From assembly GCA_964355955.1 (NCBI GenBank), contig CAYHFQ010000003.1, positions 31,777 through 95,776 of the forward strand: a stretch of DNA of 64,000 bases. The letters run 5' to 3'. Each line of letters opens with the position of its first letter. The stretch's first letter is position 1. Below are positions 1 to 64,000 of the stretch, one piece after another. Both the position numbers and the translations under genes were made by a program. This DNA is from an uncultured Gammaproteobacteria bacterium. GTDB taxonomy: Bacteria > Patescibacteriota > Patescibacteriia > UBA9934. The notes beneath the pieces are model-generated. The model was not told where the DNA came from and searched no databases. It worked only from the letters and a program-made list of their open reading frames with translations.

Positions 1-671
1 CGACGGCGTCGTTGGTGTCGACGAGGCCAGCGTCATGACCGTCCAAGCGGTTGAGCTCCGTGGCGTCGAGGGTGACGGCGTTGAGAACGAGGGTGGAACT
101 GGAGTTGCCGGTGATGGTGGTGACGGTGCTGGCGGAACCGAGGGAAACGGTGCCCAAGGCGGCAAGAGCGCCATTAAATGTTTTGTCGCCGGCAAAGGCT
201 TGGGTACCGGTTGTGACCAAGCCGCGGTTGAGGGCCGAGGCGTCGGGAATGTTGAAGGTGTGGACGTCGCCGCTCGAGGAAATGTTGAAATCTGTGCCAG
301 TTGCGCCAATAGCGAAGGTTTGTGAAGGACCGGTTTGACCGTTCAAACTAGTAATCGAGGTGCCGCTGCCGACGGTCACCCAAGAGGTGCCGTCATAGCT
401 GTAAAAAATGCCGCCAGCGGTGTCGAGGTAGAGGGCACCAGTATTGGGACTAGCTAAAGCAGGTGCACCAACGCCGGTGTGAGCGTCGCCGATCGGCAAC
501 ACGCCACAGTCCAGAGAACCAGGAGCACAGTCTGGTTCGAGTGTGGCGCCTGGCAGATAGGTGGTGGCACGCGCAACTAAAGGCGACAACAAAAACGAAC
601 CAAGCAACAAACCAGCAACCGGAAGTATAAGAAAATTGAAGTTGTAAGATCTCGCAGAACGCCCCAACATA
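1..671 (-). CDS. Secreted hypothetical protein, partial; its C-terminus runs off the window start. The N-terminus is MLGRSARSYNFNFLILPVAGLLLGSFLLSPLVARA (signal peptide) followed by a Gly/Thr/Ser-rich beta-type region.
   Basis: I translated the minus strand by hand: ATG at 671..669 and an open frame to position 1. It is absent from the ORF track because it has no stop within the window. The plus-strand ORFs at 35..338 lie in this region and are probably spurious. Confidence 0.5.
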
Positions 672-718
672 GGCACACGATTCTTTAATCGGCCTGATGC
701 TCAATGGCATTCGCTAAA

Positions 719-1180
719 TTATGTAAAACAGTGAACCCTGAATACTATCAATTGTATCACACTCTCGGCGTTGGTTATAGGAGATATCAACAGCTGAGTT
801 TTGCAGCTAAGAGTCGTTTTGTAGACGTTGGTAGTGGACTCGCCAACATAAGCTAAATATTTCTGGAGGCGCTCAGCTACGATAGGATCCGCGCGATCGT
901 CGACATTAAAATTTGGTAAACATAGGATCTGCCAGATGTACTTACCACCGTTGCCATCGGGATTCTTGTCGACCCATTGGTTGGCAAAAATTATGCGACC
1001 GCAACTGTTAGTAACAACAACGTCGGTGAATGATGGCGCAGGAAAAGAATTACAAGATTTGCAGCGACCGCATTTGATCTCGTAGGCAGCGTCTTTGGCG
1101 CTTAATTTAAATAGTAGTTTAGCACATTGATTGCAGCGAGATTCTGTCGCTACGGCGGAGGGTACTAGAATGGAACACAT
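719..1180 (-). CDS. Hypothetical zinc-ribbon protein with CxxC-x18-CxxC.
   Basis: The ORF translation contains CNQCAKL...CGRCKSC. The region is low-GC. No family recognised. Confidence 0.4.
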   Translation of the reverse strand: MCSILVPSAVATESRCNQCAKLLFKLSAKDAAYEIKCGRCKSCNSFPAPSFTDVVVTNSCGRIIFANQWVDKNPDGNGGKYIWQILCLPNFNVDDRADPIVAERLQKYLAYVGESTTNVYKTTLSCKTQLLISPITNAESVIQLIVFRVHCFT

Positions 1181-1298
1181 ACTCCGCCAGCTTAGCTTGG
1201 TTATGTATAAAGCATAGAGAATTCAACTCTAATGTCAAGATGATCATAATTGACCCATTAAATAAGGCTTATATTATATCGAGCAATATGCTAAAATC

Positions 1299-2111
1299 TT
1301 GAAAAAGCAAAATATGAAAATAATATCTCTCAACATTTTTCGCGGACATGAATTCGACGCACTGCTAAAGTTTTGCACCGAGCAGGCGGCGTCGACGGAT
1401 GTGTTTTGTTTGCAAGAGGTGCTCAGTAATCCCAAGGAGGATATGTCTTCCCTGCCCTATGAAGGACGGGCGAATTTTTTGGAAGAGTTGCGGCGGGCGC
1501 TGCCTGAGTTTGCGGGTATTTTTGCACCTGGGCAAGAGGATTTTGATATGACGACGGACTATGAGGGACAGTTGTTGATGGGTAATGCGATTTTGTATAA
1601 GAAAGAATTAGAGGTGACTGGGCAAGGTAGCTTTTTTATTTATAATGAGTTTAATAGTTACGATGGCAAGGATTTTGAGACGCTCGGCCATAACGCGGTG
1701 TACATCGAGCAGGGCGGAGTGACGATCGTGACGCTGCATGGTAATTCGCAACCGGGGAGTAAGCGGGATACGCCGAAGAGGTTGGCGCAGTCGCAAAGAG
1801 TACTCGACTTTTTAGTGGTAAGAGCTGGCGAGAAGATAGTGCTGGGCGATTTTAATCTGATGCCTGAAACTGAATCGATTAAAATGTTTGAACGAGCTGG
1901 TTATCGTAATCTGGTGGTCGAGCATAAAATAACGACCACCCGCGGAACCAACCACCGAAAGATCTCGCCGGAGTACGCCAACACGCCAGAGGGGTACCAA
2001 GAGTTCGCTGATTATACGTTCACGACGCCGGGCGTAAAGGTGACGAGCTTCGAGGTGCCAGACCTCCCCCTGTCCGACCACTTGCCGATGATACTGGAAT
2101 TCAACGTGTAG
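1299..2111 (+). CDS. Endonuclease/exonuclease/phosphatase (EEP, DNase I-like) family protein.
   Basis: 270 aa with EEP-type motifs GDFNLMPE and LSDHLPM at the C-terminus. Confidence 0.7.
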   Translation: MKKQNMKIISLNIFRGHEFDALLKFCTEQAASTDVFCLQEVLSNPKEDMSSLPYEGRANFLEELRRALPEFAGIFAPGQEDFDMTTDYEGQLLMGNAILYKKELEVTGQGSFFIYNEFNSYDGKDFETLGHNAVYIEQGGVTIVTLHGNSQPGSKRDTPKRLAQSQRVLDFLVVRAGEKIVLGDFNLMPETESIKMFERAGYRNLVVEHKITTTRGTNHRKISPEYANTPEGYQEFADYTFTTPGVKVTSFEVPDLPLSDHLPMILEFNV

Positions 2112-2142
2112 CGATGCGGCGCTGGTTTTGCGTTCTTTTTCT

Positions 2143-2196
2143 GTGGATAAGTGGTCTACGTCAAAGGTATACGTTTGACGTAGACCACTTATCCAC
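2143..2196. repeat. Perfect 23-bp-arm palindrome GTGGATAAGTGGTCTACGTCAAA-ggtatacg-TTTGACGTAGACCACTTATCCAC. This is copy 1 of a dispersed hairpin family and carries two inverted DnaA-box 9-mers, TGTGGATAA and TTATCCACA.
   Basis: Read directly from the sequence. It shares the 5' flank TTTTCTGTGGATAAGTGGTCTAC with copy 2 at 4135 and resembles copy 3 at 60696. Confidence 0.7.
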
Positions 2197-2240
2197 ATGT
2201 CAATTGACAACAGGTGCGAACTGGCTCAGCATTAGGGTAT

Positions 2241-3326
2241 ATGAAAATATTCCTACTTGCCCTCGCGTTGTTTGCTGTGCCGAGTGTCACTTTTGCTGCC
2301 GTTAGCGCACCAAATAGCCTGACAATCTCCCCAGGCCAGTACACGAACGATACTACGCCGACTTTCAGCTGGAGTGCACCAAGCGGGGCGACTTGGTATG
2401 ACGTCGCGGTTGATGCTGGTGGGTACAGCGGGATTGGCAATGTGCTGAGTTATACGCTACCCACACAAGCAAATGGCTGGCATACCTTCTACGTACGAGC
2501 TCACGACAATAGCAATGCCGTCAGCGGGAGTAACGCGCTAACATTCGAGATCGATACCGTCGGCCCAACAGTCTCACGAGTTTCAATCTCAAAAGCGACC
2601 GCTAATGTGCCAACCACGGTGTCCGTCAGCACGTCTGGTGAATCTGCCGTAGCTTCCTGCCGTTTGATGATCGACCATATCAACCTGGCCGATATGACCA
2701 AAAATGGCGACACTTGGAGTGCTAATTACGCCTTTGCCGCCGTTGGCAACGCTGGCTCCGGCACAGTGCAGGCGGCTGTGAGCTGTACCGATGGCGATGG
2801 TAATTCCACGCTCGGAGCTAGCCGCACAGTGACAGTGACAGGCTACACGGTAGCTGAAGCCTACGCTGGCGATAGAATTAAGACGGCTTGTGGCAGTAAC
2901 GTCAGAAAGAGCGATGCCTGTCATGCCGTGTACTACTTGGGCGCCGATGGCAAACGTCACGCCTTCCCCACCGAAGCCGTCTATTACACTTGGTACAGCA
3001 ACTGGAGCGGCGTCAAAACTGTCAGCCAGGCGTTCATGTCGACGTTGTCGCTAGGCAAGAATGTGACTTTGCACCCAGGTACCGCGCTGGTGAAGTTTAC
3101 GAGTACGAACGAGGTTTACGCCGTCAGTCGTGGCGCTGTATTGCACCACTACTTAACCGAGGCGCTGGTAAAAGCCGACTACGGCAACAACTGGCAAGCA
3201 TCGCTTGTGTCCGTGTCTGCAGTGCTACGCGGCAATTACTCGATTGGTAGCGTGATTGACTCGACCAGCGATTACGATGCGGCTACGGCGAAGGCTGCGG
3301 TGACGAGTATTGATAGTAATTTTTAG
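2241..3326 (+). CDS. Secreted protein with a signal peptide and Ig-like/fibronectin-like repeats.
   Basis: The track ORF runs 2214..3326. Internal ATG 2241 gives MKIFLLALALFAVPSVTFA (signal peptide) with AGGG 5 nt upstream. The body is rich in TPTFSWSAP / Thr-Val-Ser beta-repeats. Confidence 0.55.
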   Translation: MKIFLLALALFAVPSVTFAAVSAPNSLTISPGQYTNDTTPTFSWSAPSGATWYDVAVDAGGYSGIGNVLSYTLPTQANGWHTFYVRAHDNSNAVSGSNALTFEIDTVGPTVSRVSISKATANVPTTVSVSTSGESAVASCRLMIDHINLADMTKNGDTWSANYAFAAVGNAGSGTVQAAVSCTDGDGNSTLGASRTVTVTGYTVAEAYAGDRIKTACGSNVRKSDACHAVYYLGADGKRHAFPTEAVYYTWYSNWSGVKTVSQAFMSTLSLGKNVTLHPGTALVKFTSTNEVYAVSRGAVLHHYLTEALVKADYGNNWQASLVSVSAVLRGNYSIGSVIDSTSDYDAATAKAAVTSIDSNF

Positions 3327-3394
3327 AGTGTTGACGGCTCTTGATTCTTGTTACTGACTATGATACATTAAAGGTAGAAGAAGTAAGACCTCCT

Positions 3395-3442
3395 GCGTTG
3401 GGTTACCGGATGGTAACCCGTTAAAGCAGGGGGCTTTTTTTT
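3395..3442 (+). terminator. Hairpin cluster plus T-run downstream of the secreted-protein gene.
   Basis: GGTTACC-ggat-GGTAACC hairpin, then AAAGC-aggggg-GCTTT followed by TTTTTTTT at 3433-3442. Confidence 0.4.
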
Positions 3443-4097
3443 ATTTAAAAAGCAATTTTTCGGCAATTATTTTACTCTCAATCAAATCATAAAAAGGCAT
3501 TGTGGCGAATTCATATTTCCTGAATATTGCCCAAGATATGAAATCCACAGCTTGGAGTGATTTGTTCTGATAAGAGGCATGAAGCCGCACCTTGAACTTC
3601 TCTGGACGTCGCTTTTGCATGGCAGCAGTGAGATGCTTCACAAATCTTTCTTCCAATGACTTTTTTGTATCTTTACGATCGATAACTAAATCAATGTCTT
3701 CACCAGACTCGATGATACCTTCGTCGTGCAAATGGCCGAGCAGAACATTGGCCGCGTAGGTGTATAAATAATGTTTTTGATTTTGCAGATCTACATAAAC
3801 TTTGTCCTTGTTGAGGACAATAGTCATGATTTTAATATCATCACATTCTTTGATTAACTGGAGCATTTTGTTACGAGTGACATCCTGCTCTTTTGAGGCA
3901 TGTAGTTCTCCTCCATGCTTGTATTTTTTATGAAGTGATTTCCACACCTTTTTAACTATTCTTTCAAGACAACGTTCGTCCTTAACGATAGCAATGGTAA
4001 TCAAAAACCACTTACTAGATCTTTCCGCAAACCCTAAATCGCCGCTCTCGTCGAGAAAGATATAAGCTATGTGGTCTATTCTATCATTGAGGTGATA
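3441..4097 (-). CDS. DUF3800-family protein. The reading frame extends upstream of the TTG given in the track, and that extension contains the hallmark YIFLDESGDLGF motif; no ATG/GTG/TTG start is present in the extension.
   Basis: I extended the frame by hand from the track ORF (3441..4004) to the in-frame stop at 4098-4100. The extension encodes YHLNDRIDHIAYIFLDESGDLGFAERSSKWFLITIAIV. This is an AT-rich islet of about 40% GC. Confidence 0.5.
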   Translation of the reverse strand, partial: YHLNDRIDHIAYIFLDESGDLGFAERSSKWFLITIAIVKDERCLERIVKKVWKSLHKKYKHGGELHASKEQDVTRNKMLQLIKECDDIKIMTIVLNKDKVYVDLQNQKHYLYTYAANVLLGHLHDEGIIESGEDIDLVIDRKDTKKSLEERFVKHLTAAMQKRRPEKFKVRLHASYQNKSLQAVDFISWAIFRKYEFATMPFYDLIESKIIAEKLLFK

Positions 4098-4140
4098 TCA
4101 GGAGCAATGTTGATTATGATGAGAGTTGATAATATTTTCT

Positions 4141-4185
4141 GTGGATAAGTGGTCTACATTCAATGTATACGTTGAATGTAGACCA
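4141..4185. repeat. Hairpin family copy 2: GTGGATAAG-TGGTCTACATTCAA-tgtatacg-TTGAATGTAGACCA followed by GAATTTTTT.
   Basis: The 5' 23 nt are identical to copy 1, including the DnaA-box-like TGTGGATAA. The inner stem differs from copy 1 with compensatory changes (ATTCAA/TTGAAT versus GTCAAA/TTTGAC). A T-run follows on the plus strand. The element overlaps the last codons of the 4160..4675 gene. Confidence 0.7.
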
Positions 4186-4675
4186 GAATTTTTTGAGCAA
4201 CATCAGCTGGCGAAAGTGAATTCGTGTCGAGGACGGTGGCGGAGGGACGGGTGGGGATGAGTTTGGAGATAAGTTCCCAGGAACGTTGGGCTTTGTCGAT
4301 GGAGAAAACGCCGGAGCTGTAACCGCGGGTGGCGCCGCGTTCCAGGAGAGTACGATTGTCGCACCAGAGAATGAATTCGTGGACGCTGGCGTCAAATTTT
4401 GCGGCAACGGTGATGAGCTGATCGATGACTTCCCCGTCGAAGAACATTTTGTCGATGATGACGTCACGACCGTCGGCGAAACAGGTTTCCATGATGCCGA
4501 GAGCGAGGGTCAGCGAGAAATAAAAACTTTTTTGACGGTCTAGCTCGTAGCCACTAATACAACGGCGCAACACGTCGAGTTCGAGGTGAAAAGAGCCGGG
4601 CAATTCGTGGTGTAAGAGAGCAGCGGTGGTCGACTTCCCTACTCCCCACGGACCGTTGATAATAACTAGTTTCAT
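4160..4675 (-). CDS. P-loop NTPase, small kinase-like (AAA_33/zeta-toxin-like fold).
   Basis: Walker A motif GPWGVGKST at residues 8-16; 171 aa. Confidence 0.55.
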   Translation of the reverse strand: MKLVIINGPWGVGKSTTAALLHHELPGSFHLELDVLRRCISGYELDRQKSFYFSLTLALGIMETCFADGRDVIIDKMFFDGEVIDQLITVAAKFDASVHEFILWCDNRTLLERGATRGYSSGVFSIDKAQRSWELISKLIPTRPSATVLDTNSLSPADVAQKILVYIQRIH

Positions 4676-4680
4676 AACAG

Positions 4681-4689
4681 TGGTATAAT
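4681..4689 (+). promoter_or_regulatory. Extended -10 element TGgTATAAT, 9 nt upstream of the ATG at 4699, implying a leaderless or near-leaderless transcript.
   Basis: TGGTATAAT at 4681-4689. Only 23 nt separate the divergent start codons at 4675 (minus) and 4699 (plus). Confidence 0.4.
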
Positions 4690-4698
4690 GACAGTAAT

Positions 4699-4938
4699 AT
4701 GAAGAAATCGCTCGCTAGTGAGGAACGCGAATTAGTGGAAGAGATCAGCAAGACCCGTAAAGTTTACGTCGATTCCATTAAAACAAGCAAGCGGTTAATG
4801 CATCGCCTGTTGGACGGGATCGTGTATGGTTTTGGCATCGCGATTGGTGGTACGGTAGTTTTCGGGATTGTGATTTTTATTGGGTCGAGAATTATTTTGC
4901 CGCTGTTGCCAGCTTGGTTGGCGAATTTGACACAATAA
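4699..4938 (+). CDS. Small membrane protein, DUF5665-like (79 aa).
   Basis: Charged N-terminus followed by hydrophobic GIVYGFGIAIGGTVVFGIVIFIG. Confidence 0.5.
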   Translation: MKKSLASEERELVEEISKTRKVYVDSIKTSKRLMHRLLDGIVYGFGIAIGGTVVFGIVIFIGSRIILPLLPAWLANLTQ

Positions 4939-4954
4939 TTAGTTGTACGGAATA

Positions 4955-4978
4955 CGTCCGATGTAGACCGAGTCTACA
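4955..4978. terminator. 9-bp hairpin GATGTAGAC-cgagt-CTACATC between convergent genes.
   Basis: Read from the sequence. It shares the GTAGAC core with the 2143/4141 hairpin family. No strong T-run. Confidence 0.3.
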
Positions 4979-5009
4979 TCTGACGAATTCCTCGTGCTGA
5001 GCCCGATGC

Positions 5010-6446
5010 TCAGACGTGAACGATTGAGAGTTTAGTTTCGGCGCCGTTACTGATGACGACAGCTATTTGTGAGCCGCGACGGACGAGTTTGTCGTGGTGG
5101 ATTTTTGTTTGGAGGCGAGAAATGAGAGTGCCAGGCGAGTCGGCCATAATGAGCGGGACGATGCCGGAGGAAACGATGGCGCGACGAGCTGCCGATTCGT
5201 TGGGACAGACCATGAAGACCGGAACGTCGGGGCGGAACATATTAATTTGTTGCGCGACCACGCCCTGGCCGGCGACGACAACGATGGCGGCAATGAGGCC
5301 GCTGGCAGCGAGAACGTGGACGGACTGCGCGAGGGCTTCGGCGACGTCGGGCACGCGGAGTGAGACGTGATGAATGTCGTCGTAACGCGACTTCTCGGCT
5401 TCGCGGATGACAGCGGTCATGGCGGCGACAGTGACGGCGGGATAGCGGCCAGTGGCGCTCTCGGCGGAGAGCATGACGGCGTCGGTATGGTCAAAAACGG
5501 CGTTGGCGACGTCGGAAATTTCAGCGCGAGTACCGCGTGGGTTGGTGACCATGGAATTTAACATTTGAGTGGCCACGACGACTGGCTTCCCCGCTTGGCG
5601 ACAGGCCTCGACAATATCCTTTTGAATTTCGGGAACTTCTTCAGGACGGACTTCCACGCCTAAATCACCACGGCCCAAGAGGATGCCGTCGGCGGCCGCG
5701 AGAATTTCCGGGAAGTTGTCGAGAGCAGTGCGACGCTCGACCTTAGCGAAGAACAGAGGGACGGGCACGCCAGCTGCTTTGGCAGCTGATCTGGCGACGG
5801 AGCGGGCGGTTAAGATGTCGTCGGCGCAGGAAACGAAGGATAAAGCGACCCAGTCCACGCCTTGGGCAACGCCGAAGAGGAGATCCTCACGATCTTTGGG
5901 TGTGAACGAGGCCTCGCCGACCATCGAGTCGGGAAGATTGAGACCTTTGTGAGAAGTGAGGACGCCAGGAACTTTGACCTTGGCGGTGATGTTATGACCG
6001 CGGACTTTCTCGACGACCACTTCGATGGTGCCGTCGTCGAAGAGGATGCGGTGACCGACTTTGACGTCGCGGTGCAGTGAGGCGTAAGTGACGGGAATAG
6101 CGCCGCCTGTTTTGTATGCGACGAGTGATGTTGTGAGAATTATTTTTTCGGCTTTGTGGAGAATGACGCCCTTGGCTGGCAATTCAGCGACGCGAATTTT
6201 GGGACCTTGCAAGTCCTGCAGAATAGCCACAGTTTGACCGGCTTTGCGTGCGGCGGCCCGGACAGTTTTGATGAGCCTGGCATGACTCGGGTGATCGCCG
6301 TGGGAAAAGTTAAGGCGAGCGACTCTCATCCCAGCGTTAATCATACGCACCAACATAGAGACCGAACTCGAAGCCGGGCCAATGGTGCAGATTATTTTAG
6401 TGCGCGTTTCCTCCATAATAAAATGATGATACGAGTATATCATCAT
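5010..6446 (-). CDS. pyk: Pyruvate kinase.
   Basis: KIICTIGPAS, NFSHG and MVARGDLG-type motifs. The start may instead be the internal ATG at 6416 (MEETRTKIICT). Confidence 0.9.
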   Translation of the reverse strand: MMIYSYHHFIMEETRTKIICTIGPASSSVSMLVRMINAGMRVARLNFSHGDHPSHARLIKTVRAAARKAGQTVAILQDLQGPKIRVAELPAKGVILHKAEKIILTTSLVAYKTGGAIPVTYASLHRDVKVGHRILFDDGTIEVVVEKVRGHNITAKVKVPGVLTSHKGLNLPDSMVGEASFTPKDREDLLFGVAQGVDWVALSFVSCADDILTARSVARSAAKAAGVPVPLFFAKVERRTALDNFPEILAAADGILLGRGDLGVEVRPEEVPEIQKDIVEACRQAGKPVVVATQMLNSMVTNPRGTRAEISDVANAVFDHTDAVMLSAESATGRYPAVTVAAMTAVIREAEKSRYDDIHHVSLRVPDVAEALAQSVHVLAASGLIAAIVVVAGQGVVAQQINMFRPDVPVFMVCPNESAARRAIVSSGIVPLIMADSPGTLISRLQTKIHHDKLVRRGSQIAVVISNGAETKLSIVHV

Positions 6447-6463
6447 TTTAAAAATATTTCTTT

Positions 6464-6937
6464 TTATTTCTTCTTCTTCCCCACTGCGCCAAGTTTTCGC
6501 AACTCTTCCGCGAAAGTAGCAACGTCTTCGAAGGAGTGATAGACGCTGGCGTAACGGATGTAAGCAACTTTGTCGAAGCTACGAAGTTGCTCCATGAGAA
6601 TGGCGCCGATTGAGCGGCTGGTGATTTCGCTACCTCTCCCCTTTTGAATTTCGCGTTCAATGGTGTGGACAAGAGTGCGGAATTGGACGTCGGTGTAGGG
6701 GCGCTTCTCTAAAGATTTTTTGAGGCCACTTTCGATTTTTTCGCGATTGTAGGATTCGCGTCGACCGTTACGCTTGACCACAGTGACGTCGAGGATTTCG
6801 ATTTCTTCCACGGTCGAAAAACGAAAAGCACATTTGGCCTTCTCGCATTCCCGGCGGCGGCGCACCGTCAAGCTGTCGGCCGAAAGTCGAGAATCGATCA
6901 CCCTCGTCGATTTTCCACTACAGACAGGACAGAACAT
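6464..6937 (-). CDS. nrdR: Transcriptional repressor NrdR.
   Basis: N-terminal zinc ribbon MFCPVCSGKSTRVIDSR plus an ATP-cone. 157 aa. Abuts ftsZ. Confidence 0.9.
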   Translation of the reverse strand: MFCPVCSGKSTRVIDSRLSADSLTVRRRRECEKAKCAFRFSTVEEIEILDVTVVKRNGRRESYNREKIESGLKKSLEKRPYTDVQFRTLVHTIEREIQKGRGSEITSRSIGAILMEQLRSFDKVAYIRYASVYHSFEDVATFAEELRKLGAVGKKKK

Positions 6938-6938
6938 A

Positions 6939-8273
6939 CTACATCATCTTGCGACGGATAAACGCTGGAATGCCAAGCTCGTCGTCGTCATCTTTTTTAG
7001 GTTGGGCTTGGACTTGGGCTGGTTGCTGCGGTGTTGGTGGCGTGTAGACGGGAATCTGCTGACGAGGGTCTTCTTCGTAAGGGTCGTGAGCTGGCTGTGG
7101 CCTTAGTTCTGGAGCGCGAGTTGGAGATGAAGAGATGGTTGGGGCGGCTGGCACACGGCGCTCGGCGAACGGTGATTCTTTCACAGCCATGACCGGCATG
7201 TAGCTATTGCGAGGTGGCACAGCAGGAGTGGAACGATAATCATCACGACGTGGGGCGTTCCAGCTGCTTTGTGGCGTGATTTCGACGTCGCCGGCGAGGG
7301 ACGGAGCGCGGCGGTGGTCACGGTTGTCAAAGCCGGTAGCCACGACGGTGATGCGAACTTCGTCTTGCAAAGTCTCGTCGATGTTGGCACCAAAGATAAC
7401 ACGGGCGTCTTCGTCGGCCGAACCGGTGATAATTTTGGCGGCTTCGGCGACTTCGTACATGGCGAGGTCCGCACTGCCGGTGACGGTGAAGAGAATGCCC
7501 TTGGCGCCGTCGATGGAAAGTTCGAGCAATGGCGAAGCGATGGCTTGCTTGGCAGCTTCAACGGCGCGGTTCTCGCCCGAGGCCCGGCCGATGCCCATGA
7601 GGGCGCTACCAGCGTTTTGCATGATTGCTTTGACGTCCGCGAAATCGACGTTGATGAGGCCTGGGATAGTGATGATTTCGGAAATCCCCTGCACGCCTTG
7701 GCGGAGCACGTCGTCGACAATTTTGAAGGCGTCGAGGAGCGAAGTTTTCTTGTCGATAATTTGCAACACGCGGTCGTTCGGAATGGTGATGACGGTGTCG
7801 ACCTGGGCGCAGAGTTCGGCGTAGGCTTCGTCGGCAATACGTTTGCGCTGCGCACCCTCAAAACCGAATGGTTTGGTGACAACAGCCACAGTAAGCGCAC
7901 CAACCTCGCGGGCGATTTTAGCAATCTCTGGAATGGCGCCACTACCGGTACCACCACCCAAACCACAAGTGAGGAAGACCATGTCGGCCCCGGCGATAGC
8001 TGTCCTAATGTCGTTGGCGTTTTCTTCCGCGGCGCGACGACCAACTTCCGGATTCATGCCAGCACCCAAACCACGAGTAGCGGTTTTGCCGATAGGGATT
8101 TTGGTCAGCGCTAAGTTGGCATGAAGCGCTTGAGCGTCTGTGTTGACGGCAATGAAGTCGACGCCGCGCAACTTCTCCAAGATCATGCGGTTGAGCGCTG
8201 AGCCACCACCGCCGCCAACGCCGATGACTTTGATTTTGGCAGCGGTTTCGATTTCCGGTTTAAATTCGGCCAT
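6939..8273 (-). CDS. ftsZ: Cell division protein FtsZ.
   Basis: GGGTGSG tubulin signature and full FtsZ core, followed by a Pro-rich C-terminal linker and the conserved C-terminal peptide DELGIPAFIRRK. Confidence 0.95.
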   Translation of the reverse strand: MAEFKPEIETAAKIKVIGVGGGGGSALNRMILEKLRGVDFIAVNTDAQALHANLALTKIPIGKTATRGLGAGMNPEVGRRAAEENANDIRTAIAGADMVFLTCGLGGGTGSGAIPEIAKIAREVGALTVAVVTKPFGFEGAQRKRIADEAYAELCAQVDTVITIPNDRVLQIIDKKTSLLDAFKIVDDVLRQGVQGISEIITIPGLINVDFADVKAIMQNAGSALMGIGRASGENRAVEAAKQAIASPLLELSIDGAKGILFTVTGSADLAMYEVAEAAKIITGSADEDARVIFGANIDETLQDEVRITVVATGFDNRDHRRAPSLAGDVEITPQSSWNAPRRDDYRSTPAVPPRNSYMPVMAVKESPFAERRVPAAPTISSSPTRAPELRPQPAHDPYEEDPRQQIPVYTPPTPQQPAQVQAQPKKDDDDELGIPAFIRRKMM

Positions 8274-8415
8274 AACAATTGATGTTCATCCCCTCCCCTG
8301 AACACTTTAAGTATTCAATTTGGCTAAGCGTAAATAAAATTCTTACTAGCAGCCTAACATAGGAGGAATAAAGTCTCCATTGTGCATGTGGATAACTCGA
8401 CAGAACACCAGAATC

Positions 8416-8568
8416 GTCGCTCGCAACCGCCGTATCTCCTGTTCCTAGCTCAAGGCCTCAGCCCAGAAACACTTACAGAATGACTCGCTTAACGAAAAGC
8501 AAATGCGCGAGTCAAGTGTTTCTCGGGTCGGCCATCGCGTCGTCACACGAGACACGACAGTCGCTCGC
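8416..8568. repeat. Structured intergenic repeat, copy A, upstream of ftsZ. It has the same outer flanks as copy B at 42728 (GTCGCTCGCAACCGCCGTATCTCCTGTTCCTAGC ... GTCGTCACA(C/G)GAGACACG(A/G)CAGTCGCTCGC) but a different inner nested hairpin.
   Basis: Direct alignment of 8416-8450 and 8540-8568 with 42728-42762 and 42835-42864. The inner part contains a 12-bp stem CCCAGAAACACTT/AAGTGTTTCTCGGG enclosing an 8-bp stem TGACTCGC/GCGAGTCA. Confidence 0.6.
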
Positions 8569-8595
8569 TTGTTAGTGAGGATGAGTGTTCAACTT

Positions 8596-8629
8596 GAAAA
8601 CAAAACCGGTCTGCCACGAGGGACAGACC
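8596..8629 (-). terminator. Rho-independent terminator downstream of paralog 1. On the minus strand it reads GGTCTGTCCCTCGTGGCAGACC followed by GGTTTTGTTTTC.
   Basis: 7-bp stem plus a U-run on the sense (minus) strand. Near-identical architecture at 9536..9569. Confidence 0.6.
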
Positions 8630-8663
8630 AGTTAGGGTGACGCTTTTGCCGTCGACGGCCGAG

Positions 8664-9374
8664 CTAGGAGGGCTCGGGTTCGGGGTGAGGGTTGGTGTCG
8701 GGCGGGATGATGGTGTGGCCGAGCGAGATGTGCTCGACGTCGATGGGCGGATGCCAGGCCAAGATGGCCATGAAGCGCGCGAGGTGATCGGCTACCTGCT
8801 CGACCGTGACGTAACCGTTCGCCTCCCAGTCCGTCTGCTGGTCGGCGCTGAGCCTCTGCAACTCGACGAGCAAAGTGCTGCGCCGGAGGTGATCGATGTC
8901 AGCCATGAGCTTCTTGATCACGTCGCAACGCGGTTCCCAGCTGATGGTCGAGAACTCGTGTCGCTCCCGACAGTGGCGACAGGGTTGACCGGCCAGGATG
9001 TTGATCACCCGTTCCTCAGAACACAGGAGTTCTTCGATCTCCTGAGCAGGGCTGGGTGGTGCCGGCGGAGCGCCGAGATCGATGATGAAGACTTCTCCAC
9101 CGAAAGCGGCCATGATCGCGACGAAGTCCAGGTAGCCGTCGTTGGCGTCTTCATCACCGTCTGCTTCTTCCTGGTCGTCGAACTTCGCCTGACCGAGCTG
9201 GCCTTTCGCGTCGACCTCGAAGGTACCGACTTGGACGTCATCCTCGTTGGTCAACGGGTAGATGCCAGGCGGCAACAGTTGGCCGAGAACATCCTCGCCG
9301 TAGCTGACCCAGCCCTCGGCGTCGACGGTGACGTCCCACCACCGATCGTTGAATTTGAAAGAAAATGAACGCAT
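8664..9374 (-). CDS. Tandem-paralog family member 1 (236 aa), hypothetical and acidic. Motifs PPGIYPLTNEDD...GTFEV, GQPCRHCRERH and ARFMAILAWHP.
   Basis: ORF translation aligned by eye to the other four full-length paralogs. GAGGAG lies 8 nt upstream of the ATG. Confidence 0.6.
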   Translation of the reverse strand: MRSFSFKFNDRWWDVTVDAEGWVSYGEDVLGQLLPPGIYPLTNEDDVQVGTFEVDAKGQLGQAKFDDQEEADGDEDANDGYLDFVAIMAAFGGEVFIIDLGAPPAPPSPAQEIEELLCSEERVINILAGQPCRHCRERHEFSTISWEPRCDVIKKLMADIDHLRRSTLLVELQRLSADQQTDWEANGYVTVEQVADHLARFMAILAWHPPIDVEHISLGHTIIPPDTNPHPEPEPS

Positions 9375-9535
9375 GACGCTCCTCTGCCCCGTAATGGGGA
9401 CTTGCTTGGGTGGTAGACGAGTTGGCTTTTGGCCGACTCATAGCGACTTCTTCCGGCGAAAAAGACGGTGGGAGGCGGCGAAAATGAGTTGTTATAGTGC
9501 CATGAAATTTAGAAAATGTCAATGATTGACGCCCT

Positions 9536-9569
9536 GAAAACAAAACCAGCCTGCCACGAGGGACAGACT
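9536..9569 (-). terminator. Rho-independent terminator downstream of paralog 2. On the minus strand it reads CAGTCTGTCCCTCGTGGCAGGCTG followed by GTTTTGTTTTC.
   Basis: Same loop CCCTCGTGG and the same U-run as the 8596 terminator. Confidence 0.6.
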
Positions 9570-9604
9570 GATTGAGGTGACGCGCGAACCGCGTCGACGA
9601 TGGG

Positions 9605-10264
9605 CTACGAGGGCTGAACTTCCTCTGCCGGGGTGTCGAAGAGCTTCTTGACGAGCAGCTCAGGCTCCTTGACCTTGGGCTGCTCCGACTGCCAGTGGTT
9701 CAGAGCCCGGAGGCGAAGCGCGGCGCCGTGGGCCTCGGCGTGGTTCGCGAAGTGGAAGTAGGCGAGCGACTCTGGCGGCGTGGTCACTCGTGCCAGATGG
9801 TCGAGGATGCCGAGCGACGAACGAGCGATCTCGAAGCGCAGCTGCCGCTGGAAGTCCACCCGCCACTCATACGCCGTGATATGTGGCATTTCGCCCAGGC
9901 CGTGGCGCTGACCGCAGAGGCGGCAGGGCTTGCCGTCGAGGCTGTCGGCGTGACACTCGAGGCTGTGCAGCAAGTCGAGAAAGGCGTAGGCACCGCCGGC
10001 CAACGGAGTGGTGTTGTCTGGCTCTGGCTCCGTGCGATGCGTGTTGGGAGTGGTTCCGATGACCAGGCCCGGCTTGTGTTCGACATTGACCGAGAAGCGA
10101 CCATGCTGGACCAACCGGCTGTCCAGTGCGTGCAGGTAGTAGGTGCCGGCCGGCAACTTGACGTCGCCGAGCACGATGACCGGCTGATCTTTCGTGATCA
10201 TGACCGTGAAGGTGCGGCCCGTAGCATCCGTGACGTGAAAAAACTGTGGCGCTAACGTTGACAT
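9605..10264 (-). CDS. Tandem-paralog family member 2 (219 aa). Motifs PAGTYYLHALD...GRFSV, DGKPCRLCGQRH and AALRLRALNHWQ.
   Basis: ORF translation and motif alignment. Confidence 0.6.
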   Translation of the reverse strand: MSTLAPQFFHVTDATGRTFTVMITKDQPVIVLGDVKLPAGTYYLHALDSRLVQHGRFSVNVEHKPGLVIGTTPNTHRTEPEPDNTTPLAGGAYAFLDLLHSLECHADSLDGKPCRLCGQRHGLGEMPHITAYEWRVDFQRQLRFEIARSSLGILDHLARVTTPPESLAYFHFANHAEAHGAALRLRALNHWQSEQPKVKEPELLVKKLFDTPAEEVQPS

Positions 10265-10324
10265 GTTGTGCTCCGGCCCGGGTGGGCAGGTGGTGGGGAG
10301 AGCCAGCCGGAATGACTGGTGGCC

Positions 10325-10354
10325 GGATAGTGCCTGAGATTGGCGGAAAAGGCA
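10325..10354 (-). promoter_or_regulatory. Conserved paralog promoter motif. Sense strand: TTGCCT-N17-CACTAT.
   Basis: Reverse complement of 10321-10357 is AAAACTTGCCTTTTCCGCCAATCTCAGGCACTATCCGGCC, which aligns to the motif upstream of the other paralogs. Confidence 0.4.
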
Positions 10355-10468
10355 AGTTTTGAGGGAAAAGAAAAGACTGACGCCTCCGGAGTACGGAGCG
10401 CGCCAGTCAGATGCCGATGAGTGTCGCCACCGGCCGCGTGGTCAACCTATGACCATGGGGATGACCGA

Positions 10469-10741
10469 CTACTTGCCGGGAGGAGGGTTGGTGGACGGGA
10501 GGGGCGGGAGACCGCTGGGACGGCGGGCGGGGCCAGTGGCTTGTCCGCGCTCAACCTCGAACTCGCGTCCGAGAGCGTCATTCTCGAGGATGTAGACGCC
10601 AGATCTCGGCATATCCGAGAAATTGCTAACCTCGCCGTCGGGAGCCACGGTGCACTTCAACCTGAAGGAACCGTGAGCCGCCACCATCCGAACGCCAGCT
10701 TTTGCCTTGTCCTGTGCCATCTGCTTCTTACCTTTGCCCAT
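10469..10741 (-). CDS. Truncated paralog carrying only the N-terminal domain (RSGVYILENDALGREFEV), with a low-complexity tail.
   Basis: Shares the P/S-G-x-Y-x-L motif with the full-length paralogs. Has its own copy of the promoter motif upstream. Confidence 0.4.
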   Translation of the reverse strand: MGKGKKQMAQDKAKAGVRMVAAHGSFRLKCTVAPDGEVSNFSDMPRSGVYILENDALGREFEVERGQATGPARRPSGLPPLPSTNPPPGK

Positions 10742-10806
10742 TGAAGGGACTTTGGAGGGTTGCTAGGAACCTGCTGACCGCCAGAGCGACGGCCGAACAG
10801 AGCCTG

Positions 10807-10835
10807 TTTATACCAGATTGGCCGTAATTGGGCAA
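10807..10835 (-). promoter_or_regulatory. Paralog promoter motif. Sense strand: TTGCCC-N17-TATAAA.
   Basis: Reverse complement of 10793-10838 is ACTTGCCCAATTACGGCCAATCTGGTATAAACAGGCTCTGTTCGGCC. Confidence 0.4.
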
Positions 10836-10838
10836 GTA

Positions 10839-11078
10839 TCAGCCGCCCCGCACCGCCACGCCGGCAGGGATCTGCAAGGCCGAATTGGCCAGGGCCTGCT
10901 GGAGTGGGGTAATAGCCTGCCCGATTTTGTCGCCGTCGACCATGAAGGTGCGGTGGTCGGCCAGCGTGTAGAGGCCGGACTTGAGCTTCACCCCGGGCCG
11001 AGGAGTGACGTTACCCTGAGGATCGAGGCTGACTTCGACGTGGTGGAGGCCGCTGTGCGCAAACATGGTGACGGTCAT
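10839..11078 (-). CDS. Truncated paralog with only the N-terminal domain. The likely start is the internal ATG (MTVTMFAHSGL...KSGLYTLADHRTFMVDGD).
   Basis: The track ORF is 10839..11153, but the conserved promoter motif lies at 11144-11172, i.e. inside that N-terminal extension, so the ATG at 11078 is preferred. Confidence 0.35.
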   Translation of the reverse strand: MTVTMFAHSGLHHVEVSLDPQGNVTPRPGVKLKSGLYTLADHRTFMVDGDKIGQAITPLQQALANSALQIPAGVAVRGG

Positions 11079-11143
11079 GACGATGTCCTTTTTTTTGACG
11101 GTGCTGGGGATTTGAGACTGCCAGAGTAGCAGGCCCGAAAACG

Positions 11144-11172
11144 ATAGTCTCATAGCTTAGCCAAAAAAGCAA
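11144..11172 (-). promoter_or_regulatory. Paralog promoter motif. Sense strand: TTGCTT-N17-GACTAT.
   Basis: Reverse complement of 11131-11185 aligns to the family motif (...TTTTTTGGCTAAGCTATGAGACTATCG...). Confidence 0.35.
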
Positions 11173-11245
11173 GATTAGACTCTATCAAAAAGCAAAACTA
11201 GCACCCCCGGAGAGAGGATGTTAGTCGAGGCGGGCCGCAGTAGAG

Positions 11246-11866
11246 CTACGGCGCAGGAGAAGAGGTTGAGGATTCGGTTGGCTGCCAGGCCAAGAGGGCG
11301 CGGAGGCGGGCGAGTTGGATCTCGGCCTCGGCCTGGGTGGTCAGGCCGGCGCGAGCAAGGAGCTCAGGAGTACCGTTGACCAAATTCTGGACACGCAGCT
11401 CAACCCCACGCTGTACATACCCGGCGATGTAAGTCTGGAAATTGGCCAACAGCTTCTCTGCGGTAATAGCGACGTCCTCAGGAAAATGTTGTTTGTGACA
11501 ATTCCTGCAGGGCTTACCGTCGAGTGCGTCGACCATCTCTTCTAAAGTGGTCAAAGTCTGATTGAATAGTTCAGACGGCGTCAGGAACTCGTCGGGCGTG
11601 GCGCCGGTACTGGTCCCGATGTTGAGGGCGACGATGACAGTGGCCCGAAGTCGGCGCCACTCGGTCACAGTGTGGATTTGGCGGTCAATCTGACCCTCGG
11701 TAATGGTGATGGTGCCGAACGGCCTACCACCAGCAGTTGTGAGGTTGTAGACACCATCCGGAAGTGTGAGGTTGGCTGGGGGGAAGAACTCCACCAGTTC
11801 GTTGATCCTGACAATAGTGGAGAAGGGGCCGCAGGTGATGACGAAGGCCAAAGTTTTAGGCTGCAT
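11246..11866 (-). CDS. Tandem-paralog family member 3 (206 aa). Motifs PDGVYNLTTAGGRPFGTITI, DGKPCRNCHKQH and LARLRALLAWQP.
   Basis: ORF translation and motif alignment. Confidence 0.6.
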   Translation of the reverse strand: MQPKTLAFVITCGPFSTIVRINELVEFFPPANLTLPDGVYNLTTAGGRPFGTITITEGQIDRQIHTVTEWRRLRATVIVALNIGTSTGATPDEFLTPSELFNQTLTTLEEMVDALDGKPCRNCHKQHFPEDVAITAEKLLANFQTYIAGYVQRGVELRVQNLVNGTPELLARAGLTTQAEAEIQLARLRALLAWQPTESSTSSPAP

Positions 11867-11913
11867 GTTCTTCCTCTTGGTATGACGACGACCGGAATGG
11901 CCGACTCGGGAGA

Positions 11914-11942
11914 ATGGTGCTTGAGATTAGCGAAAAAGTCAA
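11914..11942 (-). promoter_or_regulatory. Paralog promoter motif. Sense strand: TTGACT-N17-CACCAT, followed by CTCCCGAGTCGGCC.
   Basis: Reverse complement of 11900-11945 is GTTGACTTTTTCGCTAATCTCAAGCACCATTCTCCCGAGTCGGCC. Confidence 0.45.
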
Positions 11943-12064
11943 CCGAGCTCAGCTCGGCTGTTGGTTCGCGACCAAAGCTCAGCTTTGGAGAAAACCTAAT
12001 AAAAAGGAAAACTGGCACCCCCCCCGGGAATTCTATCGGGGAGCGCCAGTCGAGGCGAAGAAGG

Positions 12065-12685
12065 CTAGGTGGTGGCGGATTCGACGATGAGCTCGGCGGG
12101 CTGCCAGGCCAGGAGGGCGCGGAGGCGCAGAAGTTGAATGGCGAGCTTGGAAATGTTCGGCAGACCGAGAGCCTCGAGATCCGCTTGGGACATGTCGATC
12201 ATGGTCCTGAGCCGCAGTTCCCCGTCGAACTCGAGATCACGACCGAGCTCAGTGCGGAACTTGGCCAAGGCCCAGTCACGAGTCACCCCTCGCGAGACGA
12301 GACTAGAGTCGATGATGATCTTCCCATCGATGTAGTCGCGTAAGGCTTCCAGGGACATGAGGTGTTGGTCGTACTGATCTGACGAAGATTGAGCTGGTGC
12401 TGGACCGAAGATGTGATTCAACATGTCACTTAAGGTGTTGAAGTAGTCATCCAAGGCCGACGTGGGCTCGTCGTCAAAGAGCATAGCGTGGCTCGGGAGA
12501 CCGTTCAGGACCGTGAAGTGGCCGTGTTGGCCGTAGCCGCCTTCGGTCAGAGTGTAGAGACCGTCCTCAAGGACGATGTTCGAGGACACGGTGACTTCGC
12601 CTTCCTCGCTGACCATGACGACGCGTTTGTTGGCTGCTGGGCCGGTGGCGGTGTATTGGAAAGGGCCTGGGGGTTTGGTGAACAT
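12065..12685 (-). CDS. Tandem-paralog family member 4 (206 aa). Motifs EDGLYTLTEGGYGQHGHFTV and LLRLRALLAWQP. The Cys motif is replaced by DGKIIIDSS.
   Basis: ORF translation and motif alignment. Confidence 0.6.
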   Translation of the reverse strand: MFTKPPGPFQYTATGPAANKRVVMVSEEGEVTVSSNIVLEDGLYTLTEGGYGQHGHFTVLNGLPSHAMLFDDEPTSALDDYFNTLSDMLNHIFGPAPAQSSSDQYDQHLMSLEALRDYIDGKIIIDSSLVSRGVTRDWALAKFRTELGRDLEFDGELRLRTMIDMSQADLEALGLPNISKLAIQLLRLRALLAWQPAELIVESATT

Positions 12686-12748
12686 GAGGTGCCCGATGCT
12701 CTGTGGAGAGCTGTGGGAGGTGGCGCGGCGAGATGGCCGAACGCGACG

Positions 12749-12777
12749 ATTGTGTTAGAGATTGGCCGAGAAGTCAA
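12749..12777 (-). promoter_or_regulatory. Paralog promoter motif. Sense strand: TTGACT-N17-CACAAT.
   Basis: Reverse complement of 12735-12782 is GGCAGAAAGTTGACTTCTCGGCCAATCTCTAACACAATCGTCGCGTTCGGCC. Confidence 0.45.
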
Positions 12778-12867
12778 CTTTCTGCCTGTAAAAAGCAAGA
12801 TCGACACCGCCCGTGAGGGTGAGGTGCCGATCGAGGTCACACGGGAGCGCCGTGTGAGAGTGGCCTG

Positions 12868-13557
12868 CTAGGCCTGGGGGTTGACGCCTTCCCCCGTGTT
12901 GGTGGAGGCCGGCGGGGGCTGGTTGGTGTCGGTGGAGTTGTCCGTGGGCTTGGCGGTCTGCGGCGTGTTGGCGCTGCTCCAGGTGAGGAGGGCGTTGAAG
13001 CGGTCCATGGTCCTCGCGATCGCATCCCGGTTCTTGAAGCCGACGCCCTGGATGACCTCGTCGGGCTCATCGAGGAGCTCGAGCAGCTTGTCGACCAAGC
13101 CGTTTGTACGGTGGTATTCGATGCCCTCCTGGACCCATGCGGTGAGCTCGGCAGGCGTGTGTCCCTGCTCGGCAGGGTCATGCACCTGGCCGCAACGAGG
13201 ACAGGCCTGACCGCTGAGGATCGACTCGATGACGAACTCGAACAAGAAGAAATCACTCACGATGGACGCGGCCGCAGTCATCGGCTCGAGGTTGATGCGC
13301 ACCTCGATGATGCTGTGCCGCGGCTCGGGCTTGGCAGCCATGGCCTTGGACCAGTCGACGTGCGCGAGGCCGATGTGGCCACCGCGGGTTTCGAAGGAGC
13401 CGAACACCTGGTTGTCGTCACCGACCAGGGTGAAGACGGCGTTCCTCGGGAGCGTGATGCCTTCGGACGGCGTCACAGTGCCATCGCTGGCGATGGTGAC
13501 CGTCACCTGGGTGTTATTGTCCTTGCCGTAGAAGGCGCGGAAGGTACGTTTTTCCAA
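12868..13557 (-). CDS. Tandem-paralog family member 5 (229 aa; TTG start). Motifs RNAVFTLVGDDNQVFGSFE, GQACPRCGQVH and RFNALLTWS.
   Basis: ORF translation. AAGGA lies 8 nt upstream of the TTG start. Confidence 0.55.
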   Translation of the reverse strand: MEKRTFRAFYGKDNNTQVTVTIASDGTVTPSEGITLPRNAVFTLVGDDNQVFGSFETRGGHIGLAHVDWSKAMAAKPEPRHSIIEVRINLEPMTAAASIVSDFFLFEFVIESILSGQACPRCGQVHDPAEQGHTPAELTAWVQEGIEYHRTNGLVDKLLELLDEPDEVIQGVGFKNRDAIARTMDRFNALLTWSSANTPQTAKPTDNSTDTNQPPPASTNTGEGVNPQA

Positions 13558-13626
13558 CTTGATCCTTGAATCCCCTAATGGGGCGTATTGAATTTGAGAC
13601 TACCGGAAATGGTCGACTCGGGGAGG

Positions 13627-13655
13627 ATTGTGCCTGATGTTGGCGAAAAAGTCAA
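13627..13655 (-). promoter_or_regulatory. Paralog promoter motif. Sense strand: TTGACT-N17-CACAAT, followed by CCTCCCCGAGTCGACC.
   Basis: Reverse complement of 13610-13658 is GGCTTGACTTTTTCGCCAACATCAGGCACAATCCTCCCCGAGTCGACC. Confidence 0.45.
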
Positions 13656-13658
13656 GCC

Positions 13659-14096
13659 TTAGAGACCAATGTTGGCTTTGGCGCCCAGATATTGGCCGCG
13701 GTTAGGAAAGTTGGTTTTAACAAGATTTATAAAGGTTTCCGAGAAGCCTTTGGTGGCTAGTTGGCTGATTGGTACAAATTCTACGGAATTAATTTTTTCC
13801 GTGTCTAGACCAGCAATAGCGCCCAATTCCCCACCGACTTGGCTACAGAGAAAGGTGATGTGGAGGAGATGCTTGTCAGGCAAAATGTTGTCGCAAAGGT
13901 AGAGAAGGCTACCAATCGTGACAGTTAAGCCAGTTTCCTCCTGCACTTCGCGAAGCAACGCAGCCTCGAGTGTCTCCCCTTCTTCCACTTTGCCACCGGG
14001 TAACGACCACTTGCGGCTGGATTCTGTGTTTTGTTGAAGAAGAAGCAATGAATCGTTCTCGATGATGAGGGCGGTGACACGAATGTTGATGGACAT
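13659..14096 (-). CDS. NUDIX hydrolase.
   Basis: NUDIX box GGKVEEGETLEAALLREVQEETGL. Confidence 0.8.
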   Translation of the reverse strand: MSINIRVTALIIENDSLLLLQQNTESSRKWSLPGGKVEEGETLEAALLREVQEETGLTVTIGSLLYLCDNILPDKHLLHITFLCSQVGGELGAIAGLDTEKINSVEFVPISQLATKGFSETFINLVKTNFPNRGQYLGAKANIGL

Positions 14097-14103
14097 ACTT
14101 TTT

Positions 14104-14131
14104 ACTTAAAAGCGGGACATGACTGCCCCGC
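14104..14131 (-). terminator. Terminator downstream of ftsA. On the minus strand it reads GCGGGGCAGTCATGTCCCGC followed by TTTTAAG.
   Basis: 8-bp GC-rich stem plus a U-run on the minus strand. Confidence 0.5.
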
Positions 14132-14143
14132 CTGATGTTTAAG

Positions 14144-14177
14144 GCCCCCTCCTAACTCCCCCATAGCTGGGGGAGAG
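14144..14177. repeat. 35-nt GC-rich palindromic element (E1), plus-strand form CCCCCTCCTAACTCCCCCATAGCTGGGGGAG. It is intergenic, immediately 3' of the ftsA stop.
   Basis: Near-identical copies at 18850, 30285 and 60268 and a degenerate copy at 17095. It contains the 8-bp hairpin CTCCCCCA/TGGGGGAG. Confidence 0.65.
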
Positions 14178-14184
14178 TTTTCGT

Positions 14185-15441
14185 TTAAGGCACCATGGAT
14201 TTGAACCACTGGCCGATTTTGTTGGCCACTTGGTCCACGGATTTGAATTTGCTAAAGAATTTACCGAACTTGTTAGTGTGCATGCCTTTGATGGCATAAC
14301 CCCAAACGGCCAAGCCGATGGCCGTGGCAAAGGCCGGGTCGTGAACTTCGTCAATTACGCTGCTGATGGTGACGGGAATGCCCAAAGCACAAGGCAAACG
14401 GAGCACGCGGCGAGCGACGTCGACCATGCCGTCGAGCTTAGCTCCCCCACCGGTGAGGATAACGCCAACGGGCAACATGCCGGAACGGTCTACCTTGCGC
14501 AGTTCAGCGTCGACAGCTTCGAATAGTTCTTCGACGCGGCTCTCAATAATCTCCGCAATGAAACGACGCTTCACCACCTCGTCCACGTCGGCCCCCATGT
14601 CTTTGAGGCTGAAGGTGTGCTTGCGATCCACAGCGTCAGGAACTGCGTGACCAAACTCCATTTTTACTTTCTCCGCAATTTCTGGCGGAATGCGCAAAAT
14701 GGTACCGATGTCGGAAGTGATGCGGTCGCCACCAATTGGCAGGACGGCGGTGTGCATTAAGTCCCCTTCTTCGAAAATGGCGATGGAGGTGGAGCTGGCA
14801 CCGATGTTGACCACGCACACGCCGAGTTCTTTTTGACGTTGGGTGAGAACGGCTTCGGCGGTGGCGAGTGGCGCGTAAACCAAGTCGTCAATGTCGAGGC
14901 CGGTGCGATAAATGCTCTTGGTCAAGTTTTTAATATGTGAGGCGAGGGCCTGAATGATGACAGCGTCCACTTCTAAACGAATGCCGTTCATGCCGACGGG
15001 ATCCTTCACGCCGCGCTGACCGTCGACAGTAAAGCTCTTGGGGATAACGTGCAAAATTTCGTAGTTGGAAGGTGTGGTGACGCCTTTAGCTGCTTCCATG
15101 GCACGTTCGACGTCGTCGTCCTTAATTTCGCCGTCGGGACGAGTGACGCCAATGACGCCCCGAGTTTCTTGGACGAGAATATTTTGGCCAGCAATAGAAA
15201 CCCAAGCGGCGTTAAGGGGCAAACCGGTCATGCGTTCGGCGCGTTCCAGGGCTTTGCTGACGGCAGAAACGGCTTCTTCCATGCTGCTAACAGTGCCTTT
15301 ATGCACACCAGCCGACGGCAAAGCAACCGCACCAATAATGTGCAGGCGAGGCTTACCGTCTTCACCCGGGAGGGGCTGGGCGACAGCAATACGAATCATC
15401 GAAGAGCCGATGTCGAGACCAATGATACTTCCTTCAGCCAT
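14185..15441 (-). CDS. ftsA: Cell division protein FtsA.
   Basis: Actin-like ATPase fold motifs (IGLDIGSS, the VNIGASSTSIAIF region, ILTGGGA). 418 aa. Confidence 0.95.
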   Translation of the reverse strand: MAEGSIIGLDIGSSMIRIAVAQPLPGEDGKPRLHIIGAVALPSAGVHKGTVSSMEEAVSAVSKALERAERMTGLPLNAAWVSIAGQNILVQETRGVIGVTRPDGEIKDDDVERAMEAAKGVTTPSNYEILHVIPKSFTVDGQRGVKDPVGMNGIRLEVDAVIIQALASHIKNLTKSIYRTGLDIDDLVYAPLATAEAVLTQRQKELGVCVVNIGASSTSIAIFEEGDLMHTAVLPIGGDRITSDIGTILRIPPEIAEKVKMEFGHAVPDAVDRKHTFSLKDMGADVDEVVKRRFIAEIIESRVEELFEAVDAELRKVDRSGMLPVGVILTGGGAKLDGMVDVARRVLRLPCALGIPVTISSVIDEVHDPAFATAIGLAVWGYAIKGMHTNKFGKFFSKFKSVDQVANKIGQWFKSMVP

Positions 15442-15462
15442 ATTAAGTGAGAGTTTTGAGTA

Positions 15463-15861
15463 TTATAACACGGATACCAGCCAGTCCTTCAATCTGGCTA
15501 AGACTGGCCAAATATATGGGACGAAGATGATCAGGCCGACGACGAGTGCGGAAACGGAGGTGAGTAAAACAGTGCCGGCCATCATATCTTTCACCTCACG
15601 AACCATGGGGTTGAGGCGTGGCTGGACGGCGTCGATGAGGCGCTCGACAATGCTGTTCATGACTTCAAGCACGAGGACAGCGGCGACGAGCAGGAGGATG
15701 AGGACGCGCTGAAGAGTAGAAAGTGGCAGGACGAGGCTCATGATAATAGCGAGGCCACCGAGGAGTAGCTGCACGCGGAAGCTGTGTTCGGCGTGGGCAA
15801 CTTCGCGGAGACCACGGAGGGCATGGCGCAGGCTACGAAAAAAGCGACGAGGAGAAAGCAT
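15463..15861 (-). CDS. dgkA: Diacylglycerol/undecaprenol kinase (DgkA family).
   Basis: 132 aa, 3 transmembrane segments, the EVMNSIVERLID (E-x-x-NSAIE-like) motif and FR-A-GL at the N-terminus. Confidence 0.75.
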   Translation of the reverse strand: MLSPRRFFRSLRHALRGLREVAHAEHSFRVQLLLGGLAIIMSLVLPLSTLQRVLILLLVAAVLVLEVMNSIVERLIDAVQPRLNPMVREVKDMMAGTVLLTSVSALVVGLIIFVPYIWPVLARLKDWLVSVL

Positions 15862-15867
15862 AATTGA

Positions 15868-16299
15868 TTACAAAATTTTGGCGACAATGGCATCCTGCAG
15901 GGGGAACATCTCCTCAGCGTCGGCCGGTTCGATGTGGTCGTAACCCAAACAATGAAGAATGCCGTGGACCACAAGATCGGCACATTCGAGTTCGAGGTCG
16001 TTATCAGCGGCGTCGGCCTGACGAGTGGCTTGAGCGATGTCGATTAGGACGTCGCCGATTTCGCCAGATTGTTCCGGCATGCCAGAGGCGAAACTTAGGA
16101 CGTCGGTGATGGCGTCTTTGCTGCGATACATGCGGTTGAGGCGCTTGATTTCCTCGTCGGTGATGTAGTTGATGTTGACGACACCGTCCATCAGTCCGGG
16201 CAAGGCAGCGTTGACGGCGGCAGCAATAGCAAGGTAGCGCTCGGCACCAAGGCGAGCGTCCGCGGGGACCAGGTCGTCGTCGACTTCAAGAGTGATCAT
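15868..16299 (-). CDS. ybeY: rRNA maturation endoribonuclease YbeY.
   Basis: HGILHCLGYDH zinc-binding motif. Confidence 0.9.
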   Translation of the reverse strand: MITLEVDDDLVPADARLGAERYLAIAAAVNAALPGLMDGVVNINYITDEEIKRLNRMYRSKDAITDVLSFASGMPEQSGEIGDVLIDIAQATRQADAADNDLELECADLVVHGILHCLGYDHIEPADAEEMFPLQDAIVAKIL

Positions 16300-17357
16300 G
16301 GCTTAGCATTAAGGTGAAAACTGTTGACCATCATCTCAAAAGTCTGCAAATATTCGATTTGACTGCGAGTGCCAAGATCGTAGGTGAGGGTTATGACCGA
16401 CGTGGCGTTATCGAGGTAAGTAGTCCTGTCGTCCGCGGTAGTTAAACCGTAGAAGCCATCTTTGGTTAGGGATTCTTTAAGTTGCTTGGCATCGTTGCCA
16501 GGTTGTTGGGCGTTATACCAGTCGGCTAAAGATTGTGTGGCAACCTTGGCCGTAGTACCAACGCTGATACTAGCTTGACGGGAAGAACGGAAAGCAATGG
16601 AGGTGCTGTCGGCTGAAGGGACTGGCGTCCAAGTCGTCGGGTAAAAGATTGTGAAAGCGAAAGCGGCGTCCGAGAAGACCTTAACAGCGCCGGTGTCGAG
16701 CAAAGTTAAAGGAGCTAAGCCGAGAGGGTCATAGCCGTGGAAGACTTCGTTGCCATCTAAATAAGTGTCCTTGTCAGAATCTGGTTCGCGGAAGTTAGTG
16801 CCGTAAAGCAGTTCCTCGATGTCGGTGAGGCCATCACTGTCAGTATCTTTGGCAGGAACAGGAATAGCAGCTTGAGCAGCAGCGGCGGCGGCATCTTGAG
16901 CAGCCTTGGCGGCGGCTTCAGCGGCGCGCTGCACTTCCTGTTGTTTGAGTTGGTTGAGTTGAGACTCGGCTAACTGTTTTTGCTGTTTGGCGGAGTCGAT
17001 TAGGCGGTAAGCAGCGAAACCGCCAGCACCGAGCACGATGAGCATGACGAAGAAGGTGATGAGGGGGCCTTTCCAGCTGTGCTTACGCTTTCGAGCCTCC
17101 CCTAGCCCCTCCATAGCTGGAGAGGGACTTACGACAGTTGGTGGAGCGACCACGGGAGGAGGAGGAGGTGGTGGAATGGGTTCTGGGCGGGGGGCGGTGA
17201 CCCCGCCTATTACTTCGGGTGATAGGCTAGCTTCGACGCCGTAAAACTCCCGCGGCATGGTGTGAATCACCACGTCAGTTGGCCCAGTAGTAGCCTCGAC
17301 GGTAGACGGTGAGGCCGTCACTGTGGGGTTAGGAGTTTTAGGCTTGCTGCCGAACAT
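16296..17357 (-). CDS. Single-pass membrane protein with a Pro-rich N-terminus and a C-terminal thrombospondin-type-3-like calcium-binding repeat (DTDSDGLTDIEE...DSDKDTYLDGNE).
   Basis: ORF translation. Paralogous in architecture to the next two genes. Contains the degenerate 35-nt element at 17095. Confidence 0.5.
   Translation of the reverse strand: MFGSKPKTPNPTVTASPSTVEATTGPTDVVIHTMPREFYGVEASLSPEVIGGVTAPRPEPIPPPPPPPVVAPPTVVSPSPAMEGLGEARKRKHSWKGPLITFFVMLIVLGAGGFAAYRLIDSAKQQKQLAESQLNQLKQQEVQRAAEAAAKAAQDAAAAAAQAAIPVPAKDTDSDGLTDIEELLYGTNFREPDSDKDTYLDGNEVFHGYDPLGLAPLTLLDTGAVKVFSDAAFAFTIFYPTTWTPVPSADSTSIAFRSSRQASISVGTTAKVATQSLADWYNAQQPGNDAKQLKESLTKDGFYGLTTADDRTTYLDNATSVITLTYDLGTRSQIEYLQTFEMMVNSFHLNAKP
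17095..17130. repeat. Degenerate copy of the 35-nt GC-rich element (GCCTCCCCTAGCCCCTCCATAGCTGGAGAGGG) inside the 16296..17357 coding sequence, encoding SPSPAMEGLGEA.
   Basis: Alignment to E1-E4; the stem is partly eroded. Confidence 0.35.
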
Positions 17358-17372
17358 AGGCCTTAGTTAATC

Positions 17373-18017
17373 TTAGTTAGTGGGAATGGTGAAAAGTTTA
17401 CCTGGGCCGTTCGGGTTGTAACCACCGCTGACTTCCGCGCCGTCAGCATAGCCGTCGCCGTCGGTGTCTGCTTTGAGCGGGTCGGTGCCGTAAACTTTGA
17501 GTTCTTCCCTGTCGCCCAAACCGTCACCGTCAGTGTCTGGTTTGCTTGACGAGGTGCCGGCCGCGAGTTCTTCTGCGTTAGTGAGGCCGTCGCCGTCGCT
17601 GTCCAAGAAAGAGGCTTGGTTGGCTGGCGGGGTGGCAGGTTGGCTGGGTGGCGGGGTGGTAGCTGCTGGCTCGGTAACCGGTGGAGTGACAACAGAATCA
17701 CTTGGAACGCTCTGCACAACACCGCCAGTGTTGGCAGTTTGCGACATAATGCGCCAAGCAACGAAGGCGGCACCGCCGACTAAGACGATGACGACGACGA
17801 GGATGAGGACAGCTTTCAAGAGGTGACGGCTGCGTGGCGCAACGTAGGTTTCCATGACAGGCTCTGGCATCGGCCGGGCCGAAGGAGGTGACATGATCGG
17901 TGAGCCGTTACTAGGGCGAGATTGCGGAGTTGGCGAGGCGAGACCGTCAAACATATCCTCCACCGGCTTGGCAGGAGTTACTGGAGATTCAGGAGCTGCT
18001 GGCTGTTCGTCGAACAT
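17373..18017 (-). CDS. Single-pass membrane protein with C-terminal calcium-binding DxDxDG repeats (DSDGDGLTNAEE, DTDGDGLGDREE, DTDGDGYADGAE).
   Basis: ORF translation. Confidence 0.5.
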   Translation of the reverse strand: MFDEQPAAPESPVTPAKPVEDMFDGLASPTPQSRPSNGSPIMSPPSARPMPEPVMETYVAPRSRHLLKAVLILVVVIVLVGGAAFVAWRIMSQTANTGGVVQSVPSDSVVTPPVTEPAATTPPPSQPATPPANQASFLDSDGDGLTNAEELAAGTSSSKPDTDGDGLGDREELKVYGTDPLKADTDGDGYADGAEVSGGYNPNGPGKLFTIPTN

Positions 18018-18026
18018 AGGAAATAT

Positions 18027-18845
18027 TTATGGTTTGAGCGGATCGTGGCCGTTGGCGATCTCTACACTATCGTCGTAACCGTCGCCGTCCGTGTCCGCTT
18101 TTTGGTCGCTCGTGCCGTACTTGAATTCCTCAGCTAGGCTAAGGCCGTCATGGTCGGCGTCGATGGAAGTGAAGACGTCATGACAACTGGCGGCAAAGTC
18201 AGCGCTGAGAGTGTCGCAACCGGCTGGGTTACCGGCGGCAATGGCTGCTTCCAAGGCGGCCTGCTGGTCGCACTGATCTTCCGCGATGCCGTAAGTGCTA
18301 CAGGTACCAGCAGCTAGAATAGCCGGCAACATTTGAGCTTGGCAGCTGGCCTGACGTCTGGCTTCTTTGATGAGGTCACAAAGTTTGTAATCCTGAGCGT
18401 CGACCGCCAACAAGAAAGTGACCATGTCCTGACAGTTGCCTTTGACGTCGCCTGGCAAGGCGTCGCAAGTTTTAATCTCCTTGGTGTCGCGGGCGATGAG
18501 ATTGACGCAGTTGTTGTAGGCGGCGTCGGCTAGGCCTTCACAAGCGGTAGGGGCAGCGGCCTGACGAGCCAGATTGGACTGTGTTCGCTCGGCACAGGCG
18601 GCTGGATCCTTCTCCTGACTACAATCGGCGACTGCTTGATCAATGCGATCTTTAACGGACACGACCGAGCTTGGGACGGCGGAGTTAAGGGAATTGAGAA
18701 TGAAGATGACAATGAGAGCCACGACTGCCCCACCGACCACAATACCACCGCCGAGGAACAGCTGGTTACGGCGAACCTGGAACCACTTTTTAGGTGGTTC
18801 TGGCGGTAGGCCTGGGGTGAAGTATTGTGGCTCTAAAGTATTCAT
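18027..18845 (-). CDS. Single-pass membrane protein with a Cys-rich ectodomain and C-terminal DADHDGLSLAEE / DTDGDGYDDSVE repeats.
   Basis: ORF translation. GGAGG of element E2 lies 10 nt upstream of the ATG. Confidence 0.5.
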   Translation of the reverse strand: MNTLEPQYFTPGLPPEPPKKWFQVRRNQLFLGGGIVVGGAVVALIVIFILNSLNSAVPSSVVSVKDRIDQAVADCSQEKDPAACAERTQSNLARQAAAPTACEGLADAAYNNCVNLIARDTKEIKTCDALPGDVKGNCQDMVTFLLAVDAQDYKLCDLIKEARRQASCQAQMLPAILAAGTCSTYGIAEDQCDQQAALEAAIAAGNPAGCDTLSADFAASCHDVFTSIDADHDGLSLAEEFKYGTSDQKADTDGDGYDDSVEIANGHDPLKP

Positions 18846-18849
18846 AAAT

Positions 18850-18883
18850 GCCCCCTCCTAACTCCCCCATAACTGGGGGAGGG
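18850..18883. repeat. 35-nt GC-rich palindromic element (E2). It fills the 44-nt spacer between the giant-gene stop and the next start codon, and its AGGAGGGGG segment serves as the Shine-Dalgarno sequence.
   Basis: CCCCCTCCTAACTCCCCCATAACTGGGGGAGGG on the plus strand. The minus-strand sense is ...GGAGTTAGGAGGGGGCATTTATG. Confidence 0.65.
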
Positions 18884-18889
18884 TTTTAA

Positions 18890-21800
18890 TTACGGTGAAC
18901 AGTAGTTGAACTTGACGTTGCTGATGTTGACTTGGCCCTCGCCGGCGAAGGTGACGCGAAGTGGAAGAGTTTGTTCGGCGGACTGATCGCAGATGAAACC
19001 TTCTGGCCAAGGGATAGCCACACCGGTGCCCTCCATGACTGAACCCGAGGTAGTAGTGCCGCCGGAAGTGACGAGTGTAAAGGTAGGTTGAGTGATGGAG
19101 GCGACGATTGAGTTATAAGCGTCGGTGATGGCACTGGATGAGCTGCCGTGGTAGGCGTAGTCGATACTGGTGAGGTTGTTTGGCTGTGTTCTATCCACTG
19201 TGTAAATGGCGGGATCGTTACTCGACCAACCAGCAACCGTGCGGATGAAGCTGCTCGAGGTGGTCAAAGCGATGGTGTAGAGTTCGTAATCTGGAATATC
19301 ATCACCGTTCTCGTCGACGCCCTTAATAATATCGGCAGCGTCGGTCGTCGCGGCTGGATCATTGGCCTCGCCATCAGTCAAAAGGACAACTATTTTACGA
19401 GCATTAGTAACGGAACTTTGTGCATCAAGAAGGGTTTTAGCGGCATCAAGTCCTAGGTCCGTAGGCGTACCGCCATCGGCATCATAAAGATCGATATAGC
19501 CAGCGTATTCAGCCTCGGCAGTTGAGTCGGCGAAGGCTCTGGTAGTAACCTCTGTAACTTCCGTACAAGATGTATCTGTACTTAAGCAGCCACCTCGGTA
19601 TGTGACTAGCCCGACATGCATGTTATCTACGGAATAAAGTGCAGACAATGAGTTGGTCAGTCCCTCTTTAGCAGCATTCAACCGAGCAGATGAACCGTCT
19701 ACACGCCCATCGAAGCTCCAATTCATCGAGTTTGACAGATCCGTCACGAAAACGACGTAAACATCTGGTGCAGTCACGTTATCGAGCGAGACGTCCGCCG
19801 TGAGGGTAGCACCCAAGCGACAAGCTGGGAAGGTGATGGTAGCCGCGTTCGGAAGGTCGGAAGTGGTGCTGTCGGTGTAAGAGTAGAGGTCGACGCTGCT
19901 CGATGAGGCAGCACCTGGTTGGTTGTCGGTCATCAGCATGGCGTCGGAGAGATATGTTTCTGGGCAGGTGCTGTTACAGCTGCTGGCACAGACTGGGAAC
20001 TGACAGTCGTTGCTTGAACAGTCAGCATCCGAGAGACAAGCGACACCGAGGCCACGAGCGGTGTCTGTGCTGTCGCCGCCATTACATTGGCCGACGGTTT
20101 GGCAGACCTCGTTTTCGTTAGCAGTGCCATCGGAATTAAGATCAACCGAGAAACGCTGGCCGTTATAAGTACAAGAATTGGAACCGACTAGAGTATAGCT
20201 AGTACCGGTGCTCGTGGCGTCGTCCCATACTTGAATAGGGGAAGAATCAGAGACCAGGCGAATAGCTGGAACGTAGGAGTTTGGCAGATCGTAAGCGTCG
20301 CAGTACTCGTCGCCGTTCGCCACGCCGTCGCCGCAGAATTCACCAGAGAGGCTGGTGTACTTACAGCTGACGGAACAGGCGGTACAGGTGGATTCGTAAG
20401 CACTGGTACAGCCGGCGCCGTTGTTTACGCCCTCGTCACACTGCTCGGTTTCGAGTTCCAAGTAACCGTCGCCGCAGACGTTGGTTTTACACTGGTTGGT
20501 GCAGGTGTCGCCGGAGTCCGTGTTGCCGTCGTCACATTCTTCACCGGTATCGACCACGCCGTCGCCGCAGTTATTGAGAGCTTTGCAAGTAATGCCCTGG
20601 TAACCAGTAGCTGCATCCGTCCAGTTACAGGTGCCGCCGCTAGCCCCGTCGTCATCACAAACGCGAGTGCGGTAGGTTTGATAAGTGTTGTTTGAACAGG
20701 TGCCGCCAGCGCCACAGTCGTCATTAGTAGTACAGGCTTGGCCGACGAGGGTGGCGTCGTCGCTGAATTGGCAGACGGTGGAGACAGCACAGGCTCCAAA
20801 CGCCGGAGACTCCTCACCACCAGCGGTCAATCCACACTTTGGTCGCAAGCTCGTGCGGGATGATGAAGAGGTACCTGCCTCACATTGGCTGTCGGTCTCA
20901 CAAGCCTGGCCAGCCATGGTTCCTGATCTGTCGTTACAGATAGTGCCTTCATAAGAATCGAGGTCGCCATCACAGACTTCCCCGCTGTCGATAACGCCGT
21001 CGCCGCAGTAAGAAGCTGGACCTTGGCAGTCCCAGGCACAGGTGTTGTTCGGGTCAAATTCGTAATCACCATTAACGTAGCTGGCGCTCGTGGTACCGCC
21101 GCAGACATAGTCGACACCGCCAGTAGGACGAGCATATGTGGTGGTAGTCGAGCCACAGTCGCAAACTTCCCCACCGGCCAGGCTGCCGTCGCCGCAGTAG
21201 AAGGCGTCAACCGTAAGTGAGCAACTGGAGCCGCAGTAACCGTAACGTCCGTTCAATGAGCCGTCGTCGCAAGTTTCGCCGAGTGAGGTGTCGGTGACAC
21301 CGTCGCCGCAAGAGGAGACGACGCAGGTGGCCGAGGAGTCCGCGATGAAGGCGGAACAGGTGCTGTCGCAAACTTGAGATTGGATACCATTAGCATCGTC
21401 ATCGACCACGCCGTTAAGATCTGAATCGACCGTCAAGTCGGTATCGCAAGTGGCAGTGTCGCCACCGCGCTGACCGATTTCGCAGGCTTCCCCACCATTA
21501 ACAACGCCGTCGCCGCAGTTGCCGGTGCTGCCGTAAACGGTGGCGCCGTCGCAGAAGACTGCAGTAGTGAAGCCTTCAGCAGTACTGAGCGGGCTCGAGA
21601 CTTGGTACGTTACGGCGTCGTCGGTTGCTGTGTCGTAGTCGTAGTACCAACCAGCGGCTGCGTATTCGAGGTCAGCGTAAAGAGTGTAACTAGCGCTGCC
21701 GCCAGCTTTGTAGTGATAAACATGGCTGCCAGCTGGACAGATGTACTGGCCGTTGGCTTGGTTGACGCAAGTTGCAGAGTCGTAACTAGCTAGAGGATCT

Positions 21801-24800
21801 GCACCACAGCCGAGGAAGGCGTTGAGCGGATCCGCCAGCAATGAAGAATCACCAAGAGCGCCACCGAGCAAGTCCGTCCAAGAACCCCAGACGCTGGCAC
21901 CGAGGCCACGAACGAAGGTGCCAGAAGCGAGAGTCGGTACGTCGGAAGTGGCGTAAGTAGAGCTATAAGTGCTGACTTCGCTGCTGATAGTACGGAGATC
22001 GGACAAGCGCTTGACGTCGCGGGTAAGTTTGATTTTGTTGTTGGCACAAGTTTCGCCAGTGGCACAGTCGGCGTCTGAGGTACAAGATTTAGCCGTGTAG
22101 GCGGAACCGTCGGAACAGAGGGCGACATCGCTGACGTTGACGGCAAAGGAGAGGTTAGCGAGGAGCTGATCGTAAATAGCTTTGGTACTTTCGCTGGCAC
22201 CATCGTTGTAGGAGATGACGTAAATGTTGGGGTAGAGGGTGCTGCCACTCTCGTTAACGGCAGCGATGTAGGTGGTGCGGCCGTCTTGCACAGCCTGGAA
22301 ACCGTCCACGGTAGTAACAGATGGGCTACCCGAGAAACCCTGAGCTGTGAACCAAGCAGCTGGACTCAGGTAGTCGGAGTTGGTGACGACGCGGTAACCA
22401 ATGGCGTCGCCGCTGCCGTCGTCCACCTTGAACAAGTATTCTTTGAGAATGTTATCCGTGATGGAGTAGTCGGCGGCATTTTGGACGGTGAGGGCTGCGT
22501 AGTCGTCGGAGGTATCTTGAGCCACACCAGCGTCGCGGCAGTAGAAGTCTGAGAAGTTCATCCAGCCAGCCGAACCAAGCACGGCACCTTCTGCCAGGCT
22601 GGCGTCATCACTCCACGGGAAGGTGGCAGTCTTGATGTCTGGCCAAGTGTTTTCGCAGAGGAAGGCGATGACTTGATTGGTACCAGCCACGGCGGTGCCC
22701 TCAGAAGTACCAAATTGATCGTAATCGATGGTAGCGGTGGCAAGTACGTTAGCGTCACCGTTCTCACCAACGGCGGCGACCACTGCGGTGTCGGCGGTAT
22801 CAGCAGTTGAACCACCTGCAGTAGTGACGATGGTAGCATTCATGTCTTCTGCCCAAGCCCAGTTCCAGGAATAGACGCCGGAAAGAGATTCGATCGGCTC
22901 GCTCGTGGTGCCGTTATGGGTGTAAGCGGTGGCAGTGAAGTCGTGGCTTTCAGTAGCTTGTGAGAAGTAGCTTGGGCTCTCGGTATCACCGTCGGTTACT
23001 GACACACTATCCAAAGTACAAATTTCGGTACCAGTCGTGAAGTCCTGCCAAGCAAAACCGGCTGGGTTGAACATGGCGACGTCGTTGCTTGAGTGGACGC
23101 CTGGACGGGAGGAGTCGGTGACGTCGGCGTCGGTGATTACTTCCAATGTATAGCGAGCGTTGGCGAGCAACGGAATGTCATAGTGCATGACAACTTTGTA
23201 GTTGGTGACGCCCAAAACGTCGACAGCCTCCTGTGAGAACGAAGTGACCGGGACCACACAGTCGTTAGCGGCAGCTTCGGCGGAACGACCGGTGAATATT
23301 TGACGTACAGAAAGCCAGCCACGGGAATACCAGGCCAAGTGCGAGGTAGCGGCGATAGCTAAACGGGTATGGTCGGCCGGACAGATGTGATCTGGAACTG
23401 AACCTAAGTTGAGTTTAGCAAACATGAGAGGTTGAGCAGTGCCGCCTTCTGGTGTCGACAAGAAAGAGGCTAAGTCCATCTCTGTAGTAAAGAGGCCAGA
23501 AATTTCGGCATTGCGACAAACGTTGCGACCAGTTGGGTGCAAGGTGACGGTTGGGCGGGCCATGCAGCAGTTATTGACGCCAATGCCGACCACTTCCGGG
23601 AGTTCACAGTCGCTGTCTTGCAAAGCAGAACAGACGAGGGTGTAGGTGGAAGGGGTGAGTTCGGTTGAAATACCAGACTGAGGTTCGGTAACGTACATGC
23701 TAGCCACGGCTAAGTTGGTGTCGGGGTCGACTTCTTGAGCAGCCTGGAGGCCGATGGCTGCCAATTGCATGTCGTCGACGTTACTGTCGCCAGAGGAGGC
23801 TTCACAACCAGGGTACTCGCCCTGACCGGTGACGCCGTCGCCGCAGAAGGAAGGAATAGTGTAATCGGTAGAAGAACCAAGGTATGACGTGGCAGCTTCG
23901 GTCAAACAAGTAGCCGAACAGCCGTCACCATCCACACTGTTACCGTCGTCGCAAGTTTCGTAGAAAGGAGTAATAGTAAGGTCGCCGCAACTGGCACCGC
24001 CAATATCCGCTGAGCTAACAGAACCTTCACTCAGACATAATGAAGAACAGCCGTCGCCGTTGGCTACGTTGCCGTCGTCGCAGTCCTCGCCACCGATGGT
24101 GGTCTCGAAAGCGCGGTCATGGTTGCCGCAAGTCGCGTTAACTGAGCGCGAACCCTCGTTCAAACAAGTAGCGGAACAACCGTCGCCACTGCGCGTGTTG
24201 CCGTCGTCGCAGTCTTCGCCAGAATGATCGCCTGCTTGGTCTTGGCGACCATTGCCGCAAAGTGGAGCCCAAGTTGGACCACCGTCGCCACCCTCGCGCA
24301 AACAAGAAGCGGAACAACCGTCGCCGTCGTTAGTGTTGCCGTCTTCACATTCTTCACCGTAGCTGTTGCCAGCCCCGTCACCGATTCTACCGTCGCCACA
24401 AATGGCCGCGTACGGTTGGCTGCCGCCTGGGATACAAAGTGAAGTACAGCCAGCGGTAATACCGCTCTTGTCGGTGTCGACCTGAGCATTTGGCAACCAA
24501 CTAGCAACTTCGATCGAGCTGTTACTGCCGTCGTCGGTCCAGTCGGCAAAGCTCCAGTCGAAACCAGTGGTGGCGAGAAGCTGGCCCGAGGTGGAACAAG
24601 CGTCCATTTCACCGTAAGCGGAAACAGTGAAGTTTTGACGCTCACCAACGGTGTTGGCAGTGGCGGCTTCTGGAGAAACAGCTAAGCGATTAACAGCACA
24701 GACGTCAGTCCCCTCCTTAACGCCAAAGGTCCAGGAATAGTCACCGGTGTAATTGGTGCGGGTGAGAGCGACGCCGCTCGGAGTCGTGACGTCACCGGAG

Positions 24801-27800
24801 ATAACGACGCGATAGAATTTGCCTGGGACGAGATAGGTAGTGGCTGGCAAAACGAGATCGACCTGCTGACAATGAGTAGGAGCATCACTGGCGCAATTAG
24901 CGGCCGTGACTGTGTAGTCTGAGAATTCATCGCCGACGCCGACACTGCATAGTTCGTTAGGACAGGTATAGAGTTTAACTGCACCAGGCGCAACTAAGCT
25001 GACGGCGTCCATATCCGTGTTGAAGCTGGCACCGATTAGACCGTTACGGCAAGCCTCATTACAGCTCGGCCAAAAATCTGCGACGTAAGGATCAGTAAAG
25101 TTAATGGTAAGGACAGCGTTACCCTCAACGGCGCTGGCTCGCTCCTCTGCGGTCACGTCCGTGGTACCTTCAGCGTTGGCTTGAACGAGAGTGCAGCTAG
25201 AATTACCACCAGCGCAAACAGGGTCAGTGCTCGAGGTGAGGCCAGCGATACTATCGTCCACCGTCCAGTCGTAAACGTATTGAGTAGCGTCGAGAACTAC
25301 GCAAGCGTCGCTTGGTAAAGCGTTAAAGATATCGGTATCACCCTCCGCGTCGATGGTAGAAGTAGCTGGCGAAACTGAGACGTTGTTGACGGCACAGGCA
25401 GCACCAGTGCTCGAGACAGTGAAATGCCAAGAGGCGTTGGCAGCCATAGCAATGCCGCCAGGTGAGGAGATGGCAGCCGTGCTGACGGTGACTTTGTAGC
25501 TAGTGGCCGTGAGGAAAGGAGTGTTTGGAATCCAGGTGAAGGTAGTTGGTGAGGAGTCAGAAACCGTGAGGACACCGTCGGCCGTGATATCGGTGCCGCC
25601 AGTACAGGCGTCGCTATTACACTTTTCAATCTTCACAGCATCGTCGATCGTGCCGCGGTTCATGAGTTCTGTGAATTCGGCGTAAACTACGGCCTGTGGA
25701 CAGACTTCTGTAGTGAACGTGGAGTTTGGTACGGCACTGATGCGACCGCCGGCGGCTAAGTCACACTCGGTGACGATGGCTGGCGTGGTTGGAATGGTAC
25801 CAGTTGAGAAATACCACTGGTAAGCGGCTGGGCCAGGAGGATTGGTGGTATCAGTAGTTGAGTCACCGTAAGTGAAGTTGAGCGTGTTACTGGCGACACC
25901 TGAGGCCGAAAGAACCTGAACCGGACCAGAAGTGGCGCCACCTGGGGCCGTGACAGTTATCGTGGTGCTGTTCCAGGTACTCGTCAAGGTAGCTGGAATG
26001 CCGCTGAAGAAATTGACTGTACCGGTGGTAGAGCCGAGACTGCCAGTAATGGTGATAGTGTCCCCCGCCGCGCCAGTGTCTGGCGAGATGGAACAGATGC
26101 CAGGGCTAGGTGCGTTTGAGGTGATAGTAAAATCCGTGAGCGCTGAGGTGGCAGAATTTTGAGCGACGAGATAGATAGCGAAGTTGCTACCAGCGACGAC
26201 TGGGTCGCCGTTTTGGTAGTTAGCTGGCACGATGACCGTGACTTGAGTGTCTGACCAGTAATCAGAACAAGCGGCTGGGAAGCTGACGTCGGCCAAGGCC
26301 TTGTAACCGGAGTCTTTATTTTCGAAGAAAACCTGACCAATGTCGGCACCGAAGTTACTGCCTGTGAGCGTAATGTAGTCGCCGATAGCGGCTGAGGATG
26401 GGCTGATGCTGGCGATTGTCGGGACGGTGGTGACGGCGGTGGCCAGGCTGTAGAGAATAGTATTAGAGGCAACACCGTCGACCGTTACGCCAACCGCATA
26501 ACTGCCGTCACGAGCAGCAGGAGCGGTGACGTTGAGCGAAGTGTCGCTCCAACCGCTGTATGAACTAGCGGCGTTAGTACCGAAAGAGACAGTTGAGGTG
26601 CCCTGCGTGTCACCGAAATCGAGACCAGACAGCACGACCGCGTCGGTTGGTGCACCAGAAGTCGGTAAAAGTGAGCAAAGTTTAGGGTGGATGACATCGT
26701 TAACTACGAAGTCGTCGAAAATCTGACCGTAATCGTCGTTGCTTGAATCACTGAGTGGAGTTGTGCCGCCAGTGGTAATGGTAATTGGACCAGTCACAGC
26801 ACCGTCTGGGACCATGACGACTACGCCGGTCGACGACCAGGTAGCACAAGATGGGATAAGCGCAACGACCGTGCCGCCATCCGCCGCAGTGAAAGTTACA
26901 GTTGGCTGAACTGAGCCGAAGCCGATGCCGGCGATAGTAACAAAAGTACCAACCGCACCAGAGAGCGGTGAAATATCCGTAATTTCTGGTAATTCTGTAC
27001 AGATACCGTCGAGGCAGCTAGAGCTTGGGCCGCAGTCGGCGTCCGTGGTACAGGTGCTGCCAGTGCAAGCACCGCAATAATCTAGGCTGGTGCTATCACC
27101 GCCACAGTTGAGACCGGTTTCGCCGTGACTGGTATCAATTTCCGTATTAAAGCACCAAGGTCCACGCGCTGTAACGTGGATAGTGTCGTCGCTCGTGTTG
27201 CCGGCGATATCGGTGACGGTGGTGGCTAGTTTGTAGCTGGTTGAGTTGACCAAAGCTGTGGTATCCCAGTTGGTGGCAATAGTAGTATCGGCAAGATTGT
27301 CACCGCTCGCGCCAACTGAGTCGAACTGAACGTCTTCCGCGCTAAAACTAGCGTCGGCGACCTGGCTGTCGTCCGTGGCGTGGACCTGAACGAGAGCGGA
27401 AGAACCAGATTCAACGCTGCCGCTCGGGATAGTGATAACGGCGGTTGGGTTAGCAACGTCGACTAAGCTGCCAGTGGTAAAGGAAGATGTACAACTAGTG
27501 GTAGTACAAACAAGAGCATTACCGGTGGTACTCTTAATGGCGGTCGTAGTGGTGACGTTGTAAGTGGTGCCGTCTGGAGCGTCGTAGTCAAAGCAGTAAC
27601 GTGTTTCGTTAGGTGTTGGACAAGCAGCGTTAGGACGGAAGCTGGCGGCGTTGCCGCTAACAGTAATGGTACCGTCGACAATAGCGCCACTCGCGGCGTT
27701 GGTGACTACGAGGTTGCCGTTGAGGGTGGCGGCATCGAGATTTTTGGAGAAAGTAACGCGGAGTAAGATATTGCGGATGGCGACTGGGCCGTCAGGCGAG

Positions 27801-28273
27801 AAATCAGTGACTGTAAATGAAGAGGTGCTGCTGCTACCGCCGAATCCCCCACCACCGCTGCCATTGTCGCCAGTATTACCGCCGCCAGCACCCGTGGCGC
27901 TAATAAGAGCGGAGAGGATGAAGCTGGCAATGGCGAATGAAAGTAAGATGATGGCGAGACCGATGACACCGCGGATCAGAATTTTCTTGGCGCGTTCTAA
28001 CTTTTCTTCGTTGCCAGCGGCGGTCATCCAGGTGAAGCCACCGTAAAGAACAATGAGAACCGAGAGGATGCCGAGAACGCCAATGACGACGCGGATAATG
28101 CGAGCGATGATGATTTTTGGATCCTCCGCCGTGAGGCCAGAGGCAGCGCCGACGTTGGCCAAGCTGTCAGTTACCTGTGCTAGCAGGTGTGGGGTGTGCA
28201 AAAATACGCCAGCCGCAATGAGGCCAAGGACAGAAGGGAGAACGTATTTAAGGCGGAACCAACGCATAGCCAA
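18890..28273 (-). CDS. Giant (3127 aa) cell-surface protein. It has an N-terminal signal/two-helix membrane anchor, beta-rich Ig-like regions, many Myxococcus-type cysteine-rich repeats (CGDGxxxxGExCDDGNxxxGDGCSxxC) and a C-terminal von Willebrand factor A domain (DLSNSM MIDAS motif).
   Basis: Single uninterrupted 9.4 kb ORF. Repeats include ICGDGRIGDGAGNSYGEECEDGNTNDGDGCSASC and NCGDGVVDTGEECDDGNTDSGDTC. The C-terminus has VYVVFVTDLSNSMNW...VVLLTDGEAND. Confidence 0.8.
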   Translation of the reverse strand: MAMRWFRLKYVLPSVLGLIAAGVFLHTPHLLAQVTDSLANVGAASGLTAEDPKIIIARIIRVVIGVLGILSVLIVLYGGFTWMTAAGNEEKLERAKKILIRGVIGLAIILLSFAIASFILSALISATGAGGGNTGDNGSGGGGFGGSSSTSSFTVTDFSPDGPVAIRNILLRVTFSKNLDAATLNGNLVVTNAASGAIVDGTITVSGNAASFRPNAACPTPNETRYCFDYDAPDGTTYNVTTTTAIKSTTGNALVCTTTSCTSSFTTGSLVDVANPTAVITIPSGSVESGSSALVQVHATDDSQVADASFSAEDVQFDSVGASGDNLADTTIATNWDTTALVNSTSYKLATTVTDIAGNTSDDTIHVTARGPWCFNTEIDTSHGETGLNCGGDSTSLDYCGACTGSTCTTDADCGPSSSCLDGICTELPEITDISPLSGAVGTFVTIAGIGFGSVQPTVTFTAADGGTVVALIPSCATWSSTGVVVMVPDGAVTGPITITTGGTTPLSDSSNDDYGQIFDDFVVNDVIHPKLCSLLPTSGAPTDAVVLSGLDFGDTQGTSTVSFGTNAASSYSGWSDTSLNVTAPAARDGSYAVGVTVDGVASNTILYSLATAVTTVPTIASISPSSAAIGDYITLTGSNFGADIGQVFFENKDSGYKALADVSFPAACSDYWSDTQVTVIVPANYQNGDPVVAGSNFAIYLVAQNSATSALTDFTITSNAPSPGICSISPDTGAAGDTITITGSLGSTTGTVNFFSGIPATLTSTWNSTTITVTAPGGATSGPVQVLSASGVASNTLNFTYGDSTTDTTNPPGPAAYQWYFSTGTIPTTPAIVTECDLAAGGRISAVPNSTFTTEVCPQAVVYAEFTELMNRGTIDDAVKIEKCNSDACTGGTDITADGVLTVSDSSPTTFTWIPNTPFLTATSYKVTVSTAAISSPGGIAMAANASWHFTVSSTGAACAVNNVSVSPATSTIDAEGDTDIFNALPSDACVVLDATQYVYDWTVDDSIAGLTSSTDPVCAGGNSSCTLVQANAEGTTDVTAEERASAVEGNAVLTINFTDPYVADFWPSCNEACRNGLIGASFNTDMDAVSLVAPGAVKLYTCPNELCSVGVGDEFSDYTVTAANCASDAPTHCQQVDLVLPATTYLVPGKFYRVVISGDVTTPSGVALTRTNYTGDYSWTFGVKEGTDVCAVNRLAVSPEAATANTVGERQNFTVSAYGEMDACSTSGQLLATTGFDWSFADWTDDGSNSSIEVASWLPNAQVDTDKSGITAGCTSLCIPGGSQPYAAICGDGRIGDGAGNSYGEECEDGNTNDGDGCSASCLREGGDGGPTWAPLCGNGRQDQAGDHSGEDCDDGNTRSGDGCSATCLNEGSRSVNATCGNHDRAFETTIGGEDCDDGNVANGDGCSSLCLSEGSVSSADIGGASCGDLTITPFYETCDDGNSVDGDGCSATCLTEAATSYLGSSTDYTIPSFCGDGVTGQGEYPGCEASSGDSNVDDMQLAAIGLQAAQEVDPDTNLAVASMYVTEPQSGISTELTPSTYTLVCSALQDSDCELPEVVGIGVNNCCMARPTVTLHPTGRNVCRNAEISGLFTTEMDLASFLSTPEGGTAQPLMFAKLNLGSVPDHICPADHTRLAIAATSHLAWYSRGWLSVRQIFTGRSAEAAANDCVVPVTSFSQEAVDVLGVTNYKVVMHYDIPLLANARYTLEVITDADVTDSSRPGVHSSNDVAMFNPAGFAWQDFTTGTEICTLDSVSVTDGDTESPSYFSQATESHDFTATAYTHNGTTSEPIESLSGVYSWNWAWAEDMNATIVTTAGGSTADTADTAVVAAVGENGDANVLATATIDYDQFGTSEGTAVAGTNQVIAFLCENTWPDIKTATFPWSDDASLAEGAVLGSAGWMNFSDFYCRDAGVAQDTSDDYAALTVQNAADYSITDNILKEYLFKVDDGSGDAIGYRVVTNSDYLSPAAWFTAQGFSGSPSVTTVDGFQAVQDGRTTYIAAVNESGSTLYPNIYVISYNDGASESTKAIYDQLLANLSFAVNVSDVALCSDGSAYTAKSCTSDADCATGETCANNKIKLTRDVKRLSDLRTISSEVSTYSSTYATSDVPTLASGTFVRGLGASVWGSWTDLLGGALGDSSLLADPLNAFLGCGADPLASYDSATCVNQANGQYICPAGSHVYHYKAGGSASYTLYADLEYAAAGWYYDYDTATDDAVTYQVSSPLSTAEGFTTAVFCDGATVYGSTGNCGDGVVNGGEACEIGQRGGDTATCDTDLTVDSDLNGVVDDDANGIQSQVCDSTCSAFIADSSATCVVSSCGDGVTDTSLGETCDDGSLNGRYGYCGSSCSLTVDAFYCGDGSLAGGEVCDCGSTTTTYARPTGGVDYVCGGTTSASYVNGDYEFDPNNTCAWDCQGPASYCGDGVIDSGEVCDGDLDSYEGTICNDRSGTMAGQACETDSQCEAGTSSSSRTSLRPKCGLTAGGEESPAFGACAVSTVCQFSDDATLVGQACTTNDDCGAGGTCSNNTYQTYRTRVCDDDGASGGTCNWTDAATGYQGITCKALNNCGDGVVDTGEECDDGNTDSGDTCTNQCKTNVCGDGYLELETEQCDEGVNNGAGCTSAYESTCTACSVSCKYTSLSGEFCGDGVANGDEYCDAYDLPNSYVPAIRLVSDSSPIQVWDDATSTGTSYTLVGSNSCTYNGQRFSVDLNSDGTANENEVCQTVGQCNGGDSTDTARGLGVACLSDADCSSNDCQFPVCASSCNSTCPETYLSDAMLMTDNQPGAASSSSVDLYSYTDSTTSDLPNAATITFPACRLGATLTADVSLDNVTAPDVYVVFVTDLSNSMNWSFDGRVDGSSARLNAAKEGLTNSLSALYSVDNMHVGLVTYRGGCLSTDTSCTEVTEVTTRAFADSTAEAEYAGYIDLYDADGGTPTDLGLDAAKTLLDAQSSVTNARKIVVLLTDGEANDPAATTDAADIIKGVDENGDDIPDYELYTIALTTSSSFIRTVAGWSSNDPAIYTVDRTQPNNLTSIDYAYHGSSSSAITDAYNSIVASITQPTFTLVTSGGTTTSGSVMEGTGVAIPWPEGFICDQSAEQTLPLRVTFAGEGQVNISNVKFNYCSP

Positions 28274-28276
28274 AAA

Positions 28277-30190
28277 CTAAGGTGAAAGAGGCAAGAGGTC
28301 GCAAGTCTCGGACCGAGCTTCGCCGTTACAACAAGATGGATTGTCGACGCTAACCTGACAGCAGGCAGAAGTTGGGTCGTTGGGATTACAGGTACCGCTC
28401 GTGGCGTCTGGCCCGTTAGCAGGGACGTAACAGTTCTGGTACTGATTTTCGATACCCTGGCTAGCCAAGACGCCGTAGAGATAGGTCTTGCCCTCGGTCG
28501 AGGCGAGGAAGGTGCCGTGGCCGATGGAAGTTTGGGTGTGGAGCGTGGCTTGGTTAACTGGATCTGTGACTTCGGCGCCGCTTAAGTCGATGCCCACACT
28601 GCGCGGTAAGAACCACATTTCGTGGCTACCGCCGGTCGAAGTTTCTTTGTTGCTCATGCTGACGTTAGCACTGGTTAGTGACAGGGTGCGCATGATATCC
28701 CAGAAAGTGATGGTAACAGTTTGATCGAGCGCCTGGTCCTCGCCGAGAATGCTAGGCGAAATGTTCATGATGGTTGGGCCGACTAGGTTAATGTCGCCCG
28801 AGGTTGAGAAGGTCCAGTCTGGGAAGTCGTCGCCAGCCGTGCCGTCCTGGTTACCGTCTAAGCTGTTCGAGGCAGCGTCGACGATACCATCGTAGTTTGG
28901 TGGAAGGTTGTCAGCTTGTGGTGGGCTGGCCGTAGTGGTAGCGGCGGCAATGCGGAGCGTAATGTCGTCGTTAGCCGGCAAACAGTAAATAGTGGAGCCG
29001 CAAGAGTTGGTGCCGCAATCGTCAGTCGAAGTGAAGGTAATAGTTTTGTAGCCGTTGCTGATTTGGTAGGTACCGGCTTGAGCCGTGCTAGTAGCCCCGC
29101 TCACAGTTTGGATGTTAGAGAAGCCGCTAGTGGCGGTGCGGGTACCGGTGGAAGAGGTTGGGTCGATAGCCTCGTTGAAGGTGACTTCCACGGAAATGTT
29201 GCGGTCGAAGGTTTGATTTTGCGCTGGGACCACGGCCACGACGTGCGGTGGAGTTAAGTCGATAGTGGTGCCAACGGTGAAGGACCATTCGTAACCGCCT
29301 GAATAAACACCGGTGAAGGCGTCCTGGCTATCTGCTGTTTTGATGGCAGTGTTGAGCGAGATCGTATAGAGCGTGTCAGCAGCGGCCGAACCGAGGTAGC
29401 CTTGTGGGACGAAGGTAAAGGTAGTGAGGTCGTCGGTGAAGTAAACGTCGACATCGGTGCGAACTACCTCGAGACCGGTATCAGGGTCGACGGAGGAAAT
29501 GGCGACCATGGTGCTATTAATGAGAGTGCCGCTGGCAACATCGTCGCTGAGATCGGTGCCAGTACCGCTCGTGTTGTAGTCCGCAATAAAGGAAGGGATG
29601 TCCATTGGCTCGGCGAAAGTGACCATGACGTGCGTGTTGCGAGCGATGTCGACAGCGTTGCGTTCTGGGTAATGGTCGCGGAGAATGCCGGCACCGAGAG
29701 AACCGGACAAGACTTCCACGGACACGACACCGTTACTCGAGGTGTTACTGCCAGATCCAGAGCCTGCGCCGAGGGCGTTTAAAATGAAGGTAGCGATACC
29801 GTAAGCGCCGAGAACGATGATGATACCGATAGTGCCATTGATGAGTGTACTTTTGGCGCGTTTGATTTTATCCTCACTGCCGCCGGCGGTCATCCAGAGG
29901 ACGCCAGCGTAGATGATGAGAATAAGGAACACGACGCCAAGCACACCGAGCACGACCGAAATAATAGTGCCGATGATGGTCAAGAGATCCGTGTTCGCAA
30001 AGCCGGCTGTGGCGCCGACACTGGTCAACGCTGCCGTTGAATCTTGAGCTAAGGCGAAGTGCGGATGAGCAACCGCAAAGGCTGCCAGTGCGGCAGCGAA
30101 GGTGGTGAATGATGCGACTCGTTTCAAGATAGAAGAATAGACCACAGGAAAGATGCAAACTGCAGAACCAATGCTCACAGTATACAACAT
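28277..30190 (-). CDS. Large (637 aa) surface protein whose N-terminal anchor is shared with the giant protein downstream (LWMTAGGSEDKIKRAKSTLINGTIGIIIVLG versus FTWMTAAGNEEKLERAKKILIRGVIGLAIILL).
   Basis: ORF translation. The stop is 3 nt from the giant-gene start, indicating an operon. Confidence 0.7.
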   Translation of the reverse strand: MLYTVSIGSAVCIFPVVYSSILKRVASFTTFAAALAAFAVAHPHFALAQDSTAALTSVGATAGFANTDLLTIIGTIISVVLGVLGVVFLILIIYAGVLWMTAGGSEDKIKRAKSTLINGTIGIIIVLGAYGIATFILNALGAGSGSGSNTSSNGVVSVEVLSGSLGAGILRDHYPERNAVDIARNTHVMVTFAEPMDIPSFIADYNTSGTGTDLSDDVASGTLINSTMVAISSVDPDTGLEVVRTDVDVYFTDDLTTFTFVPQGYLGSAAADTLYTISLNTAIKTADSQDAFTGVYSGGYEWSFTVGTTIDLTPPHVVAVVPAQNQTFDRNISVEVTFNEAIDPTSSTGTRTATSGFSNIQTVSGATSTAQAGTYQISNGYKTITFTSTDDCGTNSCGSTIYCLPANDDITLRIAAATTTASPPQADNLPPNYDGIVDAASNSLDGNQDGTAGDDFPDWTFSTSGDINLVGPTIMNISPSILGEDQALDQTVTITFWDIMRTLSLTSANVSMSNKETSTGGSHEMWFLPRSVGIDLSGAEVTDPVNQATLHTQTSIGHGTFLASTEGKTYLYGVLASQGIENQYQNCYVPANGPDATSGTCNPNDPTSACCQVSVDNPSCCNGEARSETCDLLPLSP

Positions 30191-30208
30191 TTTTTCCTGG
30201 TGTACGAC

Positions 30209-31333
30209 CTAGGTTGTGGAGAACATTTTAGCGATGGCGGTTTTTAGTTCTATCAGGCCTGTTTTGGCGTGTGCGGAAACTACAACGCCCCCTCTAACTC
30301 CCCCATAGCTGGGGGAGGACGTACTCAAAAGTTTTTTGATGGTGGCCGGCTTCTTGATGGCGTCGATTTTATTGTAAACGATGAGACGTGGATGGTCCGC
30401 GATATTCAACTGCTGCAGCACATCATCGACCACCGCCATCTTAGCAACGTACTTGGGATCAGCCACGTCGACGACCTGCAAAAGTAAATCGGCGTTAGCG
30501 GCTTCGGAGAGCGTGCTGTGAAAAGCGCGGATGAGCTGGGGTGGGAGGCCGGCGATGAAGCCGATGGTGTCCGAGAGTAAAATAGTCTCGTTAAGTTCAG
30601 GAATATAAACGTCGGCCACGCGCGTGTCGAGGGTGGCGAAGAGCTTATCCGCGGCGTATTCCTGGCGTTTACCGAGCGCATTTAAGAGCGACGTCTTGCC
30701 GGCGTTGGTATAGCCGACCAAGGCGACGGTTTTCTTTTCTTGGCGTCGACGATGCTGTTGGTGCTGGTCGCGCACGCTTTGGCACTTCTCGAGCTTCTGC
30801 AAAATCTGCTTTTCCTGCTCGCGTAAGTGGCGCTTCATCGCTTCCGTGTTGCCTTCCCCACTACCGCCGACTGTACCACGACCACCGCGTTGACGGCCGA
30901 GTTCCGCACCCATGTTGAAAATACGGGGGCCCATGTGACGCAAACGGGCTAGTTCGATTTCCAGCTTGGCCTCGCTCGTTTTAGCATGTTTGTCGAAAAT
31001 GTTGAGAATGAGGTCGATGCGATCCCAGACCTGTATTTTGGCACCACGAAGCAGCTCTTCGAGATTGAAAATTTGTTGCGGCTTTAAGACTTCGTTAATG
31101 ATGAGCAAATCGGCACCGAGCAACTTGCCTTCTGCCACAATCTCCTCCACCTTGCCGCTGCCGATGTAGGTGCGATTGTCGGGCTTAGCGCGACGCTGGA
31201 CGGTTCGGACGACGGCTACTCCCCCGTACGTCTTCGTCAATTCCTCGAGCTCAGCGAGACGCTCTAAAGCCTCGGCCTTCGGCACGGTGTAATGAACGAG
31301 GTCGGCGAGAATGGCGCGGCGAAGTGTGGGCAT
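30209..31333 (-). CDS. hflX: GTPase HflX.
   Basis: HflX N-domain plus G-domain (VALVGYTNAGKTSLLNAL, DTIGF, NKID). The C-terminal region carries the in-frame 35-nt element (SSPSYGGVRGG). Confidence 0.9.
   Translation of the reverse strand: MPTLRRAILADLVHYTVPKAEALERLAELEELTKTYGGVAVVRTVQRRAKPDNRTYIGSGKVEEIVAEGKLLGADLLIINEVLKPQQIFNLEELLRGAKIQVWDRIDLILNIFDKHAKTSEAKLEIELARLRHMGPRIFNMGAELGRQRGGRGTVGGSGEGNTEAMKRHLREQEKQILQKLEKCQSVRDQHQQHRRRQEKKTVALVGYTNAGKTSLLNALGKRQEYAADKLFATLDTRVADVYIPELNETILLSDTIGFIAGLPPQLIRAFHSTLSEAANADLLLQVVDVADPKYVAKMAVVDDVLQQLNIADHPRLIVYNKIDAIKKPATIKKLLSTSSPSYGGVRGGVVVSAHAKTGLIELKTAIAKMFSTT
30285..30318. repeat. 35-nt GC-rich palindromic element (E3) inserted in-frame in hflX, encoding SSPSYGGVRGGV.
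   Basis: The minus-sense sequence TCCTCCCCCAGCTATGGGGGAGTTAGAGGGGGCGTT translates to S S P S Y G G V R G G V. Nucleotide sequence is near-identical to E1, E2 and E4. Confidence 0.6.
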
Positions 31334-31335
31334 AG

Positions 31336-31881
31336 TTATTTAGTAGATTTTATCTTTTTGATTTCTCGCGCTACAGAAAATACAAACTCCAAATCTTTTA
31401 TCGAGTATTCTGAGTCTATAGCGGCCAGGGTTCCTATATGTAGACGATTTCGCAGAATTCGCACTTTATCAACATCTTTATAAATCTGCTCGTTGATAAC
31501 TGAGTGATCCCGACAGAGAGTGTTAATATCACCTAAATTTATTTTACCTAGCTTTACAGGTTCAATGTTCACTACATGAGAGCCTAGAACTATACGATCC
31601 TGATTATTAATTTTATAAAGTTCTCTGGAAATCTTAAAGCTTTTTGTTTCTCTAGTTAAATTTTCTTCAGAGACCATGCTCTTCAAAAACCAAACCAGTA
31701 GTGCTTCGATAATTGAAGCGGTATAAACAATAGCAGTTTTCCTAAAGCTACTTCTGAGCGAAGAGGTGTATGTTGGTAAGTCTGATAGATATACTAATTC
31801 CATCAAATGCTCAAATGCAGTGTAGATGTTTCCCCTTAGAATGTCGTCTTCAACAAAAGAAAAATTGGACATTCTAGACAT
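31336..31881 (-). CDS. Hypothetical protein in a low-GC islet; possibly HEPN-like (R-x6-H in RILRNRLHIG).
   Basis: 181 aa, about 38% GC. Family assignment is tentative and rests only on that motif. Confidence 0.3.
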   Translation of the reverse strand: MSRMSNFSFVEDDILRGNIYTAFEHLMELVYLSDLPTYTSSLRSSFRKTAIVYTASIIEALLVWFLKSMVSEENLTRETKSFKISRELYKINNQDRIVLGSHVVNIEPVKLGKINLGDINTLCRDHSVINEQIYKDVDKVRILRNRLHIGTLAAIDSEYSIKDLEFVFSVAREIKKIKSTK

Positions 31882-31895
31882 AAATAAAATTACAG

Positions 31896-32069
31896 CCTAG
31901 GCATCCTGTAGCATGCCGGCCAATGAAGGATAGCCTTTCTCAATAAAAAACTCGCCGAGTTTTTTCTCTGAATGAGCACCAAAATCAGTTCCAAGTTTTT
32001 TAGCGATGACACTAATTTTAGTATCGAACTTATATATTTCTTCTCGAGTCTTAATTGCCTTCTTTTTCA
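31896..32069 (-). CDS. Small ORF (58 aa, MKKKAIKTREEIYKFDTKISVIAKKLGTDFGAHSEKKLGEFFIEKGYPSLAGMLQDA) located 14 nt upstream of the HEPN-like gene. It may be a partner or antitoxin-like gene.
   Basis: Translated by hand; it is not in the track because it is under 60 aa. Same strand and a tight spacing to the next gene. Confidence 0.3.
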
Positions 32070-32228
32070 TATAACTAAACTATACCAAGATGACTCTAAG
32101 TGGACAAATGGCTGACAATTTCAGTATGTCGGAAATTCCAGCATACTGAAAACATCAATGATTTGAGATTATTCGGAATTCCGAATTCAGTCAGTTACCG
32201 AGGATTCCTCGGTAACTGCCGATGCTGA

Positions 32229-32627
32229 CTAATTCACCTTCTCCCATGAATCACGGTATGCCAGCAGCTCAGACAATTTAACCGTTTTGTCCGTCGATAA
32301 AATGATATCGATATTCTCGTCACCGTCATTTGCCTGACGCATGAATTCGCGGCAGTGACCGCAGGGAGAGATGACGAAGACGTCGCCGTGCTCGTCCTTC
32401 CAGGTAGCAACGACGGTTTTTATCTTGTGCTCGCCGGCTGTGACCATGGCAGCAATGGCGCTTTGCTCGGCACAGAAACCGATACCGGAAGTATCGATGC
32501 AAGTACCAAGATAAACATGACCCTGTTCCGAGACTACGGCCGCGCCAACGTCGCCTATTAATCGATCGCCGAGCTTATGAGTGGCGATGACCGAGGCTGC
32601 TTGTTTAATGAGTTCGGTGTTGTCCAT
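32229..32627 (-). CDS. cdd: Cytidine deaminase.
   Basis: Zinc-binding CAEQSAI ... PCGHCRE motifs. 132 aa. Confidence 0.85.
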   Translation of the reverse strand: MDNTELIKQAASVIATHKLGDRLIGDVGAAVVSEQGHVYLGTCIDTSGIGFCAEQSAIAAMVTAGEHKIKTVVATWKDEHGDVFVISPCGHCREFMRQANDGDENIDIILSTDKTVKLSELLAYRDSWEKVN

Positions 32628-32633
32628 AATCGA

Positions 32634-33092
32634 TTACGCTTTGAGCACCTTATCCACCATCTGCTTAATGCGGGAACCGTCGGCCATGTCTTTCAGCTTG
32701 CCCATGAGAGTGCCCATGGCTTTGCCGAGATCCGCGGCGGAGGTAATGCCGAGTGAGGCGAGTTCGGCGCGCACTTTTTCCTCGAGTTCACCGTCGGTGA
32801 TTTGGGCTGGGAGATATTTTTCGAGGATGGCGATTTCGCGCCGGGCGGCGTCGGCCAAGTCTTCACGAGCAGCGACGACGAATGATTCGAGACCGTCCTT
32901 TAACTTCTTCACATCACTTTTAATGACACCCATGACGTCGGCGTCGGCGATTTCTTGACTGGCGACGGTGCCGGCTTCGATCATCTTGTTCTTGATGGAT
33001 GAGATAAGCATGCGGATGGTGTCGAGTGTGGCGCTGTCGTGGGCTTTCATGGCGGACTTCATGTCTTCGCGGATTTGTTCGTACAATGTCAT
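32634..33092 (-). CDS. GatB/YqeY domain protein.
   Basis: 152 aa helical protein with YqeY-type sequence (MTLYEQIREDMKSAMKA...). Confidence 0.75.
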   Translation of the reverse strand: MTLYEQIREDMKSAMKAHDSATLDTIRMLISSIKNKMIEAGTVASQEIADADVMGVIKSDVKKLKDGLESFVVAAREDLADAARREIAILEKYLPAQITDGELEEKVRAELASLGITSAADLGKAMGTLMGKLKDMADGSRIKQMVDKVLKA

Positions 33093-33170
33093 AATCGATA
33101 ATTATTTGAGTTTGTTCGATTCTACCATATAACACAAAACAGGAGTAAAACCCCTGTTTTATGGTTTGTT

Positions 33171-33425
33171 TTATTGACGACGGCGGGACTGTTGCATGTC
33201 TTCTTCCTTAACCTTGCCTGTTTTAAGCAAGTATTCGCGTTTAGCACCCATTTCTAAGCGGCGGATAGCGCTGCCATGTTTACGGGTTTTGCTTGGGGCT
33301 TTGGCGTGATAGCGGGAGGCGCGCACGGTCAAAACCTTACCACTTTGCTGAATGCGACGTGAAAAGCGACGGAAAACCGCTTCAAAACTCTCGCCTTTTT
33401 TGCGTTTTACTTCAATTGTAGCCAT
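33171..33425 (-). CDS. rpsU: 30S ribosomal protein S21.
   Basis: MATIEVKRKKGESFEAVFRRFSRRIQQSGKVLTVRASRYHAKAPSKTRKH. GGAAGG lies 8 nt upstream of ATG 33425. The longer track ORF 33171..33488 lacks an RBS. Confidence 0.85.
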   Translation of the reverse strand: MATIEVKRKKGESFEAVFRRFSRRIQQSGKVLTVRASRYHAKAPSKTRKHGSAIRRLEMGAKREYLLKTGKVKEEDMQQSRRRQ

Positions 33426-33458
33426 GAATATACCTTCCTTTCTATTGTTGGATGGGTG

Positions 33459-33488
33459 GATAGTACCGTAAAGGGTGGGATAAGTCAA
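33459..33488 (-). promoter_or_regulatory. Putative rpsU promoter. Sense strand: TTGACT-N18-TACTAT.
   Basis: Reverse complement of 33459-33488 is TTGACTTAATCCCACCCTTTACGGTACTAT. It lies between the upstream terminator and the rpsU RBS. Confidence 0.4.
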
Positions 33489-33532
33489 AAAAACAGAACG
33501 CCCGACAAACAGCCATCGGGCGTCTGTCGGGC
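33486..33532 (-). terminator. Rho-independent terminator. On the minus strand it reads GCCCGACAGACGCCCGATGGCTGTTTGTCGGGC followed by GTTCTGTTTTTTTGAC.
   Basis: 8-bp stem GCCCGACA/TGTCGGGC plus a 7-U run. An alternative inner pairing GCCCGA/TCGGGC is also possible. Confidence 0.55.
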
Positions 33533-33553
33533 TAGGAGTTGTGGTCCAGTACC

Positions 33554-34171
33554 CTACTCGCGAGGGACCGCATGGCTGGGCGCCTGTGCGTTTGCCTCAA
33601 GAACAGCGAAGGCGAAGGGGCAGTCAGGGTTTCCCTCGACGCCGTCGGCGTAGATGTAGGAAACGTACACCTGGCCGCCACTCCAGCCGAGCTGCAGGAA
33701 CCTACGCTTGTCTTCCTCATCGAGAATTCTCTCGGCGAAGACCAGCTTGCCGCCAGTCTTCAACTCGGCTGGAAAGAGGTGAGCATGCTCAGGCTTCCGC
33801 AGCTCGTAAGCAACTTGCAAACCTGCGAACTGACGGTCTTTCAGCTCGTCCTGGATGTCGTCGAATTTGTTCCAGTGCTTCCGCTGGCTCGGGAAAACAG
33901 CCTTGATCTGGCGCAGATTGAGCACGCCCTTGTACAGGTTGGGTGGCTGTACCGTACTCCGGTCGTAGGTCCAGTCCGAGAAGAACGTCGGCGGGTCGCC
34001 GCTGCAGTCCACCAACATGGGATGGACGGGGTTGACCTCAGCGATGAGGTGGCGGCTGAGTGCCGGCCGTTTGGCGATGGCCGCCAAGTCTTTCGAGGTG
34101 CCACCCTCAGCGGCGAAAGCAGCGAGGAAGGCGGTGACGTCGGCGGGATCGAAGTTGTCGATGTCGGCCAT
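33554..34171 (-). CDS. GC-rich hypothetical protein (206 aa, MADIDNFDPADVTAFLAAF...).
   Basis: The track ORF 33554..34486 overlaps the hisS 3' end in another frame. The internal ATG 34171 has GGAG 7 nt upstream and TATAAAAT about 45 nt upstream. Confidence 0.5.
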   Translation of the reverse strand: MADIDNFDPADVTAFLAAFAAEGGTSKDLAAIAKRPALSRHLIAEVNPVHPMLVDCSGDPPTFFSDWTYDRSTVQPPNLYKGVLNLRQIKAVFPSQRKHWNKFDDIQDELKDRQFAGLQVAYELRKPEHAHLFPAELKTGGKLVFAERILDEEDKRRFLQLGWSGGQVYVSYIYADGVEGNPDCPFAFAVLEANAQAPSHAVPRE

Positions 34172-34271
34172 GAGAGCTCCGGCGGTGTGGGTTGATCTAA
34201 AAAACGGTCGAGGACAGAATGTCCAAGACCGTATTTTATAACCTGAAATAAGTTTTTTGTCCAGTGTCAGC

Positions 34272-35756
34272 CTAGTGCCTACCAAAGAGCTTACGCTTCT
34301 TTTGGATTGGTTCTGGGGCCTTTGGCGCTGGGGCTTTTTTGACTTCTTCGATGACTGGGGCGATGCCGTTTTCTTCGTTCTCAGCGGCGAGGGCTGTCTT
34401 TTCGACGAGGGACAGCTTGTTCTTGGCGACAACGCGGCGAGCCAGGAGGCCGACCACTTTCTCCACGTCGACGATTTCCTGAGCACCGGAGTCCATGTCG
34501 CGGACGATGATAGTACCGTCGAGAACCTCCTTTTGACCGAGGATGAGAGCCATCTTGGCCTTGAGCTTGTCCGCCACTTCGAGCTGAGCCTTCAATGAAC
34601 CTTTACCGAAGGCTTCGGCACAGCTCATGCCGCCCACGCGGATCTTTTCGAAGACAGCCAAACCCTTACGACGAGCCGCTTCGCCCAACTGACAGAAGAA
34701 GATGTCGACGCGACGCTCCTCCGCCAACTGGAAAACGCCAGATTGCTTCATGGCAAGAATGGTGCGATCGACGCCCAAACCAGCACCCATAGCGCCAGTA
34801 TTCTCACGACCGCCGAGCATTGGTACCAAGCCGTCGTAACGACCACCGCCACCGAGGGCTAGGCCCTTCATCTCCTCGTTCTTTGGGTTAGCCATGTAGA
34901 CCTCGAAGATGCTGTGGGTGTAGTAGTCGAGACCACGGACCAAGTGTGGGTCGAGTACGTATGGCACCTCAGCTTCGTCGAGATATTCCAAAGCCTTCAT
35001 GAAGTGAGCCTTACTCTCAGCGTCGAGATAATCGATGATTTGGGGGGCGCCGGCCTTGAGTTCGTTCATGCCAGGCTCCTTAGAGTCGAGCAAACGGAGA
35101 GGGTTCTTGAGCATACGCTTTTTGTCCAGTTCCGACAGCTTGTTCTTGTGTTGCTTGAAGTAAGCGAGCAGCTCGCTGATATAGTCCTTGCGGGAAGCTG
35201 GGGTGCCGAGTGAATTGACATGGAGAATGACTTCGACGCCGAGCTCGCGGTAAAAACGGTGGGCCATGAGCATGACCTGAGCGTCAATGATAGGGTCAAT
35301 AGAACCCAAAGCCTCAATACCGAACTGCTGCAACTGACGATAACGGCCGAACTGTGGACGGTCATGACGGAAGAATTGTTCGAAGTACCAGAGCTTCACT
35401 GGCTGTGGTTGGTTGACCATGCCATGTTCAATGTAAGCACGGGCCACCTGAGCGGTGCCTTCTGGGCGCATGGCAACCTTGTCACCACCCGGGTCTTCAA
35501 AAACATACATTTCCTTGGTCACGACGTCGCTTTCTTTGCCGGCGGTGCGCTCAAACAGGGCAGCGTTTTCGAGGACTGGCAAACGAATGCGGTTGAAGCT
35601 GTAGGACTTGGTGAGGCTAGCGGCAACGGACTCGACGCGGTCCCAGAACCATTGTTCGTCCGGCAAAACGTCGCGGAAACCACGCACGAGTTCTGGGGTC
35701 TTGCTCTTCTTCTTGGATTCAACTGGGGCGGCGGCAGGAGCGGTAGGCTTTGGCAT
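34272..35756 (-). CDS. hisS: Histidine--tRNA ligase with Lys/Pro/Ala-rich N- and C-terminal extensions.
   Basis: Class II motifs (GFRDVLP, RYRQLQQFG, GGGRYDGL). Extensions: MPKPTAPAAAPVESKKKSK at the N-terminus and ...EEVKKAPAPKAPEPIQKKRKLFGRH at the C-terminus. Confidence 0.9.
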   Translation of the reverse strand: MPKPTAPAAAPVESKKKSKTPELVRGFRDVLPDEQWFWDRVESVAASLTKSYSFNRIRLPVLENAALFERTAGKESDVVTKEMYVFEDPGGDKVAMRPEGTAQVARAYIEHGMVNQPQPVKLWYFEQFFRHDRPQFGRYRQLQQFGIEALGSIDPIIDAQVMLMAHRFYRELGVEVILHVNSLGTPASRKDYISELLAYFKQHKNKLSELDKKRMLKNPLRLLDSKEPGMNELKAGAPQIIDYLDAESKAHFMKALEYLDEAEVPYVLDPHLVRGLDYYTHSIFEVYMANPKNEEMKGLALGGGGRYDGLVPMLGGRENTGAMGAGLGVDRTILAMKQSGVFQLAEERRVDIFFCQLGEAARRKGLAVFEKIRVGGMSCAEAFGKGSLKAQLEVADKLKAKMALILGQKEVLDGTIIVRDMDSGAQEIVDVEKVVGLLARRVVAKNKLSLVEKTALAAENEENGIAPVIEEVKKAPAPKAPEPIQKKRKLFGRH

Positions 35757-35781
35757 AGTAGATTATCAACTAGAAATTATC

Positions 35782-36429
35782 CTAAAAATTATATTGGGGA
35801 GCGGCGAAGGTGCCGAGTCGACTAAGTGGGAAACCGCGAATCCAGACGCGGCCAATGAAGTTTTCAAACGGGATAGTGCCGATGATGCGAGAATCGAGGC
35901 TGGCGCCGCGGTTGTCACCCATGACGAAGTACTGACCAGCGGGGATAACTACTTTCTGCGGATTGCCGGTTGTTTGCGTTTCGTAAGTTTCATCGAGAAT
36001 AATTCCGTTGGGATACTCGGTGTTATAAATGGTGACGTTGCCTTCTTTGACTTCCACTGTTTCGCCGGGTAAGCCGATGATGCGCTTAATATAGTATTGG
36101 CTACTCTCTTCTACGGCCCCGGTCGCTGTATGCTCTGGTGGATGGAAGACGACGACCTCACCGCGCACTGGAGCGCGCAGACGGAAGGACATTTCGTCGA
36201 CGATGAGATACTCCTTATCATGGAAGGTTGGGTCCATGCTGGCACCTTTGACGACGAATGGCTGAATGAGGAAGTAACGAACGATGAAAATGATGACGAT
36301 GGCGACAATGATGATTTTACTGATTTCGATCAAGAAAGCGACGACGGGATTCTTGAAGAAGCCCTTTGGTTGCAACTCGACCCCGCCCTCGGATACTGGA
36401 GAAAGCTCATTCATAAGGCAAATATGCAA
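35782..36429 (-). CDS. lepB: Signal peptidase I.
   Basis: Catalytic Ser box VKGASMDPTF and the GDNRGASLDSR box. Confidence 0.85.
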   Translation of the reverse strand: MHICLMNELSPVSEGGVELQPKGFFKNPVVAFLIEISKIIIVAIVIIFIVRYFLIQPFVVKGASMDPTFHDKEYLIVDEMSFRLRAPVRGEVVVFHPPEHTATGAVEESSQYYIKRIIGLPGETVEVKEGNVTIYNTEYPNGIILDETYETQTTGNPQKVVIPAGQYFVMGDNRGASLDSRIIGTIPFENFIGRVWIRGFPLSRLGTFAAPQYNF

Positions 36430-36463
36430 AATTACTCACAGTATAGCACAAAATAGGAAAAAA

Positions 36464-36967
36464 TCAAGTGCCCGCTGACACCTTGATTGCTGCCGCTAGA
36501 CGACTCAACTCTGTAGGATCAGCCAAAGGGCCGCTACCTGAAGAAATCCAGCCTTCATAATTCTCAAACCAGAACTCTTGACCACTTGGTACTTGTCGCC
36601 AAAGACCTTTCTTTAAATTCTCTGTACCATGAAAAGGAACCAACTTAATATGAGCGTGGTCGATTCCCGTCCCTTCCATTATCAAACCCACCCGACCTAC
36701 GTCGACAAAGTAATGTTCGAGGATGTGGGCAACTTTTTTGGCGGCTAGGATAAATTCTTGTAGGGCTTCGTCAGGCATCCGGAGGACATCACTAGCAAAA
36801 TGTTGTTTAGGAATAACACAAGTAAAGCCTGTTGTATTTGGATCGATTGCTAACCAGGCCATGAAATGACTATCTTCCCAGAACAAGCCTGGTGTAACGA
36901 TATTGCCAGCAACAATTTCGCAAAAAATACATTTGCCGTCTGCTGTAGTTGGGGAATATTTTGTCAT
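36464..36967 (-). CDS. HIT-family (histidine triad-like) hydrolase.
   Basis: N-terminal CIFCEI and an H-x-H-x-x motif (IDHAHIKLVP). Confidence 0.65.
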   Translation of the reverse strand: MTKYSPTTADGKCIFCEIVAGNIVTPGLFWEDSHFMAWLAIDPNTTGFTCVIPKQHFASDVLRMPDEALQEFILAAKKVAHILEHYFVDVGRVGLIMEGTGIDHAHIKLVPFHGTENLKKGLWRQVPSGQEFWFENYEGWISSGSGPLADPTELSRLAAAIKVSAGT

Positions 36968-37041
36968 ATATATTAAAAAGATACACGAAACCTGATTAAA
37001 TAATCACTTCATCGCCAGCTGTATATTAATGCAATTCTAAT

Positions 37042-37410
37042 TTAGTAATTATACTGAGCGACCTCCCAGGTATTCCCCCACAAATCAATAAATTCAAAGT
37101 ATTTATATTCTGCTGGCTGTAGAATAGTAGAAATCGTCGAAATACTTTTTGGATGCAAATTCGCAATACGCGAATGCTCTTTTTCAATGTCTTCCGTCTT
37201 TAAAGCAGGCATGACATTATTCCCTATCAACATCTCTTCGTGAGCAATCGAAACATTCAGAATGCCAAAATATACCCCTGTACCATCGTCAAAATCAGCC
37301 CACCGGTCGCCCTCTCGATGCGTGATCCTCTTACCAAATATGCCTTCGTAGAAAGAGATGGCATCATCTAGTGACGTAACCTTCAAGTAAATATGATCGA
37401 AGTTTGCCAT
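37042..37410 (-). CDS. VOC/glyoxalase-like domain protein.
   Basis: 122 aa with a beta-alpha-beta-beta-beta type sequence (HIYLKVTSLDDAISFYEGIFG). Low GC. Confidence 0.5.
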   Translation of the reverse strand: MANFDHIYLKVTSLDDAISFYEGIFGKRITHREGDRWADFDDGTGVYFGILNVSIAHEEMLIGNNVMPALKTEDIEKEHSRIANLHPKSISTISTILQPAEYKYFEFIDLWGNTWEVAQYNY

Positions 37411-37581
37411 AGCTAAATTTGGGTATTAACACCAGGTACTTCTTCCGCCCAACCGAGGTACCAATCAGCTAATTTTTGGATAACAGTAGTGTATTGCATA
37501 TATATTTAGAAGATACCATAGAACCAAGCCAAGGAAAATGTGTTTGATTATTTAGTCTGACAGGGCTATTCTTCTATCACT

Positions 37582-38034
37582 ATGGAAATGAATGCAAATG
37601 GTGAGAAACCGAGACCAAGAGTCGGCGTTGGCGTCATGATACAAAATGCACAGGGGCAAATTCTATTAGGACTAAGGAAGGGATCGCACGGAGCTGGCGA
37701 GTGGAGTTTTCCTGGCGGACATTTAGAGTTCGGCGAAACAATCTTTGAGACTGTGAGTCGTGAGGTGAAAGAAGAGACCGATCTCGATGTGGGAGAATTG
37801 TCTGTCATTTCGTTAGCTGATGAAATGAGGTATATCGAAACCGATAACAAACATCACCTGGCAATAACGGTGCGAGCGCAATATTTAGGTGGTGAACCGA
37901 AAATCATGGAGCCGAATAAATGTTTAGAGTGGCGCTGGTTCGATCTGAATAATCAACCTGATAACTTATTGGAGGCTAATCAACTGACACTGGCGAATCT
38001 AAAAGCGGGTGTCATTTACAAGCCAGCGAGGTAA
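37582..38034 (+). CDS. NUDIX hydrolase (MutT-like).
   Basis: NUDIX box GGHLEFGETIFETVSREVKEETDL. Confidence 0.8.
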   Translation: MEMNANGEKPRPRVGVGVMIQNAQGQILLGLRKGSHGAGEWSFPGGHLEFGETIFETVSREVKEETDLDVGELSVISLADEMRYIETDNKHHLAITVRAQYLGGEPKIMEPNKCLEWRWFDLNNQPDNLLEANQLTLANLKAGVIYKPAR

Positions 38035-38137
38035 ACAGCGAAAAAAAATCAAGTAACGAAGTCGCCGCCCACCAGAGCAGCCGGTAGGGGCGACTCGTGG
38101 TGGACGGCGAACGGTGAGGTCGACCTGTGGCTCGGGT

Positions 38138-38623
38138 CTACCGGGGAGGTTGGGGCAGCTGGTCCTTGATGGAGCTGAGGTTCATGTTGAGCTGAAGATT
38201 GAGCTCGGTGAGCAGCTCCTTGATCTGGCTGAGTGATTTGCGGCCGAAGTCCTTGGTCTTGAGGAGCTCGGCCTCATTCTTCTCCGCGACCTGCCAGACG
38301 TAGATCCACCGCTGGGCCTCGAAGCAGTTCGCTGTCCGCACTGAGATAGTGAGGTCGTAGAACTTCCTCGAGAGCTGCGTCACCTGCTCGGGGGTGAAGT
38401 CACCCTGCGGGATGTTCGTGCCCTTCATCTGTTCGGGCTGGCTGTAGAGCAAGCGGCCGAGGGCGGAGGCAGCCTCGTCGGTCGCAGGGATCTCGATGGT
38501 GATGATGGACTGCGAGTTGGTCGACAGCTTCATGAGTACTTGGACGTCCGGGTGGCTGTCCGGAAGGTTGGCGAGGTCGACCAGTCGCTTGCCGATATTG
38601 ACGCTGAGTTTCTTGATGTTCAT
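38138..38623 (-). CDS. Stand-alone RNA polymerase alpha-subunit C-terminal-domain-like protein (161 aa).
   Basis: LTISVRTANCFEAQRWIYVWQVAEKNEAELLKTKDFGRKSLSQIKELLTELNL aligns with the E. coli alphaCTD sequence [48 protein letters not shown]. There is no alpha N-terminal domain. GC-rich islet. Confidence 0.6.
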   Translation of the reverse strand: MNIKKLSVNIGKRLVDLANLPDSHPDVQVLMKLSTNSQSIITIEIPATDEAASALGRLLYSQPEQMKGTNIPQGDFTPEQVTQLSRKFYDLTISVRTANCFEAQRWIYVWQVAEKNEAELLKTKDFGRKSLSQIKELLTELNLQLNMNLSSIKDQLPQPPR

Positions 38624-38726
38624 TCGGGACTCCTGAGGGTGAGGTGGACGTCGATACTAGGAAATGATCGACGAATAATTATAGTTTAATTTACGATAAA
38701 AGTCAAACATTAACCCGTTTATAACG

Positions 38727-38757
38727 CAAAAAAATCACGACCGGAGTCGTGATTTTT
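38727..38757 (-). terminator. Hairpin ATCACGAC-cgga-GTCGTGAT flanked by an A-run and a T-run, immediately 3' of tRNA-Val. It could act bidirectionally.
   Basis: 8-bp stem. Minus strand: ...CCA-AAAAAATCACGACTCCGGTCGTGATTTTTTTGCG. Confidence 0.5.
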
Positions 38758-38834
38758 TGGTGGACATTGGTGGGCTCGAACCACCGACCTCTGTCGTGTG
38801 AGGACAGCGCTCTAACCAACTGAGCTAAATATCC
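38758..38834 (-). tRNA. tRNA-Val (anticodon CAC) with encoded CCA.
   Basis: Cloverleaf folded by hand: acceptor GGATATT/AATGTCC, anticodon stem CTGTC/GACAG, loop CTCACAC, T-loop TTCGAGC. Confidence 0.9.
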
Positions 38835-38900
38835 TAGATAGAACTGCCGAATTGGCCTCAATTCAGAACGGGGCAATAATAGTGTTTTAAGCGAGAATAA

Positions 38901-39518
38901 TCAAGCCCTACGTCTTTTAGTGAGACCGGCGTGGATGATGCTCGACATGAACGTGTAGTCCTGGTTCATGCCAGCGATGCAGGCTTGGATGTAAGCCTTG
39001 TGTGGGCGCTTATTCCAGAGAATGGGGTTATAACCAGCACGAATAGCGAAGAGATCGAGGAAAAGACGAATGGTGCGGCCGTTGCCTTCGCGGAAGGGGT
39101 GAATAGCGTTGAGCTCGCAATGAATGAGGGCGAGCTTGGCTGCGACCTGTTTCTTATCGTCGGTAGAAGTTGGTGTATTTTGTTTGAGGGTGAGTTCGAA
39201 ATCTGCCAGAGCCGAGCTGATAAAATTAGCCGAGCAAAACATCGTTTCGCCTTTACTGATATTGACCGTGCGTAATTGACCAGCCCAAGTATAGAGTGGC
39301 CCAAAAAAATATTTATGAATTGAAAGCAGTAGTACAGTATCAAAAGTAAACGAACTGATCGGTTCAGTGACTATAAAAGAACGAAAGGCTCGATCGAAAT
39401 AATATGCTTCAGCGTCCATGAGCTCTACCTGGCTAGAAAGTCCGGGCTTATTTTTCAGCACTTCCCCGTCCATTCCAGCTTCCTTAGCGGAACTCTGATA
39501 ACGAGAATGTTCAGGCAT
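38901..39518 (-). CDS. Fic-family protein (AMPylation/Doc fold).
   Basis: Fic motif HPFREGNGRTIR. Confidence 0.85.
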   Translation of the reverse strand: MPEHSRYQSSAKEAGMDGEVLKNKPGLSSQVELMDAEAYYFDRAFRSFIVTEPISSFTFDTVLLLSIHKYFFGPLYTWAGQLRTVNISKGETMFCSANFISSALADFELTLKQNTPTSTDDKKQVAAKLALIHCELNAIHPFREGNGRTIRLFLDLFAIRAGYNPILWNKRPHKAYIQACIAGMNQDYTFMSSIIHAGLTKRRRA

Positions 39519-39678
39519 ATTGTTTAAGCTTCTTAATTAATGCCGTGTTCTTTAGGGCGCGGCGCAGACTAATTCCCTCCATTTTAAGAGATTGCGAGAT
39601 AGCGTTCTTGATGGTGCGCTCGCTGAATTTAGGCTTAGCCTTCTTACTAATAGCCCTGCGTTGAATCGCCTTCTTCAT
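39511..39678 (-). CDS. Small FicA-like antitoxin (56 aa, MKKAIQRRAISKKAKPKFSERTIKNAISQSLKMEGISLRRALKNTALIKKLKQYA). Its stop overlaps the fic start (ATGCCTGA).
   Basis: Translated by hand; not in the track. It contains the (S/T)xxxE(G/N) inhibitory motif as SLKMEG. The 8-nt overlap with fic indicates translational coupling. Confidence 0.55.
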   Translation of the reverse strand: MKKAIQRRAISKKAKPKFSERTIKNAISQSLKMEGISLRRALKNTALIKKLKQYA

Positions 39679-39720
39679 AACATCACTTTTATTAGCTCAA
39701 TTATACCAGAAATTGAGGTG

Positions 39721-41280
39721 ATGAGCAACCGGGCGGCGTTGTTTAATTTTGATGATTCAGCTATACTCCCAGTAGTTATGTCTGACCAGAATTCAGTCGA
39801 TTTTTTGCAGCAAAAGTATGAAGTGCCGGTGGAGCGTGTAGTGCGCGCCAAAGTTTCGCGTACTGGCCGATATATTGCTGGAGTGCTGGTAGTTGGAGCG
39901 ATTGTGGGAACTTTTTTTTCCTATAAAATTGCCAAGATCACGCACGGCGATGAAACTGATATTGGCAGCTTGTCCATTTTCTCCACAATTACCTCCGGTC
40001 TCTCACATTTGGTTGGTAGCCCCGACCGCCCGCTAGTCGGCGAGGAAACTGACCGCATTAACTTTTTATTAATGGGCATTGGTGGAGCCGGTCACGACGG
40101 TGGACAGTTGGCGGACACAATCATGTTCGGCAGTTTCAAGCCGAGCACAGCGGAGCTTGGTATGCTCTCAATCCCCCGCGATTTATACGTAGCAATTCCT
40201 GGCTACAGCAGCGGCAAAATTAACCACGCCAATGCTTACGGCGAAATGTCTGGGGCTGGGCAGGGGCTCAAATTGGGGTCCGACGTGGTCAGCAGCGTCG
40301 TCGGTCAACCGATTGATTATACGATTCGCGTCGACTTTGACGGCTTTTCTAAACTGATTGACCAGTTGGGTGGTATTAACGTTTATATTGATAAGAGCTT
40401 TGACGACTACCAGTTCCCTGAATATGAGGGCTCGCCAACTTACAAGACTCTGCACTTCACCCAAGGCTACACCCACATGAGTGGTGCTGAAGCTTTGGAC
40501 TATGCTCGCTCTCGTCATGGTAACAACGGCGAAGGGACGGATTATGCCCGAGCGGCTCGTCAGCAGAAAATCTTAATGGCAGCCAAGGAGCAGGCTTTGT
40601 CGCTTGGTGTTTTATTAAATCCGGTTAAGTTGACCAAGCTTTTTAGTACGCTCAGCAGTCACATCACCACCAACCTTTCGGTTTGGGAGATGATTAAGAT
40701 GGCCAAGTATGTACCGAGCATTGACCCTAAAGCAGTGGCCATGCAGGTACTCGACACCAGCCCAGGCAGTCCGCTTTACAGCACCACCACGGCTACTGCT
40801 GGCTTCATTATTTTGCCAAAGAGTGATAATTGGAGCGATATTCAGAAGATTGCGGCTAATATGTTCGTGTCTGCTGGAGCTAAAGCTAGCGCAAGTGCGC
40901 CAGTCGCCGCTGCCACGACACAGTCGGTTAAGGTGGAAATTCAAAATGGCACACAGATTTCTGGCCTAGCTTACCAAACAGCCGCCCGCCTGACTGGTTC
41001 GAGCTATGAAGTGGTCAGCGTGGGCAATGCCAGCGACCGAGCAGTTCTCAAAACAACTATTTACGACCTAACTAATGGCCGAAAAGCTGCGGAATTAGCA
41101 ACATTAAAGCAGTTTTTAGGGGCAGACGTGGTTTTGACCGACGAGGGCTGGATCTACGCAGACAACGTCGTACCAACTAGCCTGCAAACAGTTTCTAGCA
41201 GTGATGAGGCTAAAACAAGCGAAAAAGTTGACTTTTTGATAATAGTAGGACAAGATGCGACTTCTCTCGTATTGAAATAG
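39721..41280 (+). CDS. LCP (LytR-CpsA-Psr) family cell-envelope phosphotransferase with a C-terminal LytR_C-like domain.
   Basis: LCP core (LLMGIGGAGHDGGQLADTIMFGS...LSIPRDLYV...INHA). ATG 39721 is preceded by GAGGTG. The track's longer start at 39592 overlaps ficA on the opposite strand. Confidence 0.8.
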   Translation: MSNRAALFNFDDSAILPVVMSDQNSVDFLQQKYEVPVERVVRAKVSRTGRYIAGVLVVGAIVGTFFSYKIAKITHGDETDIGSLSIFSTITSGLSHLVGSPDRPLVGEETDRINFLLMGIGGAGHDGGQLADTIMFGSFKPSTAELGMLSIPRDLYVAIPGYSSGKINHANAYGEMSGAGQGLKLGSDVVSSVVGQPIDYTIRVDFDGFSKLIDQLGGINVYIDKSFDDYQFPEYEGSPTYKTLHFTQGYTHMSGAEALDYARSRHGNNGEGTDYARAARQQKILMAAKEQALSLGVLLNPVKLTKLFSTLSSHITTNLSVWEMIKMAKYVPSIDPKAVAMQVLDTSPGSPLYSTTTATAGFIILPKSDNWSDIQKIAANMFVSAGAKASASAPVAAATTQSVKVEIQNGTQISGLAYQTAARLTGSSYEVVSVGNASDRAVLKTTIYDLTNGRKAAELATLKQFLGADVVLTDEGWIYADNVVPTSLQTVSSSDEAKTSEKVDFLIIVGQDATSLVLK

Positions 41281-41284
41281 CTCT

Positions 41285-42727
41285 ATGTCGTCTACTACAA
41301 CTCCCGAAACGGTTAGAATCCCAAAGGTTGCTTTAATTGGACGTACAAACGTCGGTAAGTCGACGCTTTTTAATAAATTGATTGAGGAGCAACGCTCGCT
41401 CGTGTCGGACGTCGCCGGTACCACTCGAGACCGTTTTGAAGCGGACTGTATTTGGCGCGGTCTGGTGATTCGCTTGATCGACACTGGCGGCTTGGACGTC
41501 GACCCGAAATTAGAAATTGAACGCGGCGTCATTGAGCAGACCGAATACGCTATTAAGGAAGCGGACTTGGTTTGTTTCTTGGTAGACTTGACCGTCGGCC
41601 CAACAGTTGACGACTACGTGATTGCTAAGAAATTATTCGCTGCTGGTAAGCCAGTGATTGTCGTTGGCAACAAGGGCGATACTCCAGCCCTCCGCGCCAG
41701 TGTGGAAAGCGAGACTTGGAAGTCTTGGCCACTTAACCGTCCATTAGCCGTTTCCGCGGCGCGCGGTATTGCGGCTGGTGACTTGCTCGACGAAGTCTAC
41801 GTTGGCTTGAACAAAGCTGGCGCCCCACCGATCGAAGTGACATCAGTAATTCCCATGCAGGTAGCAGTACTTGGTGAGCCAAACGTTGGTAAGTCCACTT
41901 TGCTAAATGCGATTTTGGGTGAGAAGCGCTTCATCGCGTCGTCCTTGGCCCACACCACTCGTCAGCCAAACGAAGTGAGCGTCAAAATTGGCAAGCAGAA
42001 CTACGTTTTTGTGGACACGGCTGGTATCCGCCGCCAATCACGACGTTTGCAGGCTGGTAGCTTCCTTGAAAAGCACGGCGTTAAGCAGACTGTGGAATTA
42101 TTAAAGAAGGTAAACGTCGTCCTGTTCGTGCTAGACATGAGCCAGAAGATTGACGTGCAGAATAAGCGTTTGGCTGGTTTGATTGCGGAACACGGCACCA
42201 GCGTCGTCATTATTGCTAACAAGTGGGATTTGATTCCAGACAAGGACACGACGACTATTCTTAAATACGAGGAATATATTCGCGCGCATTTGCCGCAGAT
42301 TAACTACGCGCCGATTCTCTTCATTTCCGCTTTGACTGGTCAACGCGTGGGCGACATCATGAAGAAGATTTCGACCGTCTTCAGCAGCCGCTTTACGCAG
42401 CTCATGGATACCGAGTGTAAGGAGTTTATTTCGAAGTGTATCGCTAAGCACAAGCCGAGCAAGAACAAGGGTACTTGGCACCCAAACATTACGGAGTTTG
42501 TGCAGACCACGATCAATCCACCACGCTTCCGTTTGACTATCAACGCCCCACGCGAAGATGCGTTGGCCGACAGCTACGTACGGTTCTTGGAACGTTTGAT
42601 GCGTGATGAATTTAACTTTGTAGGTACGCCAGTTTCTATCCGCGTGTTAGCAGTGCAACGTAAGCATGGTGAAGCACGTACGCCGATGAAGAGGGTGAAG
42701 ACGAAGATGGGTGGGAGACATAATTAG
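41285..42727 (+). CDS. der: Ribosome-associated GTPase Der (EngA).
   Basis: Two G-domains (GRTNVGKSTLFN; GEPNVGKSTLLN) plus a KH-like C-terminus. Confidence 0.95.
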   Translation: MSSTTTPETVRIPKVALIGRTNVGKSTLFNKLIEEQRSLVSDVAGTTRDRFEADCIWRGLVIRLIDTGGLDVDPKLEIERGVIEQTEYAIKEADLVCFLVDLTVGPTVDDYVIAKKLFAAGKPVIVVGNKGDTPALRASVESETWKSWPLNRPLAVSAARGIAAGDLLDEVYVGLNKAGAPPIEVTSVIPMQVAVLGEPNVGKSTLLNAILGEKRFIASSLAHTTRQPNEVSVKIGKQNYVFVDTAGIRRQSRRLQAGSFLEKHGVKQTVELLKKVNVVLFVLDMSQKIDVQNKRLAGLIAEHGTSVVIIANKWDLIPDKDTTTILKYEEYIRAHLPQINYAPILFISALTGQRVGDIMKKISTVFSSRFTQLMDTECKEFISKCIAKHKPSKNKGTWHPNITEFVQTTINPPRFRLTINAPREDALADSYVRFLERLMRDEFNFVGTPVSIRVLAVQRKHGEARTPMKRVKTKMGGRHN

Positions 42728-42864
42728 GTCGCTCGCAACCGCCGTATCTCCTGTTCCTAGCTGCGCCTCGTCAACCGCACGAGCTCACTGACCTCGTCTG
42801 ACTCGGGAGCTCGACGCAGGGCCGAGGCTAGTGTCGTCACAGGAGACACGGCAGTCGCTCGCTC
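42728..42864. repeat. Structured intergenic repeat, copy B, beginning 1 nt after the der stop. Outer flanks are as in copy A. The inner ~75-nt Y motif is GCCTCG-TCAACCGCAC-GAGCTC-...ACCTCGTCTGACTCGG...-GAGCTCG-CGCAGGGC-CGAGGC.
   Basis: Aligned to copies C and D. It has nested stems: outer CTCCTGT/ACAGGAG, middle GCCTCG/CGAGGC, inner CGAGCTC/GAGCTCG. Confidence 0.65.
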
Positions 42865-42936
42865 TTAAAGGCCTTCGTCTTGCTAAAAAGTTTAAACTAC
42901 CGACTACCAACTACTATCTACCAACTTTCATACTCT

Positions 42937-43500
42937 ATGGCAATCATGATCGTGGGACTCGGTAATCCAGGTGTAGCGTATAAGAAGACCCGCCACAATG
43001 CGGGTTTTTTGGCGCTTGATAAGTTAGCTGATGAGTGGGGCGGGAGCTGGCGCGTGAATAACACAGCAAAAGCCGAGGTAGCGGAGGTGATTGTCGGCGA
43101 GATGAAGATAGTACTAGTGAAGCCACAAACTTTCATGAATAATTCTGGCCTCGCAGTGGCGTCGCTCATGCATCGCTATAAGATTACGATTGAACGAGTG
43201 TGGGTGGTTTACGACGACGCGGCGATTGCGAATGACCAGGTGCGAGTACGCCGTGGTGGCAGTGCTGGCGGACATAATGGGCTGAAGTCGATCATCGCGC
43301 ACAACGGCGATCCGTTCGCTCGTTTCCGTATCGGACTCGGCAATCCACCAGAACGAGTACCACTCGAAGAGTTTGTATTGCAGAATTTTAAGGCGGAGGA
43401 AATGACGCTGCTCGAGCATAAATTAGACGTGGTGATTGAACTCATCAACGAAGCCAGAGTGACTGGCGTCCAAGAAAAAACCGTAACTATCGCCACATGA
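42937..43500 (+). CDS. pth: Peptidyl-tRNA hydrolase.
   Basis: MAIMIVGLGNPG...HNAGF...GHNGL. The track ORF starts earlier (42880); ATG 42937 matches the canonical Pth N-terminus. Confidence 0.9.
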   Translation: MAIMIVGLGNPGVAYKKTRHNAGFLALDKLADEWGGSWRVNNTAKAEVAEVIVGEMKIVLVKPQTFMNNSGLAVASLMHRYKITIERVWVVYDDAAIANDQVRVRRGGSAGGHNGLKSIIAHNGDPFARFRIGLGNPPERVPLEEFVLQNFKAEEMTLLEHKLDVVIELINEARVTGVQEKTVTIAT

Positions 43501-44585
43501 TCTCCCCCTACCGCTTAGCTCTCACGCATTTTGACGACCTCACCATCGGCCCAGTCCGTCATGCGAGCTTGCTTGAAGTTTTGGGGACGGATGAGAATAT
43601 TTGGCGGGCTAATATCGATGAGTTGCAGAGTGGCGGCCTGACGCACGGCATGGCGAAAAAGTTTATTGACTGGCGCGCCACGCAAAACCCGCAAGCCTTG
43701 CTCGATGACACATTGAAACGCGGAATAAGCCTGGTAACGCTCGACGACCCAGAGTACCCGCAACTGCTCCGCGCCATTCACGACGCACCGTACGTCCTCT
43801 ACTACCGCGGTACGTTGCCACCGGCCGATGCGCTGTTGGTCGGCGTGGTGGGGTCGCGTCAGGCTACACCGTACGGCTTGAAAGTGGCTGCTGAGTTGTC
43901 CGAGAAGCTGGCGCGCCATCACTTGGTAATCGTCAGTGGTTTAGCCTGGGGTATTGATGAGGCGGCGCACAGAGCAACGGTTAACGTAAATGGTAAGACG
44001 ATTGCGGTGCTTGGCTGTGGGCTTGATGCTAATGATTCTTATAGGAAAATAGAATTAGCAGAGGAGATAGTAAGCAAGGGTGGAGCAATAATCAGCGAGT
44101 ATCCGCCGGAGATGCCTTCGTACACTCATCATTTCCCTATCCGTAACCGCATAATTTCTGGCATGAGCAAGGGAACACTCGTGGTTGAAGCGGCAGAAAA
44201 ATCCGGCTCGTTAATAACAGCCCGAGCGGCCTTAGGAGAAAATCGTGAAGTATTTGCCGTGCCTGGTTCGATTCACTCCCCTACTTCCGTTGGTACTAAT
44301 CGTTTATGTCGCGATGGTGCCCACGTAGTGACTTCTGCCGAAGACATTCTTAATGTGCTCGGTGTAACGCCAAGAGAAACTGCCACCGAAGCTCCAGTAA
44401 CCATGATACCGCCAGCTACGCCAGAAGCTAGAGCGATTCTCGAGCTCTTAAACCACGAACCAAAACATATTGATGATCTTGCTATAGCAGTCGCGCTGCC
44501 AAGCCACATCGTCGGCGGAACGTTGACGATTATGGAGATTGAGGGTTACGCTCGGCATGTTGGTGGTGGAAATTATACGAGATAA
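43497..44585 (+). CDS. dprA: DNA processing protein DprA (Smf).
   Basis: Rossmann-like DprA core (VGVVGSRQATPYGL...VIVSGLAWGIDEAAHRA). Its start overlaps the pth stop (ATGA). Confidence 0.85.
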   Translation: MISPYRLALTHFDDLTIGPVRHASLLEVLGTDENIWRANIDELQSGGLTHGMAKKFIDWRATQNPQALLDDTLKRGISLVTLDDPEYPQLLRAIHDAPYVLYYRGTLPPADALLVGVVGSRQATPYGLKVAAELSEKLARHHLVIVSGLAWGIDEAAHRATVNVNGKTIAVLGCGLDANDSYRKIELAEEIVSKGGAIISEYPPEMPSYTHHFPIRNRIISGMSKGTLVVEAAEKSGSLITARAALGENREVFAVPGSIHSPTSVGTNRLCRDGAHVVTSAEDILNVLGVTPRETATEAPVTMIPPATPEARAILELLNHEPKHIDDLAIAVALPSHIVGGTLTIMEIEGYARHVGGGNYTR

Positions 44586-44589
44586 CTGC

Positions 44590-44855
44590 AAGTGAGTAAT
44601 GCCTGACGATGAGACGAGCTGAAGTCGGCCCTGCACCAGCGCCCGAGTCAGACGAGGTGAGACGGATGGTGCGGTTGACGACTTCGGTGAGGCGAAGCGT
44701 TAGACATTACTCACTTGTCGATTCAGATGATACGGACAGCACTTCGTCTCACTCATGCCGTCAACCGCAGAATCCCCGACCATACCTCGTCTGACTCGGA
44801 GGGATTCCGCAGGGCCGGCATTCGTTCGCCTCATTGCTATCTGTATCATCTGAAT
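44590..44855. repeat. Structured repeat, copy C. It holds two Y-motif units in opposite orientation (inverted 44610-44698, direct 44748-44830). Each is enclosed by its own 13-16-bp outer inverted repeat: CAAGTGAGTAATG/CATTACTCACTTG and GATTCAGATGATAC(G)GACAG/CTGTATCATCTGAATC. The element ends 8 nt before the folC ATG.
   Basis: Reverse complement of 44610-44698 aligns base-for-base with copy D's Y motif. Stems co-vary: GAAGTCG/CGACTTC and ATGCCG/CGGCAT replace GCCTCG/CGAGGC; GAATCCC/GGGATTC replaces CGAGCTC/GAGCTCG. Confidence 0.65.
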
Positions 44856-44863
44856 CTGTGAAT

Positions 44864-46120
44864 ATGAAAAATTACAAAGAAGCCGTACAGCGCCTGATAG
44901 GTCTCAGTAATTTGGAGACGTCGTGGCGCGGGAGTCAGGAGAGTTTGCAGGAGTCGCTCAAACGGACCAAGCAGTTACTGGCCAAGCTCGAGTACCCCGA
45001 GCGTAGATTAAAATTTGTGCATGTGACGGGCACGAGCGGTAAAGGTAGTGTGACCAACTTGATTCACGAGATGCTCTTGGCGGATGGTCGGGCTGTGGCG
45101 AGTTATACGTCGCCGCACACGACGACGCTGCTCGAAAGATTTAGAGTGAATGAGAAGTTGATTGAACCGAAGCTACTCATACAAGCCATCGAGCTCGTTA
45201 TCGCGGCGTATTCGATTCATCTAGAAGAAAGCAAGCAGACGCTCAGCTACTTCGAACTCGCAACCGTCGTCGCACTGGTGGCCTTCGTGTTGGCCAAGGT
45301 TGAGTGGTGTGTGCTCGAGGTGGGACTCGGTGGACGCTGGGATTCGACAAATGTCATTCCGAAGAAAGAGGTGGCGGTGATTACCAACGTCGACCTGGAT
45401 CATACGGATATTTTAGGGAATAGTGTAGAGGAGATTGCGCAGGAAAAAGTAGGAATTATTACGGGGCGCTGTGCGGTTATTGCCGGCGTCGTCCAAGCGA
45501 ATTTGCGGGAGTTGATAAGTGATGTGGCGAGCGATAAGAAGGCCAGCGTGAGATTTATTGAGGCTCCGAATGGTGATCATCGCTTACATAACGCGTTGAT
45601 TGCGACAGCAGCGGCGCAAGCGGTGGGCGTGAAAATCGAAGTGATTGAGAAGGCGCTAGCGAAGAGTAAGGGACTGCCCTGCCGGTTTGAGGTGATGAGT
45701 CAGAAGCCGCTCGTAATTGTCGACGGGGCGCACAATGAGGCCAAGATGAACGGAACGGTGCAGCTACTGAAGTCGATGAAACGAGGAAAAGTGCATGTCA
45801 TCTTTGGTTGTAAGCACAGTAAAGATGCGGGGGCGATGCTCAAGGCTTTAGCACCGCTGGCTGACGTCATCCATACCACGCGCTACCAACATGGCTATGG
45901 CGCACCAGAGAATCCAGCAGTGCTCGCTAAGCTGATTACGAAGGGTAAGCGAGGAAAGACGTGGCTCTTTGCCGACGAGGCGCTGCAGCAGGTACTCGAC
46001 GAAATGAAACCAGAAGATACACTTTTAATTACAGGATCGCTCTATTTGGCTGGAGAATTAAGGACACATTGGGTGAGTGAAGAATCGATTGTTAGAAGGC
46101 AATCTAGCCAAGTTAAATAA
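44864..46120 (+). CDS. folC: Folylpolyglutamate synthase/dihydrofolate synthase (Mur ligase family).
   Basis: ATP-binding VTGTSGKGS, DHTDILG and the Mur ligase C-domain. The track start is TTG 44834; ATG 44864 is preferred. Confidence 0.8.
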   Translation: MKNYKEAVQRLIGLSNLETSWRGSQESLQESLKRTKQLLAKLEYPERRLKFVHVTGTSGKGSVTNLIHEMLLADGRAVASYTSPHTTTLLERFRVNEKLIEPKLLIQAIELVIAAYSIHLEESKQTLSYFELATVVALVAFVLAKVEWCVLEVGLGGRWDSTNVIPKKEVAVITNVDLDHTDILGNSVEEIAQEKVGIITGRCAVIAGVVQANLRELISDVASDKKASVRFIEAPNGDHRLHNALIATAAAQAVGVKIEVIEKALAKSKGLPCRFEVMSQKPLVIVDGAHNEAKMNGTVQLLKSMKRGKVHVIFGCKHSKDAGAMLKALAPLADVIHTTRYQHGYGAPENPAVLAKLITKGKRGKTWLFADEALQQVLDEMKPEDTLLITGSLYLAGELRTHWVSEESIVRRQSSQVK

Positions 46121-46250
46121 CTCGCAACCGCCAATCCCCTATTCCTAGCGGCGCCTCGTCAACCGCACCAGCCGTCTCACCTCGTATGACTCGGGCGCTG
46201 GCGCAGGGCCGAGGCTGGCGTCGTCATAGGAGATATGGCAATTGCTCGCT
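46121..46250. repeat. Structured repeat, copy D, immediately after the folC stop. Flanks are diverged (CTCGCAACCGCCAATCCCCTATTCCTAGC ... GTCGTCATAGGAGATATGGCAATTGCTCGCT) and the Y motif is conserved.
   Basis: Outer stem CCCCTAT/ATAGGAG versus CTCCTGT/ACAGGAG in copy B, i.e. a G-C to A-T compensatory change. Inner stem CCAGC/GCTGG. Confidence 0.65.
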
Positions 46251-46278
46251 ACTTGGCCTTACAAGCTGCGTAAGAAAA

Positions 46279-46307
46279 TTGACATAACAAGCTCTGGAGG
46301 CTATCGT
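46279..46307 (+). promoter_or_regulatory. Putative topA promoter TTGACA-N17-TATCGT, with the ATG 12 nt downstream (short or leaderless 5' UTR).
   Basis: TTGACA at 46279-46284 and TATCGT at 46302-46307. No Shine-Dalgarno sequence before ATG 46319. Confidence 0.4.
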
Positions 46308-46318
46308 TCGCAGCAAAT

Positions 46319-48604
46319 ATGTCTAAACTTGTCATTGTCGAGTCCCCTACTAAAGCTAAAACCATTACCAAATTTTTAGGGAAAGAATTCACAATTCTTT
46401 CTTCTTTTGGTCATATTCGTGACTTGCCGAAGAAGTCCACAGCGGTCGACGTCGAGCATGGCTTTACGCCAACTTACGAAGTGCCGGTAGATAAAAAGGC
46501 CAAGGTGACGGCACTCAAACAAGCGGCTAAGGGTGTGGATGAAGTCTACCTCGCAACCGACGAAGACCGTGAAGGAGAAGCTATTGCCTGGCATATTGCC
46601 GAGGTACTTAAGCTCGATGTGGCGACCGCTAAGCGTATTACTTTCCACGAAATTACCAAGGCCGCGATTGTGAACGCGGTGGAGCATCCGAGGACCATCG
46701 ACATGAACATGGTCAACGCCCAGCAGACACGTCGAATTCTTGACCGCTTGGTGGGTTACGAGTTGTCACCTTTATTGTGGAAGAAAGTACAACGCGGACT
46801 CTCGGCTGGACGTGTGCAGAGCGTGGCCGTGCGTTTAGTTGTTGAACGTGAGCTAGAACGTAATGCTTTTAAGAGCGGCGAATACTGGACGATTGAAGCG
46901 ACGTTTGAGAAAGACGGCGCCGTGCTGGAAGCCAAGTTGAATAGCATCGACGGTAAGAAGCTGGAGAAGCTCGATATCAAAAATGAGGCCGACGCGAAGA
47001 GAATTGTCGACGATGTTACCGGTGCCAGCTTTGTTGTCGATAAGATTGAGTTGAAAGATGCGTCGCGTAAACCGCCGATCCCTCTCACGACGTCGAGCTT
47101 GCAGCAGGATGCTTACAACCGCTTAGGCATGAGCGCTAAGCAGACCATGACCTTGGCGCAGAAGTTGTACGAAACGGGTAAGATCACTTACATGCGTACT
47201 GACTCCCAGAATTTGGCGGAGCAGTTTACCGGTGCCACGCAAGAATATTTGAAGACGACGTTCGGCGCTGAATACGCTAAGGGTGCAGTTAAATATGCCA
47301 CCAAGAGCAAGGGTGCCCAGGAAGCACACGAAGCCATTCGTCCGACTGATGTGACGGCCACGCCAGAGAGCTTGCAAGCGAGTCTCGAAAGCGGTGAATG
47401 GAAACTGTACGATTTGATTTGGCGTCGCACGGTGGCGAGCCAGATGCCAAGCGCTAAGATGCGTCGAACGGCTGTCGACCTATTGGGCAACAAACATATT
47501 TTCCGCGTGAACGGCAGCACAGTGGTCTTCCCTGGCTTCATGAAAGTGTGGCAAGCGAGCGAGGACAAGTTGTTGCCGGTAATGGCACAAGGTGACGTGA
47601 TTGGTGAAGCCAAGGAGATCAAGCCGGAACAACACTTCACCGAACCAGCCGCCCGTTACAGTGATGCGACTTTAATTAAGGCCTTGGAAGAATACGGCAT
47701 TGGCCGCCCTTCCACTTACGCCCCAACTTTGACGACGATTATTGACCGTGGCTATGTGCTGCGCGACGACAATAAAAAGCTCTTCCCGTCCGACATTGCC
47801 ATCATCGTAACGGATTTGCTGAAGACGCATTTCCCCAATATCGTCGGCTATGATTTTACGGCAGACATGGAAGGTAAACTCGACGAGGTCGCCGAGGGCA
47901 AACAAGACTGGCAGAAGATTTTGGGCGACTTTTATGGTCCGTTCCATGCCCAGATCGTGGAAAAGACTGGCGACTTGAGCCGAGCTGACGTGATGAAGGA
48001 GAAGAGCTTGGGCTTCGACCCGGCTGATGGGCTCGAAATTATCGTGCGAACTGGACGTTTTGGACCTTATGTACAGCGCGGTATTGTGAGTGATGAGAAC
48101 CCGAAACCGCCACGAGCGTCTTTAACGAAAGATCAGCTGATGGATACTATTACCCTCGACCAGGCTTTGAAGTTGCTCTTGCTTCCCCGCTTGGTTGGTA
48201 AGCACACGAATGGCGAAGACATCATTGCCAACCTCGGTCGCTTTGGCCCGTACTTAAAGTGTGGCAGCGTCAACATTACTTTGCCGCCGGAAGATCACCC
48301 AGCCGAAGTCAGCCTCGAACGCGCCATTCAGATTTGTACGGAAGGCATCGCTAAAAAGGCGGCGGCGATGAAACCGCTGGCAGAACTTGGAACCGATCCG
48401 ACGAGTAAAGGTGAGATTGTTATTCGCAGCGGACGCTTTGGTGATTATATTACCGACGGCAAGACCAACGTGACGGTGCCAAAGAAAATTACCTGGCAAG
48501 ACGTGACGCCCGAGATGGCGATTGAGATGCTCACGAAGAAGCGAGCGTCGCCAAAGAAGGCTTGGGGGAAGAGAAAAAAGAAGAGTGACGATAGTGAGGA
48601 ATAA
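46319..48604 (+). CDS. topA: DNA topoisomerase I.
   Basis: TOPRIM motif (VIVESPTKAK) and the active-site Tyr region, plus a C-terminal Lys-rich tail. Confidence 0.95.
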   Translation: MSKLVIVESPTKAKTITKFLGKEFTILSSFGHIRDLPKKSTAVDVEHGFTPTYEVPVDKKAKVTALKQAAKGVDEVYLATDEDREGEAIAWHIAEVLKLDVATAKRITFHEITKAAIVNAVEHPRTIDMNMVNAQQTRRILDRLVGYELSPLLWKKVQRGLSAGRVQSVAVRLVVERELERNAFKSGEYWTIEATFEKDGAVLEAKLNSIDGKKLEKLDIKNEADAKRIVDDVTGASFVVDKIELKDASRKPPIPLTTSSLQQDAYNRLGMSAKQTMTLAQKLYETGKITYMRTDSQNLAEQFTGATQEYLKTTFGAEYAKGAVKYATKSKGAQEAHEAIRPTDVTATPESLQASLESGEWKLYDLIWRRTVASQMPSAKMRRTAVDLLGNKHIFRVNGSTVVFPGFMKVWQASEDKLLPVMAQGDVIGEAKEIKPEQHFTEPAARYSDATLIKALEEYGIGRPSTYAPTLTTIIDRGYVLRDDNKKLFPSDIAIIVTDLLKTHFPNIVGYDFTADMEGKLDEVAEGKQDWQKILGDFYGPFHAQIVEKTGDLSRADVMKEKSLGFDPADGLEIIVRTGRFGPYVQRGIVSDENPKPPRASLTKDQLMDTITLDQALKLLLLPRLVGKHTNGEDIIANLGRFGPYLKCGSVNITLPPEDHPAEVSLERAIQICTEGIAKKAAAMKPLAELGTDPTSKGEIVIRSGRFGDYITDGKTNVTVPKKITWQDVTPEMAIEMLTKKRASPKKAWGKRKKKSDDSEE

Positions 48605-48610
48605 GAAGTA

Positions 48611-48645
48611 GGCGGGGCGCAGTGTCCTCGCCTATTGTTATAAAA
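48611..48645 (+). terminator. Hairpin GGCGGGG-cgcagtgt-CCTCGCC followed by TATTGTTAT, after topA.
   Basis: 7-bp stem with one G-U pair. The T-rich tract is weak. Confidence 0.35.
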
Positions 48646-48672
48646 CGGTTTTTGGCCTATTCTGAGAAGAGT

Positions 48673-50142
48673 ATGCAGATGCCTTCGTTTGATGATTTAA
48701 AGGTGGTACTCGACGCGAGATACAGCGAGTTTGATTTGATTTTGCTGCAAACGGCGTATGAATATGCCAAGCTAGCACATGAGGGGCAAACAAGGAGTAC
48801 GGGTGAGCCGTATTTTAATCACGTTTTTCAGACGGCCGTTAAGCTGGCTAAGTTGCGTTTGCCGAGTGAAGTAATTGCAGCTGGGTTGTTGCATGATGTA
48901 CCGGAGGATACGGAGAGAACGCTCGAGGATGTAGAAAAAGAATTCGGGGCAGATATTGCCGGCATGGTGGCGAGTTGTACCAAGCTCGGTAAAGTTAAGT
49001 ACCGCGGTGAGGAGCGTTACATTGAAAACCTGCGCAAGATGTTCGTGGCGATGGCGGAGGACGTGCGCGTCATCTTCATTAAGTTTGCGGACCGCATGCA
49101 CAACATGGAGACGCTGTATGCCCGGCCGGAGCATAAGCGTTTGCGGATTGCCAAGGAGGTAATGGAGATTTACGCCCCGATCGCTAATAGGCTAGGCATG
49201 GCGGAATATCGTGGTCAATTTGAGGACCATGCTTTTAAGTACCTCTTCCCTCGCGACTACACTTGGACCCAGCATTTACTCGAGGAGCGTGTGCGTAAAT
49301 TTGGGCCGGCCATGAACCGCGCCATTCCGACGGTGGAAAAAGAGTTGAAGGATCATAACGTCAACTATGTCGACATCCACGGCCGGATGAAACATTGTTA
49401 TAGCCTATATAAGAAGCTCAAAAAATACGGTAATGACATCGACAAAGTGTACGACATTGTGGCCTTGCGGATAATTGTGCCCAGTGTGGCCGACTGTTAT
49501 GCCGCGCTTGGCATTCTACATAGCCTGTACACGCCGCTCCCCGGTCGTATTAAGGATTATATCGCGCAACCTAAACCAAACGGTTATAGCTCACTCCACA
49601 CCACCGTGTTTGACGACCAAGGGGCAATTGTCGAGTTTCAAATACGCACGCAGCAGATGCACGAGGAGGACGAGTACGGTATTGCCGCGCACTGGCGGTA
49701 TAAAGAAGGGTCGGCCAAGAACAAGCACGTCACCTGGATGGAAGAGTTCGCTAAAATTCAAAAAGAAATTAGCGGCGATACTTTCATGGACCATTTGGAC
49801 AACATGAAGCTCGACATGTTCCGCGACCGCATCTTCGTGTTCACGCCCCGGGGCGACGTGATTGACTTACCGGAGGATTCGACGCCTGTTGATTTTGCTT
49901 ACGCTGTCCACACCGACATCGGTAATAAAACGACGATGGCGCAAGTGAACCGGGTCGTCGCGCCGCTCGACACTCCGCTCAAAAGTGGCGATGTAGTGGA
50001 AATTGTGACTGACAAAAATCGTAAGCTGCCGAACGAGGATTGGCTGCGTTTTGTGAAGACGCACCAGGCGCGGGAGAAAATAAAAGACGCGCTCCGAGCC
50101 ACGAAGCGGTCGTTTATTTCGAAGATGTTGGGGCGGAGTTAA
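48673..50142 (+). CDS. rel: Bifunctional (p)ppGpp synthetase/hydrolase of the short RelA/SpoT type (HD + synthetase + TGS domains; no ACT domain).
   Basis: HD motif LHDVPEDT, the synthetase-domain sequence ...RIKDYIAQPKPNGYSSLHTTV, and TGS (FVFTPRGDVIDLP). The track start is GTG 48622, which lies inside the topA terminator hairpin; ATG 48673 is preferred. Confidence 0.85.
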   Translation: MQMPSFDDLKVVLDARYSEFDLILLQTAYEYAKLAHEGQTRSTGEPYFNHVFQTAVKLAKLRLPSEVIAAGLLHDVPEDTERTLEDVEKEFGADIAGMVASCTKLGKVKYRGEERYIENLRKMFVAMAEDVRVIFIKFADRMHNMETLYARPEHKRLRIAKEVMEIYAPIANRLGMAEYRGQFEDHAFKYLFPRDYTWTQHLLEERVRKFGPAMNRAIPTVEKELKDHNVNYVDIHGRMKHCYSLYKKLKKYGNDIDKVYDIVALRIIVPSVADCYAALGILHSLYTPLPGRIKDYIAQPKPNGYSSLHTTVFDDQGAIVEFQIRTQQMHEEDEYGIAAHWRYKEGSAKNKHVTWMEEFAKIQKEISGDTFMDHLDNMKLDMFRDRIFVFTPRGDVIDLPEDSTPVDFAYAVHTDIGNKTTMAQVNRVVAPLDTPLKSGDVVEIVTDKNRKLPNEDWLRFVKTHQAREKIKDALRATKRSFISKMLGRS

Positions 50143-50159
50143 AAACAGAAACGCACCCA

Positions 50160-50220
50160 GGGGCGATGCGCTCTGCCGGAGTGAATCCGGAGGCGTCATC
50201 GCACACTGGGTGCGAGAGGT
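50160..50220 (-). terminator. Long imperfect palindrome (CACCCAGGGGCGATG...CATCGCACACTGGGTG). On the minus strand it is followed by GTTTCTGTTTTT.
   Basis: Lies between the convergent rel gene and the GC-rich minus-strand gene. Confidence 0.35.
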
Positions 50221-50703
50221 TCAGTCGACGTTGATGTCGCGCTCGTCCACGTCACCAGTCCAACGATGCAACTCGGTTCGCCAGTCATGATCCTGGTCGA
50301 ATTGACGGTTGCAAGCGGAGCAGCGACAGTGCCGGATCAACCAGTCGCGGTCGTGAACGTGGGCCGCGAAGTCGGTGGGCAACTGCTCGAGTTCCTCGAG
50401 CAAGGTGGTGTAGGCGCTGTCGAACAGACAACGAGCCTCGGAGGTAAGCGCGGTCAGAATGCTCATGCTGATCCGCATGAGCCTGCCCTCGTCGGTCTTC
50501 AACTTGAGGCACGACTTGTAGGTGAGGAGCGCGACACGGTAGCAGTTGCTCCAGTAGACGTCGAGCCCGGCGTCGAAGGCGGCGTCGTAGCTCTCCAACC
50601 GTCCGGCTGGAGCCTCAGCGAGCGTCTTCAGCACGTCCTTGGCGTACGGCGTCTGAGGACAGCAGCCGAACCGGGAGTAGATGAGATGAGCGGGAACAGT
50701 CAT
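50221..50703 (-). CDS. GC-rich Cys/His-rich hypothetical protein. The likely start is the internal ATG (MTVPAHLIYSRFGCCPQ...HCRCSACNRQFDQDHDW).
   Basis: The track ORF is 50221..50769; an internal Met follows a Pro-rich spurious-looking N-terminus. No family recognised. Confidence 0.4.
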   Translation of the reverse strand: MTVPAHLIYSRFGCCPQTPYAKDVLKTLAEAPAGRLESYDAAFDAGLDVYWSNCYRVALLTYKSCLKLKTDEGRLMRISMSILTALTSEARCLFDSAYTTLLEELEQLPTDFAAHVHDRDWLIRHCRCSACNRQFDQDHDWRTELHRWTGDVDERDINVD

Positions 50704-50819
50704 GGTGGACTCCTGTAGAGAGGTGGGAGGTGGCGCTGGCGGGTTGCCAACGACCTGAAATGATAACAAAAAAGAGGCCTTTTGTCAAGGTCTCTTGCCT
50801 GTTTTGTGGCTAACCCTAG

Positions 50820-51746
50820 CTAAGTTAAATGTTCGATGAGGGCCTTCAAGTCGTCCTTGGAGTAGAAGTGAATGATCACCTGGCCGCTGGCTTGGGTGGT
50901 CATTTTGATTTCTACTTTGGTGCCGATTTTCTCGCGGAGTTCGCGCTCGATGGCTTCTAGGTTAGGGTCACGGAAAAGGTGGGGCTGACGGACGTGGGCC
51001 CTAACGGTGCGTTCGGCTTCACGGATGCTGACGCCGCCTTTCAGCATGCGTTCAAAGAGGTCGCGTTGACGGGCGACGTTGCCTTCTTGCAACAAGGTGC
51101 GGCCGGCGGATTTGCTGATTTTACCTTCTTTGATGGCGGTTAGAATATCATCCGGCAAATCGAGCAAGCGGAGAGCATTCGTAATAAAGGGACGACTCTT
51201 GCCGACGCGTTCCGCCATCTCCTCTTGACTCAAACCAAAGTCCTCCATGAGGGCTTTGTAGGCCAAGGCTTCTTCGACCGGATTCAAGTCCGAGCGCTGC
51301 ACGTTCTCGATGATGGCGAGTTCGAGCTTTTCGCGATCAGTAGCTTCGCGGACGACGACTGGCACGGTTGCCAGGCCGGCAATAGCGGAGGCACGCAAAC
51401 GGCGTTCACCAGCGATGAGTTCGTACTGGCCGTTACCCTTGTCCGTCACTGTGAGAGGCTGCAAAATGCCGTGCTCACGAATGCTGTTAGCCAAGTCGCT
51501 CAGTTCTTCGGGCGTGAATTCGCGGCGAGGCTGACGTGGGTTCGGGACGATTTGTGAAGGAGAAACGTGAATGAGGCGCAGGCCCTCGTCGACCACGCTT
51601 TCTAAAACATTTGGTTGTTCAACACGGGACTCGATAATTGGAGTTTCAGTGGCGACGGTTGGTGACTGAGTTGGCGCGTGAGCTGGGGTCATTTGAGGAA
51701 TCAACGAGCCGAGTCCCCTGCCTAGTCCACCGAATTGTTTGGCCAT
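50820..51746 (-). CDS. parB: Chromosome partitioning protein ParB/Spo0J.
   Basis: ParB box GERRLRAS and the HTH region. Confidence 0.9.
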   Translation of the reverse strand: MAKQFGGLGRGLGSLIPQMTPAHAPTQSPTVATETPIIESRVEQPNVLESVVDEGLRLIHVSPSQIVPNPRQPRREFTPEELSDLANSIREHGILQPLTVTDKGNGQYELIAGERRLRASAIAGLATVPVVVREATDREKLELAIIENVQRSDLNPVEEALAYKALMEDFGLSQEEMAERVGKSRPFITNALRLLDLPDDILTAIKEGKISKSAGRTLLQEGNVARQRDLFERMLKGGVSIREAERTVRAHVRQPHLFRDPNLEAIERELREKIGTKVEIKMTTQASGQVIIHFYSKDDLKALIEHLT

Positions 51747-51755
51747 AAATCTACT

Positions 51756-52535
51756 TTATTGTTGAACAGGTGCGACGTCCTCACGGGTAACGAATTCTCG
51801 AGCGAGTCTCTCGTAAGCCTTGGCGGCCTTGCTTTCGGGGTCGTAGTGCAGAATTGATTTGCCGAAGCTCGGGGCTTCAGCCAGGCGAATGCTGCGCGGA
51901 ATGACAGAGCGGAAGATCTTGCCTGGGAAGTGTTTGTAGAGTTCTTGGAGAACTTGATTCGAGAGATTGGTGCGGGTGTCGAACATGGTGATGACCGCGC
52001 CCATGACCTCCAGTTCCGGTTTTAAGTTGGTGCGGATGAGGTTGACGGTGTGCATGAGTTGGCCGATGCCTTCGAGCGCGTAGTACTCGGCTTGCACAGG
52101 AATGAGGACGCTATCGCTGGCGACTAGGCCGTTGATGGTGAGGAGGCCGAGGGATGGCGGGTTGTCGATAATGATGTAGTCGTAGTCGTTCCGCACCTCC
52201 AGCAAGGCTTTGGCGAGTTTGTGCTCGCGGTTGAATTCGTTGACCAGTTCCACAGAACTGCCGGCCAAGTTGGCGCTGCCAGGCAGAATAGAGAGGCCGT
52301 CGTGGGCGGTGGCAATGATGACGTCCTTGGCTTTTTGGGAACCTGAGATGACTTCGTAAGTACCCATGAGGTCGCTGACGTCGTGGCCGAAGCCGCTCGT
52401 GGCGTTGCCCTGTGGGTCAAGGTCTACTAACAAAACACGTTTGCCAAAACTGGCAAGATAAGCAGATAAATTGATGGATGTGGTGGTTTTGCCCACCCCA
52501 CCCTTTTGGTTCACGACGGAGACGATATAGGCCAT
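51756..52535 (-). CDS. parA: Chromosome partitioning ATPase ParA/Soj.
   Basis: Deviant Walker A motif KGGVGKTT. Confidence 0.9.
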   Translation of the reverse strand: MAYIVSVVNQKGGVGKTTTSINLSAYLASFGKRVLLVDLDPQGNATSGFGHDVSDLMGTYEVISGSQKAKDVIIATAHDGLSILPGSANLAGSSVELVNEFNREHKLAKALLEVRNDYDYIIIDNPPSLGLLTINGLVASDSVLIPVQAEYYALEGIGQLMHTVNLIRTNLKPELEVMGAVITMFDTRTNLSNQVLQELYKHFPGKIFRSVIPRSIRLAEAPSFGKSILHYDPESKAAKAYERLAREFVTREDVAPVQQ

Positions 52536-52586
52536 AAGGATAGGAGGAGTATAGCAAATAAAATACCGCGACGACAGGGCTCGGAA

Positions 52587-52874
52587 CTAAGCCAAAAAAT
52601 TGCTCTTATTTCTATAGCGAAAAGCAAGTAGGGCGTAAATTGCCACAAGAATTGTGTAGACGAGGCCGCCGGCGATTAGCGGGAGATCTGCTACGGCGAT
52701 GTATTTGAGCTGAAAGAGAATGGCGGCGGCGAGTCTGACAGTGACGCCTTGCGCAGATACGTCACGAGATGACCGTGTTTTGAGAAGACGACGGATTTGG
52801 AAGATGAGGTCGACGTAAAAGAAGCCGTAGCCTAGGGCGAGTGCGAGATTTTCGAAGTGCATATTAAGTATCAT
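52587..52874 (-). CDS. Small 3-transmembrane-segment membrane protein (95 aa).
   Basis: Hydrophobicity pattern. Overlaps the next gene by 4 nt. Confidence 0.4.
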   Translation of the reverse strand: MILNMHFENLALALGYGFFYVDLIFQIRRLLKTRSSRDVSAQGVTVRLAAAILFQLKYIAVADLPLIAGGLVYTILVAIYALLAFRYRNKSNFLA

Positions 52875-53494
52875 ATTCCCCCTAAATCTCTAGAGATGGC
52901 GACATGAGCTAAATATCCGTCCATAATTTCCAAAGCGGCGGTGCGGAGAGATTGACGTTGGTCGACGCTGGCTACTAAGTCGCTCGGAACGATGACCTGG
53001 TAGCCTTCGGTAAAGGCTCGTTCGACGGCACCAAAAACGCAAACTTCCGTGTAAAGGCCGGTCACGATGATGGTTTCGATGTTATGTTGTTTGAGTAATG
53101 GCAATAGCTCGGCATTGCTGAAGATATCGTAATACTTTTTCTCGAGGACGACGTCGTCAGCTTGCGGTTGGATCTGGTAAAAGTCGTAGCCCTGACTGCC
53201 ACGCGCTAAACCAAACGGCCAGGTGGCGGCCCCACTTTCAGCACCGCTAGACAGCTTTTCTTGGAGATTACTAGGAGACTCTTCTTTGGAATTAACCATC
53301 TGACTGAATACGATCAATAAACCACGGCTCCGCATTTGATCAACGAAATCAATAAGCTGCGGCACCATCAGTCTAATCTGCTCAGTCCCCCACCCTAAGT
53401 TCTTAGCAAAAGCCCCGTCGTCGGCACAAAAGTCATTTTGGATGTCGAGTACGATGACAGCGGTTTTAGTGGGTTCGAAGTTGATCATAATCAA
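52871..53494 (-). CDS. Isochorismatase-family cysteine hydrolase.
   Basis: VIVLDIQNDF...TGLYTEVCVFGAVERA. The catalytic Asp/Lys/Cys arrangement is typical of the family. Confidence 0.75.
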   Translation of the reverse strand: MIMINFEPTKTAVIVLDIQNDFCADDGAFAKNLGWGTEQIRLMVPQLIDFVDQMRSRGLLIVFSQMVNSKEESPSNLQEKLSSGAESGAATWPFGLARGSQGYDFYQIQPQADDVVLEKKYYDIFSNAELLPLLKQHNIETIIVTGLYTEVCVFGAVERAFTEGYQVIVPSDLVASVDQRQSLRTAALEIMDGYLAHVAISRDLGGI

Positions 53495-53569
53495 TTACTT
53501 CAATAATACAACGATCCTCATGGCGAACTTTTGGACGTCGTGCTTGGCCATGTTCCAAACAGCCGCGCG

Positions 53570-54520
53570 TTAACGGCGGCTTGGCCCTGATGGACGAAAC
53601 TCGCTTTCGATTTCACGCCGCTTCCCTTCTGTTATTTCAGCCCTGAGCTCCTTGAGTTTCTCGTCCCATATTTCGCGTCCATACTCATAAATACCAGACT
53701 CGCCGAGTGCGTTTCCGTATTCTTCCCCTGTAATACCGATGTCACTATATAAATTCGTCCCACCTGACTTAAACTCTTGCGCTACTCGAGCATTAATCCA
53801 GCCTTCTTTATCCTGCGCCAGCGGTTCCGCGAGTGCCGATTCCTGCATATATGTCTTTTGCTCATCAAGCGCATCGCTGCGTAAGGTTTCTAGCGCACCA
53901 TCCATTCTACTGATCGCGATCTCTATTTTAGACATCTCATCATCGGCGAAGGTGAAATATGCTGACATGAGATACGAGAAATCGCGTTCTTCAGCGTATG
54001 TATCGAAAGCTGCTTTATTATTCTCTTGCGTATATTCCGGTCCGCGAACAAAGGCACGAACTTTTCCGTCATGTGCACCAAATGGGTGTGCGCCTTCATG
54101 CATTATTACTTCCATTGGCCAACCACCGTCTGCGCGGATGGCAATATAAGAGGGTTGAAAAATGGCTGGATGAAAGATTCCTCCGAGTTTCGACCCGTCG
54201 GTTCCTGCGAATTTCCAGCCATCATCAGGATCAAGCGCAAAAACATTTCCCTCACTCTTTTTTTGTAAGACTAAATCAAAGGTTGCTTGCACGTCAGCGA
54301 CAAAATGATCCGCTCCTTTCTTGTTGCCGCCAAAGGCGAATTTTTCATCTGCTGATTTTCCAAGACTCTCCACAAAAGGAAGTGACGCCTCGATTTGGCT
54401 TAGGCGATCATCAAACACGATCTCTTCTGCCTCCGTAAGGTCGCGAATTGGGATGCCTTGGCAGGCGGCGGAACAAAGAGCCATGCCTAGTGCTAATGCC
54501 TGATGGGAATGTGTAGTCAT
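53570..54520 (-). CDS. Putative secreted/lipoprotein zinc metallopeptidase (HExxH).
   Basis: N-terminal signal-like ALALGMALCSAAC and IMHEGAHPF. Confidence 0.45.
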   Translation of the reverse strand: MTTHSHQALALGMALCSAACQGIPIRDLTEAEEIVFDDRLSQIEASLPFVESLGKSADEKFAFGGNKKGADHFVADVQATFDLVLQKKSEGNVFALDPDDGWKFAGTDGSKLGGIFHPAIFQPSYIAIRADGGWPMEVIMHEGAHPFGAHDGKVRAFVRGPEYTQENNKAAFDTYAEERDFSYLMSAYFTFADDEMSKIEIAISRMDGALETLRSDALDEQKTYMQESALAEPLAQDKEGWINARVAQEFKSGGTNLYSDIGITGEEYGNALGESGIYEYGREIWDEKLKELRAEITEGKRREIESEFRPSGPSRR

Positions 54521-54604
54521 AGTATACGCAAGTGTAGCAGACCTTAGGTGGCATTAGTAGGGTTTTATAACTACACTAAAAAAACAGCCCGGAGGCTGTT
54601 CTTT

Positions 54605-54681
54605 TGGTAGCTGGGGCGGGAATCGAACCCGCGACCTAAGGCTTATGAGTCCTTCGCTCTAACCGACTGAGCTACCCAGCT
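54605..54681 (-). tRNA. tRNA-Met (anticodon CAU), elongator type (A1-U72 paired); it could alternatively be the lysidine-modified Ile isoacceptor.
   Basis: Cloverleaf folded by hand: acceptor AGCTGGG/CCCAGCT, anticodon loop CTCATAA, T-loop TTCGATT, encoded CCA. Confidence 0.85.
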
Positions 54682-54927
54682 ATGCTAGAACTTCCTGAAT
54701 TGGCCTATTTTGGGCTTGTCACTACGCCGACTTCCTCAACTCACGGCTCTAGTGAGTCTCGAAAGCTCGGCTTGTTCCGCACCCAAACTAGTCTCAATTC
54801 AGAAAGTTCTACTACAATTACGTGACTGTTTGCGGCGGTACTATAGCAAGTGTTAGGCTTTTTGACAAGCCGAGGGGTTGCCTAAATCGCCCCAGTTTGT
54901 TACTATTTTCCCGCGTTGAACTATCTG

Positions 54928-55013
54928 GCCGCGGTGGCGGAATGGTATACGCGACGGACTCAAAATCCGTTTCCCGCAAGGGATTGAGGGTTCGAGTCCC
55001 TCCCGCGGCACCA
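54928..55013 (+). tRNA. tRNA-Leu (anticodon CAA), type II with a long variable arm.
   Basis: Acceptor GCCGCGG/CCGCGGC, anticodon stem ACGGA/TCCGT, loop CTCAAAA, variable-arm stem CCC/GGG, CCA encoded. Confidence 0.9.
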
Positions 55014-55077
55014 ATAATCTCTAGCTTTGCTAGGGATTTTTGTTTGACCAATTTCTCTAAATACGCTATTATCCCGT

Positions 55078-55154
55078 CGCAGGGTAGAGCAGCCCGGCAG
55101 CTCGTCGGGCTCATAACCCGAAGGTCGTCGGTTCAAATCCGACCCCTGCAACCA
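55078..55154 (+). tRNA. Initiator tRNA-fMet (anticodon CAU).
   Basis: C1:A72 mismatch, three consecutive G-C pairs at the base of the anticodon stem (TCGGG/CCCGA), loop CTCATAA, CCA encoded. Confidence 0.85.
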
Positions 55155-55158
55155 AAAG

Positions 55159-55187
55159 TCCCCCGCCTTGGCGGAGGATTTTTGTTT
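55159..55187 (+). terminator. Terminator after the tRNA-fMet gene: TCCCCCGCC-ttg-GCGGAGGA followed by TTTTTGTTTG.
   Basis: Hairpin plus T-run. A similar GGATTTTTGTTTG motif follows tRNA-Leu at 55034-55046. Confidence 0.5.
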
Positions 55188-55198
55188 GTGATGAGTGG

Positions 55199-57892
55199 CT
55201 AGAGAAACTTGGCGAATTGGTGTCGGTAGAAGAATTTACGGATTTCTTCGACTACGATGATGGAAGCGGCGACGAGCAAGACGAGAGCCCAGTCGGCTAG
55301 CGAGAGTGGCGTAGTATGTAAGATATTTTGTAGGAATGGCAGGTAGAGAGCGGCCAATTGGAGCAGGATGACAATCACCGTGGCGCCGACCAAGAACTTA
55401 TTGGAGAAGGGATTAAGCTGAAAAATTGACTTACTGGCGGAGCGACAATTCCAGGCATTAAACCATTGGAAGGCGGCGAGTGTAGTGAGGGAGATAGTCC
55501 AGGCTCTAGTCATGTCAAACGCAATTGCGTCATGGTAAAGATAGAGCGTGCCGATGGTCATGGTGAGGGCCATAAGGAACATGCGCTGAGCCATAAGGCC
55601 GTCCACAATCCATTTTTTTGGCTTAGTGAACTTCCCTTTCATGAGCCCCTTTTCTTTGGGCTCCATGGCGAGGGCGACGTCGAGGAAGCAGTCCGTGACA
55701 AAGTTGAGCCAAATAATTTGGACAGCAATCAAGGGTAAAGGAAAGCCCAAGAGCAGCGCGCCAATGATGACCATGACTTCCCCGGTGTTGGTTGAGAACA
55801 GGTAGAGAATAACCTTTTTGATGGTTTGGTAAATCCCCCGGCCTTCTTCCACGGCGGACACGATACTGGCGAAATTGTCGTCGAGGAGCACGATGTCTGA
55901 TGCTTCTTTGGCTACTTCAGTGCCAATCTTGCCCATGGCAACCCCAATGTCCGCGGCTACCAGTGAAGGTGCGTCATTGACCCCGTCACCGGTCATGGCA
56001 ATAACCTCGCCGCGTGCCCGGTAGGCCTCGACAATCCGTAGCTTGTGAGCTGGCGTGACGCGGGCAAAAACAGTGGCGTGGGCGATTTGTTCAGCGAAAT
56101 CAGCGTCTGTTAGGCGATCAATCTCTTCCCCGGTAATAGTTAAGTCACCCGGCCGCCAAATGTCAGCTTGGGCAGCAATGGCTTGGGCGGTGAGACGATG
56201 GTCGCCAGTAATCATGACTACGCGCATGTTGGCGGCTCGGACGTGCTCTACAGCGGCTTTGACTTCTGGGCGGAGGGCGTCGTTCATGCCAAAAAAACCA
56301 ACAAACGTGAGGGGCGGCAGAGCGTCGACGTTGATGGTCTGACCAGCAGCCGAATTCATAGCGAAAGCAATCACCCGGAAGCCCTGGGCCGCGAGCTGCT
56401 TGATTTCTTCCTCCAGAGCCTGACGCTTGGCCTTGGTGAGTGTCGTCTCCCCGTCTTGTTGCCAAACATTAGCGCAGAGCTCGAGCACGTTTTCTGGTGC
56501 GCCGGCCACAGTCAAATAGTTCTGCTGATCCACATACCTAATAATGGCATGGTATTTGCGCTGTGAGTCAAAGGGTAGATCGAAGATTTTTGGGGCCGTC
56601 TGTTCTAGTGTGTCTTGCGGTAAACCCAGCTTTTCAGCCAAGACAAGCATGGCGGCCTCGGTTGGGTCGCCAGAAATTTGCCAGGATTTGGTGGCTGGGA
56701 CGAAGAAAAGTCGGGCATTGGCGCAGAGTAAGGCGATTTTGCCGCTCAGCATTAATCCAGGATGATGCAACGGGCTGACCGCCTGGCCGTTCAAACTAAC
56801 CTGGCCTTGAGGCTCGTAGCCGTTCCCCGCCGGCGAGAAACTCTGGCCGTCGACATAAACACGCTGGAGGAGCATTTCATTTCTGGTGAGCGTGCCGGTT
56901 TTGTCGACAGCGATGATTTCTGTTTGCCCTAGGGCCTCGACAGCTGGTAAACGTTTGACCAAAACATGACGCTTGGACATGCGCAAAACGCCAGTTGCTA
57001 AAACTAAAGTTAGCACAACGGGTAAGCCTTCCGGAATAATTGAGACCGACAGGGAAACAACCGCGATGAGTAATTCCTTGAGAGGCTCACCGGAGAGCAA
57101 ACCAATGATGACAAGCAATAAACTGACGACGGCAACAATAACGATGATGACTTTTGAAAGGTAACGAATGTTGGTTTTTAAGGGAATTTCCGTATTGACG
57201 GCAGCGATAGCTTGAGCAATTTTGCCAATTTCTGTAGCTAAACCAGTCGCAACAACAACGGCGGTGCCGGTGCCACTTAATACGTAGGTGCCCTTGAAGA
57301 CCATGTTTGATTGGTCAGCGACCGGTAGATTGAGGCCTGTCAGTTCGGTGTCGACCTTCAGCACTGATTCTGACTCACCAGTTAAACTGGCCTCGTCAAG
57401 ACGGAGGGTGTTGGCGAAGATCAGGCGAGCATCGGCTGGGACTTTCGAGCCCTCCTGCAAAATAATAATGTCGCCAGGGACAACGTCGACATCTAAAATT
57501 ATTAGCTCTTGGCCAGCCCGCAAAACCACGGCCGAAGTTTCCGTGAGCTTCTTGATGGCGAGCAGGGAGTTTTGCGCTTTGCCCTCCTGAATGGTGCCAA
57601 TGATGGCGTTGAATAAGAGAACGGCGAAGATAATGGAAGCGTCGACAACTTCACCAATAGCTAAAATAACAGCGGCGGCGGCTAAAAGTAAATAAATTAG
57701 AGGGCTTTGAAATTGCCTGAGGAAAATCAACCATAAACTATCCACCTTCCCGGCTGGCAAATAGTTTGGCCCGTATTTCTTGATCCGTTTAGCGACTTCA
57801 TTTTGAGTTAAGCCGTGTTCGTTGGTAGTGAAGGCAGTCAGAACAGCAGGAACAGTTTTAGTGGACCAGGAAATGTTCTGTTTGGTTGTCAT
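55199..57892 (-). CDS. P-type cation-transporting ATPase (P2-type, Ca2+/Mg2+-like).
   Basis: DKTGTLT phosphorylation motif, TGES, MTGDGVNDAPSL and 10 predicted transmembrane segments. 897 aa. Confidence 0.9.
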   Translation of the reverse strand: MTTKQNISWSTKTVPAVLTAFTTNEHGLTQNEVAKRIKKYGPNYLPAGKVDSLWLIFLRQFQSPLIYLLLAAAAVILAIGEVVDASIIFAVLLFNAIIGTIQEGKAQNSLLAIKKLTETSAVVLRAGQELIILDVDVVPGDIIILQEGSKVPADARLIFANTLRLDEASLTGESESVLKVDTELTGLNLPVADQSNMVFKGTYVLSGTGTAVVVATGLATEIGKIAQAIAAVNTEIPLKTNIRYLSKVIIVIVAVVSLLLVIIGLLSGEPLKELLIAVVSLSVSIIPEGLPVVLTLVLATGVLRMSKRHVLVKRLPAVEALGQTEIIAVDKTGTLTRNEMLLQRVYVDGQSFSPAGNGYEPQGQVSLNGQAVSPLHHPGLMLSGKIALLCANARLFFVPATKSWQISGDPTEAAMLVLAEKLGLPQDTLEQTAPKIFDLPFDSQRKYHAIIRYVDQQNYLTVAGAPENVLELCANVWQQDGETTLTKAKRQALEEEIKQLAAQGFRVIAFAMNSAAGQTINVDALPPLTFVGFFGMNDALRPEVKAAVEHVRAANMRVVMITGDHRLTAQAIAAQADIWRPGDLTITGEEIDRLTDADFAEQIAHATVFARVTPAHKLRIVEAYRARGEVIAMTGDGVNDAPSLVAADIGVAMGKIGTEVAKEASDIVLLDDNFASIVSAVEEGRGIYQTIKKVILYLFSTNTGEVMVIIGALLLGFPLPLIAVQIIWLNFVTDCFLDVALAMEPKEKGLMKGKFTKPKKWIVDGLMAQRMFLMALTMTIGTLYLYHDAIAFDMTRAWTISLTTLAAFQWFNAWNCRSASKSIFQLNPFSNKFLVGATVIVILLQLAALYLPFLQNILHTTPLSLADWALVLLVAASIIVVEEIRKFFYRHQFAKFL

Positions 57893-57895
57893 AGA

Positions 57896-58387
57896 TTAGA
57901 ACCAAGCGTTGGCACCAGCTGTGATGAGGGTGACGAGGCCGCCGGCGACCAAGGTGCCGAGGCCGATGGCGACGAAGGCGGTGCGGAATGGGATTTTGAG
58001 GGCGACGGCGACGAGGGCGGAAGACCAGAGGCCGGCCAGTGGGAGAGGAATGCTGGCGAGCAGGAAGAGGGCGATGGCGCCGTAGCGTTCGTATTGTTTT
58101 TTGAGTTTATGTTCGCCGTGGACGAGAAGTTTGTCGATGGGGGCGACGAGCCTGGGGAGATGCTTAGAGCAGAAGTCGCGTAACGCTTTGAGGCCGAAGA
58201 AAATGGGGAAAAATGGAATCATGGTACCTAAGACGGCCAGGCCATAGGCGTCCATAGGACTGATGTTCCAGGAATGGATGGCGAGCGGAATGGTTAAGCG
58301 GAGCTCGGTCAGCGGGAGGCCGGAGAGCAACATGGTAGCTAGCCAATGTGGCCAGGACTCGAAGAAGTTGATGATGAGCTCAACCAT
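57896..58387 (-). CDS. Small multi-pass membrane protein (163 aa).
   Basis: Hydrophobic profile. 3 nt from the ATPase start, so probably co-transcribed. Confidence 0.45.
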   Translation of the reverse strand: MVELIINFFESWPHWLATMLLSGLPLTELRLTIPLAIHSWNISPMDAYGLAVLGTMIPFFPIFFGLKALRDFCSKHLPRLVAPIDKLLVHGEHKLKKQYERYGAIALFLLASIPLPLAGLWSSALVAVALKIPFRTAFVAIGLGTLVAGGLVTLITAGANAWF

Positions 58388-58395
58388 AGATTATT

Positions 58396-59313
58396 TTATT
58401 CCCAACTAAAGGTTTTGAAGGCCCAGGCGGCGAGGCCTTTGGCGTCTTTGAAACGGGCGGATTTGGACTCGGCGCCAAGGACGACGACGCGGAGAGCATG
58501 ACCATCGTGCTTGATAAGGGTGGCAAAACAGTAGCCGGCCTCCGGAATAAAGCCGGTCTTCCCTGCTACCACCTGATAGTCACCCGTGTTCATGTAGCTC
58601 GTGAGCAGTTCGTCCGTAGCGTCGATGTCGACGGAGTAACCGCTGGCCTGAGTCACGGTGACTTGGCTCTTGGGCATTATAGCAGCCATGGTTGGATTAG
58701 CGGCGGCGGCGGAGAGGATTTTGGTGAGGTCGCGAGCGGTTGAGACGTTGCCTGAGTCGACCCCGCTGACATCGACGTAGTGAGTACTCGTCATGCCGAG
58801 ATCCGTGGCTTTTTTGTTCATGGCAGTAATAAAATCTTCGGGTGAAAGGCCGGAAAAACGGGAGAGGGCTTTGGTGGCTGTGTTGTCGCTGCCGACCAAG
58901 CTGGCGCGCAGAACATCGCGCATAGTAACGGCGTCGTCAAAGCGGAGGTAGACGCGTCCCCCGCCAACGTAGTCGTCGCCGATGACGGTAATACGCGAGT
59001 CTAGCTTGGGATTGCTATCCATGAAAACGAGGATGGTCATGAGTTTGGTGATGCTGCCAATGGCACGGACGTCGTCGGGCTGTTCGGAGTAGAGAATGGC
59101 GCCGCTCGCGTCGTCGATAACAATGGCGCTAGCAGCTGAGGTGACGATGCCGTAGGAGTCGAGATCCGTCTTGGTTGGTGGCGTGATGCGATCGGCAGCT
59201 AACGGCAAAGTGGCGAACCAAGAGGTCGCCGAGTTGAGGGTGGTGCCGGAGCTAGGAAAAAGGTTGACCAGGCTGACGGCAAGCAGGAGTTGAGCGATGA
59301 CGTTGGGGATCAT
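58396..59313 (-). CDS. D-alanyl-D-alanine carboxypeptidase (peptidase S11, PBP5-like).
   Basis: SITKLMT (SxxK), SDN and KTG motifs. Confidence 0.8.
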   Translation of the reverse strand: MIPNVIAQLLLAVSLVNLFPSSGTTLNSATSWFATLPLAADRITPPTKTDLDSYGIVTSAASAIVIDDASGAILYSEQPDDVRAIGSITKLMTILVFMDSNPKLDSRITVIGDDYVGGGRVYLRFDDAVTMRDVLRASLVGSDNTATKALSRFSGLSPEDFITAMNKKATDLGMTSTHYVDVSGVDSGNVSTARDLTKILSAAAANPTMAAIMPKSQVTVTQASGYSVDIDATDELLTSYMNTGDYQVVAGKTGFIPEAGYCFATLIKHDGHALRVVVLGAESKSARFKDAKGLAAWAFKTFSWE

Positions 59314-59388
59314 AGGTATTTCAGAAAGTAGATTGTAGTTGGTAGATAGTAGACCACTCCCAGTATTAATTATTCTACCGTCTACATT

Positions 59389-59949
59389 CTACAGTCTACT
59401 ATCCGTCAGGTTACTCAACAACGCATCAATCTTCGCATTGACGTGGAGAGTGCTGTAGTCGGGCAGTTCCGAGACTTCGTGGACGCCGAAGAAGCGGAGA
59501 GCGTCCGTGGATAGGCGATAAGTGGGCTGCATTTTGACGACGTCGTCACGCTCGTCGACCAGGCCACGGAGCTGGAGGTTACGAAGAATTAACGAGCAAT
59601 TGACGCCGCGGATGGCTTCGATTTCTGGCTTGGTGAGGGGGCCACGGTAAGCGATGATAGTGAGAGTTTCCAGTGATGGACGAGTGAGTTCCGTGTCGAG
59701 CTCCACGTTGGTAGCTTTGGCGACCAACTCGGCGTGCTCGGGGTTGGTAACGAGCTGCACGAGATCATCGTCGAGGAGAAGATGGATGCCAGAAGATAAC
59801 GAGTTACGGGCGGCGGCCAGAGCAGTAATAGCAGAGTTGACTTCGGCCTCGGCCACGCCTACGAGTTTAGCAAGTTGCTTGCGCGAAATTGGCTTCGTGA
59901 GGACGAAGAGGAGGGATTCAAGTTGGCTGCGGAGTAATTCGTTGTCCAT
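59389..59949 (-). CDS. scpB: Segregation and condensation protein B.
   Basis: Winged-helix ScpB sequence (LESLLFVLTKPISRKQLAKL). Confidence 0.85.
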   Translation of the reverse strand: MDNELLRSQLESLLFVLTKPISRKQLAKLVGVAEAEVNSAITALAAARNSLSSGIHLLLDDDLVQLVTNPEHAELVAKATNVELDTELTRPSLETLTIIAYRGPLTKPEIEAIRGVNCSLILRNLQLRGLVDERDDVVKMQPTYRLSTDALRFFGVHEVSELPDYSTLHVNAKIDALLSNLTDSRL

Positions 59950-59950
59950 A

Positions 59951-60667
59951 TTAATCGATGCGGTGAATCATGATGTCGCCCCAGGTACTATTCTGAGTTG
60001 TACGGATGATGTTGCGGCGGAGGAGTTCGAGGAGAGCCAGAAAGCTCATGACGACGTCGATCTTCTTTTGGGCGCCGGCTGTAACTTGATTGAAGCTGAG
60101 GCTGGCGTTTAAGGAAATGGCTTCGCGAAGTTCGTCGATCCGTTCCTCAACTGACTTTACTCGCTCCAACGAGACTGCCGTGAGGGCGAAGAAGGGCTCG
60201 AGGCGTTTTTGGATGTCGCGGTAGGCGTCGGCGAGAGCGGAAGCTGTCGGTGGCCTCCCGCCGAAGTTCAAGCCCCCTCTAGCTCCCCCATAACTGGGGG
60301 AGGACTTTACATACGGCCGGGGGAAGAGGAGGTGCTGACCGTAACGTTCCTCGAGGCGTTCGGCAGCGTCCACGAATTCGCGGTAAATGCGGAGTTGCTC
60401 GGCCAGGACGTCTGAGGCGAGGTCTTCGTCGACCAGGCGCAGGAACGGGAGTAGTTCGCGGCTTTTGAGGTAAATGAGGCGGGAGGCGACGAGGAGGAAG
60501 TCGGCCAGGCCGTCGGCGGGGACGTGAGTTTCTTGTAAGTACAGCAAAAAATCGTCAGCAACTTTGGCTAACGAAATTTTGGCTATCTCGAGGTCCTTCT
60601 TTTCTATGAGCTCGAGGAGGAGCTCCAGAGGACCCGAGAATTCCTCGTTTTTGACGGCGAAATCCAT
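59951..60667 (-). CDS. scpA: Segregation and condensation protein A. It carries an in-frame copy of the 35-nt element.
   Basis: ScpA N-terminal motif FSGPLELLLELI. Internal KSSPSYGGARGGLN is encoded by the element at 60268-60302. Confidence 0.85.
   Translation of the reverse strand: MDFAVKNEEFSGPLELLLELIEKKDLEIAKISLAKVADDFLLYLQETHVPADGLADFLLVASRLIYLKSRELLPFLRLVDEDLASDVLAEQLRIYREFVDAAERLEERYGQHLLFPRPYVKSSPSYGGARGGLNFGGRPPTASALADAYRDIQKRLEPFFALTAVSLERVKSVEERIDELREAISLNASLSFNQVTAGAQKKIDVVMSFLALLELLRRNIIRTTQNSTWGDIMIHRID
60268..60302. repeat. 35-nt GC-rich palindromic element (E4) inserted in-frame in scpA, encoding SSPSYGGARGG.
   Basis: Minus sense TCCTCCCCCAGTTATGGGGGAGCTAGAGGGGGCTTG, in the same frame as the hflX copy. 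Confidence 0.6.
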
Positions 60668-60696
60668 GACCTGATTGTAACACGAACTGCTAAAAC

Positions 60697-60742
60697 TGGG
60701 GATAAGTGGTCTACCTCAAAGATATACCTTTGAGGTAGACCA
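60697..60742. repeat. Hairpin family copy 3: GGGGATAAG-TGGTCTACCTCAAAG-atatacc-TTTGAGGTAGACCA followed by AATTTTTA.
   Basis: Shares GATAAGTGGTCTAC...GTAGACCA with copies 1 and 2. The inner stem is again different but complementary (CTCAAA/TTTGAG). The loop contains TATAC. Confidence 0.65.
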
Positions 60743-60747
60743 AATTT

Positions 60748-62058
60748 TTACGGTCTCAGTCGCTGTACATCTCGAGGAAAAACTGTTGCTTCCTTGACGT
60801 TCGCGAGGCTCAAGATGTTTTGGGTGAGGCGCTGCAAACCAATAGCGAAGCCGCCTTCTGGTGGGATGCCGAATTTGTGCATGGTCAAGTAGTCCTCGAA
60901 ATCGGCCGGGTTCAAGCCCTTCTCGACAATGCGGGCCAGCTGTTCGTCGTAGCGGTTAATACGCATGCCGCCGGAGGTAATTTCACTCCCCCAACCGATG
61001 ACGTCGAAAGTGAGGGTGTTGTTCGGGTCGGTCGGATCCACCTTGGCGTAGAACGGGCGTTTGCCTGGCGTCCAGTCGGTGACGAAGACAAAGCCGCAGT
61101 TGTGGTGCTTAGGGGCCCATTCTTTGGAGAGCCACTTCTCGGCCGCTGGTGAGAGGTCTGGCTCCCCTGTTTCGTCGACGCCGGCTTCGTCGCGGTAGGC
61201 AGCCAAAGCGTCGGCTAGTTTGATGCGAGGGAAACGTTCGCCGAGTGGTGGGAGGACGGTTTCGAGAAGTGTAAGTTCCACAGCGCAATCACGCTCCACG
61301 GTGGCAACCATCTGGCGAATGGCAGCTTCTTCGATGTCCATGAGTTCCTCGATATTGTCGATAAACCCAGCTTCAAACTCGAGCTGGTTGAACTCGGTCA
61401 AGTGACGTGAGGTGGCGAATTTTTCGGCGCGGAAGGAGTAGCTGAGGCCATAAACACCTTCGTAAACGCCCATCGTGATTTGCTTATACAACTGGGCGGA
61501 TTGAGTGAGTGTGGCTTCGCGGCCGTAATAGTCCACCTTGAAGAACTCGGCACCGCCTTCGGAGGCAGCACCGGCCAGGACAGGAAAGAAAATTTCCGTG
61601 TAGCCTTGTGCTTCCATGAAGGCGCGATAGCCGTGGACCAAGGCGGCCTGGACGCGGAAGATGGCGCGCTGCTTAGGGTGACGGAGGGTGACCACGCGGT
61701 TATCGAGCAAGGTGTCCAGGTTCACGTCGAGCACGGGCTTGCCGATTTCTACCGGCACGACGTCGACAACAGGTGAGAGTATTTCTAAAGTCTCGACCTG
61801 CATTTCGACTTCTTTAATCAACGGATCCTTCGATTTCTTTTCGACGATGAGACCGGTGACGGATAAGACAGTCTCGACCTGGAGGCCGTGGAGTTGGGTG
61901 AGTTGCTCGGCATTGAGAACGGTTTGGGCGAGGCCGGAACGGTCGCGAATGATGACGAAACCGAACTTGCTCATGTCACGGAGGGTGTTGAGCCAGCCTT
62001 TGATGGTGACGACTTCACCGAGCTTTGAGGGGAGGTCTTTGACGAGGGTGCGAGACAT
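60748..62058 (-). CDS. aspS: Aspartate--tRNA ligase, archaeal/short type.
   Basis: Class IIb motifs FRAEKFATSRHLTEF, GGFAIGLQRL and the C-terminus ...ATVFPRDVQRLRP. The track ORF extends to 62193 with a low-complexity N-terminus; ATG 62058 (MSRTLVKDL) is preferred. Confidence 0.8.
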   Translation of the reverse strand: MSRTLVKDLPSKLGEVVTIKGWLNTLRDMSKFGFVIIRDRSGLAQTVLNAEQLTQLHGLQVETVLSVTGLIVEKKSKDPLIKEVEMQVETLEILSPVVDVVPVEIGKPVLDVNLDTLLDNRVVTLRHPKQRAIFRVQAALVHGYRAFMEAQGYTEIFFPVLAGAASEGGAEFFKVDYYGREATLTQSAQLYKQITMGVYEGVYGLSYSFRAEKFATSRHLTEFNQLEFEAGFIDNIEELMDIEEAAIRQMVATVERDCAVELTLLETVLPPLGERFPRIKLADALAAYRDEAGVDETGEPDLSPAAEKWLSKEWAPKHHNCGFVFVTDWTPGKRPFYAKVDPTDPNNTLTFDVIGWGSEITSGGMRINRYDEQLARIVEKGLNPADFEDYLTMHKFGIPPEGGFAIGLQRLTQNILSLANVKEATVFPRDVQRLRP

Positions 62059-62098
62059 AGACGAGAAGTTAGTAGATTGTAGATGGTAGAGAGTAGAT

Positions 62099-63406
62099 TT
62101 ATGGGGTGGAACGGTTAAGCATGCGGGGGAAGGCGATGGTTTCGCGGATGTGGTGGTTGCCAGTGATCCAACGGACGGTGCGCTCGAGGCCAATGCCGAA
62201 GCCGCTGTGCGGAACGGTGCCGTATTTGCGGGTGTTTAAGTACCAATCGTATTCGGCCAGGGGGTAGCCGCGGTCAACAATTTCCTTTTTGAGCGCGTCG
62301 TAGCTTTCTTCACGCTGACTGCCACCGATAATTTCGCGGCCCTCTTCTGGCGCGATGAGATCCGCATTCCTAGCGCGAAGCACGCCAGCTTCGTCGACGT
62401 AACGCTTCATGTAGAAAGCTTTGACGGCGGCTGGATAATCCTCGATGAAAATTGGTAGTTGATATTTATTGCCGAGGTAGATTTCTTCTTCGGTGCCCAT
62501 GTCGTCTAACGGATCCACGTCCGCAATACCGTCCGCGATGAGAATAGCCTTAGCTTCGGCGTGCTTGAGGTGGACGAATGGTTCGTCGACCAGTTTTTGC
62601 AGGAGGGTGGTGTCGCGCTCGAGGATCTTCAACTCGGGGGCGCAATATTTGAGGACGTCGCCGACGATGCGCTTGACCATGCGTTCCTGAATGGCCATGT
62701 TGTCGGCTTGGTCGTGGAAGGCCATTTCGGCGTCCATCATCCAGAGCTCCGAGAGGTGGTGGCGCGTCTTGCTCTTTTCCGCGCGGAAGACTGGGCCGAA
62801 GTCGTAAACTTTGCCGAAGCTCATAATGCCCGCTTCGCTATAAAGCTGGCCGGATTGTGAGAGATACATGGGGTTACCGTAGTAGTCGACGCTGAAAAGC
62901 TGAGTGGTGTCTTCACAGCTAGTTGGCTGCAAGATTGGGGTGTCAAAGCGGATGAAACCGGCTTCGTGGAAGAATTGCTCGATGCTGTAGAAGACCTGGT
63001 CACGAATTCTTAAAGTCGCCCAAGGCGTGGCGCTGCGGAGGTAGAGATCGCGGTTGTCAAAAAGGAAGTCTGGGCCGTGTTCCTTGTTGGCGATTGGATA
63101 ATCTTCTGGGGCGAGAGCGATGACGTTGAATGCTGTGCCTTGGATTTCAAAGCCGCTTGGCGCACGAGGCTCGGCTTTGACGATACCGGTGATGGTGACG
63201 GAAGACTCGAGGGTCAGTGATTTGAGCGCCTCCCACTGCTCGGCTGGCAAATCCCCTGCCGAGTAGACCACCTGCACGCGGCCGCTGCCGTCACGGAATT
63301 GTAAGAAGAAGATTTTGCCGCTGCTGCGGAAATTGTAGGCCCAGCCTTGGAGAGTAATTGTTTCGCCGACGAGGGATGAGAGTTGGGAGATATTGCTAGA
63401 TGTCAT
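62099..63406 (-). CDS. asnS: Asparagine--tRNA ligase.
   Basis: FRAEKSKTRHHLSELWMMDAEMAF and the C-terminus HSGFGIGLERTVRWITGNHHIRETIAFPRMLNRS, an AsnRS-type ending. Confidence 0.8.
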   Translation of the reverse strand: MTSSNISQLSSLVGETITLQGWAYNFRSSGKIFFLQFRDGSGRVQVVYSAGDLPAEQWEALKSLTLESSVTITGIVKAEPRAPSGFEIQGTAFNVIALAPEDYPIANKEHGPDFLFDNRDLYLRSATPWATLRIRDQVFYSIEQFFHEAGFIRFDTPILQPTSCEDTTQLFSVDYYGNPMYLSQSGQLYSEAGIMSFGKVYDFGPVFRAEKSKTRHHLSELWMMDAEMAFHDQADNMAIQERMVKRIVGDVLKYCAPELKILERDTTLLQKLVDEPFVHLKHAEAKAILIADGIADVDPLDDMGTEEEIYLGNKYQLPIFIEDYPAAVKAFYMKRYVDEAGVLRARNADLIAPEEGREIIGGSQREESYDALKKEIVDRGYPLAEYDWYLNTRKYGTVPHSGFGIGLERTVRWITGNHHIRETIAFPRMLNRSTP

Positions 63407-63407
63407 A

Positions 63408-64000
63408 TTATTTTAGTTTCTTTATCGTTTTCTTTTTAGGTAGAAAGTTTTCGCCGGTGATGACACTTTTGCCTGTCTTATTCTCCAGTTCTTTGCGTGC
63501 GTTCTTAGCGACTTGGCCACCTTTTTTGGCCGGTATTTTATTCTCTGTTAAACCTTTAGCCTCCATGCTTTCGGCGATTTGTCGCGTCGACATTTCGGCG
63601 AGGGCGGTGAGAATGAGCTCAGCTTCATTCATGTGATCACGAAGATTGTTGGCTGGCCCGAGACTCTTCAACTTCTTATGATCTTTGATGTTCAAGTCGG
63701 CCCACTGCTGATGAATAATATTGGTGAGAATGGCGTACTCGTCGCCTTTTTTGACGCCGTTCTCCTGCCAATAATCAGTCAGTTTATTGCGCGTCTCCTG
63801 CCCCATCATGCGTTGCTGAATCCATTTTTCGCTGCGACCGTACTTCTTCCATAACTCGCGAGCTCGATCGATGCCTTGCGATGGATCCTGGATCTCGGCG
63901 ATGCGCTCGGTGCCGACTTTGGCGAGCCAGAGTTTTAGAGGTTCGGCTTTTGGTGAGGGGATGGATTGGATGAGACGCAATAAATCTTGTATTCCAGCTA
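63408..64000 (-). CDS. DinD / phage antirepressor-like protein (C-terminal region); the N-terminus lies beyond the window end.
   Basis: ILTALAEMSTRQIAESMEAKGLTENKIPAKKGGQVAKNARKELENKTGKSVITGENFL resembles the DinD C-terminal region. The frame is open to the window edge. Confidence 0.45.
   Translation of the reverse strand, partial: AGIQDLLRLIQSIPSPKAEPLKLWLAKVGTERIAEIQDPSQGIDRARELWKKYGRSEKWIQQRMMGQETRNKLTDYWQENGVKKGDEYAILTNIIHQQWADLNIKDHKKLKSLGPANNLRDHMNEAELILTALAEMSTRQIAESMEAKGLTENKIPAKKGGQVAKNARKELENKTGKSVITGENFLPKKKTIKKLK

Follow-up and report, generated by a model that had tools for sequence, protein, structure and literature searches.

The cassette array between ftsA and ftsZ

The window analysed here is a 64-kb stretch of DNA from a Candidatus Uhrbacteria MAG (Patescibacteria, CPR) with a tiny genome of ~1.09 Mb. 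In its region 8596-13655, seven genes of one family lie co-oriented on the minus strand, in the order ftsA, a NUDIX hydrolase gene, the array, and ftsZ (Table 1). An earlier sequence-only reading had described seven tandem paralogues at this place, which together with the NUDIX gene separate ftsA from ftsZ, and both the coordinates and profile searches bear this out. When 1,686 six-frame ORFs were searched with a profile built from 27 proteins of other genomes only, six of the seven genes were recovered (E 7e-45 to 3e-6); paralogue 5, missed by it, was recovered by the full family profile. The identity of this short gene to its short counterparts in the related loci L081, L080, and L009 is 41-44%, including a match of 41% (E 4e-9) in a sister genome. 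Pairwise identity between the paralogues is 20-27%.

Table 1. Positions of the array genes, their predicted promoters and terminators, and the flanking genes in the window.
Feature	Position	Strand	Evidence or remark
ftsA, upstream core flank	14185..15441	-	Pfam SHS2_FTSA + FtsA
NUDIX hydrolase gene	13659..14096	-	Pfam NUDIX, E 1.7e-20
Cassette 1 promoter + leader, TTGACT/17 nt/CACAAT then CCCCGAGTCGACCATTTCCGG	13597..13655	-	Promoter scan, PWM score 40, repeat family D1
Paralogue 1, full length, 229 aa, TTG start, CxxCxxxH present	12868..13557	-	External-only profile E 1.2e-35
Terminator-like hairpin + T-run after paralogue 1	12790..12836	-	Sequence; repeat family D2
Cassette 2 promoter + leader, TTGACT/17 nt/CACAAT	12720..12777	-	Promoter scan, PWM, repeat analysis
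Paralogue 2, full length, 206 aa, cysteine motif lost	12065..12685	-	External-only profile E 3.3e-27
Terminator-like hairpin after paralogue 2, run of 8 G inside	12001..12049	-	Sequence; repeat family D2
Cassette 3 promoter + leader, TTGACT/17 nt/CACCAT then TCTCCCGAGTCGGCCATTCCGGTCGTCGTC	11884..11942	-	PWM score 42
Paralogue 3, full length, 206 aa, AlphaFold2-modelled	11246..11866	-	External-only profile E 6.6e-45
Terminator-like hairpin after paralogue 3	11187..11220	-	D2 reference copy
Cassette 4 promoter + leader, TTGCTT/17 nt/GACTAT	11115..11172	-	PWM score 35, sequence
Paralogue 4, N-domain only, 79 aa, not followed by a terminator	10839..11078	-	Family profile positions 4-63, E 7e-12
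Cassette 5 promoter + leader, TTGCCC/17 nt/TATAAA, divergent copy	10775..10835	-	Sequence reading
Paralogue 5, N-domain only, 83 aa from start 10720, 90 aa from start 10741	10469..10720	-	Family profile E 4e-5
Terminator-like hairpin after paralogue 5	10366..10410	-	Sequence; repeat family D2
Cassette 6 promoter + leader, TTGCCT/17 nt/CACTAT	10294..10355	-	PWM score 42
Paralogue 6, full length, 219 aa	9605..10264	-	Positional orthologues P0006 (L081), P0010 (L082)
Terminator-like hairpin after paralogue 6, 12-bp stem	9544..9573	-	Repeat D6
Cassette 7 promoter, TTGACA/17 nt/CACTAT, long divergent leader	9461..9522	-	PWM score 31, sequence
Paralogue 7, full length, 236 aa, very acidic	8664..9374	-	External-only profile E 5.4e-28
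Terminator-like hairpin after paralogue 7	8604..8633	-	Terminator scan, repeat analysis
Leader-like relic, inverted orientation, between array and ftsZ, TCTCGGGTCGGCCATCGCGTCGTC	8509..8550	+	Inverted repeats I4, I5
ftsZ, downstream core flank	6939..8273	-	Pfam Tubulin + FtsZ_C

Five genes are full-length (206-236 aa), as originally proposed, and two encode the N-domain only; for this short pair, first put at about 80-90 aa, corrected starts give 79 aa and 83 (or 90) aa, the lengths in metagenome gene calls being 79 and 83 aa. The longest ORF of paralogue 4 (10839-11153) overlaps its own promoter, and translation likely starts at 11078, which has an AAGGA Shine-Dalgarno. The full-length proteins have pI values of 4.3-7.2, all but one being acidic, with paralogue 7 at pI 4.3 and a net charge of about -29, while the two N-only members of the window have pI values of 8.3 and 9.0. 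The array is richer in GC than its surroundings, as had been noticed before (59.9% vs 52.5% in the remainder of the window; GC3 0.69-0.87, the value of paralogue 1 being 0.87, vs 0.51-0.69 in neighbouring genes), a difference for which biased gene conversion, rather than function, could account. Giant surface proteins are encoded ~5 kb upstream of the array in conserved synteny. The inverted leader-like element between the array and ftsZ also occurs upstream of ftsZ in the related locus L082.

Searches of Pfam, NCBIfam, PHROGs, PADLOC, PDB, and BFVD returned no match to the family, which the sequence-only reading had likewise failed to recognise, and 43 matches were obtained when 1.84 billion protein representatives were searched with a profile. 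It is an orphan protein family restricted to Patescibacteria. The AlphaFold2 model of paralogue 3 (pLDDT 94.4, pTM 0.87) comprises an N-terminal four-strand beta domain packed on a helical bundle and yielded no specific fold matches. Few columns are conserved family-wide. A DGKPCRxCxxxH motif had been assigned to four full-length copies; the exact string is present only in paralogues 3 and 6, paralogues 1 and 7 carry the looser form [SA]GQ[AP]C[PR]xCxxxH, and paralogue 2 lacks the cysteines of the motif. Many family members contain a single CxxC(G)xxH knuckle, which from its motif would be a putative zinc site, and many others lack it. A Pro/Ser/Thr/Ala-rich low-complexity tail of poorly conserved sequence follows a conserved LLAW(Q)P motif at the C-terminus.

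Each gene is preceded by a copy of a conserved motif, previously described as a ~45-nt promoter. This motif is real and array-specific: a PWM built from six copies found no site beyond the array in the window, and a wider PWM found sites solely upstream of family genes over 1.3 Mb of related loci. It is more than a promoter, because a promoter-like -35/17-nt/-10 part is joined to a leader block, GAGTCGGCCATT(T)CCGG. The most divergent copies are those at 9522 and 10835, and the leader of cassette 4 carries a run of 8 A ahead of the Shine-Dalgarno. Terminator-like hairpins lie 3' of six of the seven genes, the exception being paralogue 4, which abuts the next promoter. The near-identical pair reported earlier, after paralogues 7 and 6, is present (49 nt at 86% identity) and is joined by a second such pair after paralogues 2 and 3 (79% identical). 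With a promoter-like site before every gene and a hairpin after all but one, the proposal of seven independently transcribed units is supported at the level of sequence, and paralogues 4 and 5 may be co-transcribed. The locus thus presents as a copy-number-variable array of self-contained cassettes, each comprising one ORF with a conserved leader and its own predicted sigma-70-like promoter and, in most, a terminator-like hairpin.

The site in related genomes

A comparison of ftsA-ftsZ adjacency, which the earlier reading had proposed, showed that most of the 72 related loci examined have the order ybeY-dagK-ftsA-ftsZ-nrdR-pyk, in which roughly 20-300 nt separate the ORFs of ftsA and ftsZ. Because adjacency prevails, the separation of the two genes is a derived state. 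Most Uhrbacteria have no family member in the gap, and sister species carry the family at the same site in differing copy numbers (one in L009, three in L081, seven in L082, at least five on an ERZ1426836 contig, and seven in the window); paralogue 7 has no counterpart in L081 or L082. Since the site is shared and orthologues have diverged at synonymous sites to the same extent as the flanking genes, the array is ancestral to a genus-level Uhrbacteria clade and has been vertically inherited since. On the same two grounds, a recent foreign insertion was rejected. The NUDIX gene is a variable insertion of its own within the same gap, found in L081 (94% amino acid identity, dN/dS ~0.05) and missing from L082 and L009.

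Across Uhrbacteria, the ftsA-ftsZ gap is a hotspot for insertions: L053 has a MazE-PIN toxin-antitoxin pair there, and L014-L019 have a tandem cassette family unrelated to the present one. Unrelated occupants of the gap elsewhere include a transmembrane family and an M50-like protease. A second locus of the family lies upstream of rplJ, where HicAB and HepT-MNT insertions adjoin in relatives, so that both sites have a conflict-gene context. Some further members occur in contexts unrelated to either site.

Divergence, selection, and recombination of the cassettes

Paralogue 6 shares 43-46% protein identity with its positional orthologues P0006 and P0010, with dS 0.56-0.82, dN 0.48-0.52, and dN/dS 0.61-0.85, values that rest on three orthologues and a near-saturated dS. 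The flanking genes have a similar dS (0.39-0.86; higher in ybeY) with a dN of 0.008-0.10 and dN/dS of 0.016-0.09; FtsA is 99-100% identical to its sister-species counterparts (dN/dS 0.016-0.017) and FtsZ 96-97% (0.03-0.06). Array proteins therefore change about ten to fifty times faster than their neighbours, at close to the synonymous rate, which agrees with the earlier description of a diversifying array. Along paralogue 6, dN/dS is nearly uniform (0.5-1.3), the excess being gene-wide without a clear local peak; with an overall value below 1, this could result from relaxed constraint just as well as from diversifying selection.

The reading frames are nevertheless maintained. Under simulated unconstrained substitution, such ORFs stay open in only 0.3-7.5% of runs, yet the ORFs of all orthologues and paralogues examined are intact, and a short gene of the b2 type is under clear purifying selection (dN/dS ~0.17). 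The promoter-leader blocks (54-62 nt) are 94-98% identical between species, whereas the synonymous sites of these species differ by ~39-50%. For example, the cassette 3 promoter matches two promoters of L081 at 98% over 54 nt, and the cassette 6 promoter shares 58 of 62 nt with its L081 orthologue (one 30-nt window being 100% identical). For the divergent cassette 5 copy, identity to the corresponding L081 upstream region is 90.5%. Selection thus keeps the ORFs open and the promoter-leader nearly invariant.

The cassettes change by duplication and loss, and also by gene conversion, which makes their 5' ends alike. In two cassettes of L082, terminator, promoter, and leader are 100% identical and the first ~100 nt of coding sequence 97%, after which identity falls to 50-60%. 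The short gene L081b1 is a chimera with a paralogue-3-type promoter and tail and a paralogue-2-type N-domain; N-domain-only genes arise by such chimera formation or by internal deletion. Gene-conversion tracts and chimeric N-only genes show that recombination between cassettes is continuing.

Possible roles of the array proteins

Our favoured, still tentative, interpretation is that the array encodes intracellular binding proteins that are co-regulated, diversify as a set, and take part in a genetic conflict; co-regulation is suggested because the promoter-leader is common to all cassettes. Signal peptides and transmembrane segments are absent by eye, the full-length products are mostly acidic, and the hotspot setting with toxin-antitoxin genes also speaks for this reading. 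It is conceivable, though on the whole unlikely, that the products are instead accessory proteins with a lineage-specific task, for example as a scaffold or chaperone-like factor, for which nearly any surface sequence would do. The high dN/dS would then reflect weak purifying selection rather than an arms race, and array size would shift by neutral unequal crossing-over between conserved flanks. The uniform dN/dS below 1, the scarcity of conserved columns, and the repeated loss of the zinc knuckle are in line with this, but ORFs remain open despite a level of divergence that would almost always bring stops into unconstrained sequences, the promoter-leader is strongly constrained, and many divergent copies are kept rather than one. 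Moreover, since the b2-type gene is under clear purifying selection, constraint is not uniformly weak.

It is improbable that the proteins are effectors that leave the cell, or enter the host of a presumably episymbiotic bacterium, by a non-classical route, with the low-complexity tail as export signal and host co-evolution driving diversification. Retention of a paralogue-3-type tail in the chimeric L081b1, the giant surface proteins upstream, and the protein P0037, which has four tandem N-domain repeats and, by eye, a signal-peptide-like N-terminus, speak for export. By-eye inspection of the array members, however, revealed no signal peptide, lipobox, or transmembrane segment, so a surface role, raised in the sequence-only reading, appears disfavoured; the 10 kb to each side contain no secretion-system genes, and the tail itself is poorly conserved. 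We give still less credence to semi-autonomous selfish cassettes, which would spread and persist as moron-like or cassette-like mobile modules, target gaps beside essential genes, and hardly benefit the host. Their autonomous architecture, atypical GC, and two hotspots beside the essential genes ftsZ and rplJ, with conserved flanks that could act as recombination substrates, would suit this idea, but integrases, transposases, and attC-like sites are absent within 10 kb on either side, phage, plasmid, and viral-contig collections contain no relatives, and the equality of orthologue and flank dS indicates vertical descent rather than repeated transfer. The location between ftsA and ftsZ could also serve co-expression of proteins that bind FtsZ or FtsA and tune division. 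We consider this very improbable and do not think that the array products function in cell division: members also lie upstream of rplJ and elsewhere, most Uhrbacteria lack the family in the gap, which unrelated genes fill in other genomes, near-neutral change is ill-suited to binding partners that are 96-100% conserved, and the searches gave no hit to ZapA, SepF, EzrA, or their kin.

If the array does encode intracellular binding proteins in genetic conflict, its products may constitute a diverse collection of immunity-, anti-effector-, or defence-type proteins that bind or neutralise their targets, although the searches gave neither a PADLOC nor an immunity-family match. Each paralogue would then be directed at its own variant of a rapidly changing partner, with the N-only forms possibly serving as competitors or adaptors.

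A divergent protein family between ftsA and ftsZ

The seven ORFs that the sequence-only reading had proposed as tandem paralogues align as a single family, at 20-27% identity (Table). A profile built exclusively from 27 proteins of other genomes retrieves six of the seven window genes among 1,686 six-frame ORFs, with E-values of 7e-45 to 3e-6, and the seventh, paralogue 5, is tied to the family via its orthologues. The motifs named in that reading recur in the alignment: an N-terminal block, LPxGxYxL...GxFxV, is common to the family, a C-terminal block, G[YF]...LxRLxALLAWxP, precedes a Pro/Ser/Thr/Ala-rich tail, and the two genes thought to encode the N-terminal domain alone (N-only genes) match family-profile positions 4-63 and 3-51. 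Full-length members have a pI of 4.3-7.2 and are acidic except for one; the window's two N-only members are basic (pI 8.3 and 9.0). Inspection of the array protein sequences by eye revealed no visible signal peptide or transmembrane segment. The array is also the GC-rich block it had been taken for (59.9% GC versus 52.5% in the remaining window). Its plus strand carries long antisense ORFs, as is usual opposite a coding strand with high GC3 (here 0.69-0.87).

Table. Features of the array, of the surrounding window and of related genomic loci (L-numbers; L081 and L082 are from sister species). "Gap" denotes the interval between ftsA and ftsZ.
Feature	Position	Strand	Remarks
ftsZ	6939-8273	minus	Core flank of array
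Inverted cassette-like element	8509-8550	plus	TCAAGTGTTTCTCGGGTCGGCCATCGCGTCGTC; resembles cassette spacer, -10 and leader, inverted; between last terminator-like hairpin and ftsZ
Paralogue 7	8664-9374	minus	236 aa
Paralogue 6	9605-10264	minus	219 aa
Paralogue 5	10469-10720	minus	83 aa, N-terminal block alone
Paralogue 4	10839-11078	minus	79 aa, N-terminal block alone
Run of 8 A	11086-11096	minus	Just upstream of the Shine-Dalgarno of paralogue 4
Paralogue 3	11246-11866	minus	206 aa
Run of 8 G	12011-12030	minus	In terminator-like stem after paralogue 2
Paralogue 2	12065-12685	minus	206 aa, cysteines lost
Paralogue 1	12868-13557	minus	229 aa
NUDIX gene	13659-14096	minus	Pfam E 1.7e-20
ftsA	14185-15441	minus	Other core flank of array
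Large protein gene	18890-28273	minus	3,127 aa; weak VWA, Big_5 and DUF4215 matches; followed by TSP3-repeat proteins
Second, distant NUDIX paralogue	37561-38031	plus	
GAGTCGGCCATTCCGG block			Within the 60-nt promoter-leader of cassettes
L081 gap			NUDIX, then genes of 78, 71 and 211 aa; scaffold N-gap, so count may be low
L082 gap			Seven genes (247, 127, 204, 204, 195, 200, 211 aa) and a dead short-gene copy; no NUDIX
ERZ1426836 contig gap			Genes of 87, 73, 241, 230 and 209 aa
L009 gap			Single N-only gene, 73 aa
L010 gap			None
L014 gap, other family	11258-14537		
L015 gap, other family	11258-12983		
L016 gap, other family	6514-8380		
L017 gap, other family	11258-12477		
L019 gap, other family	11258-12462		
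L053 gap	1115-2101		MazE antitoxin and PIN toxin
L057 gap	11222-12242		M50-peptidase-like membrane protein
L012 gap	2773-4887		Protein in the 597-773 aa range, no family match
L025 gap	11258-13808		Protein in the 597-773 aa range, no family match
L006, second family locus	8800-11400		Two clear family members and one partial
L006, third tandem array	1-4900	minus	
L087, third tandem array	1734-4067		
L089, third tandem array	95-2647		

The proposal that this family is unrecognised was borne out by searching. None of the seven proteins matched a curated family in Pfam-A, NCBIfam, PHROGs or PADLOC at E < 0.01, no Pfam family was matched by more than one of 34 family members scanned, and PDB sequences yielded no match to the family. 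An exhaustive profile search of 1.84 billion protein representatives returned 43 matches, about 30 of which are genuine members of ~200 aa beyond the window proteins; all traced non-window members come from Patescibacteria MAGs or metagenomes, and phage, plasmid and viral-contig collections contain no family relatives. We rejected the remaining profile matches, which are Ig-like repeat proteins with only the 'DGxYxL' strand in common, including four giant proteins with Ig-like or PKD repeats (P0014, P0020, P0034 and P0036). A word-indexed homology search with paralogue 3 recovered only the query itself, in this organism's own contigs (longest 1,085,513 bp), and the same kind of search with the family alignment recovered at least four proteins. 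One further protein, P0037 (400 aa), combines an apparent signal peptide with four tandem N-domain-like modules (L.LPDG.Y.L.TR.G.G.FGSF.V..GKV); thus, the N-domain module also exists as an apparently extracellular repeat.

The family proteins are predicted to fold, as shown by an AlphaFold2 model from a 34-sequence alignment (pLDDT 94.4, pTM 0.87). It places four strands (residues 6-56) before helices 67-87 and 97-115, a Cys knuckle and four helices extending to residue 193, and the whole model has no significant structural counterpart in PDB or BFVD. As had been claimed, four of the five full-length window copies carry the cysteine motif, here [DAS]G[KQ]xC[RP]xCxxxH; many relatives do not have its C-x2-C-x3-H core. 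The CxxC(G)xxH arrangement resembles one zinc knuckle, and since it is absent from roughly one third of aligned members, a putative zinc site would be structural and dispensable. Zinc-ribbon Pfam models gave no match above noise. The family's C-[PR]-x-C-G-x-x-H is similar to the CPxCG knuckle of zinc ribbons and rubredoxins, one such knuckle lying between two helices, but differs from zinc-ribbon proteins in that the single knuckle stands alone and is frequently lost; relative to the HxxxCxxC motif of ZAS anti-sigma factors, its ligand order is reversed.

Promoter-leader blocks and cassette organisation

All seven genes are preceded by the promoter-like motif that the sequence-only reading had described, comprising TTG(A/C)nn, a 17-nt spacer and a -10-like hexamer (CACAAT, CACTAT, CACCAT, GACTAT or TATAAA). 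In most cassette copies the hexamer is followed by the leader block (C)CGAGTCGGCCATT(T)CCGG. Scanned with a position weight matrix from six copies, the 64-kb window has no further site (true copies score 31-42, the next best sequence 15), and across 1.3 Mb of related loci a wider matrix places sites exclusively 5' of family genes. The claim that near-identical terminators follow the first two genes holds in a modified form: a GC-rich hairpin with a T-run follows six of the seven genes, and near-identity is seen in two pairs of these hairpins. Paralogue 4 has no hairpin and adjoins the next promoter-like site. Taken together, the layout shows an array of what appear to be autonomous cassettes, and their common promoter-leader would imply co-regulation by a dedicated factor.

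The non-coding DNA was also examined for other signals. Rfam families and DNA-level tandem repeats were both absent from the array. For a 4-5 bp hairpin in the leader, 78.8% of cells are paired, compared with 10-49% when the partner columns are slid; 165 of 500 shuffles equalled that value, the hairpin has no covariation support, and RNAalifold predicted no structure for the leader. Short spacer dyads (GCC-N7-GGC and TGGC-N8/9-GCCA) were rejected as operators or hairpins, as chance alone would produce arms of 3-4 bp, and a sigma-54 promoter, judged from the sequence, has the wrong GG-to-GC spacing. DNA-motif scans produced only chance matches, among them one viral-contig match in a high-GC phage coding region; two metagenome matches were discarded as cassettes since both lie within FDLFANLR, which we take to be a leuB coding motif. 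The inverted cassette-like element upstream of ftsZ also occurs upstream of ftsZ in L082 and could be an inverted-cassette relic, an antisense promoter or a shared operator. The two homopolymer runs are possible slippage sites.

Related loci and the tempo of change

An FtsA-based scan, with one genome per species, provided 72 related loci, across which the gene order ybeY-dagK-ftsA-ftsZ-nrdR-pyk is kept. The ftsA and ftsZ ORFs lie roughly 20-300 nt apart in most of them, in line with the adjacency that had been presumed usual; the separation is therefore derived, and it is not unique to the window's genome, as the gaps of several relatives contain family genes (Table). The position of the array is shown to be derived but ancestral to the clade, and the gap acts as a hotspot for insertions. 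L081 has the NUDIX gene beside ftsA (annotated with 183 aa), whereas L082 and L009 lack it; this gene is therefore an independent variable insertion.

Other gap contents vary among the related loci (Table). In Uhrbacteria with ~72% FtsA identity, one to three tandem GC-rich genes (204-299 aa) occupy the gap; they belong to another, transmembrane family without a Pfam match, whose members have N-terminal hydrophobic helices, what looks like a conserved promoter site of their own (TTGGCTTTCACTTGCCAAATTTTCATTTTTCTGATTGAATAT) and terminator-like hairpins. Homology to the window family was rejected (hhalign probability 0.1%). An FtsA with 100% identity is found in the Candidatus Uhrbacteria MAG CAINGB010000025.1, where the contig ends 119 nt after ftsA. 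The contigs of L008, L018, L034 and L076, including the GTDB representative of the window's species, end at most 120 nt after the gene, and two further MAG contigs end inside it. Such ends are expected of a strain-variable or repeat-rich site and suggest that assemblies break at the variable or repeat-containing gap. Upstream of ybeY, the 3,127-aa protein, probably a giant surface adhesin, and the TSP3 proteins keep synteny with L081 and L082; we found no link between this protein and the array.

Family members, and a further tandem array, also occur elsewhere. The same genome has a second family locus, at ~790-811 kb of the 1.09-Mb contig and immediately 5' of rplJ-rplL, with similar terminator-like hairpins and a promoter-leader related to that of the array (TTGACTTTTGGCTAGTTT..TGCCAG.AT...CACGAGTTAGCCATTTCGGCC). 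The region upstream of rplJ carries one to three family members depending on the genome (one or two in L087, L089 and L090), and relatives have insertions of HicAB and HepT-MNT toxin-antitoxin modules immediately after rplL. In another Patescibacteria MAG (L005), an N-only gene precedes a full-length gene, each with its own promoter-like site and with near-identical terminator-like hairpins. A third tandem array consists of 5-10 ORFs of 94-164 aa that have an 'FYD..G' motif in common and no Pfam match; they are separated by a conserved ~100-nt intergenic block (...GGCGGTACCCTCAGAGT...GAGGATTGCGAGGGCATCGCATTCAGC...AGAGGT), adjoin a MacB-type ABC exporter and differ in copy number between genomes.

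Nei-Gojobori estimates between the window and L081 or L082 gave dS of 0.39-0.86 (higher for ybeY), dN of 0.008-0.10 and dN/dS of 0.016-0.09 for the flanking genes. Paralogue 6 and its positional orthologues P0006 (L081) and P0010 (L082) have a dS of 0.56-0.82, a dN of 0.48-0.52 and a dN/dS of 0.61-0.85, at 43-46% protein identity. As this dS equals that of the flanks, it argues for vertical inheritance and against replacement by foreign alleles. Windows of 30 codons range from 0.5 to 1.3 in dN/dS, the amino-acid excess being spread along the whole gene. The genes are not decaying: when substitution without constraint was simulated (0.25-0.5 changes per site), only 0.3-7.5% of runs left ORFs of such length and composition open, yet every copy examined is intact. 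Between species, the promoter-leader blocks keep 94-98% identity (the 11942-type promoter, named like the next by its window position, 98% over 54 nt; the 10355-type 58 of 62 nt), against a difference of ~39-50% at synonymous sites of these genomes. The NUDIX gene behaves like an ordinary gene (94% identity, dN/dS ~0.05), and a short gene of the b2 type, compared between L081 and L009, has a dN/dS of ~0.17. These data show near-neutral protein change at the age of the flanks together with strong constraint on the expression signals.

Recombination between cassettes and copy-number change are likewise shown to continue. Cassettes a3 and a5 of L082 share ~120 nt of terminator-like hairpin, promoter and leader at 100% identity, and their coding sequences are 97% identical over the first ~100 nt and 50-60% thereafter, a pattern characteristic of gene conversion. 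In L081, the 78-aa gene combines an 11942-type promoter and an N-domain of the paralogue 2 type (57% amino-acid identity) with a C-terminal tail and terminator of the paralogue 3 type; an internal deletion or the formation of a chimera thus gave rise to at least this N-only gene. Frequent conversion could, through GC bias, explain the raised GC content of the array.

Known systems and rival explanations

Several known kinds of array resemble the cassettes in part. Orphan immunity arrays of polymorphic-toxin systems, including acquired interbacterial-defence islands, similarly consist of tandem co-oriented small and mostly acidic proteins, with divergent paralogues and orthologues, copy-number variation and variable islands; rapid divergence is found here as well, and export signals are not visible by eye. 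They differ in that our array has no toxin nearby, no Imm or SUKH-type match and no integrase, and in that a conserved promoter-leader and terminator-like hairpin for each gene are unusual there. Within 10 kb either side in five genomes, we found neither a toxin gene nor orphan toxin C-terminal modules, only ybeY, dagK, ftsA, NUDIX, ftsZ, nrdR and pyk. Phage morons also have their own promoter and terminator, lie between co-oriented genes that are adjacent in relatives and differ in GC content, but the array is not in a prophage, its genes are mutually paralogous and have no phage relatives, and they have been inherited vertically since the sister split. In the vlp and vsp families of Mycoplasma, the 5' region is far more conserved than the gene and recombination creates mosaics, as here; the array differs in having no visible signal peptide or lipobox, no simple-sequence tract in the spacer and no invertible element. 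Its proteins show no visible N-terminal hydrophobic segment, TRF detected no simple-sequence repeats, inverted repeats flanking the array promoters were not found, and nothing indicated on/off switching of the genes. The array region has no long near-identical repeat pair and no reverse transcriptase within 10 kb either side, and divergence extends over the whole protein, unlike in targets of diversity-generating retroelements. Type II toxin-antitoxin modules are a poor fit, with promoter-like and terminator-like sites separating the genes and no TA match in Pfam or PADLOC.

Apparently retained expression and fold, many divergent copies and a conflict-type neighbourhood point to diversified intracellular binders, and our preferred, though tentative, reading is that the products bind or neutralise partners inside the cell in a genetic conflict. 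Its main rival, a lineage-specific protein under weak constraint, draws on a dN/dS that is below 1 and uniform along the gene; with the ORFs intact and the promoter-leaders so strongly conserved, we regard it as somewhat unlikely. Exported effectors, for which no export signal is visible in the array proteins, are improbable. That the cassettes are simply selfish is more doubtful still. Integron cassette arrays are likewise made of co-oriented single-ORF cassettes with short conserved structured repeats, in variable number at a fixed site, but the array has no intI, no attC with R''/R' cores, T-runs after its hairpins and promoters of its own; the inter-cassette hairpins were rejected as attC, the cores RYYYAAC/GTTRRRY being missing, and the gene tables around the array contain no integrase domain. 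A role in modulating division, to which the placement between ftsA and ftsZ might hint, is very improbable: no Pfam match links the proteins to FtsZ/FtsA accessory factors (ZapA, SepF, EzrA, ZipA), and members also lie upstream of rplJ and elsewhere.

There is also a broader reading, which as a whole we hold to be rather doubtful: the array might be the visible part of an unrecognised Patescibacteria-specific system with a dedicated regulon identifiable by a single invariant promoter-leader, a hypervariable intracellular repertoire and a new fold. The repertoire would act in immunity or defence, or else supply symbiosis effectors, and the ftsZ and rplJ gaps would be reserved acceptor sites, also for unrelated cassette families. 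If true, ultra-small genomes would have a general way of generating diversity through cassette arrays.

Arrays of rapidly evolving tandem paralogues are in themselves a known kind of feature. New here are the family with its fold, the ultra-conserved promoter-leader private to it, the position of the array between ftsA and ftsZ in a CPR genome and the finding that unrelated cassette families use the same gap; the searchable literature yielded no description of the family or of this cassette hotspot. Three practical resources result: a high-confidence predicted model for a fold without a match, a short DNA motif marking each family member found in the clade, and the ftsA-ftsZ gap as a defined insertion hotspot for metagenome surveys. 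CPR/Patescibacteria genomes of ~1 Mb are thought to be streamlined, yet ~5 kb between essential division genes and at least one further locus are spent here on a family that no database recognises. The contrast is unusual, with regulatory DNA more conserved than housekeeping coding DNA and proteins changing near the synonymous rate, and it would mark genes where selection acts through diversity. Such genes are the likeliest places to learn how uncultivated, probably symbiotic bacteria handle hosts, competitors or phages.

Follow-up and report, generated by a model that had tools for sequence, protein, structure and literature searches.

VirB2-like T4SS pilins of the family PF18895 have been described in Patescibacteria as small proteins that are often encoded in arrays of 2-11 genes and that frequently adjoin virB4 (PMC10633639; PMC12102498). 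In Southlakia epibionticum, which carries such an array, the VirB2-like pilins lie within an essential T4SS cluster (PMC10633639). Moreover, VirB2-like pilins are on record for 1,948 Patescibacteria assemblies, in 813 of which the pilin gene does not adjoin virB4, and no PrgB-like adhesin was found in the same survey (PMC12102498). Here, we analyzed a 64-kb stretch of DNA (the window) in which two neighboring genes, A and B, encode proteins whose N-terminal modules belong to the same domain family and share with the Patescibacteria pilins the long signal peptide, the two-helix hairpin, and a W-M-T-A-G-G...K-A-K loop. Unlike the described pilins, however, A and B carry ectodomains of 500 aa and 3,000 aa, respectively, reside in a string of housekeeping and division genes, and were never beside T4SS genes in the loci seen. 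A literature search found no paper on such pilin-ectodomain fusions. The N-terminal module itself is already known; the main new result of this study is the conservation of the gene block that contains it.

ORF calls placed five co-oriented ORFs (A-E), all on the minus strand, between hflX and ybeY-dgkA-ftsA, and each of the five ORFs reported in a first-pass annotation of this DNA was recovered. The genes, their neighbors, and one small element between them were as follows:

30209..31333, minus strand: hflX (GTPase), the upstream neighbor (Pfam GTP-bdg_N/GTP-bdg_M/MMR_HSR1)
28277..30190, minus strand: gene A, 637 aa
18890..28273 from TTG (3127 aa) or 18890..28267 from ATG (3,125 aa), minus strand: gene B
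18862..18881, no strand assigned: palindromic mini-element (hairpin, then GGAGG) between B and C, which are 44 nt apart
18027..18845, minus strand: gene C, 272 aa
17373..18017, minus strand: gene D, 214 aa
16296..17357, minus strand: gene E, 353 aa
15868..16299, minus strand: ybeY (Pfam), with a 4-nt overlap with E
15463..15861, minus strand: dgkA (Pfam)
14185..15441, minus strand: ftsA (Pfam)

The flanking genes were confirmed by Pfam, and intergenic gaps across the block and its flanks ranged from -4 to 44 nt (18 nt between hflX and A), in agreement with the operon-like packing proposed earlier. The GC content of the block (0.54-0.57) was inside the range of the window (0.43-0.59). The GGAGG of the palindromic mini-element is the ribosome-binding site of C, and four copies of the element were found in the window, compared with none expected. 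With regard to gene B, the ORF previously read as 3127 aa holds from its TTG, but the start most likely is ATG 28267, two codons after TTG 28273, because gene callers use this ATG and the ortholog P0385 begins with MRWFRL. The 9.4-kb ORF was also checked as a potential artefact and found to be intact; tandem DNA repeats were looked for in B and none was found, NCBI, Logan, and ENA all list exactly this 3,125-aa product, and full-length orthologs of 3,018-3,271 aa were collinear with B in every 100-aa interval.

The N-terminal modules shared by A and B occupy the following positions:

29756..30190, minus strand: residues 1-145 of A, signal peptide and hairpin (AF2 secondary structure, PF18895)
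27869..28273, minus strand: residues 1-135 of B, signal peptide and pilin hairpin, then a Gly/Ser-rich linker (48% identity to the A module)

Both modules correspond to Pfam PF18895 (T4SS_pilin, VirB2/TrbC-like), and thus the earlier suggestion that they be compared with VirB2-like anchors was apt. PF18895 scored 29.8 bits against the whole of A and 35.4 bits against its module alone (cut-off, 26.6), and 25.2 bits against B, slightly below that cut-off; it matched 16 of 16 family modules. TrbC (PF04956) yielded sub-threshold matches only (about 20 vs 27.9 bits, in 4 of the 16 members). In A, the long signal peptide is predicted to be cleaved around residues 46-49, where A-x-A|Q is conserved, and is followed by a short outside segment, helix 69-100, a basic loop (W-M-T-A-G-G-x-E-x-K-x-K-R-A-K), and helix 106-143; the AF2 helices were at 19-41, 69-100, and 106-143, with a disordered linker after the hairpin (69-143). 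A signal peptide, two hydrophobic helices, and a short K/R-rich loop, as in VirB2/TrbC-type pilins, are therefore all present, but rather than being small proteins comprising the pilin domain only, A (637 aa) and B (3,125 aa) have large C-terminal ectodomains. As the first-pass annotation had noted, the module is common to A and B (48-50% identity; 48% over 107 aa, E 1e-19). It is not, however, distinctive, as had also been stated, given that it belongs to an existing Pfam family and that its profile retrieved 62,716 cluster representatives. Nor is it an ordinary signal peptide, for the conserved Pfam domain reaches well past the signal peptide. The best 150 matches to the family comprised pilin modules standing alone, in tandem, and in fusions. 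The module of A is equally near to a stand-alone pilin (48%) and to the module of B (50%), and 9-11 of the 11 invariant columns in the A and B modules are kept by stand-alone ~125-aa Patescibacteria pilins; this intact hairpin and its closeness to a stand-alone pilin argue for a conserved pilin-type interaction, rather than mere hydrophobic anchoring. The pilin module was present in every B ortholog examined, the motif had no further carrier in the window besides A and B, and a sequence search of solved structures gave no VirB2 relative. In mature A and B, the hairpin takes up roughly the first 100 residues. A and B are best read as modular VirB2-type pilins.

Beyond the linkers, the following regions were distinguished:

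28280..29704, minus strand: residues 163-637 of A, ectodomain (some three beta domains of the Ig-like, Big_5 type, and a Cys tail)
25874..27001, minus strand: residues ~425-800 of B, run of IPT/TIG Ig-like domains
23774..24409, minus strand: residues ~1289-1500 of B, first Cys-rich acidic repeat cluster (CGDG...E-x-CDDGN...DGCS)
22142..22489, minus strand: residues ~1929-2044 of B, conserved alpha/beta domain (model pLDDT, Foldseek, hhalign)
20174..21526, minus strand: residues ~2250-2700 of B, second Cys-rich repeat cluster (regex and HMM matches)
19322..19756, minus strand: residues 2840-2984 of B, VWA domain with MIDAS (Pfam VWA 32 bits, VWA_2 31.3 bits)

More than 400 full-length homologues of A (45-91% identity) were found in Patescibacteria. 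Pfam detected Big_5 in A at 47 bits, the AF2 model (pLDDT 81) predicted about three Ig-like domains beyond a flexible linker, and five Cys residues of the tail (C587, C611, C620, C621, and C630) were invariant alignment columns. A Foldseek search with the model of A matched LdtMt2 and two S-layer proteins, Sap and SbsC, at E 1e-9 to 1e-6; in each case the match was to tandem Ig domains, of a generic kind and with a low TM-score. Big_5 was also among the domains of B. A profile of B residues 142-801 retrieved solely PF01833 IPT/TIG proteins, and TIG is precomputed for B orthologs. The VWA domain and the more than ten Cys-rich repeats previously claimed for the giant protein were both borne out, the latter by matches to TIGR02232 (122 bits) and DUF4215 (45 bits) and by 11 CG[DN][GH] repeat starts in a regex search. 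The first Cys-rich cluster was the best-conserved region of B, with 0.53-0.64 identity in distant orthologs. The central region of B was modeled poorly (mean pLDDT 52), with moderate confidence reached only in residues ~1929-2044 (pLDDT 73-89); Foldseek matched these residues to PsbP and BT_1490 (E ~1e-3), and hhalign aligned them with the E family (probability 56%, E 1.2e-4). Tentatively, this domain may be PsbP-like, and the C-terminal domain of E may be a relative of it. In the VWA domain, the MIDAS motif is D-L-S-N-S at 2845-2849, and the D, S, S, T, and D columns of the metal site were invariant in three orthologs; DxSxS was kept in the other VWA-bearing orthologs read, except P0359 (DTGFS). 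A fold match and an intact DxSxS...T...D, as in VWA adhesins with MIDAS, were thus both found. A C-terminal beta domain follows the VWA up to residue 3127, and the C-terminus differs in ortholog P0337. The stalk of B gave no enzymatic or toxin match, and about 40% of it was without Pfam assignment.

Proteins C, D, and E are single-pass, with basic residues preceding each TM helix. C is N-in (TM 27-62), and its ectodomain, with 12 Cys that were invariant in the ortholog alignment, ends in two TSP3 Ca-binding repeats with a borderline TSP3_bac score (24.0 vs 25 bits). D (TM 61-93) has a Pro-rich cytoplasmic tail with conserved MFDxQ and EDMF motifs, three TSP3 repeats that scored above the cut-off (TSP3_bac 68.6 bits), and a conserved terminus (GGYNPNGxGKLF). 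E has a conserved cytoplasmic motif (V-I-H-x-M-P-K-E-F) and one TSP3 repeat of sub-threshold score (TSP3_bac 15.1 bits); the C-terminal domain that follows is conserved, comprises ~140 aa, and ends in IEYLQTFxMMVNSF. Assignment to PF18884 (TSP3) was reached by D, and the D-x-D-x-D-G...E columns were invariant across orthologs in all three proteins. The presence of TSP3-like repeats, as annotated earlier, was therefore upheld, although E does not end in them. The three had also been described as paralogous. Their likeness, however, is limited to the TSP3 repeats and the single-pass build; by sequence they are three distinct conserved families and not recent paralogues.

The order A-B-C-D-E-ybeY-dgkA-ftsA was conserved in at least nine other species-level genomes (L005, L006, L008, L009, and L012-L016), with a variant of this order in L017; in all of these, ybeY-dgkA-ftsA lay downstream in the same order. 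FtsA identity across the syntenic loci ranged from 100% down to 45%, and the relatives carry the name Candidatus Uhrbacteria (GTDB class ABY1). Most syntenic loci had yqeY and/or hflX upstream and ftsZ after ftsA. Among the 13 loci that reach A, seven (L001-L006 and L015) had hflX upstream of it, and yqeY replaced hflX directly upstream of A in L013 and L016; A was immediately upstream of B in 13 of 13 loci reaching that far. Within B, the VWA/C-terminal part was the least conserved (0.19-0.45, vs about 0.4-0.6 elsewhere), as expected for a ligand-contacting end. Because five genes keep their order beside cell-division genes in related species, A-E looks like a core attachment apparatus rather than an ordinary variable adhesin.

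Given these data, we propose, with a probability of about one half, that within a clade of the ultra-small Patescibacteria A-E has been inherited vertically as a module for cell-surface attachment, in which A and B are hairpin-anchored and C-E serve as a platform. A and B would be exported via Sec, with their long signal peptides cleaved at the conserved A-x-A|Q, and the intact VirB2/TrbC-type hairpin would hold them in the cytoplasmic membrane, with the N-terminus outside, helix 1, the basic loop in the cytoplasm, helix 2, and the C-terminus outside. A flexible Gly/Ser linker would then lead into the ectodomain, which would form in A a short arm with some three Ig-like domains and in B a ~3,000-residue stalk of Ig-like/IPT and disulfide-rich modules, ending in a metal-dependent (MIDAS) VWA head as the putative ligand-binding end. 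C, D, and E, predicted to be N-in/C-out with their Ca-binding TSP3 repeats outside the cell, would probably be the membrane platform that holds or organizes A and B, such that the five proteins may form one complex; as judged from the architecture, the ligand of B may reside on a host or partner cell. No VirB4, VirB6, VirB3/PrgI, or coupling protein was detected in 30 scanned window ORFs outside A-E (all ORFs of at least 219 aa were included, and 16 ORFs of 150-218 aa were left out), and none of the window ORFs without assignment was long enough for VirB4. In the syntenic loci, too, the block kept its kind of neighbors, and an additional pilin module was found nowhere within ~10 kb of it. The lack of VirB4, VirB6, and coupling protein in the scanned ORFs, together with the lack of an extra pilin module, points to an anchor rather than a pilus.

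It is possible, although rather unlikely, that A and B, as modular VirB2-type pilins, leave the membrane and are assembled into a T4SS pilus whose genes lie in another part of the genome. The two termini of VirB2 and of F-pilin face the periplasm while the subunit is in the membrane and the outside once it is in the pilus, and a module grafted onto the C-terminus would hence be exposed. The intact hairpin and the coexistence of stand-alone, tandem, and fused forms are consistent with this possibility, as are the essential Southlakia cluster (PMC10633639), the many assemblies whose pilin gene lies apart from virB4, and the adhesin role that remains to be filled given that no PrgB-like protein was found (PMC12102498). 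Moreover, most Patescibacteria have VirB4 (Table S1 of PMC12102498), and a T4SS may thus lie elsewhere in the genome. Owing to their bulk, A and B would then be situated at the tip or base of the pilus, to which they would add an arm of Ig-like domains and a giant adhesin with a VWA domain; in this, they would be the T4SS equivalents of PilB and PilC of Streptococcus sanguinis, likewise adjacent modular type IV pilins that are located at the tip (10.1101/2022.08.25.505150). However, T4SS genes were absent from the scanned ORFs of the 64-kb window and from ~10 kb around the block in at least ten relatives, and the conserved partners of A-E are instead housekeeping and division genes. A pilus has been demonstrated for no Patescibacteria T4SS, a ~3,000-residue graft far exceeds any known modular pilin, and one of two Uhrbacteria rows consulted in Table S1 lacks VirB4, for which MAG incompleteness could account.

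B is constant in length and its domains come in a fixed order, which suggests a geometric constraint. This and the conserved site directly upstream of ybeY-dgkA-ftsA(-ftsZ) would also suit a structural element of the envelope that plays no part in binding to another cell, such as a coat resembling an S-layer or a spacer/scaffold linked with growth and division; the cytoplasmic motifs of D and E could touch cytoplasmic partners, and the Ig-like domains of A resemble the S-layer proteins Sap, SbsC, and EA1. We regard this explanation as improbable, since those Foldseek matches are generic, a single membrane-tethered chain of 3,125 aa is unlike known lattice-forming S-layer proteins, the neighborhood by itself is no proof of a functional link to FtsA, and the distal end, with its conserved MIDAS VWA and its greater variability compared with the stalk, speaks for ligand binding. 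Many host-associated bacteria have giant adhesins, and the locus had previously been read as a typical case. The surface location and adhesin-like build stand, on the basis of the Sec signal and hairpin in A and B, the Ig-like A, and the Big_5, IPT/TIG, Cys-rich, and MIDAS VWA domains of B. An accessory, variable, repeat-expanding locus, in contrast, conflicts with the synteny and with the near-constant length and domain order of B where FtsA is just 45-70% identical. That A-E is an ordinary accessory locus, fast-evolving and horizontally mobile, with N-termini that are a mere signal or anchor, or that the giant ORF is an artefact, is very improbable: gene-for-gene synteny and collinear orthologs in distant species, a GC content typical of the window, the lack of tandem repeats, the product found in three sources, and a conserved Pfam domain extending past the signal peptide all contradict it.

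The attachment module that we favor was also compared with other surface systems. Sortase-anchored LPXTG proteins were rejected as a class for A and B, since B ends in ...NISNVKFNYCSP and A in ...CDLLPLSP, and neither has a C-terminal hydrophobic segment. The T1SS giant adhesins SiiE and LapA (SiiE: PMC6272769) likewise use very long Ig-like chains, with Ca2+ involved, to project an adhesive end. These proteins, however, occur in diderms, carry their T1SS signal at the C-terminus, vary in length, and contain numerous tandem repeats that are nearly identical, whereas in B a Sec signal and pilin hairpin stand at the N-terminus, the domain order is non-repetitive, and the length is conserved; moreover, B gave no RTX match in Pfam or NCBIfam, and thus is not a giant RTX/BIg adhesin. 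TSP3, VWA, and Cys-rich acidic building blocks are shared with the myxobacterial proteins CglD, MtsC, and MtsD (NF033765, NF047638, and NF047639) and with myxo_disulf_rpt (TIGR02232), but the CglD/MtsC/MtsD matches comprised repeats only, far below the family cut-offs (e.g. 33.7 vs 400 bits), and the envelope and anchoring differ; by sequence, this likeness is domain sharing and not orthology. Type IV pilins form another superfamily, with a class III signal peptide, one N-terminal helix, and assembly by the T4P machine. A and B are not T4P modular pilins, as their N-termini are Sec-type (A-x-A|Q), no class III motif (G|F/M-T-L-x-E) was found in them, and no T4P pilin family appeared in their Pfam or NCBIfam output. 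Nonetheless, PilB (vWA module) and PilC (lectin module) follow the same design as A and B, namely an adhesive module C-terminal to a pilin moiety, vWA/MIDAS included, encoded by genes that lie side by side, with the graft of B being about 10 times larger.

Five adjacent genes, here designated A to E, lie between hflX and ybeY, all of them reading along the minus strand. A and B encode surface proteins that share an N-terminal pilin module, and C, D and E encode single-pass membrane proteins:

28277-30190, minus strand: gene A, ORF of 637 aa
18890-28273, minus strand: gene B, ORF of 3,127 aa if the TTG start is used
18027-18845, minus strand: gene C, ORF of 272 aa
17373-18017, minus strand: gene D, ORF of 214 aa
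16296-17357, minus strand: gene E, ORF of 353 aa

The spacings from hflX through A, B, C and D to E are 18, 3, 44, 9 and 15 nt, respectively; E overlaps ybeY by 4 nt, and the onward spacings to ftsA are 6 and 21 nt. Translation of B more likely begins at an ATG two codons in (28267), which would give a product of 3,125 aa, because public gene calls place the start at this ATG, the exact 3,125-aa product is on record in NCBI, Logan and ENA, and the ortholog P0385 (90% identical to B) has the N-terminus MRWFRL. The 9.4-kb reading frame of B, for which the first-pass annotation had raised the possibility of a frameshift or assembly error, was found to be unbroken and free of tandem DNA repeats, and orthologs of the same size exist; an assembly artefact as the source of B was rejected. 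Promoter and terminator scans yielded chance-level signals only, and Rfam detected four tRNAs, every one outside the A-E region, and nothing else.

Over a stretch of 107 residues, the N-terminal modules of A and B share 48% identity (E 1e-19); the remainder of the two proteins is unrelated, and the module motif was found nowhere else in the window. It had been proposed that this shared N-terminus be compared with pilin/VirB2-like anchors and modelled. More than an ordinary signal peptide, it is a conserved pilin domain, namely the VirB2/TrbC-like family PF18895 (T4SS_pilin). Against a cut-off of 26.6 bits, full-length A scored 29.8 bits and its isolated module 35.4 bits, whereas B scored 25.2 bits; all family modules tested (16/16) matched PF18895. 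Matches of the module to PF04956 (TrbC/VirB2) and to NF045849 (mycoplasma ICE pilin-like) remained below the cut-offs. In the AlphaFold2 model of A, computed on 48 homologues (pLDDT 81, pTM 0.71), residues 19-41 form the signal-peptide helix, and residues 69-100 and 106-143 pair as a helical hairpin. The Gly/Ser linker that follows (143-162) is disordered and leads to about three beta domains of Ig-like type, after which comes a Cys-rich tail. In the family alignment, 11 positions are invariant, the A-x-A|Q site is conserved, and the loop between the helices is rich in K/R. Searches of solved structures with the A-family and N-module profiles returned no VirB2 or other relative, and matches to 'Pizza' and KcsA were dismissed as spurious. 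A and B were also considered as type IV pilins, which was rejected given that a class III signal peptide motif is absent and the N-termini are Sec-type, and as LPXTG proteins, which was rejected given that they have no C-terminal hydrophobic segment.

When a profile of the module was searched against 1.84 billion proteins, 62,716 cluster representatives were recovered at E <= 1e-3. The best 150 of these 62,716 included 98 proteins in which the module is repeated in tandem (2-17 copies). The other 52 carried one module each: 24 were stand-alone pilins (106-156 aa), 16 were proteins of 487-1,546 aa (many A-like, at ~550-613 aa), 7 were B-like giants (3,018-3,271 aa) and 5 measured 225-389 aa; 28 of these 52 were longer than 200 aa. 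The stand-alone pilins share 9-11 of the 11 invariant positions of the A/B module, and the module of A is as close to one of them (48% identity) as it is to that of B (50%). The A/B hairpin is therefore an intact pilin moiety rather than a relic. The contigs recovered for stand-alone pilins similar to the A/B module were just 0.9-3.2 kb long. The tandem-module metagenomic proteins (P0242, P0244, P0247 and others) carry up to 17 hairpins per chain, for example in 1,775 aa, and amount to covalently concatenated 'polypilins'.

Beyond the module, Big_5 matched twice in the ectodomain of A. Among solved structures, the nearest folds to this ectodomain are tandem Ig-like domains found in LdtMt2 and in the S-layer proteins Sap and SbsC, all of them generic matches. 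The first-pass annotation had described giant B as beta-rich, with more than ten Cys-rich repeats and a C-terminal vWA domain, and this architecture held. The ectodomain of B begins with Big_5-type and then IPT/TIG Ig-like domains, and continues with:

B residues ~1289-1500: first cluster of Cys-rich acidic repeats (profile and regex)
B residues ~2250-2700: second cluster of Cys-rich repeats (profile and regex)
B residues 2840-2984: VWA domain, with the metal site (MIDAS) D-L-S-N-S

The repeats matched TIGR02232 (122 bits) and DUF4215 (45 bits), with 11 CG[DN][GH] repeat starts in total; the downstream T and D of the VWA are invariant in three orthologs, and a C-terminal beta domain ends the chain. 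The region between the two clusters is unassigned, and the central region was modelled at low confidence (pLDDT 52). Its best-modelled part (residues ~1929-2044, window 22142-22489) weakly resembles a PsbP-like fold, and aligned with the C-terminal domain of E (16299-16700) in hhalign at 56% probability (E 1.2e-4); BLASTP between the two domains found nothing. This is a hint that the two domains, both with weak PsbP-like signals, may be homologous. A reading of B as an RTX adhesin was rejected on account of the lack of an RTX match and of tandem DNA repeats, and of the N-terminal Sec signal. Elsewhere in the window, an ORF of 370 aa (2214-3326) matched the Ig-like family Big_13 below threshold and may encode a further surface protein.

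C, D and E each carry basic residues ahead of one TM helix, from which an N-in/C-out topology is predicted; this topology would place their thrombospondin type 3-like (TSP3) Ca-binding repeats outside the cell. C contains in addition a domain in which 12 cysteines are invariant. In D, MFDxQ and EDMF are conserved on the cytoplasmic side and GGYNPNGxGKLF at the C-terminus; E carries V-I-H-x-M-P-K-E-F as its cytoplasmic motif, followed by a single TSP3 repeat and a C-terminal domain of ~140 aa. The three had been taken for paralogues that each end in such repeats. The repeats are indeed present, but in E the single copy is followed by the ~140-aa domain, and the three proteins proved to be separate conserved families with the TSP3 repeats alone in common. 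The motif-bearing N-termini (D, 17830-18017; E, 17250-17357), whose genes lie just upstream of ftsA, keep their motifs across distant orthologs, and it is suggested that these tails contact a cytoplasmic partner.

More than 400 full-length homologues of A (45-91% identity) were found, all with PF13205 and nearly all with PF18895, in assemblies named Uhrbacteria, Parcubacteria or Patescibacteria; in the entries of Table S1 of PMC12102498, Uhrbacteria correspond to GTDB class ABY1. Loci from related genomes (L001-L017) were compared by using the surroundings of A homologues and a scan of species-representative genomes. The scan patterns were drawn from the Cys-rich repeat; about 65 of the 80 scan loci were unrelated DUF4215 proteins (Myxococcota, other phyla), and only L005-L017 were taken from the scan. 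The common order was yqeY and/or hflX (where the locus reaches that far), A-B-C-D-E-ybeY-dgkA-ftsA, with ftsZ next in seven loci. L005, L006, L008, L009 and L012-L016 span the full A/B-to-ftsA stretch, L017 is a variant arrangement, and L001-L004, L010 and L011 cover part of the stretch. FtsA identity to the window ranged from 100% down to 45%, and A lay directly upstream of B, with exactly two pilin modules, in each of the 13 loci reaching that far. Orthologs of B were gathered from A-homologue loci, the genome scan and the representative search; a search with a middle fragment of B, dominated by low-complexity words, gave one match, and a profile of B 142-801 retrieved generic IPT/TIG proteins of ~1,150 aa or less and no orthologs. 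The orthologs (3,018-3,271 aa) aligned to the window protein in every 100-residue block. The pilin module, IPT region, Cys-rich clusters and residues 1900-2200 were best conserved, and the VWA and C-terminal region was most variable (0.19-0.45): P0337 has another C-terminal domain instead of the VWA, and P0359 has lost the second MIDAS serine. This fixed synteny and the collinear, constant-length B are unlike accessory giant adhesins and point to an apparatus passed on by vertical descent, in which the stalk is constrained and the head adaptable. The fixed place beside ftsA/ftsZ further suggests that production of this apparatus belongs to the basic cell cycle.

Several side observations were made at these loci. 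The reading frame of B is split in L010 (4215-11827) and L016 (2550-12451), which may reflect a frameshift or sequencing error. L006, L009, L010, L011 and L013 are TPA MAGs titled 'uncultured Gammaproteobacteria bacterium', yet contain the Patescibacteria-type block; FtsA of L006, L009 and L013 is 67-71% identical to that of the window (L010 and L011 stop before ftsA), and the labels are probably wrong. ftsZ follows ftsA within about 200 nt in most relatives (L008, L009, L013-L017), whereas in this genome ftsZ (6939-8273) is about 6 kb away. The intervening stretch (8274-14184), with the highest GC of the window (0.58-0.59), a NUDIX gene and several ORFs without family match, could be an insertion. 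The 20-nt palindrome CTCCCCCATA[GA]CTGGGGGAG occurs four times in the window versus 0 expected from shuffles:

14156-14175: after the ftsA stop
18862-18881: after the B stop, contributing the GGAGG ribosome-binding site of C
30298-30317: inside hflX, matching the near-C-terminal SPSYGGVRGG of the product by position alone
60283-60302: fourth copy

After ftsA and after B the coding strand runs on as TTAGGAGGGGGC. The palindrome resembles either a mini-element of the REP/MITE type or a regulatory hairpin.

Direct support was obtained for Sec-type signals, an intact pilin hairpin and outward-facing Ig/IPT/Cys-repeat/VWA modules, as well as for the close packing of the genes, for deep synteny and for single-pass partners with Ca-binding repeats. 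In our best reading, to which we assign a probability of about 0.5, the hairpin would hold A and B in the cytoplasmic membrane, B would project a long stalk whose MIDAS VWA head binds a ligand on a partner cell, and C, D and E would make up a platform stabilised by Ca, with the conserved D/E tails possibly linking it to the cytoplasm. Fully extended, the stalk is estimated to be on the order of 100 nm, assuming about 4 nm per ~100-residue module. The observation of the first-pass annotation stands with small corrections, and its interpretation is supported in part.

The main rival, which we regard as possible but clearly less probable, is that A and B are drawn out of the membrane to serve as subunits at the tip or base of a T4SS pilus. 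VirB2-like pilins are a known oddity of the otherwise Gram-positive-type T4SS of Patescibacteria (PMC10633639, PMC12102498, PMC12857230). They occur in 1,948 Patescibacteria assemblies, near virB4 in 1,135 (PMC12102498), and most Patescibacteria have VirB4 according to entries of Table S1 of that survey. In Southlakia they are encoded within the T4SS cluster and are essential, this being the single system in which the T4SS and its pilins were tested (PMC10633639). The intact pilin signature of A and B favours such a role; their gene context opposes it, as does the bulk of what is grafted on. No T4SS component was found among 30 window ORFs scanned outside A-E (a set that includes all ORFs of at least 219 aa but not 16 of 150-218 aa), and the window holds no unassigned ORF long enough for VirB4. 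Around A-E lie housekeeping genes (hisS, yqeY, a cytidine-deaminase-family gene, hflX, ybeY, dgkA, ftsA, ftsZ, der, a LytR-family gene, dprA, topA, relA/spoT, parAB and others); with parA and parB present (50820-52535), the origin may lie close by. A structural role, either S-layer-like or linked to division, for which the generic Sap and SbsC matches and the site next to ftsA speak, appears improbable, and an ordinary accessory adhesin or an artefact is very improbable given the fixed synteny and the unbroken, constant-length B. A broader view, held here only tentatively, is that the VirB2-type hairpin is a general N-terminal carrier of Patescibacteria surface proteins, with A and B as modular pilins in or on a T4SS pilus. 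If so, A and B would be its conserved flagship cases, and 'pilin' matches in these genomes would need rereading.

Most Patescibacteria remain uncultivated, living attached to other cells. The A/B pair, which joins a pilin moiety to an Ig-like arm in A and to a 3,000-residue stalk with a VWA head in B, supplies specific candidates for the apparatus by which one large uncultivated clade makes contact, and also offers a testable link to the T4SS pilins. The main new finding is the conservation of the block. The domains themselves are already auto-annotated in databases (e.g., JGI 'Type IV secretion system pilin/Bacterial Ig-like domain'), but neither the conserved five-gene module nor the giant modular pilin of constant length nor the fixed site beside division genes appears to have been described before, and no description of pilin moieties fused to large ectodomains was found in the literature. 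A 2025 survey of Patescibacteria T4SS reported no PrgB-like adhesin (PMC12102498). Were A and B to act in the pilus, they would fill this gap as the first VirB2-family modular pilin-adhesin, and a monoderm T4SS would gain a giant VWA tip adhesin setting the reach and specificity of host-cell contact. The closest functional precedent comes from Streptococcus sanguinis, whose modular type IV pilins PilB, with a vWA module, and PilC, with a lectin module, have been modelled at the pilus tip (10.1101/2022.08.25.505150).

Follow-up and report, generated by a model that had tools for sequence, protein, structure and literature searches.

Rickettsia palindromic elements (RPEs), reportedly described by Ogata and colleagues in 2000, are short palindromic repeats dispersed in a small genome, many of them in frame within essential genes, whose tolerant regions gain a peptide segment, and others intergenic; close relatives differ in the copies they have. 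The REP/BIME sequences of Enterobacteria and Pseudomonas consist of imperfect 20-40-nt palindromes, fold into a stable hairpin, and have intergenic copies lying just after stop codons. MITEs such as Correia/NEMIS in Neisseria and ERIC in Yersinia alter the expression of neighbouring genes; they are small non-autonomous repeats, and when inserted near a gene they may either provide expression signals or hide them. The repeat analysed here resembles each of these in part. It is a multicopy dispersed palindrome with a stable hairpin, found in frame in conserved genes whose orthologues are devoid of it and also in intergenic regions just after stops, and one intergenic copy, E2, carries a G-rich segment directly upstream of a start codon. 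Literature searches for palindromic or RPE-like elements of the Candidate Phyla Radiation brought up no description of such a family.

The repeat and its distribution

The window, that is, the whole stretch of 64,000 nt analysed, belongs to a relative of the Uhrbacteria genome UBA11707 and not to UBA11707 itself; in both, a copy of the repeat is found at the orthologous place in scpA (L020 in UBA11707). A first analysis, made from the letters of the window only (the sequence-only reading), had reported a 35-nt element present in four copies. The repeat is real, as the full-length 34-mer had two matches in the window and its 20-nt core four, compared to none in 100 shuffles. The conserved unit, however, spans about 43-44 nt, not 34-35, and the window contains five copies, not four, the fifth being a diverged one (E5). 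Coordinates are reported in Table 1.

Table 1. Coordinates of the repeat copies and of the features discussed in the text
Feature	Location	Positions	Strand	Remarks
E1 repeat copy	window	core 14144-14177; whole element about 14139-14181	-
GC-rich hairpin followed by UUUU	window	14108-14132	-	separate from E1, terminator-like; located past E1 and ahead of the NUDIX gene ATG (14096)
E5 repeat copy, diverged	window	17090-17132	-	in frame in the 353-aa gene, encodes ...VVSPSPAMEGLGEA...
ATG of the 272-aa gene	window	18843-18845	-	ORF 18027-18845
E2 repeat copy	window	18846-18889	-	whole copy, occupies the complete 44-nt gap
E2 G-rich tail, SD-like	window	18850-18858	-	GGAGGGGGC; from sequence and anti-SD duplex energy
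E2 hairpin	window	18861-18882	-	CCUCCCCC / AGUUAU loop / GGGGGAG(U), about -16 kcal/mol (fold)
TAA stop of the 3127-aa surface-protein gene	window	18890-18892	-	ORF 18890-28273
E3 repeat copy	window	30281-30324	-	in frame in hflX, aa 338-349 TSSPSYGGVRGG
E4 repeat copy	window	60267-60310	-	in frame in scpA, aa 121-132 KSSPSYGGARGG
Composite copies	L010, L021, L023-L026, L028, L032, L034, L037, L046, L047, L049
Second, unrelated repeat	L054	10715-10740
Second, unrelated repeat	L056	5884-6000; 10783-10850

The sense-strand consensus is G(T/A)AAAC(C/T)-CTCCCCC-AG(C/T)TAT-GGGGGAG-nn-GGAGGGGGC-(T/C)TTAA. As RNA, the sense strand folds into a CUCCCCC/GGGGGAG stem closed by a loop of 4-6 nt (about -16 kcal/mol). 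A subfamily, designated B, has the arms CCCCTCC/GGAGGGG and the tail GGGGAGGC. The sequence of the diverged copy E5 is GTAAGTC-CCTCTCC-AGCTAT-GGAGGGG-CTA-GGGGAGGC. From subfamily A to B, a change in one arm is compensated in the other, and the tail co-varies with the arms; this argues that hairpin and tail together belong intrinsically to the repeat and are under constraint. The G-rich tail was present in nearly all copies, regardless of location. Rfam was searched with the entire window at the gathering threshold, and with the surroundings of E1 and E2 at E <= 1, and returned only tRNAs and one chance match; the repeat is outside any described RNA family.

A scan with the core, using one genome per species, gave 49 loci. 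Copies in which the core is followed by the GGAGGGGGC tail were concentrated in Patescibacteria MAGs: about 19 in the Uhrbacteria UBA11707, about 10 in DeMMO3_42, and further ones in two LJ bins, in LacPavin and in two Hainich groundwater bins. When metagenomes were scanned with the core pattern, only two relevant copies were added, L062 and L064, of which L064 duplicates L001; the other matches were unrelated hairpins. All five window copies are oriented along transcription, while both orientations were encountered in related genomes (about 19:12). Neither a transposase nor a donor element could be recognised, and the same holds for a target-site duplication. The ends of the element, TAAAsCCC...GGGsTTTA, are roughly inverted, and comparison of the filled and empty E2 sites showed a 43-nt gain without clear duplication.

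A longer, two-hairpin version of the repeat was observed in many copies in two MAGs labelled uncultured Gammaproteobacteria, CAYFME01 and CAYPRR01. In this composite version, hairpins A and B are inverted, with GGACTCCACGTGTCA between them and a G-rich tail on each. These MAGs are either misassigned bins, or they hold a cross-phylum relative of the element.

Copies within genes

The 36 Patescibacteria copies were classified according to the ORFs that span them. About 29 of them (about 80%) lie deep within open stretches of 218-802 codons, and their hosts, judged by inspection, appear to include FtsK, a P-type ATPase, UvrC, TatD, a type-II NADH dehydrogenase (Ndh), RseP, glycosyltransferases and a CCA-adding enzyme. 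With a coding fraction of 0.91 in the window and 17-19% of copies in intergenic positions, the repeat is placed nearly at random as regards coding and non-coding DNA. The coding copies are read in two forward frames, as VNPPPAMGE(L/M)EGA and SPSYGG.(R/G)GG, and in one reverse frame, as APS.SPIAGGE. Since a single DNA unit is thus read in three frames, what is repeated is the nucleotide sequence rather than a motif of the protein.

That the element also occurs as an in-frame coding insertion had been noticed from the sequence, and this extends from HflX and ScpA, whose copies (E3 and E4) use one common reading frame, to the roughly 29 ORFs of related genomes. E3 adds 9 aa (27 nt) to HflX compared to 13 relatives, namely the closest one, 88% identical, and 12 others. 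In this closest relative the empty site reads ...AAATCAGCTATTTTAG... (L068, 1690-1710), and it already contains CAGCTAT, which corresponds to the loop of the element and the adjacent base. E4 is located in a variable linker between two Pfam-matched ScpA stretches, with a net gain of 4 aa (12 nt). E5 lies in a Pro-rich linker of the 353-aa protein, where the orthologues have unrelated sequence of almost equal length, so that the net length change is about 0. An attempt to derive a clean insertion length and a target duplication from these copies failed, the net changes being +27, +12 and about 0 nt. Rather than clean insertions, these copies resemble replacements that took the flanks with them.

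Replacement of linkers by segments of similar length (+27 nt in hflX, +12 in scpA, about 0 in the 353-aa gene) would be in keeping with a recognition sequence, such as a DNA-uptake signal or a protein-binding site, accumulated by biased recombination and not by transposition. The loop sequence already found in the empty hflX site goes in the same direction, and Patescibacteria are thought to rely on DNA uptake. Against this, the density is low (5 copies per 64 kb), point mutation cannot produce an identical unit of 43 nt, E2 is a clean gain of 43 nt in a 1-nt spacer, and no uptake or binding protein is linked to the element. We see hardly any chance that the repeat is of this nature. In the reading that we prefer, the repeat would spread in several Uhrbacteria and other Patescibacteria genomes in the manner of RPEs, landing almost at random with respect to coding sequence; copies within genes would survive where one reading frame stays open, in a tolerant linker, and others would survive in very short intergenic spacers.

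Two further cases concern genes of related genomes. In the Ndh orthologues of UBA11707 (L009) and H52-bin134 (L019), the element is found in reverse orientation at the same protein position, before a T/MxWxGGV motif, and reads KAPSSSPIAGGEF and SAPSGSPIAGGEP, respectively; the shared position reflects either an old insertion or a hot spot. In a Hainich groundwater contig (L062), one glycosyltransferase ORF contains three related peptide copies, MTAPSNSPMTGGG, MTAPPSLPMT and MTAPSNSPIAGGG, suggesting that the repeat landed or was duplicated several times in one gene.

Intergenic copies and the junction at E2

Intergenic copies had been described as sitting at gene ends. As a matter of position this is correct; for five of the six, the distance from a same-strand stop to the first base of the copy is 3-10 nt. 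It has little significance, however, because the median same-strand gap in the window is 25 nt (no more than 20 nt in 46% of cases), and in a genome that is 91% coding such proximity is trivial. For the first of these copies, E1, the upstream gene is ftsA, whose product matches FtsA and SHS2_FTSA (the Pfam screen covered ten window proteins). E1 starts 3 nt after the ftsA stop (14185-14187) and its hairpin 9 nt after that stop. The earlier description of E1 as preceding a terminator agrees with a separate hairpin followed by UUUU, which starts 6 nt after the element; this hairpin was not among the results of a consensus terminator scan. The C-termini of FtsA (...GQWFKSMVP*) and of the giant surface protein upstream of E2 (...KFNYCSP*, not truncated) are the same in relatives, so that E1 and E2 are true post-stop insertions.

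The possibility that the TAA of the element itself makes the upstream stop, by C-terminal truncation, is ruled out for E1 and E2 by these same C-termini. Such a stop may have been made in L045a, where the stop is 3 nt before the core, and possibly in L040. A role of E1 and E2 as sense-strand terminators was likewise rejected: no U-tract follows the hairpin on this strand, where UUAGGAGG is found instead. On the + strand, positions 14156-14175 and 18862-18881 read as a hairpin followed by TTTT and were flagged as terminator-like; there is no + strand gene nearby.

The proximity to stops, together with the stability of the hairpin, the hairpin-then-TTTT arrangement of E1 and E2 on the + strand and the compensatory arm changes, could also be accounted for by a REP-like RNA hairpin acting at cistron 3' ends, in exonuclease protection, processing or antisense termination. 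We hold this to be highly doubtful. Such a role makes no sense for the 80% or so of copies located in ORFs, and this coding majority is poorly accounted for both by a REP-type function and by a recognition sequence. Moreover, proximity to stops is expected with a median gap of 25 nt, the sense strand lacks a U-tract and E1 is followed by its own separate hairpin and U4. As for antisense termination, between about 9.6 and 37 kb of the window every long ORF is on the - strand, and the region of E1 and E2 has no + strand genes.

To position the six intergenic copies relative to start codons, the spacer between GGAGG and the first start further downstream was measured, counting ORFs of 60 aa or more. 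It was 8 nt for E2, 39 nt for L003, 51 nt for E1 (with the hairpin and U4 in between) and 129 nt for L007; L038 faces a convergent gene and is without a downstream start, and L045a is without the G tail. An SD (Shine-Dalgarno) distance was therefore found for E2 only, and the bias toward start codons that might have been anticipated from E2 is absent. Several coding copies (L001, L002 and L016) do have an ATG after them at an SD-like distance; it is an internal in-frame codon of a long ORF. In L003 (1257-1305, from an LJ Uhrbacteria bin), the element adjoins a promoter-like TTGAAA-17-TACAAT, the -35 of which starts at the TTAAA end of the element; from this promoter-like sequence to the ATG of the next gene, which is SMC-like, there are 9 nt.

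At E2, the coordinates bear out that the element occupies the whole gap between the stop of the giant gene and the next ATG; read on the - strand, the gap is TTAAAACCCTCCCCCAGTTATGGGGGAGTTAGGAGGGGGCATTT. The G-rich segment had been placed about 10 nt before this ATG. By the coordinates, GGAGG is 8 nt and the last G of GGAGGGGG 5 nt upstream. The ATG at 18845 is well supported by comparison as the start of the 272-aa gene: it is called as the start on four independent contigs, and the orthologues (70-81% identity) are also 272 aa long and align from residue 1. The protein is membrane-anchored at its N-terminus and ends in a TSP3 repeat. E2 itself is fixed, being found in contigs from four samples; the E2-positive strain occurs in ERZ4201063 and SRR4754859.

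The syntenic block, comprising the giant gene, the 272-aa gene, the TSP3 gene, the 353-aa gene, ybeY, dgkA and ftsA, is kept in relatives, which allowed the orthologous junctions to be compared. In L054 (sample ERZ18648440; 81% identity of the 272-aa orthologue) the junction is ...ccctTTAAtATG, and in L055 (sample SRR22388344; 74%) it is ...gccTTAAtATG; both are thus TAAtATG, and the net insertion at E2 amounts to 43 nt. In the more distant L070 (44%) the junction is TAGcgtgaactATG; L071 (46%) has a 137-nt spacer ending in ...cgcactATG, and L056 (70%) a 117-nt spacer. No SD was found before the orthologous ATG in any of these five loci, and no intact copy of the repeat was present in the 12.8-kb syntenic loci L054 and L056 or the 6.1-kb locus L055. 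Among close relatives, the ancestral junction appears to be a 1-nt stop-start spacer, the classic arrangement for coupling, and E1 and E2 appear to be lineage-specific copies of the dispersed palindromic repeat.

Two observations on these junctions may be added. In L056, a half-element, GTAAATCCCCCTCCAGCTATG, is located directly after TTAAt at the E2-equivalent junction (5884-5905) and is followed by a different repeat, which suggests that one site was hit repeatedly, or that TAAT is a preferred target. This second, unrelated repeat, AGGGGTCAGGTCnGGAATCGrG.ATTTTnCGAATTCnTTGG, does not occur in the window. Two relatives have it behind the stop of ftsA, and in L056 it also follows the stop of the giant gene.

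SD usage in the lineage was assessed on ORFs of 150 aa or more that have ATG as their first start, no further than 60 nt from the preceding stop in the same frame. The duplex energy of positions -20 to -3 with CACCUCCUUU was calculated, and -4.4 kcal/mol or stronger was counted as a match. Matches were found upstream of 15% of 27 window genes (26% for the in-gene control), 7% of 14 genes in loci L054-L056 (71% for the control) and 11% of 44 genes in the UBA11707 loci (23% for the control). SD-like sequence before starts is depleted, not enriched, and the lineage does not appear to use SD for initiation. The gene downstream of E2 is the single outlier: its -10.9 kcal/mol is the strongest anti-SD match of the window, and the next first-start value is -6.9. 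Upstream regions are AT-rich, with T at -1 in 23 of the 27 window genes, and a -10-like box lies 6-10 nt before several ATGs, for example TACAATcaggtcATG at the scpA start (60667) and TATACTATG at the gene 53570-54520. These features suggest that leaderless or very short-leader mRNAs may be widespread. The 3' end of the 16S gene was sought in the window and the fetched loci and none was found, the only 16S sequence being a 5' fragment at the end of L003. In Parcubacteria, the anti-SD motif was detected in only 48% of 16S genes (PMC9297842).

We conclude that E2 is probably a copy of the repeat inserted by chance in a coupled junction, its likeness to an SD being a by-product. A copy would have entered, in forward orientation, the 1-nt spacer of the ancestral stop-start junction (TAA-t-ATG), and such an entry places the invariant G-rich tail 5-8 nt before the ATG. 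The SD likeness would then come from the C-run/G-run architecture of the element and not from selection for ribosome binding, in a lineage that would initiate without SD and rely on tight stop-start junctions, on AT-rich upstream regions with T at -1 and, for some genes, on a -10-like box directly ahead of the ATG. We infer a mechanism of mobility of this kind, and a neutral or nearly neutral effect of E2 on the downstream gene. Several points fit this explanation less well: the GGAGG of E2 stands at textbook spacing in the one orientation that gives such a placement, the organism may have a functional anti-SD, the window copies all run along transcription, neither a transposase nor a donor element came to light, and the replacement-like coding copies are unexplained by simple transposition.

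Splitting TAAtATG by 44 nt and a hairpin of -16 kcal/mol ought to have a cost, so that a compensating SD is not unreasonable. The tail of E2 might have been exapted, pairing with the 16S anti-SD or retaining terminating ribosomes, and would then sustain initiation or re-initiation. Its geometry (GGAGG 8 nt before the ATG), its duplex energy, the 1-nt spacer of the ancestral junction and the presence of E2 in all four samples are in keeping with this. In short-context folds the tail is also single-stranded, because the C-arm prefers the proximal G-arm; in a 160-nt context, however, the mean unpaired probability of the GGAGG is 0.37, as CACCCC located 30 nt inside the downstream ORF can pair with it. 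The lineage and its relatives show no SD enrichment, the five orthologous junctions are without SD, no other copy is at SD distance, and the incidence of the anti-SD motif in Parcubacteria is low. Coding copies have the tail as well, and selection is therefore not required to explain it at E2. On balance, we regard an exapted SD as unlikely. Somewhat more speculative, and quite unlikely in our opinion, is the proposal that, in a lineage that has given up SD initiation elsewhere, a mobile repeat with a portable hairpin-plus-GGAGG creates SD-led or standby-site initiation on entering a coupled junction and so maintains expression of the downstream gene, with E2 retained by selection for its tail.

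The sequence-only reading had proposed a hairpin/RBS module that donates the SD. The geometry at E2 is as described, while the function finds no support in the 51-nt spacer of E1 or in the lineage, which has no SD signal. As a general property of the repeat, SD donation is contradicted by the five orthologous junctions without SD and by the location of about 80% of copies in ORFs.

Comparison with known systems

The repeat family is a more valuable result than the SD claim. Uhrbacteria appear to have been colonised by a short palindrome, about four-fifths of whose copies are in frame, including in the essential ftsK, uvrC, hflX, scpA and ndh, and the family shows how proteins of ultra-small genomes may gain linker insertions. 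A perfect GGAGG at a perfect spacing can be an accident of a G/C-rich repeat landing, notably in a non-SD lineage, and for annotation the repeat will mislead ORF callers and RBS models. The window and loci L054/L055 form a natural pair, with and without the insertion, for the study of translational coupling in uncultured bacteria.

The likeness of E2 to a canonical SD lies in its GGAGG-type motif, within 5-10 nt of a genuine start; it differs in that this GGAGG is part of a repeat with the same tail almost everywhere, in a host lineage without SD enrichment and at a junction where orthologues do not conserve it. E1 and E2 differ from intrinsic terminators in having no U-tract after the hairpin on the sense strand, TTTT being found on the antisense only. 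Correia/NEMIS and ERIC exceed 100 bp, and their terminal inverted repeats and TA duplications are clear; in comparison, E2 is without visible target duplication. REPs are extragenic by definition, whereas about 80% of copies of this repeat are in ORFs; REPs also have a 5' GTAG, which a RAYT transposase recognises, and a usual arrangement in clusters, whereas this repeat is found singly and begins with GTAA (5' consensus G(T/A)AAAC, not GTAG). RPEs are about 100-150 bp long and belong to Alphaproteobacteria, whereas this element is about 43 nt long and belongs to Patescibacteria, and several of its coding copies replace sequence rather than add to it. Homology to RPE-1 to RPE-10 is unlikely, given the difference in phylum and length and no apparent sequence relation. 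By analogy of organization, the family nevertheless appears nearest in kind to the RPEs, and would represent a new family of Patescibacteria.
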